Shown here one piece after another: positions 1 through 49,243 of a stretch of 49,243 bases of DNA (position 1 is its first letter; the number at the start of each line of letters is the position of its first letter). Made by a program: the position numbers and the translations under genes. Location of the stretch: the NCBI GenBank assembly GCA_002686465.1, contig NZCP01000057.1, positions 1 to 49,243 of the forward strand, written 5' to 3'. This DNA comes from Candidatus Woesebacteria bacterium (lineage in GTDB: Bacteria > Patescibacteriota > Microgenomatia > UBA8517 > UBA10165). Under the pieces are notes generated by a model. The model saw only the letters and a program-made list of their open reading frames with translations. It was not told where the DNA came from and made no database searches.

Positions 1-415
1 CTGGCAAATCATATTTTCGATCCTCGTGGTAGACAAAGATATTACGCTCAGGGCCGTAATTGATAACACCTGAAAAATTAGATCGCTTGCCCGACTCCAT
101 AACAACAAGACTTGTATCTACGTCATCCTTTTCCAAAACCTCTTTTATCTCTTGAGATTCGCGGTCTGAACCAATCACTGTATAAATTCCGGCATTTAAA
201 CCTAGGCGGACCGATCCAACAGCATTATTGGCAGCATTCCCTACTCCCGGAACCCTGGTCATTTTTTTGACCGGGATTTTGGCACCATATGCAAAGGCAA
301 TTTGGTGCTTTTGACCATCTTTGCTTTTAATCTCCTCAGTGTCTCTTAAATCAACTTCCAAAAAGACGTCGATCGTTGAGTCACCTATGCTAATTATGTC
401 TAGTTCGTCTGCCAT
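1..415 (-). CDS. PfkB-family carbohydrate kinase (ribokinase-like), N-terminal part only; the gene runs off the left edge
   Basis: Manual minus-strand translation from the ATG at 415..413 gives MADELDIISIGDSTIDVFLEVD...VPGVGNAANNAVGSVRLGLNAG. This is the PfkB N-terminal strand plus the GG/N..A motif. The ATG overlaps the fba stop (TAATG). It is absent from the ORF track because it is open-ended. Confidence 0.6.
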   Translation of the reverse strand, partial: MADELDIISIGDSTIDVFLEVDLRDTEEIKSKDGQKHQIAFAYGAKIPVKKMTRVPGVGNAANNAVGSVRLGLNAGIYTVIGSDRESQEIKEVLEKDDVDTSLVVMESGKRSNFSGVINYGPERNIFVYHEDRKYDLP

Positions 416-1281
416 TACGCCTTTCCTTCACTTCCAAAAACTTTAATTTTTTCCTCAACTACTTTCTGTACAGCCTCAATAACTGGCGGCATTATTTTAT
501 AAATTGCCACTTCGTCAGTCTTTTTTAAATCGTGCTCTAATGCTTCTCGAAATGCAACGCGCATCTCTGTATTTACGTTAATTTTCGCAATTCTGCCTAC
601 TTTTATTGCTTCCCTCACGTCTTCGTCTTTTATCCCGGATCCGCCATGCATCGACAAAAAACAATCCACTTTTTCTCTTATCTTCTTAAGCCTTTCAAGA
701 TCAAGCTTTGGTGGCTCTTTATAGACTCCATGTACGTTGCCAAAAAAAGCTGCGAATGTATCAACTCCGGTTTCTTTACAAAATTCGGCTGCCTTGTCTG
801 GATCAGTATAAGTAGTACTTTTTTGCGCACTTTCAGCACTTTCACCCAAGTGAGGAGCAGAACTACCACCAATGTGATCAATTTCCCCTTCAACAAGAAG
901 TCCTTTAGCGTGTGCCTGTTCTACAATCCGCTTTGTTTTCTCAACGTTTTCCTCAAAGGGCAGCTTACCCCCATCAAAATGCAAAAGCTCGTACCCCGCG
1001 TCTAACCCAACTTTTATCTCCTCCTCACTTGGTGAGTGGTCAAGATTGATAAAAATAGGAAGATTTAACTCTTCCCGAAAATTTTTGACTACGTCAACTA
1101 AATTTTCTGCTCCGAAAAATTTAGTTTCGCCTGAAGAGGACTCAACTATTACAGGAGATCGGAGCTTGCTAGCTGCTGCCACGATTGCACGAAGTGTTTC
1201 TATATTTGCTGCATTAAAAGCACCAATCGCCCAACCCTCATTTTGAGCTTGCTCTAAAACTTCTCGGGCAGATTTCTGCAT
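415..1281 (-). CDS. fba: Class II fructose/tagatose-bisphosphate aldolase
   Basis: 288 aa. The N-terminus EGWAIGAFNAANIETLRAIV, the HLDH-like INLDHS and the C-terminal SMHGGSG are class II aldolase hallmarks. Confidence 0.85.
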   Translation of the reverse strand: MQKSAREVLEQAQNEGWAIGAFNAANIETLRAIVAAASKLRSPVIVESSSGETKFFGAENLVDVVKNFREELNLPIFINLDHSPSEEEIKVGLDAGYELLHFDGGKLPFEENVEKTKRIVEQAHAKGLLVEGEIDHIGGSSAPHLGESAESAQKSTTYTDPDKAAEFCKETGVDTFAAFFGNVHGVYKEPPKLDLERLKKIREKVDCFLSMHGGSGIKDEDVREAIKVGRIAKINVNTEMRVAFREALEHDLKKTDEVAIYKIMPPVIEAVQKVVEEKIKVFGSEGKA

Positions 1282-1284
1282 TGG

Positions 1285-2283
1285 TTAATCCTTCACCTTT
1301 CTTGCAATGACCTTTTTAGCAGCAGCGACTATGTTCTTGGCCTTCATTCCGTATTTTTCTAACAACTCGTCTGGCGCACCACTCTCTCCAAAGTGATTTG
1401 GCATACCAATATATTCTATAGGAGTCGGCCAATTACGGGTTAGGACCTCGGCAACCGCCGATCCCATTCCCCCGTTTATCTGGTGTTCCTCAACAGTCAC
1501 CACAGCCCCACAGGTTCGAGCTGCTCTTATAATAGTATGCTCATCCATTGGTTTTATAGTGTGATTGTTGATTACAATACTTCCAGTCCCTGCCTTTTCA
1601 AGTTCGTGCGCTGCAAGGAGCGCTTCGTGAACCAGAGGGCCACAGCCAACTATGGCAACTTGTGGCTCTTTCGACTGCCACAAGACTTCCGCCTGACCGA
1701 TCTTAAATGGAGATTTATCAGTTGTAAAAACGGCAGTTTTTTCTCGAGCAAAGCGAAGATATACTCCTCCGTCATATGAGGCAGCTGCCAACGTTGCCTT
1801 TCTTGCCTCGATTGAGTCTCCCGGGTAAACAACAGTCATTTTTGGCATTGCGCGCATTAAGGCTATATCCTCAAGCATTTGGTGTGTTGCGCCGTCCGGG
1901 CCGACAGAGATCCCAGCGTGAGCACCCGCAATCTTTACCGGAACTTCGTTAAGAGCAACTGTTGTTCTAATCTGTTCCCAATTTCTTCCTGGAGAAAAAG
2001 CAGCATAGGAGGAAATAAACGGAATTTTTCCATAATTTGCCATTCCTGCAGCAACAGTTGCTAAAAGTTGCTCTGCAACCCCAATTTGTATAAATCTGTC
2101 TGGAAACTCTTTTTTAAAAGCTTCGGTTCTTGTCGATTCTGTTAGATCTGCGCATAAAGCAACAACATTGGGATTTTTCTTTCCAGCAAGAACTAGCCCC
2201 TCACCATATCCGTTTCTGGTAGGAACCTGGTCAATGTCTTTTGAAAAGACTTTTCTGGACAATTTAGCTTTTGGATCCAACAT
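1285..2283 (-). CDS. Transketolase, C-terminal (pyrimidine-binding plus C-terminal domain) subunit
   Basis: 332 aa, with the GVAEQ..V..AAG and GPDGATHQ motifs. It pairs with the N-terminal subunit gene at 2813-3664. Confidence 0.85.
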   Translation of the reverse strand: MLDPKAKLSRKVFSKDIDQVPTRNGYGEGLVLAGKKNPNVVALCADLTESTRTEAFKKEFPDRFIQIGVAEQLLATVAAGMANYGKIPFISSYAAFSPGRNWEQIRTTVALNEVPVKIAGAHAGISVGPDGATHQMLEDIALMRAMPKMTVVYPGDSIEARKATLAAASYDGGVYLRFAREKTAVFTTDKSPFKIGQAEVLWQSKEPQVAIVGCGPLVHEALLAAHELEKAGTGSIVINNHTIKPMDEHTIIRAARTCGAVVTVEEHQINGGMGSAVAEVLTRNWPTPIEYIGMPNHFGESGAPDELLEKYGMKAKNIVAAAKKVIARKVKD

Positions 2284-2287
2284 TGTT

Positions 2288-2470
2288 TTAATTAAACTTG
2301 TAACCAGTCAATTCAAACAAATAAATTTTCCATCTAGGAGTAACCAAACACTCTAGTGAGTTTATTTCTGTACTACCTTTATATTCCGGAGTAGCACAGG
2401 TTGTTGAAAGCAAATACGCCACTCCGAAAGCGACTGCTATTAAAACCAACATTAAAACTGCCTTATTCAT
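2288..2470 (-). CDS. Small hypothetical secreted/membrane peptide (60 aa, counted from the internal ATG)
   Basis: The ATG at 2470 opens MNKAVLMLVLIAVAFGVAYLLSTTCATPEYK..., a signal-peptide-like start. The longer track ORF overlaps the upstream gene. No homology was recognised. Confidence 0.25.
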   Translation of the reverse strand: MNKAVLMLVLIAVAFGVAYLLSTTCATPEYKGSTEINSLECLVTPRWKIYLFELTGYKFN

Positions 2471-2481
2471 GTTCACTTTTA

Positions 2482-2820
2482 TTATTTCCAAATCATACTT
2501 AGGACCTTCCAAATAGCTAGAAACCAAATAACAAATAGCAATACTGCTAGTCCCCACATAACTAGGGATTCGTTGAACGCAAGGCCACTGCCACCGCATA
2601 TAACCACCGGAGGAGAAGGAGATATCGTCCACAATATGGAGCCAGACGGTACATCACCAAAAGAAGGAAGGGCCCCTCCGTAATATTTGCACAATGAGAC
2701 ACTCCAAGAAATACCCTTCTCCTGCAACTGATACAACCACTCTAGAAACCATAGTCGACTAATTCCCATCAATAGAAAAGCTACCACAGAAGAAATTAAA
2801 AGCTTGATTACACTATTCAT
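2482..2820 (-). CDS. Hypothetical membrane protein (112 aa)
   Basis: The ORF has hydrophobic N- and C-terminal segments. Its start overlaps the transketolase N-subunit stop (ATGAATAG). It sits between the two transketolase halves. Confidence 0.35.
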   Translation of the reverse strand: MNSVIKLLISSVVAFLLMGISRLWFLEWLYQLQEKGISWSVSLCKYYGGALPSFGDVPSGSILWTISPSPPVVICGGSGLAFNESLVMWGLAVLLFVIWFLAIWKVLSMIWK

Positions 2821-3664
2821 GTTTCGATTTGATTTTTCCTGCGAGTATTTTTAGATCGTGTAAAGCTTTTTTTGCCTCTTTCTCATTCGGCGGCTTGCCA
2901 TGCCATTCGGGCAGGTTTTCCATGAATGAAACACCTTTACCCGGAATAACATGCGCAATAATAACCGTCGGCCGATCAAAAACCGCCTTGGCTTTTTCGC
3001 AAGCATCAATGATTTCTTGGAAATTATGCCCATCGATATCGATAACGTTCCAATTAAACGCTTTGTACTTTTCAGTCAGGGGCTCAAGAGGCATAATATC
3101 CTCTGTCTGCCCGTCAATTTGAATATTGTTCCGGTCTACAATCGCTGTGAGGTTCGAAAGTTTGTATTTTCCGGCAAATAAAACCGCTTCCCAATGATTC
3201 CCAGCATCGTGTTCTCCGTCTGAACAGATACAATAAGTTCTAAACTTTTTAGCATCCATGCGTGCCGCATATGCATAACCTGCAGCTTGGGCAAGCCCAG
3301 ATCCAAGTGGTCCTGAGGTTGACTCAAGAGCCGGAATTCTTACTCTTTCTGGATGTCCTTGAAGCTTTGACCCAAGTTTTCTGAGCGTTTTAATTTCTGA
3401 CCTTGGAAAATAACCCGCATGCGCCATGGTTGTGTACCGAATCGGAACAATATGGCCGTTTGACAAAAATAGTCTGTCACGCTCTCCCCACATCGGTTTT
3501 TTTGGATCATGATTAAGTATGTTGAAATACATTGCCGTGAAGACGTCTGCCATTCCCAAAGGCCCCGCAGAATGCCCACTTCCTGCCTCAACAAGCATCT
3601 TTATTAAGTCTTGTCTTATTTCGTTCGCTTTCTTTTCTAACTGATGTATGTCTAGCTTGCTCAT
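2813..3664 (-). CDS. Transketolase, N-terminal (thiamine-diphosphate-binding) subunit
   Basis: 283 aa, with SGHSAGPLGMADV, the GDG-type motif CSDGEHDAGNHWEA and IVDRNNIQIDG. Confidence 0.85.
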   Translation of the reverse strand: MSKLDIHQLEKKANEIRQDLIKMLVEAGSGHSAGPLGMADVFTAMYFNILNHDPKKPMWGERDRLFLSNGHIVPIRYTTMAHAGYFPRSEIKTLRKLGSKLQGHPERVRIPALESTSGPLGSGLAQAAGYAYAARMDAKKFRTYCICSDGEHDAGNHWEAVLFAGKYKLSNLTAIVDRNNIQIDGQTEDIMPLEPLTEKYKAFNWNVIDIDGHNFQEIIDACEKAKAVFDRPTVIIAHVIPGKGVSFMENLPEWHGKPPNEKEAKKALHDLKILAGKIKSKHE

Positions 3665-3674
3665 GGTTTAAAAC

Positions 3675-3709
3675 TTGTTACATGTTACTTGTCACTTGTC
3701 ACTTATTAC
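3675..3709. repeat. Array of five 7-nt units (ttgttac atgttac ttgtcac ttgtcac ttattac)
   Basis: Read directly in the 47-nt spacer between the LOG stop and the transketolase-N start. Confidence 0.7.
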
Positions 3710-3711
3710 TT

Positions 3712-4311
3712 TTATATTCTGAACGGGCTTTTGATTTTATGGTCGTGTTTTCCCTTTTCTATTTCTTCCTCAAACTTCTTAATCGCAGGAACTACATGGT
3801 CAACCTTATCGACTACTCTATAAACCAAAGCTGCCTCTCCCCTAATCATCATGTGTTGAGTTATTTCCTCTAAGATCGAATTCCAGAACTTGCCAAAAAG
3901 AATAAAGGGCTTGTGGTGCCCAAAATAAAGCCTTGCCAGCCCCCAAGCCATTCCGAATTCTGAAATAGTCCCTGTTCCCCCATTAAAGACGACATAAACA
4001 TCTCCTCTCTCCAAAAGCTTCAGGGTTCGAGAAAGGTAGTTGTCCTCCATTATTAGCTTGTCTACTTTATTTTTCTCATCATGTCCCTCAAAATGCGTCA
4101 TATCAAGCGGGTTAAAGCTAATACCGATTGTTTTCCCTCCAACTGACTCTGCACCCTCTGTTGTGGCCCGCATTACACCTGGTCCACCTCCATTAACTAT
4201 GGTGTACCCCTCTTTTGCAACTGCAGCTGCAACGTCGTGTGCATCCCGGTAAAGCTCGTCCACCGGTTGTGCCTCAGAATAACCGAAACATGTAACGTTT
4301 TTAACTCGCAT
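3712..4311 (-). CDS. LOG-family (TIGR00730-type) Rossmann-fold nucleotide-binding protein
   Basis: 199 aa, with the GGGPGVM and FNGGTGTISEF motifs typical of LOG / lysine-decarboxylase-like proteins. Confidence 0.75.
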   Translation of the reverse strand: MRVKNVTCFGYSEAQPVDELYRDAHDVAAAVAKEGYTIVNGGGPGVMRATTEGAESVGGKTIGISFNPLDMTHFEGHDEKNKVDKLIMEDNYLSRTLKLLERGDVYVVFNGGTGTISEFGMAWGLARLYFGHHKPFILFGKFWNSILEEITQHMMIRGEAALVYRVVDKVDHVVPAIKKFEEEIEKGKHDHKIKSPFRI

Positions 4312-4963
4312 TTTTCTTTAACTTTTCAATATTTTGTGTAATATCTCCATCAAACAAGCTCTTCCCTACCGCGACTTCGTCTGCCCCTGCCTCTACCACT
4401 AACTTTATGTTCCCAAAGTTTATTCCTCCATCAACGCAAATCTTAAAAGGTGCCTTATCATGCGCTCGGATCTTATCTAGATCTTTGATCTTCTTAAGAG
4501 CTTTTTCATCAAACTTCTGCCCGCCAAACCCTGCCTTGACCGACATGACCAAAACTACATCCACATCCATCAAAATATTTTGATCCAAGTTTGATACAGG
4601 TGTCGGCAAGTCGATCGCCAAACCTACCTGTTGGCCTACCTCAGTAACCTTTCTAACAAATGCTTCTTGGGATGGCATCATTTCAATTTGTCCAATTATT
4701 CGACCCGCCATTGCTCGAACTGACTTCTCTACCCAATTGGTTGGATCCTTTGTCATCAGTTGGACGTCAAGACCGAGACTGGTTTCGATGCTTTCTAAGG
4801 CCTCCAGACCAACCGTGTGGTTTTTAGCAAAGACTCCGTCAACTATGTCGACCTGCACCCTTTTTACCTCGCCGTAGCTTTCGTGAAGGCGGGCAACTTG
4901 TCGAATTTTCTCCTTTAGTTCCCTTGGGTCGTCTGTCAAAATCGCTGGAATTACTTCAAGCAT
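4301..4963 (-). CDS. rpe: Ribulose-phosphate 3-epimerase-like TIM-barrel protein
   Basis: 220 aa. VQVDIVDG, DVQLM, VLVMSVKAGFGGQKF and VDGGI align by eye to Rpe. The two canonical His metal ligands read as Gln here. Confidence 0.65.
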   Translation of the reverse strand: MLEVIPAILTDDPRELKEKIRQVARLHESYGEVKRVQVDIVDGVFAKNHTVGLEALESIETSLGLDVQLMTKDPTNWVEKSVRAMAGRIIGQIEMMPSQEAFVRKVTEVGQQVGLAIDLPTPVSNLDQNILMDVDVVLVMSVKAGFGGQKFDEKALKKIKDLDKIRAHDKAPFKICVDGGINFGNIKLVVEAGADEVAVGKSLFDGDITQNIEKLKKNAS

Positions 4964-5999
4964 TTCCTAATTGTTTCCCAACACTAATTGCCTGTTCTAT
5001 TAGTCGATTTGAGTAACCCCATTCATTGTCATACCATGCCATTACTTTTACTAGATCGCCACCAACTACCCGAGTAAAATTTAGGTCCACAATTGCAGAT
5101 TCTGACCGACTAATAATGTCTGAGGATACCAACGGTTCTTCGGTGACCGCAACTACGTTTTTCCATAGCGGTTCCTCGCTTGCCGACTTAAAAGCGTTGT
5201 TTACTTCTTCCACAGTTGTGGGTTTTTTTGTGACAAAAGTAAAGTCAATAATAGACCCAACAAGGACCGGAACACGTATCGCAACACCGTCGAATAATCC
5301 TTCAAGTTCTGGTATCACTTTTGCCGTTGCATCTGCTGCCCCCGTCGTTGTCGGAATCATGTTTGCCATTGCCGACCTTGCTCGTCGAAGGTCTTTCCCT
5401 GAACCGTCCTTTGTTTCTTGCGACGCCGTAACCGCATGTACCGTAGACATTAAAGCTTTTTGAACCCCGATTTTGGCATTCATGATTGCTGCAACCGGCG
5501 CAACACAATTAGTGGTACATGACGCGTTGGAGATAACCTCCCCCTCTCCCTTATACTCGTTCACCCCAATTAAATGTGTACTTACACCTCCACCCTTCTC
5601 CGGTGCAGAAACCACAACGCGCTTTGCACCACCTGTAAGGTGTTGTTTTGCAGCCTCACCACTAGTAAAAACTCCTGTTGACTCTATAACTACATCCGCC
5701 CCATACTTTCCCCAGGGGATCTTAGCAGGATCACGCTCTGCCAAAACCGGATAGCGCTTACCATCGATTGTCAGGGCCCCTATCTCTGGCTCCTCTTGAC
5801 CTGCATTCTCGACGCGAATTTCTTTGGGAAACTTCTTGTAGACTGAATCGTAGCGGAGCATGTTTGCCCAGCCAGCAACATCCATTGAGCCTGAAGTATT
5901 AACAGCAACGATCTCTATTTCATCAGGAAAATTAAGAACACCAACTCTAAAGGCAATCCTTCCTATTTTTCCAAATCCATTGATGGCAGTTTTAATCAT
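4956..5999 (-). CDS. gap: Type I glyceraldehyde-3-phosphate dehydrogenase
   Basis: 347 aa, with INGFGKIGR, SNASCTTNC and WYDNEWGYS. Confidence 0.9.
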   Translation of the reverse strand: MIKTAINGFGKIGRIAFRVGVLNFPDEIEIVAVNTSGSMDVAGWANMLRYDSVYKKFPKEIRVENAGQEEPEIGALTIDGKRYPVLAERDPAKIPWGKYGADVVIESTGVFTSGEAAKQHLTGGAKRVVVSAPEKGGGVSTHLIGVNEYKGEGEVISNASCTTNCVAPVAAIMNAKIGVQKALMSTVHAVTASQETKDGSGKDLRRARSAMANMIPTTTGAADATAKVIPELEGLFDGVAIRVPVLVGSIIDFTFVTKKPTTVEEVNNAFKSASEEPLWKNVVAVTEEPLVSSDIISRSESAIVDLNFTRVVGGDLVKVMAWYDNEWGYSNRLIEQAISVGKQLGNA

Positions 6000-6008
6000 A
6001 AAAGCAGT

Positions 6009-7016
6009 TTACTCTCTCAACGCCTTAAGACCGGGTAGGTCGCCATATGCCAAAAATTCAAGCATAGCGCCACCTCCGGTCGATACGTAATCCATTCTCT
6101 CTAAAAACCCAAGCTTTTTCAAGAGACGAATCGTGTCCCCTCCCCCAATGACCTTAAAGGCGCTTCTGTTTTCGACAACGGCGTCCGCAATAACCTTTGT
6201 CCCATCCCAAAATCCAGAATCTATATCTCCCATTGGCCCATTCCAAACAATTGTCCCAGCTCCTTTTATCACTTCTGCAAAATTTCTTGCCGAATCAGGT
6301 GTAATGTCGGCACCTTCTCGGTTCAGGTGCGCTGCCGAAACGCACATTTTCCCATCCTCTTCTCGGCAATACGACTTAATTGTTTGAGGCAAAACTCCCC
6401 CAACTAAAACCCACTCGGCATGATCTAGAAACTTATCAATTAAAACTTCCTTGTCTCCCTTTCCCCCACCAACAACAAAAACAACTGGTTTTTTTGGATC
6501 TTTTAGAACCTTGCTCAGATTTTCAATTTCTTCTGCTAAATGTAAGCCCGCTGCGTGCGGCATAACCTTTGGCAACCCGACAATAGAAGCTGATTCGCGA
6601 TGAGAAACACTAAAGGCGTCGTTGATATAAACATCTCCATCATGAGCCAAGTGCTCCACAAAACGCTTATCATTACTGTCCTCCCCTGGGTCAAACCGCA
6701 GGTTTTCCATTATGGACATGTCCATCTCGCCCACCGCTTCTTTGCCAACCTCTTCTATTAATAGTCCCTCGAGATGCTCGCTAACAGGCTTTAGACTCAA
6801 GTCCTCAATTTTTTGTCCTTTTGGACGACCTCTGTGTCCAATGACAGTAATTCTTCCAGAGCCATTTTCAACAAGATAACGAATCGTGGGAATTACTGCC
6901 TGGAGTCTTGTGTCGTCGCTTACTTTACCATTTTCAACATCAACATCAAGATCCGCTCTTAGAAGGATTCTTTTTCCCTTGATATTTAGCCTCTCGGGGG
7001 TAATAAGCCTTTCCAT
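6009..7016 (-). CDS. pgk: Phosphoglycerate kinase (short form, 335 aa)
   Basis: Motifs seen are RADLDV, HRGRPKG, NLRFDPGE, NDAFSVSHR, WNGPMG and STGGGAMLE. Confidence 0.85.
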   Translation of the reverse strand: MERLITPERLNIKGKRILLRADLDVDVENGKVSDDTRLQAVIPTIRYLVENGSGRITVIGHRGRPKGQKIEDLSLKPVSEHLEGLLIEEVGKEAVGEMDMSIMENLRFDPGEDSNDKRFVEHLAHDGDVYINDAFSVSHRESASIVGLPKVMPHAAGLHLAEEIENLSKVLKDPKKPVVFVVGGGKGDKEVLIDKFLDHAEWVLVGGVLPQTIKSYCREEDGKMCVSAAHLNREGADITPDSARNFAEVIKGAGTIVWNGPMGDIDSGFWDGTKVIADAVVENRSAFKVIGGGDTIRLLKKLGFLERMDYVSTGGGAMLEFLAYGDLPGLKALRE

Positions 7017-7034
7017 ATTTTATTGTAGCATCGC

Positions 7035-7063
7035 TTGACTTAGTTGGCCATGGCTCCTACACT
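7035..7063 (+). promoter_or_regulatory. Sigma-70-like promoter, TTGACT-17 nt-TACACT
   Basis: The -10 element ends 8 nt before the ATG at 7072, giving a very short or absent leader. Confidence 0.35.
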
Positions 7064-7071
7064 GACACTAT

Positions 7072-7878
7072 ATGGCAGCAGAAGATGCACAACAACCAGC
7101 ACAGAATCCTCCGCCAGCTGGCGGATCGCCACCTCCAGCTCAACCTACAGCACCACAACCAGAAGCTGGTGAGACAACCGAGCATCTTGTCCAAAATACT
7201 GAAGAACCGCCTCCACCAGGGTTACTAAAACAACCAAATCTTAAAAAATGGTTAATTATCGGGGCAGCAGTCATACTTGCTGCATTTCTTGTAGTTACCG
7301 GTATCCAGGCATACCTTTCCTCTCAATCCCAAAAACAGGTCGAGGCACCTTCAACTATGGAAGAACCACCAGCTCCTCCGGCCCCACCAGCCTTACCAAC
7401 ATCGCCAGATACTGAAGCCGGCGCTAGCGGCGTACCGAATGGTACTGCCGAGACTGCGAATTGGAAGACATATACAAACAAACTTTGGGACTACTCAATA
7501 AAATACCCTTCAGACCAGCTTGTTGCATGTAGTCCCACTGACGAGGAGGGGCTAATATTGTGGGTATCACCATTTGTCTGCCCGGTCGGTGGACACGATA
7601 TCTTGTATGAAATAGCTGTCACAGGCCGTAAAGAAGGAGAATATAAACAGTATAAAAACCCTGTCTCGACGAAGGAAGTTATTGTCGGAGGGGTTAATTC
7701 CACCCAAAACGATTACAAATACGACAATATGGACGGTCCACTTGAAGCATTTGGCGGATCAACCGAGATTCTAGTCCCCGTGGATGGAGGAATAATTCAG
7801 ATTACACTTCTTGGCAATACTACAGAGAAGAAAAACAGATTCGATCAAATCCTCTCTACTTTTGAGTTTACGCAGTAG
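7072..7878 (+). CDS. Hypothetical membrane-anchored protein with a Pro-rich N-terminus
   Basis: 268 aa. It has a low-complexity PPPA region, one TM segment (WLIIGAAVILAAFLVVTGI) and an extracytoplasmic domain. Confidence 0.5.
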   Translation: MAAEDAQQPAQNPPPAGGSPPPAQPTAPQPEAGETTEHLVQNTEEPPPPGLLKQPNLKKWLIIGAAVILAAFLVVTGIQAYLSSQSQKQVEAPSTMEEPPAPPAPPALPTSPDTEAGASGVPNGTAETANWKTYTNKLWDYSIKYPSDQLVACSPTDEEGLILWVSPFVCPVGGHDILYEIAVTGRKEGEYKQYKNPVSTKEVIVGGVNSTQNDYKYDNMDGPLEAFGGSTEILVPVDGGIIQITLLGNTTEKKNRFDQILSTFEFTQ

Positions 7879-7881
7879 CTT

Positions 7882-8322
7882 TTACTCCTTCTCAGCGATC
7901 TTTTGAAGCCTTCTTTTGTGCCTTTCCTCGCCTGAAAATGAGGTCTCCAGGAAAGCTTTTACTATCTTTTTGGCGTCGCTTGCGCTTATAAAATCAGCGC
8001 CCAGCGACAAAACATTAGCGTCGTTGTGCTCTCGGGCTTTTTTAGCCACTTTTTCGCTCCAACAAAGCGCCGCTCTTATTCCTTTTACTTTATTTGCAGC
8101 TATTACCTCTCCATTACCTGATCTTCCTATTACAATCCCCCGACTTTCTTGGTCCCTGGAAACATTCCCAGCCACTGGAAGAACAAAATCCGGGTAATCA
8201 TCATCTGGATCGAGTTTGTCAGCGCCGATATCCTGAACATCATGTCCCAACTCCTTTAAATATCCTTTAAGCTCCTCCTTTAACTGATAACCACCATGGT
8301 CTGCACCAATAAAAATCTTCAT
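7882..8322 (-). CDS. rpiB: Ribose-5-phosphate isomerase B
   Basis: 146 aa, with MKIFIGADHGGYQLKE and GIVIGRSGNGEVIAANK. Confidence 0.85.
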   Translation of the reverse strand: MKIFIGADHGGYQLKEELKGYLKELGHDVQDIGADKLDPDDDYPDFVLPVAGNVSRDQESRGIVIGRSGNGEVIAANKVKGIRAALCWSEKVAKKAREHNDANVLSLGADFISASDAKKIVKAFLETSFSGEERHKRRLQKIAEKE

Positions 8323-8978
8323 TTTTGAAATCCTTTTGCCAACTCCAAAATCACTTTTTTCGGATCTTTAGCTAAAATCACTGCCGACGAGGCCGCAACC
8401 CCTGTTGACCCCTCCTTTAAACTTCCTTTAACATCCCCTATATCCTTTACTCCTGCTCCCACAATCAATGGAACCCCTGCACCCTTTGCAATCTCTGCTG
8501 CCTTTCCAATAACACCTGGTTCTGCCTTTGCAACAGAAGTATCCTTGGACGCAATTAACTCCGGCGGTTCGTATGCAACAAAGTCTGGTTTTAGTCCAAC
8601 AACTTTCTTTAACTCCTCCACGTCGGAAGCAAAAATCATTGTTTTCAATCCAAGACCTTTACACCTTTCATTGGCTTTCTTTAATTCATCATCTTTCAAC
8701 TTGTGCTCTGAATGGTTCAAGAAAGTACCACTTGCCCCTGCCTCACCTGCTGCCTCGGGCGTAATCCAGCCATTATGTTTACCTTGTTCCTCTCCATCTA
8801 CATGCTGTGCCCAAACCTCATAATTTGTTGCAATCATGCAAGACCGTATATCCACCGACTGCACAACAGGGAAAATAGGCACACCGGTCTTTGCTTGGGC
8901 AAGAGAAATAACTCGCACCAACTCTACTGCTTTTACACCTGTTGCCTCAGGATATGTTTTGAAGTTAATAAAGAGCAT
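8319..8978 (-). CDS. tpiA: Triosephosphate isomerase, archaeal-type short form
   Basis: 219 aa. INFKTY, LNHSEH, YEPPELI and GAGV are collinear with roughly 220-aa archaeal TIMs rather than roughly 250-aa bacterial TpiA. Confidence 0.8.
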   Translation of the reverse strand: MLFINFKTYPEATGVKAVELVRVISLAQAKTGVPIFPVVQSVDIRSCMIATNYEVWAQHVDGEEQGKHNGWITPEAAGEAGASGTFLNHSEHKLKDDELKKANERCKGLGLKTMIFASDVEELKKVVGLKPDFVAYEPPELIASKDTSVAKAEPGVIGKAAEIAKGAGVPLIVGAGVKDIGDVKGSLKEGSTGVAASSAVILAKDPKKVILELAKGFQK

Positions 8979-9017
8979 TAGCTAAAGAGTACCATGCATA
9001 TTTAAGAAGTTACAAGC

Positions 9018-9060
9018 CTTTGATACCTTTGGTACATGTGGTACTTTTGATACTTTTTAC
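9018..9060. repeat. Array of roughly 9-nt units (ctttgatac ctttggtac atgtggtac ttttgatac tttttac)
   Basis: Read directly in the spacer between the tpiA start and the glutaredoxin stop. Confidence 0.6.
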
Positions 9061-9311
9061 TGAAGTCCCAAAGCTTCATCAAATTTGCCTTTGTCGAACC
9101 CGGTTACTTTAACCTCCACTCCATCATCCTTTTTAATAACCGAAAAAGGGGTTCCCATATGCCCATCCGAGATTTTTGACATCTCCTCTTGGCTTGCTGG
9201 GTCCTGGTCTATTATCTTCTCACTAAACGGAACTTTTTTCTCCGTCAAGTACCCTTTAAGCATTTTGCAATAAGGACAAGTTGTCGTTGTATAAACAGTT
9301 ACGTGTGCCAA
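9057..9311 (-). CDS. Glutaredoxin / NrdH-like redoxin
   Basis: 84 aa, with a CPYC active site in VTVYTTTTCPYCKMLK. Confidence 0.75.
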   Translation of the reverse strand: MAHVTVYTTTTCPYCKMLKGYLTEKKVPFSEKIIDQDPASQEEMSKISDGHMGTPFSVIKKDDGVEVKVTGFDKGKFDEALGLQ

Positions 9312-9401
9312 ATTACTTCACCTCTTTTCAATCCGCCAATCAATCGCTCTTTGCGCCGTGTATGGATAATACTGAAAAGGTGCAAAGTAAGATTAGGCGG
9401 A

Positions 9402-9857
9402 CTACTCAATTATTACATTTCCTTCCATTCCCAATGATCTGTGATTCCCAACACTACAGAAAAACGCATAAGTTCCTGCCTCATCAGCAGTTATAGTCAC
9501 CGTATCCTCTTTGCCTCCACCAATAGTTTCTGTTGCAACATCAAGCTCAGTAACAACAAGGTTGTGGGGAAGTTTACCTACATTTTTAAACGTAACTTTT
9601 GCTGATTCTCCAGCTTTTAGGCTAATAGAAGAAGGTGAGAATTTATATTCATCTCCCTCAACCGTAACCTCTTTCATCATAGCCAGCTCGGCCCCACTTG
9701 TACCTTCTTGTGTATCAACATCGGGGGACGCAGCAGGAGCCGGGGATTCCAAAGCTTGTTCAACAGGAGCACCACCTCTTCCTTGCACTACAAACACAGC
9801 CACCACAACAACCGCAAGCAAAATACCAATAATCAAAAATGTATTTCTGTTCTCCAT
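9402..9857 (-). CDS. Membrane-anchored cupredoxin (plastocyanin/azurin-like type-1 copper protein)
   Basis: 151 aa. It has an N-terminal TM segment, a His in LPHNLVV, and a C..H....M ligand set in FFCSVGNHRSLGMEG. The SD GGAGGT lies 7 nt upstream of the ATG. Confidence 0.7.
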   Translation of the reverse strand: MENRNTFLIIGILLAVVVVAVFVVQGRGGAPVEQALESPAPAASPDVDTQEGTSGAELAMMKEVTVEGDEYKFSPSSISLKAGESAKVTFKNVGKLPHNLVVTELDVATETIGGGKEDTVTITADEAGTYAFFCSVGNHRSLGMEGNVIIE

Positions 9858-9995
9858 TGTCTTACCTCCATTCTAGTATAATTCTGTCTCTGGATGAAAT
9901 GCTTTTCAGGCAAACCAAAAAGGCGTTCGCATATTATTTCCAAAATCCATTGTATAGGATGACTACAATACAGCTTTTCCATATCTTGAAAAAAG

Positions 9996-10535
9996 ATGAG
10001 ATCTAAAGGTGCTGTCCAAATAATAATCGTTGTAGTCTTAATTATAGCTGCCCTAGGCGGTGTTATTTGGTATCAAACTTCTAGACCTGCCTCCACAGGC
10101 GAAGAATCTCAAAAGTACTCGAGCCCCGACGGAATAGCCACATTTACTCAACCTCCCGGTTGGGAAGTAAAAGAACATTCCGATCCAGCCATTAAGGTTT
10201 TGTTTGCTATTAATGGTGGAGACTTGAAATATATAGACGAAGATTTTGAGGGATCTCCTCCAACATTAGCCGAATACACAACTGAGACCATGCAAGACCT
10301 TAGTGTCATTCCTGAATTTAAGGTGATCGAGCAGTCCGACACTTCTATTAATGGGTTGAAGTTCCATCAACTTATCTATGAGTGTTTTTGTAATAATCAA
10401 AACTTAAGAGCTTTGTATGTTTGGACAGTAAAAGGAAACAAAGCACACGGGTTTGCGTTTAGAGCGGTTGAGGAAGTGTATGATGAGCTCCTACCAGTCG
10501 CCCAGGCAACAATAGACTCTATTACAATTCAGTAA
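9996..10535 (+). CDS. Hypothetical membrane-anchored/secreted protein
   Basis: 179 aa. It has an N-terminal TM segment (VQIIIVVVLIIAALGGVIW). No family was recognised with confidence. Confidence 0.5.
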   Translation: MRSKGAVQIIIVVVLIIAALGGVIWYQTSRPASTGEESQKYSSPDGIATFTQPPGWEVKEHSDPAIKVLFAINGGDLKYIDEDFEGSPPTLAEYTTETMQDLSVIPEFKVIEQSDTSINGLKFHQLIYECFCNNQNLRALYVWTVKGNKAHGFAFRAVEEVYDELLPVAQATIDSITIQ

Positions 10536-10574
10536 ACACCTCTTGCCTAATAAGCGTCCGTTCTTCTCAAATCG

Positions 10575-10583
10575 TGCTATATT
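10575..10583 (+). promoter_or_regulatory. Extended -10 promoter, TGCTATATT
   Basis: It ends 6 nt before the ATG at 10590, so a leaderless transcript is predicted. Confidence 0.35.
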
Positions 10584-10589
10584 AAACAC

Positions 10590-10886
10590 ATGAGCCAGAA
10601 GGGATTTGCACCACTCATTATTCTGATCATCCCTATCCTCCTTGTTGCTAGTCTTATGGACTGGAAAGCTGTCAGGGATTTTTCAAAAAATAGACTTCTC
10701 GACCCCCTCTCGTTTTTCCGTGGAGAGCAAGGAGCAAGCAGTCTCCCTTCAGACCCAGTCCAATTCACCCACCATGTTACAGATTTGAGACACTATCAAA
10801 TCCTTATACGAAAGGAGACTTACTTACGTGAAGACAAGAATGAACCTAAAACTGATCCCACCACCAATGATCCTAAGACTACATAA
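10590..10886 (+). CDS. Hypothetical small membrane-anchored protein
   Basis: 98 aa with an N-terminal TM segment (FAPLIILIIPILLVASL). The 3' end overlaps the convergent gene by 67 nt. Confidence 0.35.
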   Translation: MSQKGFAPLIILIIPILLVASLMDWKAVRDFSKNRLLDPLSFFRGEQGASSLPSDPVQFTHHVTDLRHYQILIRKETYLREDKNEPKTDPTTNDPKTT

Positions 10887-11137
10887 TTTACTGCTCCCCC
10901 TGAGAGGAACAAAGAAATTAATAAAGCAAAACCTGCTGCAACAACTCCTATTAAGAAACCAGTCATTACGGATTTTGCTGCCTTAAAACTAATGAGAGCC
11001 CCTAAAACCATTGGAACAAGTATTGTCAAGAGAACATTTGCTCCTACAAATGGTTGTAAAACAAGCCCTACTACTTGTACTGAAACAAAAAGCGCCAAAC
11101 CCCAGATCGCAGCTGTCTTTAGATCAGTAGATTGCAT
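10820..11137 (-). CDS. Hypothetical polytopic membrane protein
   Basis: About 105 aa counted from the ATG at 11137. The track ORF starts at a TTG at 11173. Three or four hydrophobic helices are visible. Confidence 0.4.
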   Translation of the reverse strand: MQSTDLKTAAIWGLALFVSVQVVGLVLQPFVGANVLLTILVPMVLGALISFKAAKSVMTGFLIGVVAAGFALLISLFLSGGAVNYVVLGSLVVGSVLGSFLSSRK

Positions 11138-11169
11138 ACGTTCATTGTTATATAGTAACCAGATTGTTG

Positions 11170-11409
11170 TCAAGTACCAATCAGTGTATCAAAATCAGTG
11201 TTATCAGAAACAGGCCTAGGCATCCTGTATGGTACTGGCCCATGTATATCTCCACCCCAAAGTTTAAACTCAGACCCTTCTTCATCACTCATTGTCGCAG
11301 GACCCCCTCCCCATCTGTTAACTACATCCGGGTCGACTAATGCCTGCCAAACTTTGTCTTTTGAGGCTTTTATGTGGTAGTCTTTTTCAATTTTTTTTGA
11401 CATCTTCAC
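11170..11409 (-). CDS. SRPBCC / AHSA1-like domain protein, apparently truncated (79 aa)
   Basis: The N-terminus KDKVWQALVDPDVVNRWGGGPA...FKLWGGDIHG matches the first half of roughly 140-aa SRPBCC proteins. The sequence then diverges and stops. Confidence 0.4.
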   Translation of the reverse strand: MKMSKKIEKDYHIKASKDKVWQALVDPDVVNRWGGGPATMSDEEGSEFKLWGGDIHGPVPYRMPRPVSDNTDFDTLIGT

Positions 11410-11414
11410 CCCAG

Positions 11415-12155
11415 CTATTGTATTTGGTACCCCAAACTAAAGGCCATCTGGAAAAGCCAGGCGTTTACAAAACGGTAGGTGTCAGTCAAAAGTAGGAGTC
11501 CCAAGATAGCCAGAAGAATACCTGCTACTTTTGAGATTGTACCAATGTGCCGAGAAACAACAGAGAGATATTTTGGAGCCTGGGCCAAAGTTAAAGAAAC
11601 GATCATAAAAGGGATGGAGATCCCTAGAGAATAAACAAAGAGAAGGGAAGCTCCTGTTGTTGCGGTTCCAGAGACAGCCGCAAGAGAAAGGATTGCCCCA
11701 AGCACCGCCCCGACGCAAGGAGTCCAGGCTGTTGCAAAGACAATCCCAATCAAAAATGCCCGACCGTATCCTAAATGATTAACCCAAGCAGGTAGCTGAA
11801 GTTTATGCTCAGAGGATAATACTGGAAGAGGCAAAAACCCAGCAAAGTTCAATCCAAGTATAAAAATTAAAGCTCCACCTACTATCCTTATAATATCGTC
11901 ATATTGGCGCAGCGCCTGCCCTACTCCGGCAGCAGCTGTCCCTAAAATAACAAAGATTATTGAAAAACCTAAGATATAAAAAATGGAAGACACAAAAAGC
12001 TTTGTTCTATACCTTCCAATGCCATAAGTTTTCAGATCTTGTAAAGACACTCCGGTCACATATCCAACATACGCTGGCAAAAGGGGAACGACACATGGGG
12101 CAAAAAAGGAAACTAGTCCCGAGGCAAAGGCTACTGGAAAGGAAACGTCGAACAT
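11415..12155 (-). CDS. ccdA: Cytochrome c biogenesis-type thiol:disulfide transporter CcdA (DsbD family)
   Basis: 246 aa and polytopic. The Cys motifs FFAPCVVPLLPAY and WTPCVGAVLG are present. Confidence 0.8.
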   Translation of the reverse strand: MFDVSFPVAFASGLVSFFAPCVVPLLPAYVGYVTGVSLQDLKTYGIGRYRTKLFVSSIFYILGFSIIFVILGTAAAGVGQALRQYDDIIRIVGGALIFILGLNFAGFLPLPVLSSEHKLQLPAWVNHLGYGRAFLIGIVFATAWTPCVGAVLGAILSLAAVSGTATTGASLLFVYSLGISIPFMIVSLTLAQAPKYLSVVSRHIGTISKVAGILLAILGLLLLTDTYRFVNAWLFQMAFSLGYQIQ

Positions 12156-12160
12156 GTATT

Positions 12161-12427
12161 CTATTGCTGGGGTGGGCTGAACCTTCCTGGGGAATTACCA
12201 CCAGGGTCTTGCTGCTGCATAAACTGCTTCAACATTTCCTCTGACGGAAAATCTTGGCCTCCAGAAGGAATATCGCCACCCATTCCCCCCATCATTTGCA
12301 TACCTTCCATCATTCCGGCTAAAGGGTTAGCAGTTATCAAAAAAATGATTCCTGCAAGAAGCAAAACGCCGATAGGTATCCAGATTAGGAAAAAAATAAT
12401 CGCTAAGAGGTTTTTTAGAGTGTTCAA
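12161..12427 (-). CDS. Small membrane protein with a Met/Gly-rich tail
   Basis: 88 aa. It has a TTG start with the SD AAGGAGAGGG, one TM segment, then MMEGMQMMGGMGGD. Confidence 0.4.
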   Translation of the reverse strand: MNTLKNLLAIIFFLIWIPIGVLLLAGIIFLITANPLAGMMEGMQMMGGMGGDIPSGGQDFPSEEMLKQFMQQQDPGGNSPGRFSPPQQ

Positions 12428-12480
12428 GCTTTTTTCCCTCTCCTTATTCTATATTAACACTAATTTTATTCAAACTCCCA

Positions 12481-12516
12481 GAAAACCCCGCCGAAAATAG
12501 AGTATTTAAGCGGGGG
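12481..12516 (-). terminator. Possible intrinsic terminator (CCCCGC ... GCGGGG followed by TTTTC on the minus strand)
   Basis: A 6-bp GC stem with a long (about 18 nt) loop and a T-run. It is followed by a TTGAAT-16-TAGAAT promoter for the 12427 gene. Confidence 0.25.
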
Positions 12517-12544
12517 TGAATGGGAGGAGTGATCAAACCGATTT

Positions 12545-12712
12545 CTCTGAAAGTTGGAGGTTTATTTTTTTCTCCATCCTATATTTTTCTAAGATCAGAT
12601 AAGTCCCCCCCCCCGTATTTTTCCGACCACCACAACAGCTGATGCTGCACGGGGTTTGTCGCTCGTTGAGGCAGGTGTTTTGCCAAAAAAGACGCCGCAG
12701 GGAGAAAGATTA
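12545..12712 (-). pseudogene. Decayed duplicate of the C-terminal third of the cyclophilin-like gene at 13025-13411
   Basis: Nucleotide similarity to 13060-13185 is visible by eye. The minus-strand translation SPCGVFFGKTPASTSDKPRAASAVVVVGK matches AFCIFFGRTPASTSDKPRAASAIVVVGE. The frame then breaks at a 10-nt homopolymer and an in-frame stop follows. Confidence 0.55.
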
Positions 12713-12744
12713 AAAATCAATACAATGAAGCTCTGTGGAAACTT

Positions 12745-12969
12745 TTAGATGCCACTAATAAACAAAATGTCAACCAATCTATAAACGGCAAATAGTATAA
12801 AAATTACAACAAGTGCAATCAAAATACGCTTTGAGAAAACAAACTTTGCTCTAACAATATCTACTATGATTGCTACCACCAACGCAGCAAATAAGAGCCA
12901 GGGAAGGACAATAAACCACGTGTTTACTAGATTTTTGACTACCATAAGCGTCGATATTTCATCAGACAT
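12745..12969 (-). CDS. Small two-TM membrane protein (74 aa)
   Basis: The ORF has the SD GGGAGTGA upstream and two hydrophobic helices. Confidence 0.4.
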   Translation of the reverse strand: MSDEISTLMVVKNLVNTWFIVLPWLLFAALVVAIIVDIVRAKFVFSKRILIALVVIFILFAVYRLVDILFISGI

Positions 12970-13000
12970 TATTTAATCACTCCCAGACTACAAATACCAG

Positions 13001-13028
13001 GTTATAACGGGGGGGGGTCCGGAGTCAA
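13001..13028 (-). promoter_or_regulatory. Promoter-like TTGACT - CCGGA C9 GT - TATAAC, with a homopolymeric spacer
   Basis: On the minus strand, the -35 overlaps the stop codon of the cyclophilin-like gene. The 16-nt spacer contains nine consecutive C (13009-13017). It lies about 30 nt upstream of the 74-aa ORF. Confidence 0.35.
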
Positions 13029-13411
13029 GTCCTAAGTTCTACACTCTCTCCATCTTTGACTTTTTTAAGACCAGATAGGTTGCCTGTCGCTTCGCCGACA
13101 ACAACTATCGCAGATGCTGCGCGGGGTTTATCAGACGTAGAAGCAGGGGTCCTTCCAAAAAAGATGCAAAATGCGCGGCCAGGAGGCCAATATCCCAATG
13201 TTCCTACCGCAACTTCCTCAGTATCTGGGGCCTCCACTGAATCCACAGGAATACTAAAATAAATCTCCTCACCCCAAGTATTTACTTTCCCTTCAATCGG
13301 TAAGGAATCATATATTGCCTTTGCTTGTTTGGAGTCGCCTAGAACTGCTTGCAGCTTTATTTTTCCAGCCAAAATCTGCACTTTTTTACCCATGCGGAAG
13401 AGTTTGTCCAA
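13025..13411 (-). CDS. Cyclophilin-like superfamily protein (TM1367 / Cyclophil_like type)
   Basis: 128 aa. The motifs WGEEIYF, GTLGYWPPGRAFCIFFG and ASAIVVVGE are present. The alternative start M7 at 13393 would reduce the overlap with the ZIP gene. Confidence 0.6.
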   Translation of the reverse strand: MDKLFRMGKKVQILAGKIKLQAVLGDSKQAKAIYDSLPIEGKVNTWGEEIYFSIPVDSVEAPDTEEVAVGTLGYWPPGRAFCIFFGRTPASTSDKPRAASAIVVVGEATGNLSGLKKVKDGESVELRT

Positions 13412-14138
13412 TTATCCAAATCAGGAAAACTCCGGCAAGTAGCAGCCCCGCCTGGTGCCAAGGACTATCTTTGTGCTCCTCGTGTACCTCTGGTAGAAGA
13501 TCTGAGGTTGCAATATAAAGAAACAGACCGCCTGCGACCGCAAGAAGAATGCTTAGGTTAGCCTCGATACTGACCGCGAAAACAACAACTAAAATTGCTC
13601 CCAGGTAGGTCGCCATTGCAGAAACGATGTTTACCATGATAATTTTTGATTTTTTCCAGCCTGCTTTTAGCATGAGTCCAAAGTCCCCCATCTCGTGAGG
13701 GATTTCATGCAAGAATGTTGCCAGTGCAACAACTACTCCAAGTGTCGGTTCAACCAAATAGGCTGCAGCAATAACCATACCGTCTATAAAGTTATGAATC
13801 GTGTCCCCTGCAACAACAATTGGCATCGAGGATTTAAGAGTTGTTCTTTTGTGCTCTTCGTGGTGATGGATATGCATAAAAAATTGCTCAAAGAAAAAGG
13901 CGGCAACGATAACCACCAGTACTATTGGCAGTACAGTCGCAGCGCTTGATTCTTCTATTGCCTCAGGCAAAAGATCTAGAAGGGATACAGCAAGCATAAC
14001 GCCTGCTGCGAATGGGATAGCATGAACCGAAATGTGCTTACTCCATCCCTTTTTTGAGAGCAGAAAAAGACCGCCTGCCAGGCCGGCAACACTACCAAGA
14101 GTTGCAAGGGCAAGTATCGGAAGAAGGTTTTCCATCAT
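13386..14138 (-). CDS. ZIP-family divalent metal transporter (ZupT-like)
   Basis: 250 aa and polytopic, with a His-rich loop HIHHHEEH and the signature HEIPHEMGDFGLM. Confidence 0.8.
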   Translation of the reverse strand: MMENLLPILALATLGSVAGLAGGLFLLSKKGWSKHISVHAIPFAAGVMLAVSLLDLLPEAIEESSAATVLPIVLVVIVAAFFFEQFFMHIHHHEEHKRTTLKSSMPIVVAGDTIHNFIDGMVIAAAYLVEPTLGVVVALATFLHEIPHEMGDFGLMLKAGWKKSKIIMVNIVSAMATYLGAILVVVFAVSIEANLSILLAVAGGLFLYIATSDLLPEVHEEHKDSPWHQAGLLLAGVFLIWIIGQTLPHG

Positions 14139-14473
14139 TACCTTTTCACCAATGAGTGAAGAAGTGCTGCGATAAAGGCAAGAACTACTCCACCAACTAG
14201 AGCTTGCAAAAATCCGTCAACAACAAAGCCAGGAACAATAAGACTTGTTAGCCAAAGAACTACAGCCGAGATTATCCAAGAAAAAAGGCCAAGGGTAACA
14301 ACTGTTACGGGAAGGGCTAGGAGTGACAAAAGGGGTCGCAAGAAGGTGTTTAAAAGTCCAAGAACCGCCGCTGCAATAAGCGCTGTTGGGAAATCAGCAA
14401 CATCAATCCCAGGAATAAGCCAAGCTGTTGCAAAAAGTGCGAGGGCGTTTGCAATCAGTATAAAAATAAGCAC
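14138..14473 (-). CDS. Phage holin family IV / DUF360-like 4-TM membrane protein
   Basis: 111 aa. The pattern LIPGIDV...LLNTFLRPLL...PVTVVTLGLF resembles YvlD/DUF360. Confidence 0.55.
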   Translation of the reverse strand: MLIFILIANALALFATAWLIPGIDVADFPTALIAAAVLGLLNTFLRPLLSLLALPVTVVTLGLFSWIISAVVLWLTSLIVPGFVVDGFLQALVGGVVLAFIAALLHSLVKR

Positions 14474-14522
14474 CGCCTAATTTTAACCCCTCGATATTGA
14501 CTTTTGCAACAAGTCGGCTAAC

Positions 14523-14876
14523 ATGGAGAGGATGGGCAATACATTAAATCCAGAAGCAACTCCGCAACCCGCCTCTCAACCAGTTGTCCAAACGCAAACT
14601 CCATCCCCTGAGCAACCATCTGAAAAAAAAGGTTTTAAATTCCCTTTAAAAATCGTTCTCATTATCCTTGTAATCAAAATTGCCATCGGTGGTCTAATTT
14701 ATCTAGGCTATGTATACATCCTGCCGCAATTGCAAAAACAGGCCGCTCCCGCTACCGCCCAAGATATATTAAATGACGCTACAAACCCATTTAGCGAGGA
14801 TGTAACATTTAGCAATCCGTTTGAAGAAGACTCAGTAAGTAGCGACGAATACCAAAACCCATTCGATGAATTTTAA
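14523..14876 (+). CDS. Hypothetical membrane-anchored protein
   Basis: 117 aa with one TM segment. TTGACT-16-TAACAT overlaps the first ATG. The ATG at 14532 lies 7 nt after the -10 and may be the leaderless start. Confidence 0.45.
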   Translation: MERMGNTLNPEATPQPASQPVVQTQTPSPEQPSEKKGFKFPLKIVLIILVIKIAIGGLIYLGYVYILPQLQKQAAPATAQDILNDATNPFSEDVTFSNPFEEDSVSSDEYQNPFDEF

Positions 14877-15915
14877 GAATATCACCACCCTCTTTTCCCT
14901 TTTGTCACTTCTCGTTACTTTTTTGTTCTTAGGATCTACGGTTTTGGCGCAAGACGCGCCAACTGATGCCGAAATGGAGGAAAAAGCAAAGGCAAAAGGT
15001 ATTACCTTCCCAATTTCTGAACTTGGGGGATGTACAAATGTTTCCGAATGTCGAAGCTTTTGCGAAGAGACAGCAAATGAAGACACATGTAAAAGCTTTG
15101 CACAAAAGAAGGGTCTAAAACATACAAAAAGACAATATCGAGAAGCAGTGCTTGAGCAAGCCCGCGACGAGCTTGGTTGTGACTCTTTCCAAGACTGCAA
15201 AACCCTTTGTGAAGACGAGGAAAACCGGGGACAATGTGTCTCTTTTGCTGCAAAGCAAACACACTATGGACATGCGAAAGACAAGCAAGAGATGTTAGAG
15301 CGCGCAAAGACAGTTTTAAACTGCACCTCGTTTGAGTCTTGCAAGAACTTTTGCTCTGCTTCTGAAAACCAAGATCGTTGCGACAAGTTCGCCGACCAGC
15401 ACGCACCTGCTGAAATTAAAGCTCGGCTTGAGGAGCACAAGGAAAACCTGATTGAGCGATTCCAAGAAAATCTTTCTTGTGACTCAATTGACTCTTGCAA
15501 ACGCCTATGTAAAGACCCAGCAAACAAAGAGAAATGCGACAAGTCTGTGCCTCGTACTACTAAACCCGGTGTTGAATACTACGAAATTGAAAAACCGTCT
15601 TGTGAGGGCGAGGAAGAATGTGCGAAATGGTGTGAGGAAAACCCTGACAAATGCCGGAGTACAAAAAAGATGAGAGGCGGCGAAGATGAGAAAAAAAGTC
15701 TTTTCGATAGACTAAAAACAACTACAGAAAACTCTGATACGGGAACAATCGACCACCAAGACATACCTAAAAAGAGAATAGAGTCACAACCAGAACATTC
15801 TAATGAAGATTTTATGGAAGGCAAAGAGGTTCGAACAGAGCCTGGAAATTCCACCTTTATTAACGACGAACAAAAACCTTCTGGCATTTTACCTTCTCTA
15901 CCAGGACTTCCCTAG
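14866..15915 (+). CDS. Secreted cysteine-repeat protein (five C-x5-C-x3-C-x8-C modules)
   Basis: 349 aa. A signal peptide ending VLAQDAP is followed by five modules spaced at about 47 aa, then an acidic/basic low-complexity tail. Confidence 0.6.
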   Translation: MNFKNITTLFSLLSLLVTFLFLGSTVLAQDAPTDAEMEEKAKAKGITFPISELGGCTNVSECRSFCEETANEDTCKSFAQKKGLKHTKRQYREAVLEQARDELGCDSFQDCKTLCEDEENRGQCVSFAAKQTHYGHAKDKQEMLERAKTVLNCTSFESCKNFCSASENQDRCDKFADQHAPAEIKARLEEHKENLIERFQENLSCDSIDSCKRLCKDPANKEKCDKSVPRTTKPGVEYYEIEKPSCEGEEECAKWCEENPDKCRSTKKMRGGEDEKKSLFDRLKTTTENSDTGTIDHQDIPKKRIESQPEHSNEDFMEGKEVRTEPGNSTFINDEQKPSGILPSLPGLP

Positions 15916-16007
15916 CTCGGGATTACCGTACTTTAACCGCTTCATCTCCGCAGGAGACAAGGTTCTCACCGAAGGTGAGGTTCTTATTACCGAAACGTAA
16001 CAAATTT

Positions 16008-16193
16008 TTAAGACTCCAACTTCGCGTAAACCCCAAATGCTGCTAGAACCGCTGCGACAATTAACCATTGGGTTGAAGCAAGCCAAATATCGGTTCCTAG
16101 AAACCCAAGACCGCCGAGGATTACAGCGATAACACTACCAGAAATCAAAATCTGAGAATAAAGCCCCCAGTCTGACTTCTTAAAAATTGCCAA
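16008..16193 (-). CDS. Small two-TM membrane protein (61 aa)
   Basis: A TTG start is preceded by the SD GGGGGTGAG. The protein is hydrophobic. Confidence 0.35.
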   Translation of the reverse strand: MAIFKKSDWGLYSQILISGSVIAVILGGLGFLGTDIWLASTQWLIVAAVLAAFGVYAKLES

Positions 16194-16547
16194 ATTGTCT
16201 CACCCCCTACTACACTTCCAGTGTAGCATATTTTGAAGTTATTCTTTGTAGTCCTGAATCGACAACTTTTTCCCTTTTCTCTTTACCTCTACTCTTTGCC
16301 CCTTCTGCCACCTCAGTTTGCGAACCATGTCTTTCGGGAGAGAGACGGTATATGTATACGTTCCGGTGATAACAAGTCTTCGTATAGCCATGCTATATAA
16401 ACAAAGTTTGTACAGCACCTTTGGTGCTATATAGTTATTATATAAGATCTGTAGATCTTGTACAAGCTTCGCTTATATAAGAACTATATAATACACGTCA
16501 AGACCGAGATTGACAAACACAGCATGCTTCTCTTAATCTAAAATACA

Positions 16548-16664
16548 GTGAACATAAAGAAAATCCTCATCTGGAGCTTAGTAGTCTTTGGAGTTTTGGT
16601 CTTGATCTTGCTAATTGCGGGGTATCTCTTCTTTGTATCTCTCGACAAGTCAGGATTTACCTAA
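16548..16664 (+). CDS. Possible 38-aa single-TM peptide (GTG start)
   Basis: Manual translation gives NIKKILIWSLVVFGVLVLILLIAGYLFFVSLDKSGFT. It is below the ORF-track cutoff and has no homology evidence. Confidence 0.2.
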   Translation: MNIKKILIWSLVVFGVLVLILLIAGYLFFVSLDKSGFT

Positions 16665-16669
16665 GTTTA

Positions 16670-17194
16670 ATGCTTACTCCTCTCCAAGGTTTTATTGTTC
16701 TTCTTAAAATTATCGTCCCTTCTCTAATGCTTTGGTTCCCCTTCCCTGCTGTTTGGGCCAACTACGTCTTAGACGTTCTAGATGGGGACATACTTCTGGA
16801 ACTTGGGATGGAGGAAAGTCTATACCAAACAATAGACAAGGTCGCCGACTACTTCTCCTACATTATCATGTTGATTGTCGGCCTCAGATGGCGTATCAAA
16901 CTAATAGTTGTCGTACTCTTCATCTACAGAACGATCGGCCAGGCTCTGTATTTTCTCACCAACAACGAACTGATGTTCTTTTACTTCCAAAATTTCCTTG
17001 AGCCGCTCATGATGATCTATGCACTCCTAGTATTCAAGCGCGGTTCAGATCTAGAAGCATTCAAAACTTACAAAAAGCATATTATTCTTATTTGGATAAT
17101 CATCCTAGCTTACAAGATTTGGAATGAGTGGTATTTGCACTTCGCCAACATAGATCTTTCTACCTTCTTCTTTGGGGTTACAGGAGGAGGATAA
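16670..17194 (+). CDS. Hypothetical polytopic membrane protein
   Basis: 174 aa. DVLDGDILLELG...DKVAD weakly recalls the CDP-alcohol phosphatidyltransferase motif but is incomplete. Confidence 0.45.
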   Translation: MLTPLQGFIVLLKIIVPSLMLWFPFPAVWANYVLDVLDGDILLELGMEESLYQTIDKVADYFSYIIMLIVGLRWRIKLIVVVLFIYRTIGQALYFLTNNELMFFYFQNFLEPLMMIYALLVFKRGSDLEAFKTYKKHIILIWIIILAYKIWNEWYLHFANIDLSTFFFGVTGGG

Positions 17195-17243
17195 ACATCT
17201 ACCCATCGATCGTATAGATCATGATGTGTGAAAATCCTGGCGA

Positions 17244-17933
17244 CTAGCGGCTTAAAACCCGCTTTTGGTTCCCGGGGAGGCGTTTTTTATGGCGTCTGCT
17301 TTCTTTAGTTTTCCTAAAACCTTTGCTTTCTCCATTTGTAAAAACTTCGCTTTGATTGCTAGACGCGAGACAAATCGTCAAAATGTGGTTTAAGGACAAA
17401 TGGACATCTTCAACAACACCGTAGCTGCTGCTTTTAACGATAATGCTGTAGTCGGCAAATTCCTTGGCAATACCACCGGTATGAAATCCTAGGAAACCTA
17501 TGGTTGTTGCACCATTTTGCTTTGCATACATTAAAGCCTTTATCACGTTCGGCGTATTCCCCGAACCAGAAATGCCAATAACAACATCTCCTTCCTTCAT
17601 TAAATTATGTAGTTGTTGGACAAATATCTCGTCATAAGAAAGGTCATTCGCAAAAGCAGTCATAGTCGCAACATTATCCGTAAGAGATATCACTCTCAGC
17701 CTGTCCTCCGCCGGATTGTAGACATTTTTTAGGGTACCTTTTCCCAAATCGCAAGCTATGTGAGAGGCCGTAGAAGCAGAACCACCATTACCCATTATAA
17801 AAATTGTTCTTTTGTCTTTGCGTGCTTGAGCGAGAACCTCTGTAATTTTCTGAAGATCCTTAAGTTCGATTTTATCGAGGGCATTCTTAAGTTCTGAGAA
17901 GTAATCCTTAGCAATTTTCCTGACTGCGCTCAC
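17244..17933 (-). CDS. SIS-domain sugar-phosphate isomerase (GmhA-like)
   Basis: 229 aa, with IFIMGNGGSASTASHIACDL and GISGSGNTPNV, plus a basic C-terminal tail. Confidence 0.7.
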   Translation of the reverse strand: MSAVRKIAKDYFSELKNALDKIELKDLQKITEVLAQARKDKRTIFIMGNGGSASTASHIACDLGKGTLKNVYNPAEDRLRVISLTDNVATMTAFANDLSYDEIFVQQLHNLMKEGDVVIGISGSGNTPNVIKALMYAKQNGATTIGFLGFHTGGIAKEFADYSIIVKSSSYGVVEDVHLSLNHILTICLASSNQSEVFTNGESKGFRKTKESRRHKKRLPGNQKRVLSR

Positions 17934-18077
17934 ACGGAGATCATACCTAAAATGATACAGTTAAGTCAAACTGTAATGCATAGTTTCACACCTGTGGTGA
18001 TATCGTCAAGCGCTGCCCAATCCAGGGCAAGAAGTGCCAATACAAAGCCAATTAATAGAAGTTTACGCACTGTCTAA

Positions 18078-18086
18078 ATTATACCA
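18078..18086 (-). promoter_or_regulatory. Extended -10 promoter, TGGTATAAT (minus strand)
   Basis: It lies 7 nt upstream of a GTG that opens a 34-codon hydrophobic ORF (17966-18070), and about 145 nt upstream of the SIS gene. Confidence 0.35.
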
Positions 18087-18112
18087 AGGTGGGACCACCG
18101 CTTTACTTGCCT

Positions 18113-18214
18113 TGATATGACATCCTCCCCGCTCTGAAGAGCGGGGTTCCCTTTAAAGGAGGCTGACATATCAGCGTTCAATTCATCTCCCGACTTTCAG
18201 TCGGGAGTTTTCTT
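18113..18214 (+). other. Structured element: an imperfect 16-nt inverted repeat enclosing a GC hairpin, then a terminator-like hairpin with a T-run
   Basis: tgatatgacatcctcc pairs with ggaggctgacatatca. The inner hairpin is ccccgctc-tgaa-gagcgggg. The terminator-like part is ctcccgac-tttca-gtcgggag followed by ttttctt. Confidence 0.35.
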
Positions 18215-18220
18215 GAATGC

Positions 18221-18229
18221 TGCTATAAT
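18221..18229 (+). promoter_or_regulatory. Extended -10 promoter, TGCTATAAT
   Basis: It ends 7 nt before the ATG at 18237, so a leaderless transcript is predicted. Confidence 0.4.
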
Positions 18230-18236
18230 CAACGGC

Positions 18237-18878
18237 ATGCATGAGATAGATAGCGCCCCTGATGAACAACGAGAAATATTCTTGCGTTGTGGAAGACCAT
18301 TTTACTTTGATCCAGAAAAACTAGTTTTTCTTGTTGGGGAGAAAGGATCACAAGACATTGTTAAACCAACTGATGTAGAAAGAATTTATGACTTTGATTG
18401 CTGGCCCCCAAAGGCGAAAGAAAATGTAAGTCTGGATATACCGGAGGCTTTGATGATAGCAGCATCCTATACGGATCTTGTAGCAACGCATTCCATGCGA
18501 AAATGGTTGGTAGGCCTTGATGCGGATAGAAAAGATGCTGTTCTCCGTAAAGTTGAGGGCGTTATACAGACAGTACATAAAATAGTTGATCCTCTAGTTG
18601 AGATTCCTACTGGCAGAGGAGGTCACATTGTAATTTCTGCCACCTTTGATCAATACGGCATACTTCGGTTGCAAACTTTTGGGGATTGTGCATGTCTAGG
18701 TAGAAACCCAGATCCATACACCTTCCACGGACCTGAGCACCCGAGACTGGACGACCTCGAAGTACCGATTCAATACGCAGGGCATAATATCGATACACCA
18801 GCACAAGGGTTGAGTCTATACGCAGGAGCAGGAACTCTAGGTTGGATCGCACGCACTGAGCAAGGACTTCGACGGTGA
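18237..18878 (+). CDS. Hypothetical cytoplasmic protein (213 aa from the ATG at 18237; the track ORF begins at a TTG at 18213)
   Basis: A long ORF with no TM segments. No family was recognised. Confidence 0.5.
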   Translation: MHEIDSAPDEQREIFLRCGRPFYFDPEKLVFLVGEKGSQDIVKPTDVERIYDFDCWPPKAKENVSLDIPEALMIAASYTDLVATHSMRKWLVGLDADRKDAVLRKVEGVIQTVHKIVDPLVEIPTGRGGHIVISATFDQYGILRLQTFGDCACLGRNPDPYTFHGPEHPRLDDLEVPIQYAGHNIDTPAQGLSLYAGAGTLGWIARTEQGLRR

Positions 18879-18946
18879 GTCTTTCGACCCTGAGCTCAAG
18901 ACCGAAGGGCTCAGCCGAATGTCCGAAGAACGCCTTATAGAAACCT

Positions 18947-20158
18947 TTAGTCAACAAAAGTCAGTGCAACACCCTTCTTCCCTACTCTTCCTGTTCGACC
19001 TATCCTATGTATATAGTCTTCATATGATCCTGGCACATCGTAGTTAACGACATGAGTAATATCCTCTATATCAATCCCTCTAGAAGCTACATCCGTAGCC
19101 AGTAAAATCTGAACCTCATTATTTTTTAGCATATTCAAAGCCCGCAACCTCTGGCCCTGGCTCTTGTTACCATGAATTGCTGCGGCTTTAAAACCTCTCT
19201 GGGTTAGACTGACCTCAAGTTTACTAACCCCCCATTTGGTTCGGCCAAAAACCAAAACCTTCTTAAATTCCTCCTTGATCAATAGCTGGTGAAGAATCTC
19301 AAGTTTGTTTTTACCTTGAGTTCGAACTATGTCTTGATCAACATTTTGAGGAGTCGGGCCGGTTGTTACCGATACTGTAACTGGATCAGTTAAAAAGCTT
19401 TGCATTACCACCTTGGTTTCCTCTGGTATAGTTGCTGAGAAAAACAAAGATTGGCGATTCTCTGGTAAAAACGAAACAATATGTCGGATATCGTGGATAA
19501 ACCCCATGTCTAACATACGATCAACCTCATCTAGTACTACGTTTCCATAGTGACCTAAGTTCAAAATGCGTCGGCTTTCTAGATCTTTGATTCTTCCCGG
19601 AGTTCCGATCACAAAATTTGGCCGACGTGATAACTGGCGTGCCTGAACATTCAGCGAGGCACCGCCGATACATAATGTTGAAAAAATCCCCATACCAAAA
19701 CTAAATAGTTTAAACTCGTCCTGAATCTGTACAGCCAGCTCACGGGTGGGTGCTATAATCAAAACCTTTTGATTTCGATCTTTTGAGACTTTTGTAATCA
19801 AAGGCAGCAAAAAAGCCGCTGTCTTCCCAGTTCCTGTGTTGGCAATACCAACCAAGTCCCTTCCTTCCAGAATAGGAAGTATTGCCTGATTTTGAATTGG
19901 AGTCAGTTTGTCAAAACCCCGCGCAAACACGTTCTTTTTTACGGTTTCATTAAGGGGTAAATCCGAAAAACTGCCAACTGGCACATATGGCGTTTCAATG
20001 ACATCGTCAGCCTTCTTGACAAACATCATCGGGTTCAAAGAAGCACCCTGATTTCGATATCTATTTTGACCAAATGACCTATTTGATCGATACCGGTTAA
20101 ATGATCTATTGTTCTGCCCGCGAAAACCGCGAGAACGACCACGCTGAAAATTTCTCAT
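18947..20158 (-). CDS. DEAD-box ATP-dependent RNA helicase
   Basis: The start is taken at M24 (MRNFQRGRSRGFRG...). Motifs seen are Q-motif PTPIQ-like TPIQNQ, ANTGTGKT, PTRELA, DEVD (motif II), SAT and HRIGRTGR. Confidence 0.85.
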   Translation of the reverse strand: MRNFQRGRSRGFRGQNNRSFNRYRSNRSFGQNRYRNQGASLNPMMFVKKADDVIETPYVPVGSFSDLPLNETVKKNVFARGFDKLTPIQNQAILPILEGRDLVGIANTGTGKTAAFLLPLITKVSKDRNQKVLIIAPTRELAVQIQDEFKLFSFGMGIFSTLCIGGASLNVQARQLSRRPNFVIGTPGRIKDLESRRILNLGHYGNVVLDEVDRMLDMGFIHDIRHIVSFLPENRQSLFFSATIPEETKVVMQSFLTDPVTVSVTTGPTPQNVDQDIVRTQGKNKLEILHQLLIKEEFKKVLVFGRTKWGVSKLEVSLTQRGFKAAAIHGNKSQGQRLRALNMLKNNEVQILLATDVASRGIDIEDITHVVNYDVPGSYEDYIHRIGRTGRVGKKGVALTFVD

Positions 20159-20404
20159 CTTTAATATATGAATGGCTTTTAAAAGGAGACGATTTAACGA
20201 AGGGACAAATATGAAGACCCAAATCAAAGAAACCGACTCAAATCAGAAAGATTAACTTGCTGATCAATATTTAAAGCTAACGGGAAGAATTGTACCATAT
20301 CTGGTTGCGATCAGCAATTTATGGGGTAGTTTGCTTGTGGTGAGCAGACAAGGCGTGTTGGAATGCTCGCCAAGTGGGACGGTTTTGACAACTTTGGAGT
20401 TGTT

Positions 20405-21214
20405 TTATCTATTTATTCCTATAAACGGACTTGCTTCTCCCCAATATGTTGGGACTTTCCCGTCCCATTTTTCTATCCAGCGGAGCTCTACCACTTGAGG
20501 ATTTTGCCTTAAAGCCTGGGCTTCAATACTAATGGCCTCTGCTTTTCCTCTTGCATCGGCCACCTTTTGCTCAGCTTCAATTACTATTCTCTCTAAATCC
20601 CGGTCTGCCTTAAGTTTCAACTGTTCTGCCGTAACCTTGGCCTCAATTGCCTCATTGAATGCTTTGGAAAATTCAAAATCTATAATATTAAATTCATCAA
20701 CTATAATGGAACGTGCTAACAATCTAACAGCAAGGTTTGCTTTGATTTGTTCTTTTACTTCTTCTCTCTTCGTAATCAATTCCTCTGCTGTAAACTTTGC
20801 CGATTCTGCCTTGACCGCCTCTTGAATGGAAGGGGCAATGATACGAGTATTGTAGTCTTTTCCCACCTCTTGCCAAACTTTATTCACTGAATCGGGAGCA
20901 AGGTGATAGTTTAAGGCAATTTTTGAAGTGACTATTTGTAAGTCTCTGGAAGCGGCGCTAGCCGGAATTTCATCTTTTTGAATTCTTACATCCATTTTTA
21001 CCACGCTCTGCATAAAAGGCATTTTGAAATAAAGTCCCTCTCCAAAAACTTTATCTTGGACTGCTCCGAATTGAAGCAATATTCCTCTTTGTCCTGCCCC
21101 CACTGTCCCAATAGTATTAAAGATGAGGATAAGAGCAAATAGTCCAATACCTACCTGAGAAGTGATTTTCTTTATTACCTTTTTATCTCCTAGTTTTTCG
21201 CTGATTTCATCCAT
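20405..21214 (-). CDS. SPFH/band-7 (prohibitin-like) membrane protein
   Basis: The start is taken at MDEISEKLG. One TM segment is followed by an SPFH core (GQRGILLQFG...YFKMPF) and a coiled-coil tail. Confidence 0.8.
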   Translation of the reverse strand: MDEISEKLGDKKVIKKITSQVGIGLFALILIFNTIGTVGAGQRGILLQFGAVQDKVFGEGLYFKMPFMQSVVKMDVRIQKDEIPASAASRDLQIVTSKIALNYHLAPDSVNKVWQEVGKDYNTRIIAPSIQEAVKAESAKFTAEELITKREEVKEQIKANLAVRLLARSIIVDEFNIIDFEFSKAFNEAIEAKVTAEQLKLKADRDLERIVIEAEQKVADARGKAEAISIEAQALRQNPQVVELRWIEKWDGKVPTYWGEASPFIGINR

Positions 21215-21462
21215 AATTATTCTTTTAAATTTTACAATTGCATTGTACACATAAAATACCTTCTCGTCTATAGGCTGCTTCCCACCTGGAAGGGTTCGGC
21301 TGTGATAGGCTCAACCAAACGGTGTGACAGGTTTGTACATCGAAACTGATTTGGCTCGCCAGATGCCATGGCCCTGAGTACTTCGATTGCACTCAGTATT
21401 ATAATTTACCGAAGGGGGACGATTTAGAACTTCCACAACCGAAGGGTGCTAAGCTATGCTTA

Positions 21463-21867
21463 TCATTCCGTCTTAAGCCATAATGGCCTCTTGTCTTTTG
21501 GGCTCCCAAAGTTGTAGTTAACTGTTATCTCCTCATCTTTTTTAATGTCCTTTAGGGCAACAAAGTCAATTGATTGCTCTCTCTGTTGTATTTTATACGT
21601 TGCGTTTGACTCATAAGAGTGGTTGTATATTGACCCAAAACCTAATGCAACTGCCAGTCGTTCCTTGTTTCTACCGAAGTAAAAGAAATAGGTCACAAGA
21701 ATACTCTCTCTTAAATTTGAAACATCAAATTTTGGGGCTTCGATAAGTGGGCATTTTTCGATCATCATACCCTTTTTAATATCAACTCGTGCAAAGACGC
21801 CTCGCCCTGCGTTGGGGATTTTTGACTGTGAGATATATATCTTGTCTGAAGCTCGAAGTTTTTTCAT
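21463..21867 (-). CDS. SET-domain protein (putative lysine methyltransferase)
   Basis: 134 aa, with NAGRGVFA, GSIYNHSYESN and EEITVNY. Confidence 0.7.
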   Translation of the reverse strand: MKKLRASDKIYISQSKIPNAGRGVFARVDIKKGMMIEKCPLIEAPKFDVSNLRESILVTYFFYFGRNKERLAVALGFGSIYNHSYESNATYKIQQREQSIDFVALKDIKKDEEITVNYNFGSPKDKRPLWLKTE

Positions 21868-21912
21868 GAAGCGATTATATCAAAATGGTATAATAGACAC
21901 GCTTATTTACGT

Positions 21913-21984
21913 TCCCCGGTAGCTCAGTGGTAGAGCAGAAAGCTGTTAACTTTAAGGTCGTAGGTTCGAATCCTACCCGGGGAG
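21913..21984 (+). tRNA. tRNA-Asn (anticodon GTT)
   Basis: Hand-folded cloverleaf: acceptor TCCCCGG/CCGGGGA, D-arm GCTC/GAGC, anticodon loop CTGTTAA, T-arm GTAGG-TTCGAAT-CCTAC. No CCA is encoded. Confidence 0.85.
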
Positions 21985-21987
21985 CCG

Positions 21988-22575
21988 ATGGAAAATAGAG
22001 AAATTGTTTTAGAGTCGCCCGAAAATTTGGAACCTGGACAAAACTTTTTTGACCAGCCCCCGTTCGAGTTGGCTGTCAAGAAAGCCACAGAGCAAACGGG
22101 GATAGATGCTATAAAACTAAAAGGTTTTCTCTGGTATTTTGCAACGCAGTTTGGAGAATCTCCACAACCTCGACCACCAGCAACATTTAGACTTCTAAAG
22201 TCATTGCCCTCGAATGTAACGATTCCCGATAGAGAAAAATATGGAACAGCGACCGAAATTATGATTGCAGCATTAGACCCATACCCCCATTGGGCCGAGT
22301 ACGCTGTGACCCAATTCGATCATGGTAACTACAAAAGTTCTGGCGAACCATCGCGTGCCCAACAAAAAAGGAAAAAGCTTGTCTTGCCTGAAACCTATGC
22401 GAAGTGGGTTACACACAAAACCCGCGCAGAACACAGAGCGGTTTTGCTAGGTATAGAGGATGTCTTCCCGGGACAATTAGGAAGAGAGCCAGAGCTAGTC
22501 CCCCAGACAGGGAAAAACCGACAAGCCAGAAGGTGGCGAATCTTGAAAGCATCAGAACTTACCAAGAGGAGATAA
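21988..22575 (+). CDS. Hypothetical protein (195 aa) with a basic C-terminus
   Basis: The ATG lies 3 nt after the tRNA-Asn discriminator base. No family was recognised. Confidence 0.5.
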   Translation: MENREIVLESPENLEPGQNFFDQPPFELAVKKATEQTGIDAIKLKGFLWYFATQFGESPQPRPPATFRLLKSLPSNVTIPDREKYGTATEIMIAALDPYPHWAEYAVTQFDHGNYKSSGEPSRAQQKRKKLVLPETYAKWVTHKTRAEHRAVLLGIEDVFPGQLGREPELVPQTGKNRQARRWRILKASELTKRR

Positions 22576-22620
22576 CCCTACCCTTCAGCCTCAAATTTTA
22601 ATACCGGAAATTGAAAATTC

Positions 22621-22629
22621 TGATATAAT
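22621..22629 (+). promoter_or_regulatory. Extended -10 promoter, TGATATAAT
   Basis: It ends 6 nt before the ATG at 22636. Confidence 0.4.
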
Positions 22630-22635
22630 CCAACC

Positions 22636-22803
22636 ATGAAGTGTCCAAAGTGCAAGAAAGAAATGCTGTTAAAAAAGAAGGACGTTAGCCACAACTTTAA
22701 AACAGGTAAAGAATACTCTAGAAGTATTTACTGGTGCAAAAGTGACGACATTTGGGCTAATCTGGAAATACCTACGGATTCAAGCTCCGCCACATCCAGC
22801 TAG
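22636..22803 (+). CDS. Small 55-aa protein starting with a CPKC motif
   Basis: Manual translation gives MKCPKCKKEMLLKKKDVSHNFKTGKEYSRSIYWCKSDDIWANLEIPTDSSSATSS. It is supported only by the leaderless-type promoter. Confidence 0.3.
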   Translation: MKCPKCKKEMLLKKKDVSHNFKTGKEYSRSIYWCKSDDIWANLEIPTDSSSATSS

Positions 22804-22837
22804 AACAAGACTTAAATTAATACCTACCGCTGGCCTC

Positions 22838-22846
22838 TGATATAAT
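22838..22846 (+). promoter_or_regulatory. Extended -10 promoter, TGATATAAT (same ctgatataatcc word as at 22620)
   Basis: It lies 19 nt upstream of the ATG at 22866. Confidence 0.3.
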
Positions 22847-22865
22847 CCTATATAAGAATTAAGAT

Positions 22866-23720
22866 ATGGCACTTCTTCAAGAAATCGGAGGCATGTGGAA
22901 TAGAGTAAGGGAGTATGTTAGATCTGGGACAGATACTGCAACCATCGGTAGCGTATCTATTGTGGTTTCTAAAGCATCGCGTCTGCCGGAGGGGCCAAGA
23001 AAGCAAAAAGCATTTGAAGACATCATACGCAATATAGAAGGAACTATTAGCGAACATCCCGAAATTGCATATTTTCTACATGCCCAAGTAGGAAATTGTG
23101 TTTTAAGGTTGAGTCGTCCACAAGAAGCATTAGAACATTTTGGAGCAGCTATCAATAAACACCCCAGTCCAACCCCAACTTCTGACTTTCCTGGCTACGT
23201 TGACGGCTACCTTGATGCTGCTCAACGAATTATGCACTTGCCGTTGTCAAAAGAAAGTAAAACACTATTGGACTCGGCAGCTGTCCGCACAGAAAGCTTG
23301 ATCCCTAAACTGCCGTTCTTGGAGTACAAACTACAAGCCTTTATAGGAATGTGCCGCCTCAAATTAGATCAGCCGCAAGAAGCGCTAAGTCATCTTGAAA
23401 AAGCTGTACTATTACATCCTAACCCAACTCCTGAAAGTGACTTTCCCAACTATACGACAAATTACCTGGCAAGTGTTAAATTGACTACGCAACGCGCAGC
23501 CGAACACCGGAGTGGGAAAAGACTAAAGACGTCAATAGCTAGGATAACTGCAGTAGTCCAATCAACTGCAAGGGTAGGCCAAACCTACCCACAACTTGAG
23601 GGATTAGCACACGAGGGTCTCCCAGCGGTTGCTTGGATCCAAAGATATGGGGGTGTAAAAGCGGTTCGCAGAGCCCAAAGAGATGGCCACATCCAAATCA
23701 CCCGTACCATTGCGGGTTAG
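22866..23720 (+). CDS. Hypothetical helical-repeat (TPR-like) protein with an internal duplication
   Basis: 284 aa. RLSRPQEALEHFGAAINKHPSPTPTSDFPGY is repeated as RLKLDQPQEALSHLEKAVLLHPNPTPESDFPNY. Confidence 0.5.
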   Translation: MALLQEIGGMWNRVREYVRSGTDTATIGSVSIVVSKASRLPEGPRKQKAFEDIIRNIEGTISEHPEIAYFLHAQVGNCVLRLSRPQEALEHFGAAINKHPSPTPTSDFPGYVDGYLDAAQRIMHLPLSKESKTLLDSAAVRTESLIPKLPFLEYKLQAFIGMCRLKLDQPQEALSHLEKAVLLHPNPTPESDFPNYTTNYLASVKLTTQRAAEHRSGKRLKTSIARITAVVQSTARVGQTYPQLEGLAHEGLPAVAWIQRYGGVKAVRRAQRDGHIQITRTIAG

Positions 23721-23722
23721 AA

Positions 23723-25261
23723 TTAAAAATTCTCAAGAATGTAGGCGTCGAAGCCGCCTTCGGAGATCTTTTTGACTGTGCCTGAGACATCTATGTCCAC
23801 TGGTGCTCTACTTTCACTCATCACGACTTTGTATTTTGCCTCCTTATCAGTAATCTTGCTAGGATAAAGCCAGCCAAGACTCCCATCTGTAAAACTTCTC
23901 TCAGGTGTTATCCCTCCATAAGTTACAAAAAGATATCTCCAGCCACCATAGGCATGACAAACCCCAGTTTGGGTAAGTTCGAAAGGCTCATCTTTAACAA
24001 AGAATGCTACTTTCTCGACCAATTTCTTTTTGGCAACAAGCCCATACTCCCCTGTCGCACTCAAGACGGTGTGGATGCCCAAAAGAGAGAGTACAAGAAA
24101 AGGAATCAGAGCTACATAGTAGACCCTCCCTCGCAAATCTTTAAGGAGCAGCCCTGGGATAAGCAAAATTAAAGGAAAGGTTCCTAAAAGGTAGTATTCA
24201 AATGCTCGGCCAGTGAAAAACAGGAAAGGAACAACGACCAAGACTAGTGATATCGCCACAAGTTTACTTGCAAAATCCTTCCAAGTTTCCTTACGACGCA
24301 AAAAGTAAAATATCAGCAAGGCCGAGGCAATAGACAGCCAAATGGGAGCTGTAGTTCTTGTTGAAAATTGATCAATTGAGGTTGGGCTACCATAAATTGA
24401 CAATGAAGTACAAGAGAAAAGTACCTCATCAGAATTACTTTTATTAGGAGCTAGGTACCAAATTCTACCTAAGGTGGAAAACAGTGCGTTTGCATGATGA
24501 ATAGGATTAATTTTATTTGTCGGGTCGGCAGACACCTGCTTAAACCGCAGAGGGGTAGTTATGTTTCTGCCTTTTTGAAAATAATCGAAAGCAATCAGGG
24601 GAGAGAGAACTAGTAGAAAAGATGCCAAACTTATAAGTAAAATTTTTGTATTAGAAAACCCCTTTTGCCGAATAAAATAATAGGCACCAAGGAATCCTAA
24701 AGGAACAAGGGAGAGGTGGATATGGAAAACAAGACCAAATGCCACAGCAAAAACGGTCCACCACCATAGGTTTTTCTTTGATTGATAAATAGAAAAAACT
24801 AAAGTCAGGGTCAAGAAAGGAACAAGGCTGGGATTCCAATATTTCTGGTCAAAAAAGACCATAAGAGGCAGCGTTGCATAAAGAAGTGTTGAGACAAAGG
24901 CGGCTTTTGCCCCAAACATTTTGTTGGCAACAAAAAACACTAAAAGGGTTGTCCCAACCCCAAGTGTTGCTGCTGCAAAGCTTGTAACTAGGGGGTCGCT
25001 TTTAGAAAAAAACAGAAGGAGGGCGGTAAAATAGGTCCAAAACGGCCCAAGATAAAACCCAAGACCTGCTGCATTCACTCCCACCCAAATAATATGGAAG
25101 TCACGAACTATCGTTTGGGCAAGTATTGATTGATATTCTTCGTCTCCTCCAAAAACGAAGATTCCAGGTAAGTTGTAAAAACGAAGGAAAGCGGCAAGAA
25201 GAATTATGCCTGCGACAATAAGCCACTGCCGATAGCGCTTCACCAGCTTTGAAAAAGACAT
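23723..25261 (-). CDS. GT39/ArnT-like (PMT_2-type) polytopic glycosyltransferase
   Basis: 512 aa with more than 10 TM segments. The N-terminal RFYNL...GGDEEYQ loop motif is typical of ArnT/PMT-family enzymes. Confidence 0.7.
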   Translation of the reverse strand: MSFSKLVKRYRQWLIVAGIILLAAFLRFYNLPGIFVFGGDEEYQSILAQTIVRDFHIIWVGVNAAGLGFYLGPFWTYFTALLLFFSKSDPLVTSFAAATLGVGTTLLVFFVANKMFGAKAAFVSTLLYATLPLMVFFDQKYWNPSLVPFLTLTLVFSIYQSKKNLWWWTVFAVAFGLVFHIHLSLVPLGFLGAYYFIRQKGFSNTKILLISLASFLLVLSPLIAFDYFQKGRNITTPLRFKQVSADPTNKINPIHHANALFSTLGRIWYLAPNKSNSDEVLFSCTSLSIYGSPTSIDQFSTRTTAPIWLSIASALLIFYFLRRKETWKDFASKLVAISLVLVVVPFLFFTGRAFEYYLLGTFPLILLIPGLLLKDLRGRVYYVALIPFLVLSLLGIHTVLSATGEYGLVAKKKLVEKVAFFVKDEPFELTQTGVCHAYGGWRYLFVTYGGITPERSFTDGSLGWLYPSKITDKEAKYKVVMSESRAPVDIDVSGTVKKISEGGFDAYILENF

Positions 25262-25333
25262 GGACTAATTATAGCAATGTTTTCACTCTTGACATCCGCG
25301 TCTAGCCGGGGTAACTTGGAGTTGACAGCTGCC

Positions 25334-25930
25334 ATGAAAAACCCACTTACAATCATTCTTGCTGGTGCCGTAGCTGGAGCAGTAGCTGCGTTCGCTGTAC
25401 TAAACTTCTACACCCCATCGGAAGACAAGATAATCAAAGACTACTACGCAGCAGAAGTTGCCGTTAACGTAAGCCCACACCATATTCGCAAAGCAATGGA
25501 TAAGGGCGACGACAGTTTCGTCTTGGTTGACTTGCGAAGCCAAGAAGAATATGAGCGTGAGCACGTAACCGGTGCAATAAACGTCCCAGCCTATAAAGAC
25601 CCCTACACCTCAGCCTATGGCGATGTTGAAAGAATTACAAGGGCATTCAGGGCACTTCCAAAGGACAAAGATATCATCGTTTACTGCTATAGCATGCCTT
25701 GCATGACCGGGCGAAAGATCGGGAATATGCTTGCCCAAAACGACATTTATGTACAAGAACTTGGAATTGGGTGGAACGAATGGAGGCACTTCTGGACTCT
25801 ATGGAACCATGAACACGAGTGGAGTCAAAGACTAGTTGAAGATTATGTTATAAGCGGGCCAGAGCCTGGAACCCCAAAGGTTAGAGAAGACACCGAGGCT
25901 TGCCCAATCGGAGGCGAGTTTGGCTGCTAA
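25334..25930 (+). CDS. Membrane-anchored rhodanese-domain protein
   Basis: The start is taken at MKNPLTIILAG. A TM anchor is followed by the rhodanese core VLVDLRSQEEYEREHVTGAINVP and the loop VYCYSMPCMTGRK. The C-terminus carries CPIGGEFGC. Confidence 0.7.
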   Translation: MKNPLTIILAGAVAGAVAAFAVLNFYTPSEDKIIKDYYAAEVAVNVSPHHIRKAMDKGDDSFVLVDLRSQEEYEREHVTGAINVPAYKDPYTSAYGDVERITRAFRALPKDKDIIVYCYSMPCMTGRKIGNMLAQNDIYVQELGIGWNEWRHFWTLWNHEHEWSQRLVEDYVISGPEPGTPKVREDTEACPIGGEFGC

Positions 25931-26360
25931 AAAAACAAAATCCCCCACATTTAAGAGTCCGCTTCTTCTCTTTGGTCTCGTTGCGGTAGTTATTATTGCT
26001 GGATTCATATATTTGCGCCCAGGAAGCAAAGAAGCTGCACCAAAAGGCAAATACGACACCTTTGCACAGTGCCTGCAAAAAAGCGGTATGCGCATGTATG
26101 GATCGGTAACTTGCTCTTTTTGCGCTAAGCAGCGCAAGCTCTTTGGAGATTCGTTCCAACATATAAAAGAAATTGAATGTGATCCTAGAAATGACAACAA
26201 CGAAGCAGAGCGATGTATCGCAAAAAAGATAAGCCATACCCCAACCTGGATTTTTGAGGACGACGATGGAAATGACGTACATCGTTTTAAGTCGGGTGTT
26301 CAACCTCTTGAGGAATTAGGTAAGGTATCAGAATGTTCTCTGGCTGAGGACGAAATATGA
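25920..26360 (+). CDS. Membrane-anchored thioredoxin-fold protein (CSFC motif)
   Basis: A TTG start has the SD GGAGG 5 nt upstream. A TM anchor is followed by GSVTCSFCAKQRKLFG...IECDP...TPTW, which resembles the Trx-like domains fused to bacterial VKOR. Confidence 0.55.
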   Translation: MAAKKTKSPTFKSPLLLFGLVAVVIIAGFIYLRPGSKEAAPKGKYDTFAQCLQKSGMRMYGSVTCSFCAKQRKLFGDSFQHIKEIECDPRNDNNEAERCIAKKISHTPTWIFEDDDGNDVHRFKSGVQPLEELGKVSECSLAEDEI

Positions 26361-27067
26361 TTGGAGAAGATCTCACCCTTGGAATTATAATCGGCGCGGC
26401 TCTGGTTGATTCCATCAATCCTTGTGTACTCGGTGTTCTTATATTCCTCCTTGCTTTCTTAACACGTGTCTTTTCAAGCCGAACTCGAATGCTTATAGGT
26501 GGTCTTCTCTACACCATCGTCGTCTACATTACCTATCTTGCGCTCGGATTTGGTATTTTCAAAGCAGCTGTATCTGTTGGAGTCGCAAGTGGGTTCTATT
26601 GGGTTGCAGCAATTATTGCCATCGTGGCTGGGCTCTTTGAGATTAAAGATTTCTTCTGGTACGGAAAAGGATTTAGTCTCCAAATGATTCCAGGTGCGTC
26701 CCGCCGTCTAAAGGCATACACAGCAAAAATTGAAAAGCTGCAGGAAAAACACCCACGATCGAGTCTTTTGCTTATTGCCCTACTGGGGGTTTTTGTTGTC
26801 CTTGTTGAGCTCCCTTGTACAGGAGCTCCTTACTTTGCAGTTCTTGCGCTCCTTGCCCAAGGATCATACTCAGCAGCAATCCCATATCTTCTCCTTTACA
26901 ACTTTGTCTTCATCATACCTCTCCTTGTAGTAATCGGGATTGCGTACGGTGGGAGGACTGAAGTGCTTGAAGAGTGGCGCAGACGCCATCGAAAGCTCAT
27001 GAGACTTGTTATTGGATTGTTCCTAATTGCCCTTGGTGGGTATATGATCTATTCACTTCAGTTTTAA
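26357..27067 (+). CDS. DsbD_2/CcdA-like transmembrane thiol:disulfide electron transporter
   Basis: 236 aa and polytopic, with the Cys motifs DSINPCVLGVL and ELPCTGAPYF. The ATGA overlap with the upstream gene indicates coupling. Confidence 0.7.
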   Translation: MIGEDLTLGIIIGAALVDSINPCVLGVLIFLLAFLTRVFSSRTRMLIGGLLYTIVVYITYLALGFGIFKAAVSVGVASGFYWVAAIIAIVAGLFEIKDFFWYGKGFSLQMIPGASRRLKAYTAKIEKLQEKHPRSSLLLIALLGVFVVLVELPCTGAPYFAVLALLAQGSYSAAIPYLLLYNFVFIIPLLVVIGIAYGGRTEVLEEWRRRHRKLMRLVIGLFLIALGGYMIYSLQF

Positions 27068-27149
27068 CATCCACTTATTAATTTCTGGCCTCTACTCTGC
27101 AATCATCGCCGTTGGTCTTCTTGTTCGGCCAAAACAAATTGACGAATTT

Positions 27150-27437
27150 ATGGTGCTTGGGAAACACTCCCCCGCAATGTATCTCTCCGGCTTTTTAGCA
27201 CTAATCATAGGAAATCTTCTTGTTGTGAGCCACAATGTCTGGACTGCCGACTGGCGTGTGATTATCACAATTTTCGGCTGGCTTTCACTTCTTAAAGGAG
27301 TAGTTCGTTTATTCTTTCCCAGTATAGCCATAAAAAATGTCGACACGCTTTTGAGAAATAAACTCTTAGTCCCACTCCTTGTTGTTTTTGGAGCCCTTGG
27401 TCTTTATCTCTCCTACATAGGTTTCATGGCCTACTGA
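27150..27437 (+). CDS. Hypothetical membrane protein
   Basis: 95 aa from the ATG. The frame stays open and hydrophobic for a further 34 codons upstream without a canonical start. Confidence 0.4.
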   Translation: MVLGKHSPAMYLSGFLALIIGNLLVVSHNVWTADWRVIITIFGWLSLLKGVVRLFFPSIAIKNVDTLLRNKLLVPLLVVFGALGLYLSYIGFMAY

Positions 27438-27574
27438 TGATCTGGAAAGTAAAGCAAGGATATCGGGTTGTTGCAGAATCAGGCCGTAACACGGGAACAT
27501 TTTCTTCCCGCAAACAAGCAGAAAAACGTCTTGGTCAAATCGAAGTCTTCAAACACTTAAGAAAAACACAGTAA
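27437..27574 (+). CDS. Possible 45-aa basic protein
   Basis: It has a TGATG overlap with the upstream ORF. The sequence is MIWKVKQGYRVVAESGRNTGTFSSRKQAEKRLGQIEVFKHLRKTQ. There is no firm homology. Confidence 0.2.
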   Translation: MIWKVKQGYRVVAESGRNTGTFSSRKQAEKRLGQIEVFKHLRKTQ

Positions 27575-27579
27575 GAGGT

Positions 27580-28179
27580 CTATTTCCCCTGCTGAAAATT
27601 ATATATCCACTCACTAAGCTTGTTTCGGTCGATTAGGATACAATCATTTGCTTGCGCAAATTCTTTAGCGGCTTCTGTAAAGAGACTATTTGTCACCACA
27701 ACCGCCCTGCTACATTTGTAATACTGCAATCCTGCCACAGCATCACTTATTGCTTTACGGTCTACTTTTACTGAATAACGTTTTAGTTGCACTGCGTGCT
27801 TGATACCATCTTTGTCCACCACTAAATCTACTCCAAAGTCATTTGAGGGCGGTGTCAAGATAACTTTATATCCTTTTTGCCTCAAAATCTCGGCAACATA
27901 TTTTTCAAACTCTATGCCTGCCATCCCGTCGACATCAGATATTCTGAGGGCACGGACAAGACGTCTATCTCGTATATATAAATATACAAGGAATGCTGAG
28001 ACAAGGATAATAAACGGAGCGACTATCCAAACAAAAGATTGTGTGAAGAAGTCCAATATTTTAAAGTCTATTCCCCCAACAAATGCAACGACTAGTAGCC
28101 CCAAAATAATAACAAGCAAGACTCCAAGGATCTGCCAAGTATCAAAAGCTGTTCGTCTTCGTCGTTGGTATCGACCCAT
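27580..28179 (-). CDS. Membrane-anchored restriction-endonuclease-fold (Mrr_cat-type) protein
   Basis: 199 aa. Two N-terminal TM segments are followed by FEKYVAEIL...GYKV...DFGVDLVV...VQLKRY..., the D-(D/E)xK core of Mrr-like nucleases. Confidence 0.7.
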   Translation of the reverse strand: MGRYQRRRRTAFDTWQILGVLLVIILGLLVVAFVGGIDFKILDFFTQSFVWIVAPFIILVSAFLVYLYIRDRRLVRALRISDVDGMAGIEFEKYVAEILRQKGYKVILTPPSNDFGVDLVVDKDGIKHAVQLKRYSVKVDRKAISDAVAGLQYYKCSRAVVVTNSLFTEAAKEFAQANDCILIDRNKLSEWIYNFQQGK

Positions 28180-28222
28180 CCTAAAACATTCTACTTGAAT
28201 TCATCTGGAGTTGAAAATTTAA

Positions 28223-28681
28223 TTAAACTCTTAACCTAAAGGGTTTAACTACCTTCCGGCCATTCGTTAGCGTTGTAGTAATTACAAACCTAGCGCCAGT
28301 AATTCCTGAATGATAGCGACATACACCGTGGGAGCATGTGCCAAAGAGTAGCTCACGCACCGCAGGATCTTCAGACAAAGACCCCAAACTTCCTCCAGCA
28401 CCCTGTCTTATGCCACCACTCTTGTAAGTCAGCTGATAGGATACGGCGGAGGCCCTGCTAAGATTACTAAAAGTGGCAACAATCGCGCGCCTGTCACCAC
28501 GAAACTTTACTGAAACACCAACTCCTCGAGTATTTACTGACGGTGCAGATACCCTTTTAGGAGCAGGTTGCACCTTAGCCGGGGCTACCCTTGGCAGTTT
28601 CCTTTTTGCCAAAGCAGGTGTTGGTGCAGCAAGAGAAAAAACAAAAGCAACGAGCACAAAAATCGCAATCTTTTTTATCAT
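28223..28681 (-). CDS. Hypothetical secreted protein
   Basis: The start is taken at the second ATG, which has a perfect SD (AAGGAGGT). The signal peptide is MIKKIAIFVLVAFVFSLAAPTPALA. Confidence 0.5.
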   Translation of the reverse strand: MIKKIAIFVLVAFVFSLAAPTPALAKRKLPRVAPAKVQPAPKRVSAPSVNTRGVGVSVKFRGDRRAIVATFSNLSRASAVSYQLTYKSGGIRQGAGGSLGSLSEDPAVRELLFGTCSHGVCRYHSGITGARFVITTTLTNGRKVVKPFRLRV

Positions 28682-28716
28682 TTTTACCTCCTTCATGATA
28701 TATTTAAAGCACTCTT

Positions 28717-29325
28717 ATGTCAAAACAGAAGCTTTTATTTATAGTCGGCTTGTTAATAGCCGGTGTCGTTACAGCTGGGGTGGTTTTTTACCTCCAAACA
28801 AGGGACGCATCAGGCGGACAGAATTCTCCTTTAGACTTGATCACGAGATCCGATGCTGAGATTTTATATGAGGACGAATCTGGCTTCTCTTTCAAACACT
28901 TTGAATCGGCAAGCGTTTCTGACACTACTCCAGATGAGGAAACCTATTATACTCAACTTTCTCTAGAGAAGGATGGGCAAAAAATGACAATTACCATGCA
29001 GGACACAAAACACAAAACTATTGACGCCTGGCTGGAAAAAGATGAGAATGCCCCAGCCGAGCCAAGCCTTGTTGGCGCAGTCTCACTAGATGGGGTTTCC
29101 GCAAGACAATACACCCAAAACGGGAAGCTTTGGACCGTAGCAATCGATACAGTTGGCCAAGCAAAGGTACTTTACCTGGTAGAGGGTCAAAAAGATGGCG
29201 ATTTTTGGGAAAAACTACATGATCTTTTCGTCTCAACATTCGCATTTGAAAAAGAAGAGGAAGAAGAAACTAAAGCCGCACCTGTTGACAACACAATTTA
29301 TGAGTCAGAAGAAATTATCGAGTAG
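28717..29325 (+). CDS. Hypothetical membrane-anchored protein with an acidic tail
   Basis: 202 aa with an N-terminal TM segment. Confidence 0.5.
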   Translation: MSKQKLLFIVGLLIAGVVTAGVVFYLQTRDASGGQNSPLDLITRSDAEILYEDESGFSFKHFESASVSDTTPDEETYYTQLSLEKDGQKMTITMQDTKHKTIDAWLEKDENAPAEPSLVGAVSLDGVSARQYTQNGKLWTVAIDTVGQAKVLYLVEGQKDGDFWEKLHDLFVSTFAFEKEEEEETKAAPVDNTIYESEEIIE

Positions 29326-29328
29326 TCC

Positions 29329-30420
29329 CTACTCTAGGTAATCCTGTAGCTTCTTGCGACGGGAGGGGTGTCGGAGCTTTCGCAAGGCTTTTGCTTCAAT
29401 TTGTCGAATTCTTTCTCGAGTAACACCAAATTCGCGCCCCACCTCTTCCAAAGTCATTGGTTTATTACCGTTCAACCCAAAACGGAATTTCAAAACTTTC
29501 GCTTCACGCTCGGATAATGTTGAAAAAACGTCCTCCAAGCTTTCTTTTAAAAGCTCTCGCGATGCCTGGTCAACTGGAGACGGCTGGCTGGTATCTTCTA
29601 TAAAATCCCCAAGAAAACTATCTTCATCATCCCCCACCTTTGCGTCAATTGATGTTACCTCTTGTGCAATCTTGAAAATTTCTCGAACACGATCTGGTAA
29701 GAGTTCCATCTCTTCTGCTATTTCCTCAACACTCGGTTCACGCCCCAACTCTTGCATTAGCCGACGGGAAATACGAAATAGCTTATTGATGGTCTCAACC
29801 ATATGAACTGGAATTCGGATAGTTCTGGCCTGATCGGCGATAGCACGAGTAATCGCCTGTCTAATCCACCATGTTGCATAAGTCGAGAACTTATACCCTC
29901 TGCGCCAGTCGTACTTTTCGACAGCACGGATAAGTCCTTGATTCCCTTCTTGGATAAGATCTAGAAGAGTCAACCCACGACCAACATACTTTTTTGCAAT
30001 TGAGACAACAAGCCTGAGATTTGCTTGCGTTAATCGTTCCTTTGCTTTTTTGTCACCTTTTTCATTTCTTTTGGCAAACTCAACTTCCTCTTCTGGAACA
30101 AGAAGTCTGTGCCTTCCTATCTCACGGAGGTATTGCCTTACTGGATCTGTTGACAATCCTTCGTCAACCCTACCTAATGCCTCTATCTCCCGCTCCAGAA
30201 CATCTAAAGATTTTACATCTTCTACAAGATCGTCTTCTGTGACTGATTCAAAAACGTCAACTCCAGAGTCAATGAGATTTGCATAGAGCTCATCAAGCTC
30301 AGCCAGACGGACCTCTGCGTCGGGAAAAACTTCCAATATCTCCTCTTGGGTTAAGAAACCTTGCTCCCTTCCTTTGTCAGCAAGTTCTTTTACAGGTTTT
30401 CTCAAAGTTATTTGTGCCAT
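29329..30420 (-). CDS. rpoD: RNA polymerase primary sigma factor (sigma-70)
   Basis: 363 aa. Region 2 ([14 protein letters not shown]), region 3 and region 4 ([20 protein letters not shown]) are present. Confidence 0.9.
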
Positions 30421-30434
30421 CTTTATTAATAATA

Positions 30435-32204
30435 TCAGCCTACCTCAAGTTCTGCTAATTTGGCGCCAGTTTGCACAAGCCGTGACTCAAGACTGCTTGC
30501 CTCTCGACCCTTCCCTTGGCTTTCCAGTTTTTTCATCTCATCAGTAAGTTGTTGCATCTCTTCGTGTGTGTCAAAAATCCTAATTGACCTTTTAGTAGAC
30601 TCTAACTCTCTATCGAAAGTTCCCTCGTTTTGGACTTCTTGTGTATCCCTTAAAACAAGTGTTGCAAACAGGTCGACAAGCTCGGCTGGTATGTGACTGG
30701 CAAATAATGATGCGTCAAATTTTTTATGGGTTTTTATCCATTCGTCAAATTCCTCTACAAGCCTCTTGTTGGCTGGATTCTGAATAATTGCTCGTACCTC
30801 TTTGTCGGTATGTAGAAGGTTTACGTTTGTTTGGAATATTAACTGCAAGAGATACTCCTCAAGGAGATCACGTCTTGTCTTGGTTTCTCCTTTTGGAGTA
30901 ACAGGTTCCTGCTGCTTCGACACACGGCGGGGAGCTTCCTCTTTTCCAGCTTGCCGGACAACCGCCTCTTCCGGAACCCCCAACCTTTGAGCAACTTTCT
31001 TTATACAATGTGCTTTAATTATCTCGTCGTCAATACTCCTTAAGACAGGAGCAAGAATTCGACTTATTTTTGATTTCCCCTCAGTTGTTTCTATATCCGC
31101 CTTTTTGAATGCAGAGTCGATTAAAAAGTCATAGATTCCTTGTGCGTTCTTAACTGCTCGGTGCCACATTAATGGTTTTTTTTGGGCCATATCTCCTGGG
31201 TCTTTGAAATCACCAAGATTTACTACCTTCACATCTAAACCTTTATTTTGAGCAATCTCGGCTCCGCGTCGCGCGGCTGCATCCCCCGCCAAGTCACTAT
31301 CAAGAGCTAGTGTAACCTGGGGACAGAATCTATAAATAAGCTCAGACTGCTCTATAGTCAGTGCAGAACCTTTTATTGCCACAACATTACGCACACCTGC
31401 TTGCCAAGAAGATATAGCATCAAGTTCCCCTTCTACAACAACGGCAACACCCGAATCTTTAATTTCCTGCTTTGTGACATCCAAACCGTAAAACATTCTC
31501 CCTTTTTTAAAAACCAAGGTCTCGGGAGTGTTTATGTATTTTGCAAAATCCCCTTTTTCCTCAAGCACTCTGCCGGCAAACCCAAGGGTGTTGCCATAAT
31601 GGTCTTGTAGCGGAAAAATTATCCGCCCTCGAAAGCGATCAAAATATTGATTATTCCTTTTTACCACCACTTCTGCCTTTTCCAATAGACGAGGGTCATA
31701 ATTCCTTTTTTTAGTTAAAAACTGGAAAGTTGAATCTTGCCTATCCGGTGCAAGCCCAAGTTTAAATAACTTAATAGCCTCGCTAGTTATGCCTCGACCT
31801 TTCAGGTAAGATAGAGCTTTTTGACCAAGGTCGTGGCCAACTAACAAAAAGTGGTAAAACTCAGCAACCAGGTTATTGAGTCTATAGATCTCATCTTTTT
31901 CTTGAAAAGAAGTAAAACCTTTAGTGGAACGTAATTTCACTCCTGTCCTATCAGCAAGAATTTTTAACGCTTGGGGGAACTCAATTTTTTCATATTCTGT
32001 TAGAAAACGATAAACATCCCCACCAGCACCACATCCAAAACATTTGAAAATCTGCATTTCTGGGGAAACTATAAATGAAGGAGTTTTTTCAGAATGAAAG
32101 GGACAAATCCCTTTGAAGTTCCTGCCTGCACGTTTCAGTTCGACATGCTCAGAAATCAGATCAACAATATCTGCCTTTCGTTTCACCTCTTCAATTTGAT
32201 CCAT
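30435..32204 (-). CDS. dnaG: DNA primase
   Basis: The start is taken at [10 protein letters not shown], with the SD AGGAG. It has the zinc ribbon [11 protein letters not shown]...CFGCGAGGD and the TOPRIM motifs EGELD and DSD. Confidence 0.9.
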
Positions 32205-32239
32205 AGTAAGCTCCTGTGGCAGAAAAACTGTGAGCAATG

Positions 32240-32280
32240 GCGGATTTATCTCGCCGACGCTTCACTTTGGCGAAGCAAGG
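32240..32280 (-). repeat. 41-nt hairpin element immediately 3' of tRNA-Ser(CGA), copy A
   Basis: The reverse complement ccttgcttcgccaaagtgaagcgtcggcgagataaatccgc matches copy B at 39 of 41 positions, counted by eye. Confidence 0.8.
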
Positions 32281-32366
32281 CGGAGGGTACAGGATTCGAA
32301 CCTGTGCGGACTTTGCAGCCCAATGGTTTTCGAAACCACCGCCTTTAACCACTCAGCCAACCCTCC
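32281..32366 (-). tRNA. tRNA-Ser (anticodon CGA)
   Basis: Hand-folded: acceptor GGAGGGT/ACCCTCC, anticodon loop TTCGAAA, long variable arm, T-arm ACAGG-TTCGAAT-CCTGT. Confidence 0.85.
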
Positions 32367-32372
32367 ATTAAA

Positions 32373-32843
32373 TTACTTTCCTGCGATCCTTTTTTCAGGA
32401 TTTCTCTTTTTTCTTCTGTACCATTCCTTCAAAACCATATTAGCTTGACTGAAAAACCTCTGTTCGCGAACTAAAGAAAGCTTCCTGCGCGCCTTGGCAT
32501 AAGGTAGCCAGTCTCCCTCAAGAGATATGGGTCCTTCTCCTTCTTCCCTGATAAACCCCCCTCTTAAGAGGTAAAAGATAATCTTTGTCCCCACAGATAC
32601 ACCGTTGGCGGTAGTTGAGATGGTTGTTCGTCCCGCCTCCTCAAGCACAGTTACCTTTAGCCGACCATCTTCACGCAAATATCTTAAGATTGCTTGGACC
32701 GATGACCCGCCAGGTCGAACAAGAATTTTTGGCAACTCCCAATCGCCATTACCCTCCTTAGATTTAGGCTGGGTAACAAACCAGGTGATAACACCATGCT
32801 TTTTTCTATAAATAACTGCTCCTGATACTAGATTGTCTGCCAT
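32373..32843 (-). CDS. Nudix-fold-like protein with a degenerate Nudix box
   Basis: The start is taken at MADNLVSGAVIY, because the track extension overlaps a tRNA. GDWELPK...RPGGSSVQAILRYLREDGRL resembles the Nudix fold but lacks the REUxEE glutamates. Confidence 0.45.
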   Translation of the reverse strand: MADNLVSGAVIYRKKHGVITWFVTQPKSKEGNGDWELPKILVRPGGSSVQAILRYLREDGRLKVTVLEEAGRTTISTTANGVSVGTKIIFYLLRGGFIREEGEGPISLEGDWLPYAKARRKLSLVREQRFFSQANMVLKEWYRRKKRNPEKRIAGK

Positions 32844-32845
32844 GG

Positions 32846-32932
32846 CGGTGAGGGTGGGATTCGAACCCACGGTAACTTTGCAGCCACACTCGCTTTCCAA
32901 GCGAGCCCGTTCGACCACTCCGGCACCTCACC
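32846..32932 (-). tRNA. tRNA-Ser (anticodon GGA)
   Basis: Hand-folded: acceptor GGTGAGG/CCTCACC, anticodon loop TTGGAAA, long variable arm. CCA is encoded at 32845-32843, and its A is the A of the downstream ATG. Confidence 0.85.
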
Positions 32933-33039
32933 CTATTTGCGGACCGTACAAATTTGTGAACAAATTTTACGCCTCAGCAACGTAAAAATCTTTTGATTTT
33001 GAGCTTGCGAAAATCAAGCTCTGCTTATTTTGTACGTTG

Positions 33040-33112
33040 CGTCCCCGGGAGGAATCGAACCTCCAACCTCCTGGTCCGCAACCAAACGCTCTATCCGTTG
33101 AGCTACGGGGAC
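33040..33112 (-). tRNA. tRNA-Arg (anticodon GCG)
   Basis: Hand-folded: acceptor GTCCCCG/CGGGGAC, anticodon loop TTGCGGA, T-arm GGAGG-TTCGATT-CCTCC. Confidence 0.85.
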
Positions 33113-33172
33113 CAATCCAGGCATATTTTACCAAATTCTGCCTCAAAAGTCTTGTGGGAAAAGAAAAGAAGA

Positions 33173-33712
33173 TTATTCTTCAAACGGAACCTTTTTAGAA
33201 ACCCAAGCCGCCGCCCTATCTAAAAAGCTAGGAGCTGCTTCTTCAAAGGGTATATATTCCTCTAGAGCATCCTGAATTTTTGCCTTGTCATGTCCCCAAA
33301 CAACCACCTCAAGCCTGCCTGGTAAAACCGTGCTCTCAATAACTAAAAGATCGTGCCCAAAGCGCCTGGTAAACCAAAACCGGCGAAGATTGTCCCAATG
33401 GTACTTCTTCCCAGAAAAAGAAACTCCTTTATTTGTTACATTGTGCTCAACTTCTTCAGGTGGAACAGTTGAAAGTACATAAACAAGAAAAACCAACGAC
33501 ATAACTACAGCCACAGCCAAAATGCCCTCTAAAAAGAAGAATATCAATCCTATTAGAAACGCTAGTGCTGCTACTGTGGTGAAGAAATTCTTGTCACGAC
33601 GTTTAAAAGGTCTTGCTGGAACCTTCCAGGAAAACAATACCTCCTCTTTTTGAGGTCGTGGGGGATCATTTGCAATTGGCTGACCAACTTGAGCCGGTGT
33701 TTGTTCTTCCAT
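33173..33712 (-). CDS. Hypothetical two-TM membrane protein with a C-terminal PH-like domain
   Basis: 179 aa. The architecture resembles that of the 38442-39152 product. Confidence 0.5.
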   Translation of the reverse strand: MEEQTPAQVGQPIANDPPRPQKEEVLFSWKVPARPFKRRDKNFFTTVAALAFLIGLIFFFLEGILAVAVVMSLVFLVYVLSTVPPEEVEHNVTNKGVSFSGKKYHWDNLRRFWFTRRFGHDLLVIESTVLPGRLEVVVWGHDKAKIQDALEEYIPFEEAAPSFLDRAAAWVSKKVPFEE

Positions 33713-33723
33713 GGCAGCTCCGC

Positions 33724-33752
33724 TTCAATTGTATCACACTTTTTGGTATACT
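33724..33752 (+). promoter_or_regulatory. Promoter TTCAAT-17 nt-(TG)G TATACT upstream of the tRNA-Ser(GCT) leader
   Basis: The extended -10 TGGTATACT is at 33744-33752. Confidence 0.35.
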
Positions 33753-33876
33753 TTAGCCAGGGAGGAGTCGCATAACAACCTGCGCTTTGCGCAGAACGTT
33801 GGGCACTCATAACAACCTGCTTCGCCAAGTCAGACTTGGCTTCGCAGAACGTTGGGTGCCCCCTCTTTGTAGACTT

Positions 33877-33961
33877 GGAGGAGTCGCCTAGTGGCCGATG
33901 GCAGGGGCTTGCTAAGCCTCGCCCTTTACAGGGCACGTGGGTTCGAATCCCACCTCCTCCG
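33877..33961 (+). tRNA. tRNA-Ser (anticodon GCT)
   Basis: Hand-folded: acceptor GGAGGAG/CTCCTCC, anticodon loop TTGCTAA, long variable arm, T-arm GTGGG-TTCGAAT-CCCAC. Confidence 0.85.
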
Positions 33962-34002
33962 CCTTGCTTCGCCAAAGCGAAGCGTCGGCGAGATGAATCC
34001 GC
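33962..34002 (+). repeat. 41-nt hairpin element immediately 3' of tRNA-Ser(GCT), copy B
   Basis: The sequence is ccttgcttcgccaaagcgaagcgtcggcgagatgaatccgc. It contains the CTTCGC-CAAA-GCGAAG stem-loop inside a CGCC/GGCG outer stem. Confidence 0.8.
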
Positions 34003-34008
34003 TTTTCC

Positions 34009-34248
34009 ATGTGGTATGTTTACATCCTGAAGTGTGGAGACAAGAAAACTTATATAGGATGTACAAACGACTTAAAAAATAGGCTTTTAAGGCATCAAAG
34101 AGGACACATCGCCGCAACAAAGAAGAGATTGCCAGTTAACTTAATAGCTTATTTTGGAGTTAAAAGCAAAGGTAAAGCTTTTGCGTTTGAACAGTACTTA
34201 AAAACAGGGACTGGAAGGATATTTTTACAGAAGAGGTTGTTCTCATAA
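34009..34248 (+). CDS. GIY-YIG nuclease-family protein (short UPF0213 type)
   Basis: 79 aa, with WYVYILKC...YIGCTNDLKNRLLRH. Confidence 0.75.
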   Translation: MWYVYILKCGDKKTYIGCTNDLKNRLLRHQRGHIAATKKRLPVNLIAYFGVKSKGKAFAFEQYLKTGTGRIFLQKRLFS

Positions 34249-34251
34249 CAT

Positions 34252-34335
34252 GGAGGGTTGGCCGAGTGGTTTATGGCGCGGGTCTTGAAAACCCGTGGGC
34301 GCAAGCCCTCACAGGTTCGAATCCTGTACCCTCCG
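34252..34335 (+). tRNA. tRNA-Ser (anticodon TGA)
   Basis: Hand-folded: the acceptor and T-arm are identical to tRNA-Ser(CGA), and the anticodon loop is CTTGAAA. It starts 3 nt after the GIY-YIG stop. Confidence 0.85.
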
Positions 34336-34382
34336 CACCGCTTGCAAATCCTCCAAAATAGACCTACTATTTAAGTAGGCCA

Positions 34383-34727
34383 ATGACACACCACGATCGC
34401 GGTCTACACCACTTCCACGTTAGAAAACGAATCTATCAGAAGTACGAGCCTTATCCGCACCCTAACAAATGGAAAAGATTTGTAGATAAATTTATTTATG
34501 TCGTGGCGATAGTTTCCCCCCTTATGACCACCCATCAGGTTGCGAAAATTTGGCTTGAGCAAGATCCGTCCGGGGTTTCTGTAATTACCTGGGGTGCCTC
34601 CGTGGCAACGGGAAGCTTTTGGTTAACATATGGAATATTGCACAAAGCAAGGCCGATCATTCTTGCTAGTTCTTTGGGGATTTTACTTAGCATCTCAATC
34701 GTAATTGGCATTCTTTTGTATAGGTAA
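34383..34727 (+). CDS. SemiSWEET/PQ-loop-like 3-TM transporter with a His-rich N-terminal extension
   Basis: 114 aa. The pattern VSPLMTTHQVAKIW...GVSVITW...FWLTYGIL...PIILASS matches the PQ-loop pattern, with PQ replaced by HQ. Confidence 0.5.
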   Translation: MTHHDRGLHHFHVRKRIYQKYEPYPHPNKWKRFVDKFIYVVAIVSPLMTTHQVAKIWLEQDPSGVSVITWGASVATGSFWLTYGILHKARPIILASSLGILLSISIVIGILLYR

Positions 34728-34730
34728 CAA

Positions 34731-35426
34731 CTACCTTGCCAAAGTCAGGCACCAAACGCGATTAAAGCCCGCCTTTTTAAGAACTTTTACCGCTTCTTTC
34801 ATTGTCGACCCGCTCGTCCAAACATCATCGAAAAGAAGAATTTTAGACGATTTGGGAATTAAATGGTCGGAGTCCAAAACAAAAGCATCCTTGATGTTCT
34901 TTTCCCTTTCTTTTTCTTTTAATCCAACTTGGGAACCAGTCATTTTCTTGCGGCGAAGAGGCGATGCAACTCTCCACTGCATAATTTGTGCCAAAATTTT
35001 GGCGATTTCCTCCGCATGATTAAAACCCCGCCGATTATTCCTGGTCCAATGAAGAGGTATGGGAACAATACAAAACCCACTGCTTTGCCACTCGGGCGCA
35101 CTAAGGCTTGACCGAGTCCAATTTTTAAGTGTCCCACCAACGGGGGACGCAAGACTGAGCACTACCTCCACAACATACTTATATTTCAACTTGGAGATAA
35201 GTTTTCGAGGTACCCCTTCATAAGCCCAGATAGACGTTAATCCGTCAGGAACCAACCCTTTTTTACACCTAGTATGGGTTGCTCCATCAACAGCCGGCCT
35301 TTCGCAAACCGGGCAAACCTGAGGAAAATGAAGTTTTGCTCCCGTAATACATTTCGCACAAAAATAAGTACCACTCTTGTTGCAACCTGTACATCGTTTT
35401 GGGTAAAGAAGGTCAAAAATAGACAT
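34731..35426 (-). CDS. comFC: ComF-family protein (phosphoribosyltransferase-like, competence-associated)
   Basis: 231 aa. An N-terminal double CxxC zinc finger is followed by the C-terminal PRT motif LLFDDVWTSGST. Confidence 0.8.
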   Translation of the reverse strand: MSIFDLLYPKRCTGCNKSGTYFCAKCITGAKLHFPQVCPVCERPAVDGATHTRCKKGLVPDGLTSIWAYEGVPRKLISKLKYKYVVEVVLSLASPVGGTLKNWTRSSLSAPEWQSSGFCIVPIPLHWTRNNRRGFNHAEEIAKILAQIMQWRVASPLRRKKMTGSQVGLKEKEREKNIKDAFVLDSDHLIPKSSKILLFDDVWTSGSTMKEAVKVLKKAGFNRVWCLTLAR

Positions 35427-35453
35427 TACACCCTATTGTAATATACTTGAGGC

Positions 35454-35891
35454 ATGCGAATCCTTAATCGCCGTGCTCGACACGATTACCAAATTTTAGA
35501 GAGTTTTGAAGCAGGAGTCGCTCTAACCGGTGCAGAAGTAAAGTCAATAAAGGAAGGCAGAGCCGATCTTGGTGGGTCTTTTGCACAAATACGGGACGGT
35601 GAGGCCTGGCTTTTGGGTGCAAACATCCCTCTATATAAAGGGTCTTCTGGAGCTGCAGATTACGACCCTTTGCGCATTAGAAAACTCCTTGTACACCGAA
35701 AAGAAATAGTTTCACTGGAGACTAAAATCAAGCAAAAGAAATTGACTCTCGTGCCTATCTCGTTGTATACTAAAGGCCGACTAGTCAAGGTTAAAGTGGC
35801 CTTGGGTCGCGGCAAGAAAAAGTACGAAAAAAGGGACGCAAAGAGACAAAAGGATATACAAAGAGAGATCGAACGGGAGTTAAAAAACTAA
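35454..35891 (+). CDS. smpB: SsrA-binding protein
   Basis: 145 aa, with NRRARHDY, GAEVKS and the basic tail GRGKKKYEKRD. Confidence 0.9.
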   Translation: MRILNRRARHDYQILESFEAGVALTGAEVKSIKEGRADLGGSFAQIRDGEAWLLGANIPLYKGSSGAADYDPLRIRKLLVHRKEIVSLETKIKQKKLTLVPISLYTKGRLVKVKVALGRGKKKYEKRDAKRQKDIQREIERELKN

Positions 35892-36271
35892 GGGGATGAC
35901 AGGTTTCGACGGAATTGCACTTTGACACGTTGCAGGCCGAGTTTGGCTAAAACTCGAAAAACAGAGCCAAAACTTTTAACTGGCACGGGTAAATCCGTAG
36001 CTCCAGTTTATGGTAATGGTGTCGCTCCGGCGATGCTAGTAGCTTAACTGGCATCCGTATTGTGTGTTCCTGATCGCAAAATACTGGGTGTTAACCTAGT
36101 CAGGATGCTGCTGATAACCTAATCAGTATCAGCTCAAGACTTTGATTCTTGTAAACGCTAACACTTTTGCTTGTTGAGGATGTGTTTATAAGTAAAATTT
36201 TCAACAAACTAAGCTTGTAGATACGTACATTGTGTTTTTTTCGGACGAGGGTTCAAATCCCTCCATCTCCA
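35892..36271 (+). ncRNA. ssrA: tmRNA (ssrA)
   Basis: The 5' end GGGGATGACAGGTTTCGACGG pairs with the 3' end CATCTCC. A T-arm GAGGGTTCAAATCCCTC is present. The internal tag frame ...GKSVAPVYGNGVAPAMLVA ends in TAA. The gene sits directly after smpB. Confidence 0.85.
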
Positions 36272-36329
36272 CTCACAGGGCTCATGGATCTGGAGTGATT
36301 TGCCGACAAGTAAGGAAAATCTCACACAG

Positions 36330-38207
36330 CTACTGTAGCGCAATCTCCAAAATCTTTGTTTCGGTTAGAAGAAAAATCTTACCTACAGAGGTCGAAACTA
36401 CAAAATCTCGGGCTTCTGCAACCTCTTTTGTCTTGTATTGTTTTTTGTAATCTCCTTTTTTATCCACCTCAACTATTCTTCCTGCTGCACGATCCAGGAT
36501 AAACACGCTTTCCAAAGTTTCATCTGTGTAAAGAGCTTTTGGTTCAGCAAGATCTTCATCCATCCCTGAGATTGAAAATCTCTCAGGAGCCCCTCGTGTA
36601 AATTTACTAATTTTGCCGCTCGATGCCAAGATCCAAATTGACCCATCTATCGCTAAATCGACAGTATCTGTTAAGTCGGGCGTCACACCCTTGCCGAACC
36701 ACTTTTGCTTTGCCCCAAATCCATCATCAATTGCCGGATAACGCCAAATCTCTCCACTTTGCGAGACCAAATATAGATTCCCTCCAAAAGCTCCGATTTT
36801 TATTATTGCCCCCCAATCCTCATCTTCGTCAGCAATGGTATCTACTCCCCCACGCTTATCTACTTCAATTATTCCTCTGTCTCCGAAAGAGAAATAGCGC
36901 CCGCCGTACAGAGAAATCACCGAGGGTCTCCCTAGCTTTCCAGCGCCGGCAACAACTGTTGTCTCTTTATTCTCAGCAGAAATAGAAAAAATTCTATCCC
37001 CTGCGCGGTCCAAAACCGCCAAATCCTCTTCATGAAGTACGATTTCTGATGCAGCAACTCCAGAACGTACCAAGGACAGGTCGAGAAAAACTCCTGTTTG
37101 CGCCTCAACAAGCCCAAGTAATGTTGAAGTGTTATCTTCAATCCCTTTGATTAGTTCATCAAGCTGTGGGTCTTCAACCCCTTCACTCTTAAGAATGCCG
37201 GCAAGTTCCTTTGATTGCAAAAAAAGCTCCTTTGCTCGCAGGGAATCTATATCCTTTTGCAAAAGCGCGTCCTGATAGTCGTTTCGCGCCTGTGTCAAAC
37301 GATCTTCGTACGAAGATCGGTAGTTTAAAAGGTCTTTTTGTCGGGTTCCAAAAATAATACTAACAGAAAGAAGAAGTAGTAAAACAACGCCGATAAAAAC
37401 CGTAGTCCGACGAGAAGGACCAGTGTTATGTCTTATATGAATTTGCTTCTCTGGCAGTTTTGACGCAAGAAAATGAATTCGGTTTTTTATAAAGCCGGGA
37501 AATACGCTTTTTAAACCTAAAATCTTCTCGACAACCACTTTTCCCTTGTCTAAAGGTGGCAATTCATCTGTGTGACCCTCATCTCTTTCTTGCCCTATTC
37601 TGACCAGACCGGCTGCTGCTAACACGTCATCTCTTTTATGCACTTGAGCAACCAAACTGTCGGCCACATCCTGAAACTGCGAATCTGACAAAATATCCCC
37701 CAAAGACGCAGGGGGAACAGCTTGAAAAAAACCTTCTGTTCCAAACAGGAAAATGTCGCCCACTTGCGGTGTTCCAGAAAGTGATACCACATCCTGACCA
37801 CTGCCAGACAACAACTGTATCAGCTTTCCATCGCGCTTGAGATAAACCGACCCTCGTCCTAAAATGCAAAAATACGCATAATTGCCCCAAATTACCAAGG
37901 CAGCAATTTCCACGCCAAGCAAGGGAAATTCTTGGGAGACACGAACAAGAGAGGATTTAAGGCGATCAAAAGGTGAACCTTCTGTTTTGCCAAAATACTC
38001 CTCATGGAGCCTCGTTAAAACCTCACGCCCAATTTCTACAGACCCGGTTTCCTTTTCAACTGCCTCCTCACCACCCTTGAGTGCAATCGCTGCGACAATT
38101 TCGCCGTGTTCTTGCTTTTTGTCTTCGTCTTGTGGAGAAAAACTATGGACTTGTGTCCACATCTGGCCATGGTTTGCACCGACAATTTTGGCAGTGGCAG
38201 CATGCAT
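36330..38207 (-). CDS. Large membrane protein: degenerate PP2C-like N-domain, one TM segment, and a C-terminal beta-propeller-like repeat region
   Basis: 625 aa. The N-domain follows the PP2C fold pattern (GRGSVYLKRDGKLIQL, GDIFLFGTEGF) but lacks the usual Asp ligands. The C-terminal half has about six G-x-I/V blade-like repeats. Confidence 0.45.
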   Translation of the reverse strand: MHAATAKIVGANHGQMWTQVHSFSPQDEDKKQEHGEIVAAIALKGGEEAVEKETGSVEIGREVLTRLHEEYFGKTEGSPFDRLKSSLVRVSQEFPLLGVEIAALVIWGNYAYFCILGRGSVYLKRDGKLIQLLSGSGQDVVSLSGTPQVGDIFLFGTEGFFQAVPPASLGDILSDSQFQDVADSLVAQVHKRDDVLAAAGLVRIGQERDEGHTDELPPLDKGKVVVEKILGLKSVFPGFIKNRIHFLASKLPEKQIHIRHNTGPSRRTTVFIGVVLLLLLSVSIIFGTRQKDLLNYRSSYEDRLTQARNDYQDALLQKDIDSLRAKELFLQSKELAGILKSEGVEDPQLDELIKGIEDNTSTLLGLVEAQTGVFLDLSLVRSGVAASEIVLHEEDLAVLDRAGDRIFSISAENKETTVVAGAGKLGRPSVISLYGGRYFSFGDRGIIEVDKRGGVDTIADEDEDWGAIIKIGAFGGNLYLVSQSGEIWRYPAIDDGFGAKQKWFGKGVTPDLTDTVDLAIDGSIWILASSGKISKFTRGAPERFSISGMDEDLAEPKALYTDETLESVFILDRAAGRIVEVDKKGDYKKQYKTKEVAEARDFVVSTSVGKIFLLTETKILEIALQ

Positions 38208-38211
38208 TTTC

Positions 38212-38442
38212 TTAGAGAGTTAGTAACGCCAGTAAAAATACACCTATTGCTACAAACATGTGGATCCAAGCAATCGACTTCACCGGCAACTCGACTCCCA
38301 CTTGAAGAGTGGAAGTCATAAGATGAACTTGGCGCACAACAACAGCAGCAAAAACAAGGTAGACCAAAAGACCAACCAAAAACAAAATCTTCACCAAAAA
38401 CCAAATAGTGCTTTCCGGTATAATTGTCTCAAGCCCCAACAT
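38212..38442 (-). CDS. Small two-TM membrane protein (76 aa)
   Basis: A TAATG overlap with the upstream gene supports translation. Confidence 0.4.
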   Translation of the reverse strand: MLGLETIIPESTIWFLVKILFLVGLLVYLVFAAVVVRQVHLMTSTLQVGVELPVKSIAWIHMFVAIGVFLLALLTL

Positions 38443-39152
38443 TAAGATGTCTCCTTTTGCGGAACTTTGTGCTCAGTGTGTGTTCGCAGCTCTTGCAAAA
38501 CTCCAGAAACTCTTACTGGGGACGGGACAAGGTTAAACACAATATTAGGCGAGGCACCAGCGGTTTGTATTTGCACATCCCCATAGTTGAAGACCGTACC
38601 TCCAATACCTCCAACTCTTCGGGTAACATCTTGGATTTTATCGATCCTTGCCTCAGAGATCTCTCGATGAATAATGTTGTGGAAATCCACATCTATAACT
38701 CTTTTTTCTGTAATTATATAGACACTGAAAAACCAAGAAAGCGTCTCTTCCAGAATAAAAGCGGTCGTTATCAAATACCAAAAAAGTACCGCAATAAACT
38801 GAAATCTCCCAGGCAAGAAAGAAAGTATAGGGAACCAGGTAAATAAAAGTGGTGCTAAAGCTAAACCGGTCGCGATAAGTACCCAAGTAATATTTGTAAC
38901 TAGATGTCTTCGCAAAAGAAGAACAACTCTTTCTTGTGGTTCCTGGTTTACGAAACACACATTTTCTGGCCTGTAGGCATATGTTGCTAGTGGATTATGT
39001 GTATGACCGGGGTCTTTGCGCAACTCACTCTCAGGCTCAACTTGCGCCACTGGTCTTTGTTCGTCTTTTTGCTCCAGTTCGTCTGACACAGTCTCTTTGT
39101 GTTCTTCTTTCTGCTTGTTTCTTTTATTTTGTGCAACGTATAGGTCTACCAT
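38442..39152 (-). CDS. Bacterial PH-domain (bPH_2/YdbT-like) membrane protein
   Basis: 236 aa. An acidic N-terminus and two TM segments are followed by EKRVIDVDFHNIIHREISEARIDKIQDV....GDVQIQTAG. An extended -10 (TGATAGAAT) lies upstream. Confidence 0.6.
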   Translation of the reverse strand: MVDLYVAQNKRNKQKEEHKETVSDELEQKDEQRPVAQVEPESELRKDPGHTHNPLATYAYRPENVCFVNQEPQERVVLLLRRHLVTNITWVLIATGLALAPLLFTWFPILSFLPGRFQFIAVLFWYLITTAFILEETLSWFFSVYIITEKRVIDVDFHNIIHREISEARIDKIQDVTRRVGGIGGTVFNYGDVQIQTAGASPNIVFNLVPSPVRVSGVLQELRTHTEHKVPQKETS

Positions 39153-39268
39153 TCTGCCTCAATTCTATCACCAAAGGACTAATTTTTCCTCTTTCCTTGC
39201 CCGCCATAGTCTTGCCTTGCGTCGCCAGAGGCCTTGTCGTCGGCGCGACGAAGGCGGGTGGCTTCTTT

Positions 39269-40990
39269 TCAATTTGTACGCACAACATTAAACAATGTGC
39301 TTTTGACACCAATATAGCCCGGTGCACGCAAATTAAAGGCTTTTTTAAACTCTTCTCCTGATATTGAAGTCGACCCCTTATTTGTAGAGAAAGTGACCTG
39401 AATTGTTGAACCGTCGTTACCGTAAACAACAGATGCGGAAGAAACGTTTGTGTATCCGCCAATGGAGGCAAGTTCCGAGGATGAATATGGATTGCCTTGC
39501 CAACAACCAGTGTCGGTTGGCGAAACCCTTGATACGTCTCCACCTCCTTTGTAAAGAACGTGCCAGGCATTCAACACATCCGCCATCTCCGATGTTGTCA
39601 ACCAGGGATTCCCCATACCACAACTTTTACCCGAACGAGTTTTATACCAAGCTTTATAAAACCAGGGCGACTCGGAAACTTTCTCATAAGCTTGGTTTGG
39701 CCAATCACCATCTTTTGCATCTTTTATTCCATTCCAACCCCACTTAGAAAGTGTAAATCCTCCAGACGTCGAGGCATAATAAGTTTTTGCCGGACTTCCC
39801 CCTCGGGTTAAGACCCAACCACGAGTTTGCTGTACCGCCTCTTTCCACTTCCCACTTTTCAGCTGGGGTTTATAAACTTGGCAGGATTCTGTAGGACAAA
39901 TAGTTCCTTGTCCATTATTTGTAACAGCAAGAGCGTACGTTCTTGCGGCAACAGCTTGTGCCTTTAGAGCTTCAAACCCACCTTTGTCACCCCAAGATTC
40001 TGGAACCTCATAAATCCCCAAAAGATAGTTATCCTCAAAAGGTAGAGATCCGTAACCTGAGACATTTATACTCCCTGGGACAGAATATCCTTTATTAAGA
40101 TCTGCTCCTTGGTAGTAAGCAGAAAGAATAGATTCTGCATTCTGGCCTGACTTTGCCCTTCCATAAGCTCCAAATTGGCTCATACCTGCTCTGTGTGGAG
40201 CTCCAAAGGAAAAGACTGCAAAGCCGCCGAACCCAGGATCGCAATAGTTTGAAGATCCTGGGGGACCAGAACAAGGGTCAAGGGTTGGGGGAGTTTCTCC
40301 GATGGATGTCTGAAAACCACCGGCTTTCTGAGCAAGGAGTTGCTGTTGTTTTGCACTTAGGCTGCTTATATAAGACTCAACTTTCTCGACTTCGCCTGCA
40401 AGGAAAGTTGCACGCGAGTCAACCTCGGCTTGTACCCGTTTTAGTCCCGCACGGCTATTTTCCAAAGTCTTTTTGTCATCTTTCAGACCAATAATTTTTT
40501 CCGCTAAATCCTCAATTGTTCTTCTGTCCTCGGTTGCTGCTTGCTCGCGTAGCACCAACTCGCGTGTAAACTCAGTTGCTGATGCTGTCGAGAGAAAAAC
40601 CACAATAGGAGAATACTGCCGACTTCGTATATAAAATTCTCGGATTCGCTCCTCCAAAAGTTCTTGTTGAAGTACAAGGTCTTCCTCCCGCCCACGGATG
40701 TCAGCAGCAAGGGCGTTTGCTTGACGGGTCAAGTTAGCAATCTGGCCTTGAATAGATTTCAGCTGTTTCCTAAGACCCGAGAGCTCTTCTTGGTTCTGTT
40801 CATGCGCCGGTGTTAAGGCACTAACCTCGCGCTCAATTTCTGCAATACATGTATCAAGTTTATGAAAAGGGATCGAAGACGCAGCACATTCTCCGGAGAG
40901 TGCAGAAACGGGAGTAAGAGTAACAAGTAACAGGTAACAAGTAACAAGAACAAAAAATGGTTTTGACATTTGAGTTTTGAGTTTTGACAT
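39269..40990 (-). CDS. SpoIID/LytB-domain peptidoglycan-remodelling protein with an N-terminal coiled coil
   Basis: 573 aa. A signal peptide and a long coiled coil are followed by the SpoIID signature LKAQAVAARTYAL and YASTSGG. Confidence 0.75.
   Translation of the reverse strand: MSKLKTQMSKPFFVLVTCYLLLVTLTPVSALSGECAASSIPFHKLDTCIAEIEREVSALTPAHEQNQEELSGLRKQLKSIQGQIANLTRQANALAADIRGREEDLVLQQELLEERIREFYIRSRQYSPIVVFLSTASATEFTRELVLREQAATEDRRTIEDLAEKIIGLKDDKKTLENSRAGLKRVQAEVDSRATFLAGEVEKVESYISSLSAKQQQLLAQKAGGFQTSIGETPPTLDPCSGPPGSSNYCDPGFGGFAVFSFGAPHRAGMSQFGAYGRAKSGQNAESILSAYYQGADLNKGYSVPGSINVSGYGSLPFEDNYLLGIYEVPESWGDKGGFEALKAQAVAARTYALAVTNNGQGTICPTESCQVYKPQLKSGKWKEAVQQTRGWVLTRGGSPAKTYYASTSGGFTLSKWGWNGIKDAKDGDWPNQAYEKVSESPWFYKAWYKTRSGKSCGMGNPWLTTSEMADVLNAWHVLYKGGGDVSRVSPTDTGCWQGNPYSSSELASIGGYTNVSSASVVYGNDGSTIQVTFSTNKGSTSISGEEFKKAFNLRAPGYIGVKSTLFNVVRTN
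40923..40960. repeat. Heptamer array (minus-strand reading: ttgttac ttgttac ctgttac ttgttac) inside the signal-peptide codons of the SpoIID-like gene
   Basis: Read directly. It encodes FFVLVTCYLLLVTLT. Confidence 0.6.
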
Positions 40991-41060
40991 TTAATTAATT
41001 ATAGCAGTGTTGGCTCAACAGGTAGCGGGCCAGCAGAGAGTTATGTTAAACTCAGAGAAA

Positions 41061-42182
41061 ATGAAGAAGTTTTTATTATCGCTCTGTTCTATCCTCCTAG
41101 TAGGATTATTTCTCTTCCCACAAAAAGTAGGTGCGATTGACACCTGCGAGCAATTCTCGATGTCACCTTCTCCGCTAAAGGCCAGCGAGGATTTTGTAGA
41201 GTTTACAGTTGGTCCTGTTAAGGGGGAGCGGCTTGATGAGAGCCGGCGTTATGAAATCCGTGTTGACTTACACGCCAGCGTCACTGGTGCCTGCCGAGAC
41301 GTCAGAAGTGGCTTTCTTACTCCCAAGCCAGGCTCATCTACAATCTCGCACAAATTTGCAAAAGATGCGGGCCTTCTGAATACATGTAACCCGCACCTGT
41401 TTTTCCCAAACTACCGAAGAAGTGTATTTTTATGGGCGGAGGGTGCAGACGGCGCCAGGTGTGTCGCGCCATCTATATACCGCGCCGTTTCTGATTGCAA
41501 ACTTACTCTTGTAACAACAAAGCTGGACATAAATAGCCCAGTTACAATAAAAGGAGAGAAGCTTCCAAATATACGCGAGAACGGTGGTATGCTGCAAATC
41601 ACAGCAAGAGGATTTCGCCGAGACGTGCATGATATTAATATAAGCGCCGATGACCTCTCCTTCGAAGTAACAACTGGGCCACTGCCCTCCACAGGCGCAT
41701 ACCAAGTAGAACTGCGGGGCTACCAACTATCCTGGTTGCTCAGGCAGGACGACATTTTGGGATCTACAACTGAACCCACTCATTGCCCTGCACTTCCCTT
41801 TGGAGTGGGGACCGAAGAACAGCCAGTTGACAACACTCCAGGAGGAGATGGACCAACTGGCCCAATCACATTTTTTGGATTAGAGTACTGCGATACCAAT
41901 AAAACCCAGCTACGAACAGCTGTTGGTTGTATCCCATTCACTGGTGCCAACGAATTTGTTAAATGGTTTCTCGGATGGGCAATTGGAATTGCTAGCGGAA
42001 TTGCATTCTTGCTAATCATCTTCGCAGGGTTCAAAATAATGACTGCGTCCGGGAATCCTGAGAAACTACAAGATGGTCGAGAGCTTTTGATAGCGGCAAT
42101 TTCGGGATTGATACTTATAGTTTTCTCTGTATTCCTGTTAAAATTAATCGGGGTCACGATTTTCCAAATTCCGGGATTCTAA
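41061..42182 (+). CDS. Large pilin-domain protein: signal peptide, a roughly 290-aa Cys-containing ectodomain, and a C-terminal TrbC/VirB2-type pilin hairpin
   Basis: The start is taken at MKKFLLSLCSILLVGLFLF (the track ORF starts at a GTG at 41007). The C-terminus FAGFKIMTASGNPEKLQDGRELLIAAISGLILIVF is flanked by two TM helices. Confidence 0.55.
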   Translation: MKKFLLSLCSILLVGLFLFPQKVGAIDTCEQFSMSPSPLKASEDFVEFTVGPVKGERLDESRRYEIRVDLHASVTGACRDVRSGFLTPKPGSSTISHKFAKDAGLLNTCNPHLFFPNYRRSVFLWAEGADGARCVAPSIYRAVSDCKLTLVTTKLDINSPVTIKGEKLPNIRENGGMLQITARGFRRDVHDINISADDLSFEVTTGPLPSTGAYQVELRGYQLSWLLRQDDILGSTTEPTHCPALPFGVGTEEQPVDNTPGGDGPTGPITFFGLEYCDTNKTQLRTAVGCIPFTGANEFVKWFLGWAIGIASGIAFLLIIFAGFKIMTASGNPEKLQDGRELLIAAISGLILIVFSVFLLKLIGVTIFQIPGF

Positions 42183-42191
42183 AAACTACTA

Positions 42192-42827
42192 ATGAGAAGA
42201 GTAAAACTATCACTATTCACCCTACCCCTTGTCTATCTACTTGGCCTGATCGCTAGCGTGCTGGGGATATTCAATACTAATGTTTATGCAACACACCTTT
42301 ACCCAGAATGTGACCCTCATCAAATTCGAAGCCTTGAGCCAACTGCTACCGGGTTAATCGATCCGGACCATTGCCCTCCGATAAAGACTTGTTATGTTAA
42401 ATACCCAGCAGGCGATGATCTTACAGGGGCGGGACAAAACCTTTATAGTTGCTACTCTGTGATCATAGAACTACCTAGTCTAACCCCTAGTCCAGCAGCC
42501 CCCCGTACCCCTGGCGCAGTCGACTTCCCTACAATCGAGCAAGCCTTACCCGAGTTCAAATTTACAAACAGCTCCGTCAGCGATATTTTCAATGACATAA
42601 TCCCTTACCTTTTTGGTATCGCAGGGTTAATTCTCCTGCTTTATCTAATCTGGGGCGGGTTTGGATTGATGGTTTCCCGGGGAGATCCAAAAGCAGTTGA
42701 GGCGGCAAAAGAGAAAATTACGAGTGCGCTAATTGGATTTGTGATTATCTTTGTCGCCTTCTGGCTAGTACAGCTTTTAGGACTAATATTTGGAATAAGT
42801 CAGTTTGAAAGCGTATTTGGAAAGTAA
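42192..42827 (+). CDS. Pilin-domain protein with a roughly 110-aa Cys-containing ectodomain
   Basis: 211 aa with a signal peptide. The C-terminus is IWGGFGLMVSRGDPKAVEAAKEKITSALIGFVIIF, lying between two TM helices. Confidence 0.55.
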   Translation: MRRVKLSLFTLPLVYLLGLIASVLGIFNTNVYATHLYPECDPHQIRSLEPTATGLIDPDHCPPIKTCYVKYPAGDDLTGAGQNLYSCYSVIIELPSLTPSPAAPRTPGAVDFPTIEQALPEFKFTNSSVSDIFNDIIPYLFGIAGLILLLYLIWGGFGLMVSRGDPKAVEAAKEKITSALIGFVIIFVAFWLVQLLGLIFGISQFESVFGK

Positions 42828-42850
42828 CTTGTAACTTGTTAACTCGTGAC
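42822..42850. repeat. Heptamer array (aagtaac ttgtaac ttgttaac tcgtgac) spanning the pilin stop and the four-helix-bundle gene start
   Basis: Read directly. Inverted GTTAC words occur at 43226-43255, on the other side of the four-helix-bundle gene. Confidence 0.6.
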
Positions 42851-43220
42851 CGGTAAACTAAAAGAAGGCATTCCTGGTTATCAAAAATTAATTGCTTGGG
42901 AAAAGGCAGACTTACTCGCAAAAGCGATCTACAAAACAGCCCCACTGTTCCCAAAACACGAACTATATGGATTAACTTCTCAATTACGACGTGCGACACT
43001 GTCTGTGGTCCTTAATATCATCGAGGGCCATGCTCGTCAAAACAGAAACGAGTTTCGTCAATTCCTGAAGATAGCATATAGTTCATTGGCAGAAACCGAA
43101 TACTTGCTGGATTTCGCTAGAGAACAAAACTATCTTACAGCTAGTAAGTTTGAAGAACTTGAAAGCCTAAGAAAAGACTGTGGACAAGTACTCTGGAGGC
43201 TTTTAAAGTCACAACTCTAA
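42846..43220 (+). CDS. Four-helix-bundle protein (23S rRNA intervening-sequence protein / Avd-like family)
   Basis: 124 aa with a GTG start. YQKLIAWEKA..LAKAIY......FPK.ELYGLTSQLRRA..SV..NI.EG is the family pattern. Confidence 0.75.
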   Translation: MTGKLKEGIPGYQKLIAWEKADLLAKAIYKTAPLFPKHELYGLTSQLRRATLSVVLNIIEGHARQNRNEFRQFLKIAYSSLAETEYLLDFAREQNYLTASKFEELESLRKDCGQVLWRLLKSQL

Positions 43221-43996
43221 CGAGTTACTACGCTACGAGCCTTCGATGTTACTTTGCCGACATAGTCGGCAATTCTTCCTCCACCAAACCTTCTTGTGCG
43301 TTTGGAATAATTCTCAAGGATTTTGTCAAATTTGCTTGGTGAAAAATCAGGCCAGAGGGTTTTTGTAAAATAAAGCTCCGAGTAAATAGTCTGCCAAGGA
43401 AAATACCCAGAGAGACGAAGATTACCTCCCGTTCTTATTACCAAATCTGGGTCTGGCATCCCTGCAGTATCCAGAAGACCAGCAAACTCCTTCTCTGTAA
43501 CAGATGCCTTAAGTGAGCGTTTATGTGCTCTAATTTTTTGAATAAGTCTAGATACTGCCCGAAGTATCTCTTCTCTTCCTCCGTAATTTATAGCAAATGA
43601 GACTGTTATTTTCCCATTATCCTTTGTACGTCGAACAGTAGATTTCGTTAGTTTTGCAATATCACGCGGAAACCAGTTAATGTCTCCCACTATCTGAATC
43701 TTGACTCCTAGCTTTTCTAGCTCAAAAAGGTTGGTTTTTAGAGCTTCCCGAAAAATATTAAAAAGCCCTCTGAGTTCTGCTTTGTCTCTACTTCTGTTTT
43801 CTGAGGAAAATGCCCAAAAAGTCAGATATTCAACACCTCTTTTTATGGCCCTTTTAACAATGGGTTTGATTGTTTTTTCTGCACCAATCCTATGCCCGTC
43901 AACTGGGCCCAACGACCTTTTCGCCGCCCAACGTCTATTCCCATCCATAATAATGGCAATATGTTTTGGAGAATTCCCGTTCATTTTAGGAGCCAT
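43217..43996 (-). CDS. uppS: Undecaprenyl-diphosphate synthase (isoprenyl transferase)
   Basis: 259 aa, with HIAIIMDGNRRWA, FSSENRSR and RTGG..RLSGYFPWQ. Confidence 0.9.
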   Translation of the reverse strand: MAPKMNGNSPKHIAIIMDGNRRWAAKRSLGPVDGHRIGAEKTIKPIVKRAIKRGVEYLTFWAFSSENRSRDKAELRGLFNIFREALKTNLFELEKLGVKIQIVGDINWFPRDIAKLTKSTVRRTKDNGKITVSFAINYGGREEILRAVSRLIQKIRAHKRSLKASVTEKEFAGLLDTAGMPDPDLVIRTGGNLRLSGYFPWQTIYSELYFTKTLWPDFSPSKFDKILENYSKRTRRFGGGRIADYVGKVTSKARSVVTR

Positions 43997-44092
43997 AAAA
44001 CTTAATCCCGAGTGTGGAATTTTATCATAACCAGCGTTGTAGCTGCAAGAAATTTGCGAAGGAGGGAGTAGTCTTGATACACTAACCTATAT

Positions 44093-44434
44093 ATGTTCCT
44101 GTACGTTGTTACCCATGTCTACGCCGAAGTTGATATTGAAGATAAGTTCGGTGCACCTTTTGCAGAAGTGAAGGATGTAGGAACACTCGTGTCAATAGTT
44201 GTTTCCAACTTATATATCCTGGCCGGTGTAATTCTTCTCATTGTATTAATTTTCGGGGGGTTTAGCATAATCGCCGGTAGCGGACAGAATAACCCTGAGC
44301 AGGCAGCACAAGGAAAAAAGGCGGCGACAATGGCAGCTGTTGGCTTCTTGATAATCTTTGCCTCATATTGGATAATCAAAATAATCGAATTGCTAACAGG
44401 ATTCAAAATCTTAGAAGGTAAACTAAACCCGTAA
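44093..44434 (+). CDS. TrbC/VirB2-type T4SS pilin-like protein
   Basis: 113 aa. FGGFSIIAGSGQNNPEQAAQGKKAATMAAVGFLIIF lies between two TM helices. The N-terminal signal segment is unusually short (MFLYVVTHVYA). Confidence 0.55.
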   Translation: MFLYVVTHVYAEVDIEDKFGAPFAEVKDVGTLVSIVVSNLYILAGVILLIVLIFGGFSIIAGSGQNNPEQAAQGKKAATMAAVGFLIIFASYWIIKIIELLTGFKILEGKLNP

Positions 44435-44784
44435 TGGAAAATCTCTTGGCGCAAAACCCATTTGGCGCAGTTTCCCCTCCTCCAGGAGTTGAGGCACACG
44501 GCGGTGGTCCTGGCGGAATAATTAACCTTCTCAACGTTGTACTACGACTTCTCATTGCAATTGGAGGAATTTATGCGTTAGTAAATATCATCATTGCAGG
44601 ATATCAATTTATATCCGCAGGTGGAGATCCAAAAAATATCGAAAACGCCTGGGGGAAAATCTGGCAAAGTCTTTTGGGATTACTTATCATTGCCGCATCA
44701 TTTATAATCGCAGCAGTGATTAGCCAACTCATATTTGGTAAAGCAGACGCGATTCTTAATCCACAAGTCTACACACCAAAATGA
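44434..44784 (+). CDS. TrbC/VirB2-type T4SS pilin-like protein
   Basis: 116 aa, with IAGYQFISAGGDPKNIENAWGKIWQSLLGLLIIA. It has a TAATG overlap with the previous gene. Confidence 0.6.
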   Translation: MENLLAQNPFGAVSPPPGVEAHGGGPGGIINLLNVVLRLLIAIGGIYALVNIIIAGYQFISAGGDPKNIENAWGKIWQSLLGLLIIAASFIIAAVISQLIFGKADAILNPQVYTPK

Positions 44785-45161
44785 TCTCATTTATTGCACA
44801 AAACCCAACACCACTTTCTGCAACACCAATCAGCGGTATTGGTCCCTTAGGCGGTGTAGATCCAAGTCGGGCCCCTGAAATTTTCGCAGGCACTATCTCA
44901 AGAATCATCGGAGTATTAACAGTGGTTGCCATCCTTTGGTTTGTTTTCCAAATCATAATTGGCGCCTACGGGTGGATTAGCGCCGGAGGAGATGCAAAAA
45001 GCGTTGAGGCAGCCCGAAGTCGAATTACAAATGCAGTTATTGGTCTAATAGTTGTTTTCGTCGCTCTAATATTTGTTTCGGTTATTGGGTTTTTGCTGGG
45101 AATAGGCAATATTCTCGATATCGGCACATTCATCAATAATTTAACACCTGGAACAAACTAG
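44781..45161 (+). CDS. TrbC/VirB2-type T4SS pilin-like protein
   Basis: 126 aa, with IGAYGWISAGGDAKSVEAARSRITNAVIGLIVVF. It has an ATGA overlap with the previous gene. Confidence 0.6.
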   Translation: MISFIAQNPTPLSATPISGIGPLGGVDPSRAPEIFAGTISRIIGVLTVVAILWFVFQIIIGAYGWISAGGDAKSVEAARSRITNAVIGLIVVFVALIFVSVIGFLLGIGNILDIGTFINNLTPGTN

Positions 45162-45165
45162 TCCT

Positions 45166-45678
45166 ATGAAACATTTATTTAAGACAATTCTTTTGGCAAG
45201 CTTCGTCCTTTTCGCAATGGCACTTGCTGCCCACCCTGCTTTTGCACAATCTGCGACCGAGGGAGAATGTATTACAGCAACACCTGGGTGCACTAAATGT
45301 GATGAGTCCTTTGGGAGATGGACTTGTGTTGAATGGGACTCTTCTGGGGGTACTCTAACCAACCCAATAGCGCCAAACTTAAGCCCGCAAACTGGACCAG
45401 AAGGAGTGCAATTGTTCAGCAGTTTGGTACAAACTCTTGTTAGCACCCTCATCGTGGTTGCTGCTGTTGTCTTTTTCTTCTTTTTCATGATTGGTGCTAT
45501 CCGCTGGATTGTGTCTGGAGGAGATAAAGCGCAAATAGAGTCTGCTCGCGGAACAATAGTCAATGCCCTAGTCGGTCTTGTTATTGCCTTCTCGCTTTTT
45601 GCGGTGCTTAAACTCCTGGAGACAATCTTTGGAATAGACTTACTAGAAATCAATCTTGGGCCACTAGTGGTGAAATAA
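45166..45678 (+). CDS. TrbC/VirB2-type T4SS pilin-like protein with a Cys-rich mature N-terminus
   Basis: 170 aa. The signal peptide ends AFAQS, followed by CITATPGCTKCDESFGRWTC and then IGAIRWIVSGGDKAQIESARGTIVNALVGLVIAF. Confidence 0.6.
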   Translation: MKHLFKTILLASFVLFAMALAAHPAFAQSATEGECITATPGCTKCDESFGRWTCVEWDSSGGTLTNPIAPNLSPQTGPEGVQLFSSLVQTLVSTLIVVAAVVFFFFFMIGAIRWIVSGGDKAQIESARGTIVNALVGLVIAFSLFAVLKLLETIFGIDLLEINLGPLVVK

Positions 45679-45755
45679 ACCTCCAAGGAAATCACTGCTT
45701 GACTTGACAACTGGTTTTGTGTGTATTATCGTTAAAGGGAGGTGATAGAAAATAA

Positions 45756-46169
45756 ATGAGAAAAGTTTTTAGTTCATTAGGAGCAAGTGCGATGGCTTTG
45801 GCCTCTTCGGCATTGCCTGTTTTTGGTGCGTCACCGACACCAGCTATCAAGCTACAAAAAGGCGGCGATATAAAGACCAACCCCCTTTTCAACCTTGAAG
45901 AACTCACAATAGCTGGCTTAGTCTCAGGACTCATACGTATAGCGGTCATTGCTGCTGCTGTTATCTTCTTTTTCTGGTTGATACTTGGAGGGATCAGATG
46001 GATTCTCTCTGGAGGAGACAAGACAAAGACAGAAGAAGCACGAGCGCAAATTACTGCAGCTCTAATCGGATTGGTTATAGTGTTCTCGGCTTGGGCAATT
46101 ACCCAACTTTTGAGAACTCTGTTCGGCTTCGATTTGTTCAATCTTTCTATTGCACAAATTGGAAATTAA
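45756..46169 (+). CDS. TrbC/VirB2-type T4SS pilin-like protein
   Basis: 137 aa with the strong SD GGGAGGTGA and a signal peptide. The pilin motif is LGGIRWILSGGDKTKTEEARAQITAALIGLVIVF. Confidence 0.6.
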   Translation: MRKVFSSLGASAMALASSALPVFGASPTPAIKLQKGGDIKTNPLFNLEELTIAGLVSGLIRIAVIAAAVIFFFWLILGGIRWILSGGDKTKTEEARAQITAALIGLVIVFSAWAITQLLRTLFGFDLFNLSIAQIGN

Positions 46170-46184
46170 TAGACCTCAAGGGAC

Positions 46185-46212
46185 TTGACCGGTTATAGCT
46201 TCTGAGTATACA
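46185..46212 (+). promoter_or_regulatory. Promoter TTGACC-16 nt-TATACA upstream of the last pilin gene
   Basis: The -10 ends 9 nt before the GTG at 46222. Confidence 0.35.
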
Positions 46213-46221
46213 CTTGAGATT

Positions 46222-46608
46222 GTGGGAACAATTTCAGCCCTCCGAAAGCTTGTTGGTGCATCCATAGGTAGTGGGTTGCTGATGCACTTGCTTACACGCT
46301 CAGCCTTTGCCCAAAGAGGGGTACAAGATGGTGTTGCCACGTTTGAATTTGCCGAAGTAGTTTTTGAAAATGTACTTTTAGTCATCTTTGCGTTTGCCGC
46401 AATAGTCCTTTTTATAATGTTCTTAATTGGCGGCTTCCGCTACCTCACATCAGGGGGCGACCCTAAAGCGGTAGAGGGAGCAAAAGGAACGCTCACGCAC
46501 GCAATTGCCGGACTCGTCGTTTTAGTTCTTGCCTTTATCATCCTTAAATTGATTGAAACAATAACAGGTGTTGATGTCACAACGTTCAAAGTAATACACA
46601 ACCCTTAA
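46222..46608 (+). CDS. TrbC/VirB2-type T4SS pilin-like protein
   Basis: 128 aa with a GTG start. The signal peptide ends SAFAQRG. The pilin motif is IGGFRYLTSGGDPKAVEGAKGTLTHAIAGLVVLV. Confidence 0.6.
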   Translation: MGTISALRKLVGASIGSGLLMHLLTRSAFAQRGVQDGVATFEFAEVVFENVLLVIFAFAAIVLFIMFLIGGFRYLTSGGDPKAVEGAKGTLTHAIAGLVVLVLAFIILKLIETITGVDVTTFKVIHNP

Positions 46609-46623
46609 GAAATTGGAAAGACT

Positions 46624-47715
46624 ATGTTTCTGCCCACCGCCCCATTTCGTATGTTAAATAATATTTTTCTCAAGCCTGGTTTACTTGTCGCCTGCTTGCC
46701 CGCTATAGCTTTAGCGGCGGCGGGGTACTTTTTGCTTTTGTTTCTCCCGTCTTCTGCACACGCAACAGTGGTAGACTTCTCCCCTTCTGCTATTCCTGGT
46801 GAGACAATTAAAATCGAGGCGAAGATTGGATCAAACCGTTCTATAGATGGAAAAATCGGTCCAAAGGACCTTGTCGCCCCGGATATATCCAAGCCTACAA
46901 AGGTCCTCCTTGATGAAGAAGTTTTTCAAAGACTCTTACCTTCCGGAAACTCATATACTCCTCCGGTTGATTCAGGAACTAAAATTGAGGGGCAGATCGC
47001 TCATGTTACTTGTGGAAAAACCAGAGGAGGGAGAACTTATCCGAGGATTGACCCAGAAACAGGATTGCAGGTCATAGATCCGATCACAGGAGAAGGTATA
47101 GAAGATCCAGCTCACGAAGAAGACGACAAAGCTAAGATAACTTCAAGTCCGGTCAAATTCGACGCGCCAAAAGATTGGGAAACAACCATCCTCGGAACTC
47201 GTGTCCTTCAGGCATTCTTTGTCCCTGGATACGGATCAGGTCTAACCCCCAGTGCCACCAATGAAACATTTTTCCCAAAAGTTCCCGACCGACTGAATGA
47301 TTGCCCAGAAGAAGCAGGTGGTGTACCGGCACCGTCAAAAGGAGTGGCCCATGAAGAGCCAAAGGCATTTGACCCGTTTGGAGATTTTGTTGGTGCAATC
47401 GAAAACCTTTTCGACGCGTTGTTTAGTCGCAAGGTTACAGTTGAAGCAAACATACAACAACTTAAGTATCTGCCTGGTGAAGAGGCGCTAGAAAGACAAA
47501 CGGTTGGAGATACTGGTTTCCTAAATGCCTTTTTCCCGTCTACTGTTCTAGGTGAAAGTGACACACAAAAAGAGGTGGTTGATTATCAGGTTTTGAACGA
47601 CGGTGACAGAAAAGTTGGGGTAAGCTACTCAGGAACAAAGGGGTTTTATGAAAAAACAGGCAAGCTTTTGGATTCCATGTACCCATCAACTTTCGATCCT
47701 GATATCGACTATTAG
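46624..47715 (+). CDS. Hypothetical membrane-anchored/secreted protein in the pilin cluster
   Basis: 363 aa with an N-terminal TM/signal segment (LLVACLPAIALAAAGYFLLLFL). No family was recognised. Confidence 0.5.
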   Translation: MFLPTAPFRMLNNIFLKPGLLVACLPAIALAAAGYFLLLFLPSSAHATVVDFSPSAIPGETIKIEAKIGSNRSIDGKIGPKDLVAPDISKPTKVLLDEEVFQRLLPSGNSYTPPVDSGTKIEGQIAHVTCGKTRGGRTYPRIDPETGLQVIDPITGEGIEDPAHEEDDKAKITSSPVKFDAPKDWETTILGTRVLQAFFVPGYGSGLTPSATNETFFPKVPDRLNDCPEEAGGVPAPSKGVAHEEPKAFDPFGDFVGAIENLFDALFSRKVTVEANIQQLKYLPGEEALERQTVGDTGFLNAFFPSTVLGESDTQKEVVDYQVLNDGDRKVGVSYSGTKGFYEKTGKLLDSMYPSTFDPDIDY

Positions 47716-47791
47716 AGTCTAGAGAGAAAAGCAAACGTGTTATAATCAAAGAAATTAAAAACTATTAACTAAACAGCCACAGAATATTCAA

Positions 47792-49243
47792 ATGCGAACA
47801 CTACTAAGACAAAGACTTGCCCGCCTAATTATCCCCGTGCTTCTTGCGATTTATATGCCGATCATTGCTTTGGCAACAACAGGCGCTTTACTTTTTACAA
47901 CAGCTGCTCCGGCCCAGGCTGCTACCCAACCCCTATACACCACCACCCTTGGTGAATGGTGGTCTGGGTTAAAGGGAAAAGAATACAACAAGCAGGTCTT
48001 CGACTTCCAAAGTCTGATCGGCGTACTAGCGGGTCTGGCCACCATGCTTCTTGGGTGTACAGACGAGACGGTGTGTCCTTCTGACCTTGAGGAAGGAGCA
48101 ATCCATACAACAACAACTGTTATTGCGGGACTCTACGCAAGTCCACCTGCGTCTGGTGTTTATTACGCTGCCAATATCGGCGAACGGTTGCGCCTTGTCA
48201 AACCGGCCTACGCCCAGGACAGCACCACTGGGTTCAAGGTACTAGGACCATTCCTAAACGTCTGGCGTGCTGTGCGTAATCTTACCTATATACTTTTTGT
48301 AGTCGGCATAGTCGGCTTAGGACTCGCAATTATGTTCCGCGCGAAAATTTCTCCCCAGGCGGTAATCACAATTCAATCGGCTCTTCCCCGAGCCATCATT
48401 GCCCTTTTGCTAATCACCTTCTCATATGCAATTATCGGTTTCCTGATCGACATTATGTATCTTATCTTCGGGTTGTTGGTGTGGGGACTAAGCACCAATG
48501 AGCTAGTATATAACGACAAAGCAGCTGGAGACTATTTTTTGGAATTCACAAACGCCGGGTTTCCCCAAACCCTAAGCTTTATAGTAACCAAGGGTTTTGA
48601 GGGCATGGCGGATGTGGTGACGGGTATCCCCGAATCCATAGCCCCAGAGATGTCAGGAGGACTTGCTGGTATTGCGGGAGATATACTATCAATAGTAATA
48701 CCCGCAGGGGTTGCCATAGTTGCCGGCACAGCGATGATACCAATCGTCGTCGGTCTCGCCATCGCTATAATTGCTTTCTTTATCCGTGTGCTCTTCATTC
48801 TAGCAAAGGCATATTTGCTCCTTTTGCTCTACTTAATATTCGGTCCAATTTTAATATTATGGGCAGCATTGTCTGGAAAGGGCGTTTGGGAAGGATGGCT
48901 GAAAGGAGTTCTAGCAAACCTCCTTGTCTTTCTTTTTATAGGAGTTATTATCTTTCTCGTCGAACTACTTATAGCACAAATTAACACAGCGGATTCCGGG
49001 ATTTGGGGTCCACCTTATATTGGCCAGAACCCTCAGATTATAAAGGGGATAATCGCTCTTGGGGGAGTAATGTTGCTGGTAACAGTCCCGGACATCATAA
49101 ATCAAATCCTTGACCTGAGGCAAGTCCCTCTCCAGACCCCAGGAGGCGACAGACAAGCAGAAAGAATAGGAGAGGGTTTGGGAGGCGGCATCAAATCACG
49201 CTTCACTCGTGAAGGCGGAGGGGATATCAAACAAACCGGCAAG
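47792..49243 (+). CDS. Polytopic membrane protein, VirB6/TrbL-like (partial; runs off the right edge)
   Basis: Manual translation from the ATG at 47792 stays open for 484 codons to the window end. It starts MRTLLRQRLARLIIPVLLAIYMPIIALA. A signal/TM segment and a roughly 90-aa loop are followed by at least 5 TM helices (ITFSYAIIGFLIDIMYLIFGLL, AKAYLLLLLYLIFGPILILW). It is absent from the ORF track because it is open-ended. Confidence 0.5.
   Translation, partial: MRTLLRQRLARLIIPVLLAIYMPIIALATTGALLFTTAAPAQAATQPLYTTTLGEWWSGLKGKEYNKQVFDFQSLIGVLAGLATMLLGCTDETVCPSDLEEGAIHTTTTVIAGLYASPPASGVYYAANIGERLRLVKPAYAQDSTTGFKVLGPFLNVWRAVRNLTYILFVVGIVGLGLAIMFRAKISPQAVITIQSALPRAIIALLLITFSYAIIGFLIDIMYLIFGLLVWGLSTNELVYNDKAAGDYFLEFTNAGFPQTLSFIVTKGFEGMADVVTGIPESIAPEMSGGLAGIAGDILSIVIPAGVAIVAGTAMIPIVVGLAIAIIAFFIRVLFILAKAYLLLLLYLIFGPILILWAALSGKGVWEGWLKGVLANLLVFLFIGVIIFLVELLIAQINTADSGIWGPPYIGQNPQIIKGIIALGGVMLLVTVPDIINQILDLRQVPLQTPGGDRQAERIGEGLGGGIKSRFTREGGGDIKQTGK

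Follow-up and report, generated by a model that had tools for sequence, protein, structure and literature searches.

What might a reduced bacterium build from eight pilin genes set almost in a row, and why would it keep so many? The window, the whole stretch of 49,243 nucleotides analysed here, belongs to a scaffold of the TARA Oceans data whose source is a patescibacterium of Microgenomatia type. The nearest homologues of its proteins belong to Blackburnbacteria, Microgenomates, Gottesmanbacteria and similar groups, in agreement with an earlier note, made from the letters alone, which had seen a reduced organism in the gene content. The genes flanking the pilin cluster are housekeeping genes (DnaG, RpoD, UppS, tmRNA, tRNAs and glycolysis genes), the G+C content is even across the window, and synteny with the chromosomal neighbours is kept in relatives. 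No relaxase-type domain was found among the window ORFs scanned against Pfam. A chromosomal location, a tandem array of 2-11 VirB2 genes and the lack of a relaxase are the marks of the Patescibacteria-type T4SS (PMC12102498), and they are found here, with eight pilin genes in a housekeeping setting. In our preferred reading, to which we give a probability of about 0.72, the region is the extracellular and membrane module of such a chromosomal T4SS in its Microgenomatia form, with the eight pilins as a fixed set of subunits. Its parts would be these pilins of VirB2 type, a secreted protein that evolves fast and a polytopic membrane protein. The features are as follows.

41061..42182, + strand: long accessory pilin, position -8, with a Sec-type leader and a C-terminal hairpin (PF18895 29.4 bits)
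42192..42827, + strand: accessory pilin, position -7, 211 aa (PF18895 48.8 bits, PF04956 28.3 bits)
42846..43220, + strand: 23S-rRNA-intervening-sequence-protein gene (PF05635 111 bits)
43217..43996, - strand: undecaprenyl-diphosphate synthase (UppS), a housekeeping gene that separates the accessory pair from the core array (PF01255 235 bits)
44093..44434, + strand: core pilin, position -6 (PF18895 33.0 bits)
44434..44784, + strand: core pilin, position -5, no Sec-type leader, TAATG overlap with the preceding gene (PF18895 25.0 bits, below 26.6)
44781..45161, + strand: core pilin, position -4, no Sec-type leader, ATGA overlap with the preceding gene (PF18895 30.3 bits)
45166..45678, + strand: core pilin, position -3, leader ending AFA-Q, Cys-rich N-terminal part (PF18895 24.8 bits, below the cut-off)
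45704..45732, + strand: promoter-like site TTGACA-17-TATCGT, 5' of the position -2 pilin
45756..46169, + strand: core pilin, position -2 (PF18895 37.3 bits)
46222..46608, + strand: core pilin, position -1, GTG start, leader ending AFA-Q (PF18895 37.3 bits)
46624..47715, + strand: fast-evolving protein, secreted or anchored in the membrane, encoded between array and polytopic gene (N-terminal hydrophobic segment)
47792..49243, + strand: polytopic membrane protein, 484 aa, complete; candidate VirB6-type platform of Microgenomatia (AlphaFold2, Foldseek, gene context)

All eight pilin ORFs are present at these coordinates on the + strand, and each matches the T4SS_pilin family PF18895 in its C-terminal 60-70 residues. 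Six of them (29.4-48.8 bits) pass the curated gathering cut-off of this family; as that threshold is 26.6 bits, ORFs 44434-44784 and 45166-45678 fall just below it, with E about 2e-5, and both still belong to position-specific orthogroups common to other loci. ORF 42192-42827, alone among the eight, also passes PF04956 (TrbC/VirB2; cut-off 27.9 bits), which two further ORFs match below threshold. A profile comparison with VirB2 of Agrobacterium pTiC58 aligned the correct hairpin region at a probability of 3%, which is not significant. Eight same-strand matches to one family within 5.5 kb are far beyond chance, and the profile searches thus support the earlier identification of the genes as members of the VirB2/TrbC pilin superfamily, a classification drawn from sequence similarity.

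The proteins also share their predicted topology. Hydropathy gives two hydrophobic segments with a short polar loop between them in every ORF, and the AlphaFold2 model of the first (41061-42182) has helices at residues 294-328 and 333-368 joined by a turn (pLDDT 83-93). The SGGD(P)K loop lies within this C-terminal hairpin in all eight, and the consensus of the pilin alignment, ..GGF..I.SGGDPK..E.AR..IT.AL.GLVIIF, reproduces the one read earlier by eye. The common architecture that the earlier note proposed therefore stands for the hairpin but not for the signal peptide: a Sec-type leader occurs in only five or six ORFs, being absent from 44434 and 44781 and short in 44093.

The array is broken at 42846-43996 by the 23S-rRNA-IVP gene and the minus-strand UppS gene. 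Copies of the former vary in location among related loci and it is probably not a component of the apparatus, while UppS is placed as in the window in two other loci (L004 and L007). Upstream of this break lies the accessory pair. The position -8 pilin carries between leader and hairpin a Cys-containing, predicted extracellular domain of roughly 270 aa, for which AlphaFold2 gave no reliable model (pLDDT below 50); it has its own orthogroup in 10 loci, at position -8 in eight of them. The position -7 pilin, which has a leader and contains Cys in its N-terminal part, likewise has its own orthogroup in 10 loci.

The tight packing described in the earlier note is borne out: genes overlap at 44434 (TAATG) and at 44781 (ATGA), and elsewhere gaps measure 4 and 9 nt. 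Spacing is conserved in 33 loci, with 2-3 nt before positions -5 to -3 and 50-70 nt before positions -2 and -1. As to the promoters and strong Shine-Dalgarno (SD) sequences ascribed to the remaining genes, promoter-like hexamers do occur at 45704-45732 and again at 46185-46214, but a clear GGAGG is found only for the 45756 gene, downstream of the first site and about 18 nt ahead of the start codon. Before position -2 a median spacer of 71 nt is conserved, and 42% of the 33 loci carry an SD-like motif there. No other gene here has a strong ribosome-binding site, which makes 45756-46169 the foremost candidate for the gene of the major subunit.

No VirB4, PrgI or coupling-protein gene was found in the window or in the remaining 3 kb of the scaffold, where a search for VirB4- and VirD4-type ATPases had been proposed. 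Lack of a T4SS ATPase in the flanking contig was among the refuting outcomes set by the earlier note and has formally come about, but the reason is that the contig stops short, not that the genes are missing. Relatives with conserved synteny have PrgI/VirB3-like and VirB4-like genes 2-9 kb downstream of the polytopic gene: 2-6 kb past its end in L003-L005, L007, L010, L014 and L064, and up to about 9 kb past it in the Gottesmanbacteria loci L026, L035 and L051. The PrgI of L014 scores 28.6 bits (cut-off 27) and is followed by a CHAP-domain protein, and the VirB4-like protein of L003 matches P-loop_TraG (E 7e-34) and AAA_10 (E 9e-11). These neighbours argue for the T4SS membership that had been suggested for the cluster. 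For the window this link depends on synteny in relatives, and their polytopic proteins share only 27-50% identity with its own.

For the 363-aa product of 46624..47715 Pfam gave no match, and a database search found the protein itself as its sole relative. In L003-L005 it matches the first ~330 aa of proteins of 480-534 aa, and the equivalent slot between array and polytopic gene holds a protein of 268-1588 aa in 36 loci.

The 484-aa protein had been taken to be VirB6/TrbL-like and to continue past the window. It is in fact complete: in the source scaffold its stop codon immediately follows the last letter of the window. Its AlphaFold2 model (pLDDT 80.2) has about seven transmembrane helices, and residues 38-150 form a conserved, Cys-containing region. 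The layout is that of a VirB6-type protein: at least five transmembrane helices, a large extracytoplasmic region and a gene encoded with T4SS genes. The family counts 7,937 representative clusters with no annotation, and in related loci with enough upstream DNA its gene usually comes directly after the pilin array. At the sequence level, the VirB6/TrbL call was not upheld: the Pfam model PF04610 matches neither the protein nor any of 66 homologues, a PDB profile search returned nothing, and profile-profile comparison of the family with an alignment of 25 VirB6 sequences gave a probability of 0.05. With PrgH of pCF10 hhalign gave 0.16, a weak test because PrgH entered as a single sequence. A Foldseek search of the PDB placed two chains of R388 TrwI/VirB6 (8rtd_L and 8rt9_F) at the top with a probability of 0.99, every other match being at 0.12 or lower and the next one at 0.10. 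The TrwI matches are weak (E 0.019 and 0.057; TM-score 0.26-0.27 by query and 0.40-0.42 by target; rmsd 10-14 Å). It is this fold match, together with the gene context, that makes the protein a candidate VirB6.

A lineage-specific membrane protein that is no VirB6 homologue, acting for example in pilin processing or insertion or in transport, is in our view an unlikely alternative, albeit a serious one. The lack of profile-level similarity to TrbL/VirB6, PrgH or the PDB would fit it, as would Foldseek E-values of just 0.019-0.057 with TM-scores of 0.42 or less, and the invariant polar residues S121, R162, S211 and D220 may belong to a catalytic or binding site. However, the sole fold matches above background are to VirB6, the gene is constantly adjacent to pilin arrays, and Southlakia epibionticum too has a gene that is VirB6-like at the level of fold beside six pilins. 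Recognisable VirB6 has been reported as scarce in Microgenomatia, a gap that the polytopic family would fill, and 3/66 of its members have weak matches, each to two families of Mollicutes conjugative-element membrane proteins.

The reason for the multiplicity of pilins is best approached through related loci, 80 of which were scanned with a model made from the window's pilin domains. Most have 6 or 8 same-strand pilin ORFs directly upstream of a gene of the polytopic family; 28 of 42 complete arrays consist of six adjacent genes, no more and no fewer, and a total of eight was counted at 12 loci. Copy number, which the earlier note had suggested comparing, thus varies little, being essentially fixed at 6 or 8. 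Reciprocal-best-hit clustering across 35 related loci yielded exactly eight orthogroups, each tied to one position and each containing a different pilin of the window; six of them make up the core and two the accessory pair. The core orthogroups were found in 34 loci for position -6 (30 of them at that position), 34 for -5, 34 for -4, 33 for -3 and 35 for -2 (34/37 members at position -2). Best cross-locus matches fell at the same position in 98, 94, 40, 62, 72 and 70% of cases for positions -1 to -6, position -1 being the most faithful, and the median score was 79.7 bits between loci at the same position versus 49.3 bits between positions of one locus. Each position has its own sequence signature, such as AWxKIWQSLLGL at -5. 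Within the window the paralogues are 16-46% identical (mean 27%), positions -3 and -2 being the closest pair at 46%, and the only DNA-level repeats show 61-75% identity over 76 nt. Judging from these comparisons, the eight pilins appear to have differentiated anciently and are not recent duplicates.

If the preferred reading is correct, the pilins would insert in the membrane as two-helix hairpins, and a VirB4 ATPase, anchored by the PrgI/VirB3-like protein, would pull them out. On the VirB6-like platform they would then be built into a conduit or a pilus-like structure that touches the host cell. The eight would be non-interchangeable subunits made together, the six-gene cassette as a core and the pair as an accessory, rather than alternative variants of one subunit. 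For contact with the host the candidates are the long pilin encoded first and the variable secreted protein.

It is improbable, by contrast, that the hairpins stay in the membrane as a ring or channel of a T4SS or other envelope complex, with no extracellular pilus. Monoderm T4SSs are normally without pili and no patescibacterium has been reported to make a filament (PMC12857230); in several core pilins no cleavable leader is recognisable, and a fixed, differentiated set of subunits is typical of membrane rings too. Yet the family is that of the TrbC/VirB2 pilins, the extracytoplasmic domain of the first pilin, behind its Sec leader, suits a displayed structure, and pili are built on the VirB6 stalk base, to which the candidate platform bears a resemblance.

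We see equally little room for alternative pilins serving antigenic or host-range variation, expressed one at a time or depending on conditions, as proposed for Bartonella Trw and Anaplasma VirB2. This idea has been put forward in PMC12102498, and it could draw on the low identity inside the array, the promoter-like sites before positions -2 and -1, and the high variability of the first pilin's N-terminal domain and of the downstream secreted protein. However, each paralogue has a position-specific orthologue in 33-35 deeply diverged loci, four genes are translationally coupled and would therefore be made together, recombination-prone DNA repeats are absent, and 6/6 S. epibionticum pilins scored essential. 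Among the reasons offered earlier for the multiplicity, variation is thus disfavoured because of the position-specific orthology, and mixed filaments are favoured.

That the cluster belongs to a DNA-transferring mobile element, conjugative or integrative, is scarcely credible: VirB2, VirB6 and VirB4 genes are conjugative by ancestry, but its flanks are housekeeping genes in conserved synteny, its G+C content is even, Pfam scans of the window and of sampled relatives' neighbours found no relaxase, coupling protein or integrase, and most patescibacterial T4SS clusters have been reported to lack relaxases.

The closest known counterpart is SEML1_0013-0019 of S. epibionticum, where the chromosome of an ultra-small monoderm likewise carries tandem PF18895 pilins of divergent sequence, with about 25% identity. 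Its six consecutive pilin genes (SEML1_0014-0019), each scored growth-defective and then essential, adjoin SEML1_0013, which is VirB6-like by fold only (PMC10633639 supplement). Polar operon effects may account for part of this per-pilin essentiality. There, as in other Patescibacteria arrays, PrgI and VirB4 genes are nearby and a relaxase is lacking. In contrast to S. epibionticum, the window adds a conserved accessory pair, one member having the large extracellular domain, and a variable secreted protein between array and platform gene; its polytopic protein has 484 aa and is encoded on the strand of the array, versus 1,088 aa and divergent, and in its relatives a convergent gene and others lie between VirB4 and the array.

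Likeness to the diderm MPF-T systems, Agrobacterium VirB and R388 Trw, lies in the VirB2/TrbC-superfamily hairpin, in TrwI/VirB6 as the best fold match and in a secreted protein between pilin and VirB6-like genes, much as VirB5 precedes VirB6, although there is no evidence that the 363-aa protein resembles VirB5. Those systems have a single pilin gene and an outer-membrane core (VirB7, VirB9, VirB10), needless in a monoderm, and there is no sequence-level similarity to VirB6 or to VirB2 alone. With the monoderm MPF-FATA system of Enterococcus pCF10 (Prg/Pcf), the relatives share PrgI-like, VirB4-like and CHAP-hydrolase genes in prgI-prgJ-prgK order, and the patescibacterial VirB4 clade has been reported as derived from this class. 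However, pCF10 has no pilins and uses LPXTG adhesins, its system is plasmid-borne with relaxase and coupling protein, and PrgH has no detectable similarity to the 484-aa family. Fixed, differentiated and co-encoded pilin sets, whose paralogues differ in structural role and include larger, tip-located members, are known from type IV pili and type II secretion pseudopili, which are an analogy only, as their protein fold and assembly machinery are unrelated to those of VirB2-type pilins. The arrays of Bartonella Trw and Anaplasma VirB2 likewise have several tandem VirB2 paralogues at one T4SS locus in a host-dependent bacterium, but they are described as lineage-specific amplifications tied to variation (as cited in PMC12102498), whereas the window's paralogues are ancient position-specific orthogroups of fixed copy number.

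Eight paralogues in one locus, which had seemed unusual, are therefore not so for this phylum (PMC12102498, PMC10633639, PMC12857230): 441 arrays of 2-11 VirB2-like pilin genes are on record from 383 assemblies of Patescibacteria (PMC12102498, Quinonero-Coronel et al. 2025). Because multi-pilin arrays have already been published, the locus adds one more example to a known system and does not represent a new type of organelle. More tentatively, and at somewhat less than even odds, the eight pilins may co-assemble into one heteromeric T4SS surface structure, with the 484-aa family being the VirB6 of Microgenomatia, diverged beyond sequence recognition. If this is true, a heteromeric T4SS structure of eight pilins would be without precedent among VirB2-based pili.

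The eight pilin-like ORFs described in the earlier note are present, and all match the Pfam family PF18895 (T4SS_pilin) over their C-terminal 60–70 residues, six above the gathering score of 26.6 bits and the remaining two at 25.0 and 24.8 bits. ORF 42192–42827 additionally exceeds the TrbC/VirB2 (PF04956) cut-off. Their common architecture is real: a hydrophobic helix, a loop reading SGGD(P)Kxx(E)xA(K/R) and a second hydrophobic helix. The hairpin of the first ORF (41061–42182) was modelled confidently with AlphaFold2; its N-terminal domain of ~270 aa gave no usable model (pLDDT <50) from an alignment consisting only of its seven paralogues. Over the last 105 residues, the window pilins are 16–46% identical in pairwise comparison (mean 27%). 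The interpretation of these genes as pilins of a type IV secretion system (T4SS) is supported, and the proposed close gene packing is borne out by TAATG and ATGA overlaps and short gaps. Some details need revision. A Sec-type leader is absent from the 44434 and 44781 ORFs and rudimentary in 44093; a strong Shine-Dalgarno (SD) sequence precedes 45756 but none of the other pilin ORFs; and the array, although all eight ORFs are there, is not unbroken, being split by a 23S-rRNA-intervening-sequence protein (IVP) gene and a minus-strand uppS.

Features of the array and its flanks (window coordinates; pilin positions counted back from the polytopic gene)
36330–38207, minus: protein of ~600 aa without assigned function
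38212–38442, minus: DUF5657 protein
38442–39152, minus: 236-aa membrane protein
39269–40990, minus: SpoIID-domain protein, 573 aa, divergent from the first pilin gene
41061–42182 and 42192–42827: pilins −8 and −7, the accessory pair
42846–43220, plus: IVP gene
44093–44434, 44434–44784 and 44781–45161: core pilins −6, −5 and −4
45166–45678, 45756–46169 and 46222–46608: core pilins −3, −2 and −1
46624–47715, plus: 363-aa protein
47792–49243, plus: polytopic 484-aa protein
49320–51668, minus: 782-aa convergent gene just past the window end (11529–13877 on the source scaffold, L001)

With an alignment of 66 homologues of the 484-aa protein, which matched at least 566 stretches, 80 related loci were retrieved from genomes representing species; these loci were searched for pilins with a model built from the window's pilin domains. 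Most loci with enough upstream DNA carry six or eight same-strand pilin ORFs directly upstream of the polytopic gene. Exactly six contiguous genes make up 28 of the 42 complete arrays, and in 12 loci the pilins number eight altogether. The best match in another locus occupies the same position in 98% of cases for −1, 94% for −2, 62% for −4, 72% for −5 and 70% for −6; position −3 is confused with −2, its nearest paralogue. When 232 pilins of 35 loci are clustered by reciprocal best hits, exactly eight communities result, six found in 33–35 loci and two in 10, each dominated by one position and each containing one window pilin. Every position is also marked by a conserved signature of its own in the sequence. 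Judged by these comparisons, the pilin paralogues are position-specific orthologues; a limited literature search found no statement to this effect on such arrays.

The operon layout is likewise kept, with −5 to −3 translationally coupled and spacers of 50–70 nt ahead of −2 and −1. An SD-like motif precedes −2 in 42% of 33 loci, against 0–12% at other positions. The spacer before −2 (45704–45755 in the window) is itself conserved across the 33 loci, with a median of 71 nt, and together with the motif it suggests separate, stronger translation of the −2 paralogue. At the DNA level, the only similarity among window paralogues involves three of them, at 61–75% identity over 76 nt. Orthology, layout and DNA repeats, as read from the sequences, argue against recent amplification or switching, and speak for subunits that form a fixed, co-expressed set without redundancy. 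Such a set agrees with the individual essentiality scores of the pilins of Southlakia epibionticum, a patescibacterium in which six consecutive PF18895 genes (SEML1_0014–0019) are each scored first as growth-defective and then as essential (Wang et al. supplementary tables, PMC10633639). Variation by a diversity-generating retroelement, prompted by a bAvd-like match of the 42846 gene, can be dismissed: there is no template/variable repeat pair and no reverse transcriptase among the scanned ORFs, and the gene matches 23S_rRNA_IVP far better.

That gene belongs to a type (PF05635, with a weak bAvd-like match) found at differing places in 20 copies across 14 loci, among them one inside the pilin array of the related locus L003 (6745–7137), and has the look of a small gene that is mobile or selfish. 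Upstream of the array, the SpoIID protein and its three neighbours are kept together in 5–12 related loci, the DUF5657 protein in the fewest. SpoIID domains act in peptidoglycan remodelling, and this protein might be the cell-wall hydrolase here, as VirB1 is elsewhere.

The polytopic protein was said in the earlier note to continue past the window. Its last codon instead coincides with the window edge, and on the source scaffold the protein is complete at 484 aa. The AlphaFold2 model is good (pLDDT 80.2): behind an anchor at the N-terminus come an extracytoplasmic region with conserved Cys-containing sequence and about six more membrane helices round a variable loop. The VirB6/TrbL label proposed for it fares unevenly, with a weak fold match and gene context in favour and every sequence test negative. 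None of the 66 family members has a TrbL/VirB6 match in Pfam or NCBIfam, and a PDB profile search with the protein found no match. In hhalign, the family reached a probability of 0.2 against the single sequence of Agrobacterium VirB6 (pTiC58, NC_003065), 0.05 against a 25-sequence VirB6 alignment and 0.16 against PrgH of pCF10. Two families of membrane proteins from Mollicutes conjugative elements (ICEs) gave NCBIfam matches, in 3 of 66 members each at E ~1e-3, which are a weak hint only. By fold, the top two Foldseek matches in the PDB are R388 TrwI/VirB6 chains (probability 0.99; E 0.019 and 0.057; target-normalised TM-score 0.40–0.42), followed by two more TrwI chains at 0.57 and 0.38, with every non-TrwI protein at 0.12 or below. 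We consider the 484-aa protein the probable functional VirB6 of Microgenomatia, and do not file it as a member of the TrbL/VirB6 family. Its own family is large, with 7,937 representative clusters when the limit is E ≤ 1e-3, 2,905 of them at E ≤ 1e-30.

The 363-aa protein between array and polytopic gene (354 aa in the public gene call, which uses a later start) has a hydrophobic segment at its N-terminus and no recognisable Pfam domain. A homologue search returned only the protein itself, and its only detectable relatives among the fetched loci are three proteins 120–170 residues longer. In 36 loci the slot is filled by a protein of 268–1588 aa. Position and variability together would be consistent with a role in host contact.

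No ATPase is encoded in the window or the final 3 kb of the scaffold, which ends ~2 kb short of the expected position of a prgI-like gene. The possibility of a hidden ATPase in the 782-aa downstream protein was rejected, since it has no Pfam match and a Walker A motif is missing from 56 of 56 proteins at that position; a 625-aa upstream protein considered in the same light also had no Pfam match. Close relatives show the following gene order.

Gene order in close relatives
1–2: pilin pair, then six pilins
3–4: variable secreted protein, then polytopic protein
5–6: convergent large protein, then one to three small genes
7: PrgI-like protein, ~350 aa (in the related locus L014 it scores 28.6 bits, cut-off 27)
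8: VirB4-like ATPase, ~840 aa (P-loop_TraG E 7e-34, AAA_10 E 9e-11, weaker TraC and CagE_TrbE_VirB)
9: large protein, with a CHAP hydrolase domain in L014

The order of PrgI, VirB4 and hydrolase is that of prgI-prgJ-prgK in pCF10. In the closest relatives, the prgI and virB4 genes start to appear within 2–6 kb of the polytopic gene's end. In 55 of 75 loci, the gene after the polytopic one is large and convergent (500–1400 aa). Its products are highly charged and lack an N-terminal hydrophobic segment, some having a C-terminal hydrophobic tail; they are hypervariable in sequence at a conserved position, the 782-aa copy finding only two relatives even when the profile is iterated three times. 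These proteins could serve the T4SS as a partner in the cytoplasm or as a substrate.

The window matches TARA Oceans scaffold TARA_SAMEA2619974_METAG-scaffold_471 (ENA ERZ2773065, 52,296 bp) with four mismatches over an 11,452-nt overlap. Three of these lie within the final four bases (CAA at 49240–49242 against AGG at scaffold positions 11449–11451, the G at 49243 matching), so that the last codon encodes K instead of G; they are probably an end-trimming or assembly-version artefact. A Metaclust entry for a fragment of one scaffold protein comes from station 37, mesopelagic, 0.1–0.22 µm fraction. The neighbours are ordinary chromosomal genes (DnaG, RpoD, DEAD-box helicase, UppS, ComF-like, tmRNA, six tRNAs; SPFH, ZIP and SIS proteins and apparent glycolysis genes), and G+C is even over the window (0.40–0.47). 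The tRNA genes all fall within 21.9–34.3 kb, and the tmRNA gene (35892–36274, 129 bits) directly follows a 145-aa ORF that appears SmpB-like by eye (stretch 35454–36274). Cumulative GC skew falls steadily to ~42–44 kb and is flat afterwards, coinciding with the minus-to-plus switch of gene strand at ~41 kb. This turn could fit reports that T4SS genes of Patescibacteria are situated near the origin of replication; neither dnaA nor dnaN is in view in the window (1–49243). Proteins of this region have their closest homologues in Candidatus Blackburnbacteria, Microgenomates, Gottesman-, Shapiro-, Curtiss-, Woese- and Daviesbacteria, which makes the organism a patescibacterium (CPR) of Microgenomatia type. 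Many related contigs are titled 'uncultured Gammaproteobacteria' or 'Pseudomonadales', and one 'Woesearchaeota'; because they carry a Microgenomatia-type locus, these public taxonomic labels are unreliable.

To our knowledge, the patescibacterial T4SS is the only one shown to be essential for growth of its bearer, and the only monoderm T4SS carrying pilins. The array was thought unusual, which does not hold within this phylum because such arrays are already published: 441 VirB2 arrays of 2–11 genes are known from 383 assemblies, notably frequent in Microgenomatia and Saccharimonadia and with ~25% identity inside an array, and host-range versatility has been proposed as their reason (Quinonero-Coronel et al. 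2025, PMC12102498). The same survey noted a scarcity of recognisable VirB6 among Microgenomatia (PMC12102498). In S. epibionticum, the six pilin genes adjoin SEML1_0013 (1,088 aa, VirB6-like by fold only), and PrgI and VirB4-like DUF87 proteins are each encoded once nearby (PMC10633639). A 2025 review regards patescibacterial systems as unique among monoderms in their potential to elaborate pili (PMC12857230).

The locus thus adds no new kind of system, multi-pilin arrays being known already; its modest, testable additions are the orthology by position and the family proposed as VirB6. The many pilins have the look of a conserved design with several subunits, not of variation, and for the VirB6 missed by surveys of Microgenomatia this large family of unannotated membrane proteins is the obvious candidate. 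Together they would guide structural work and annotation across thousands of genomes.
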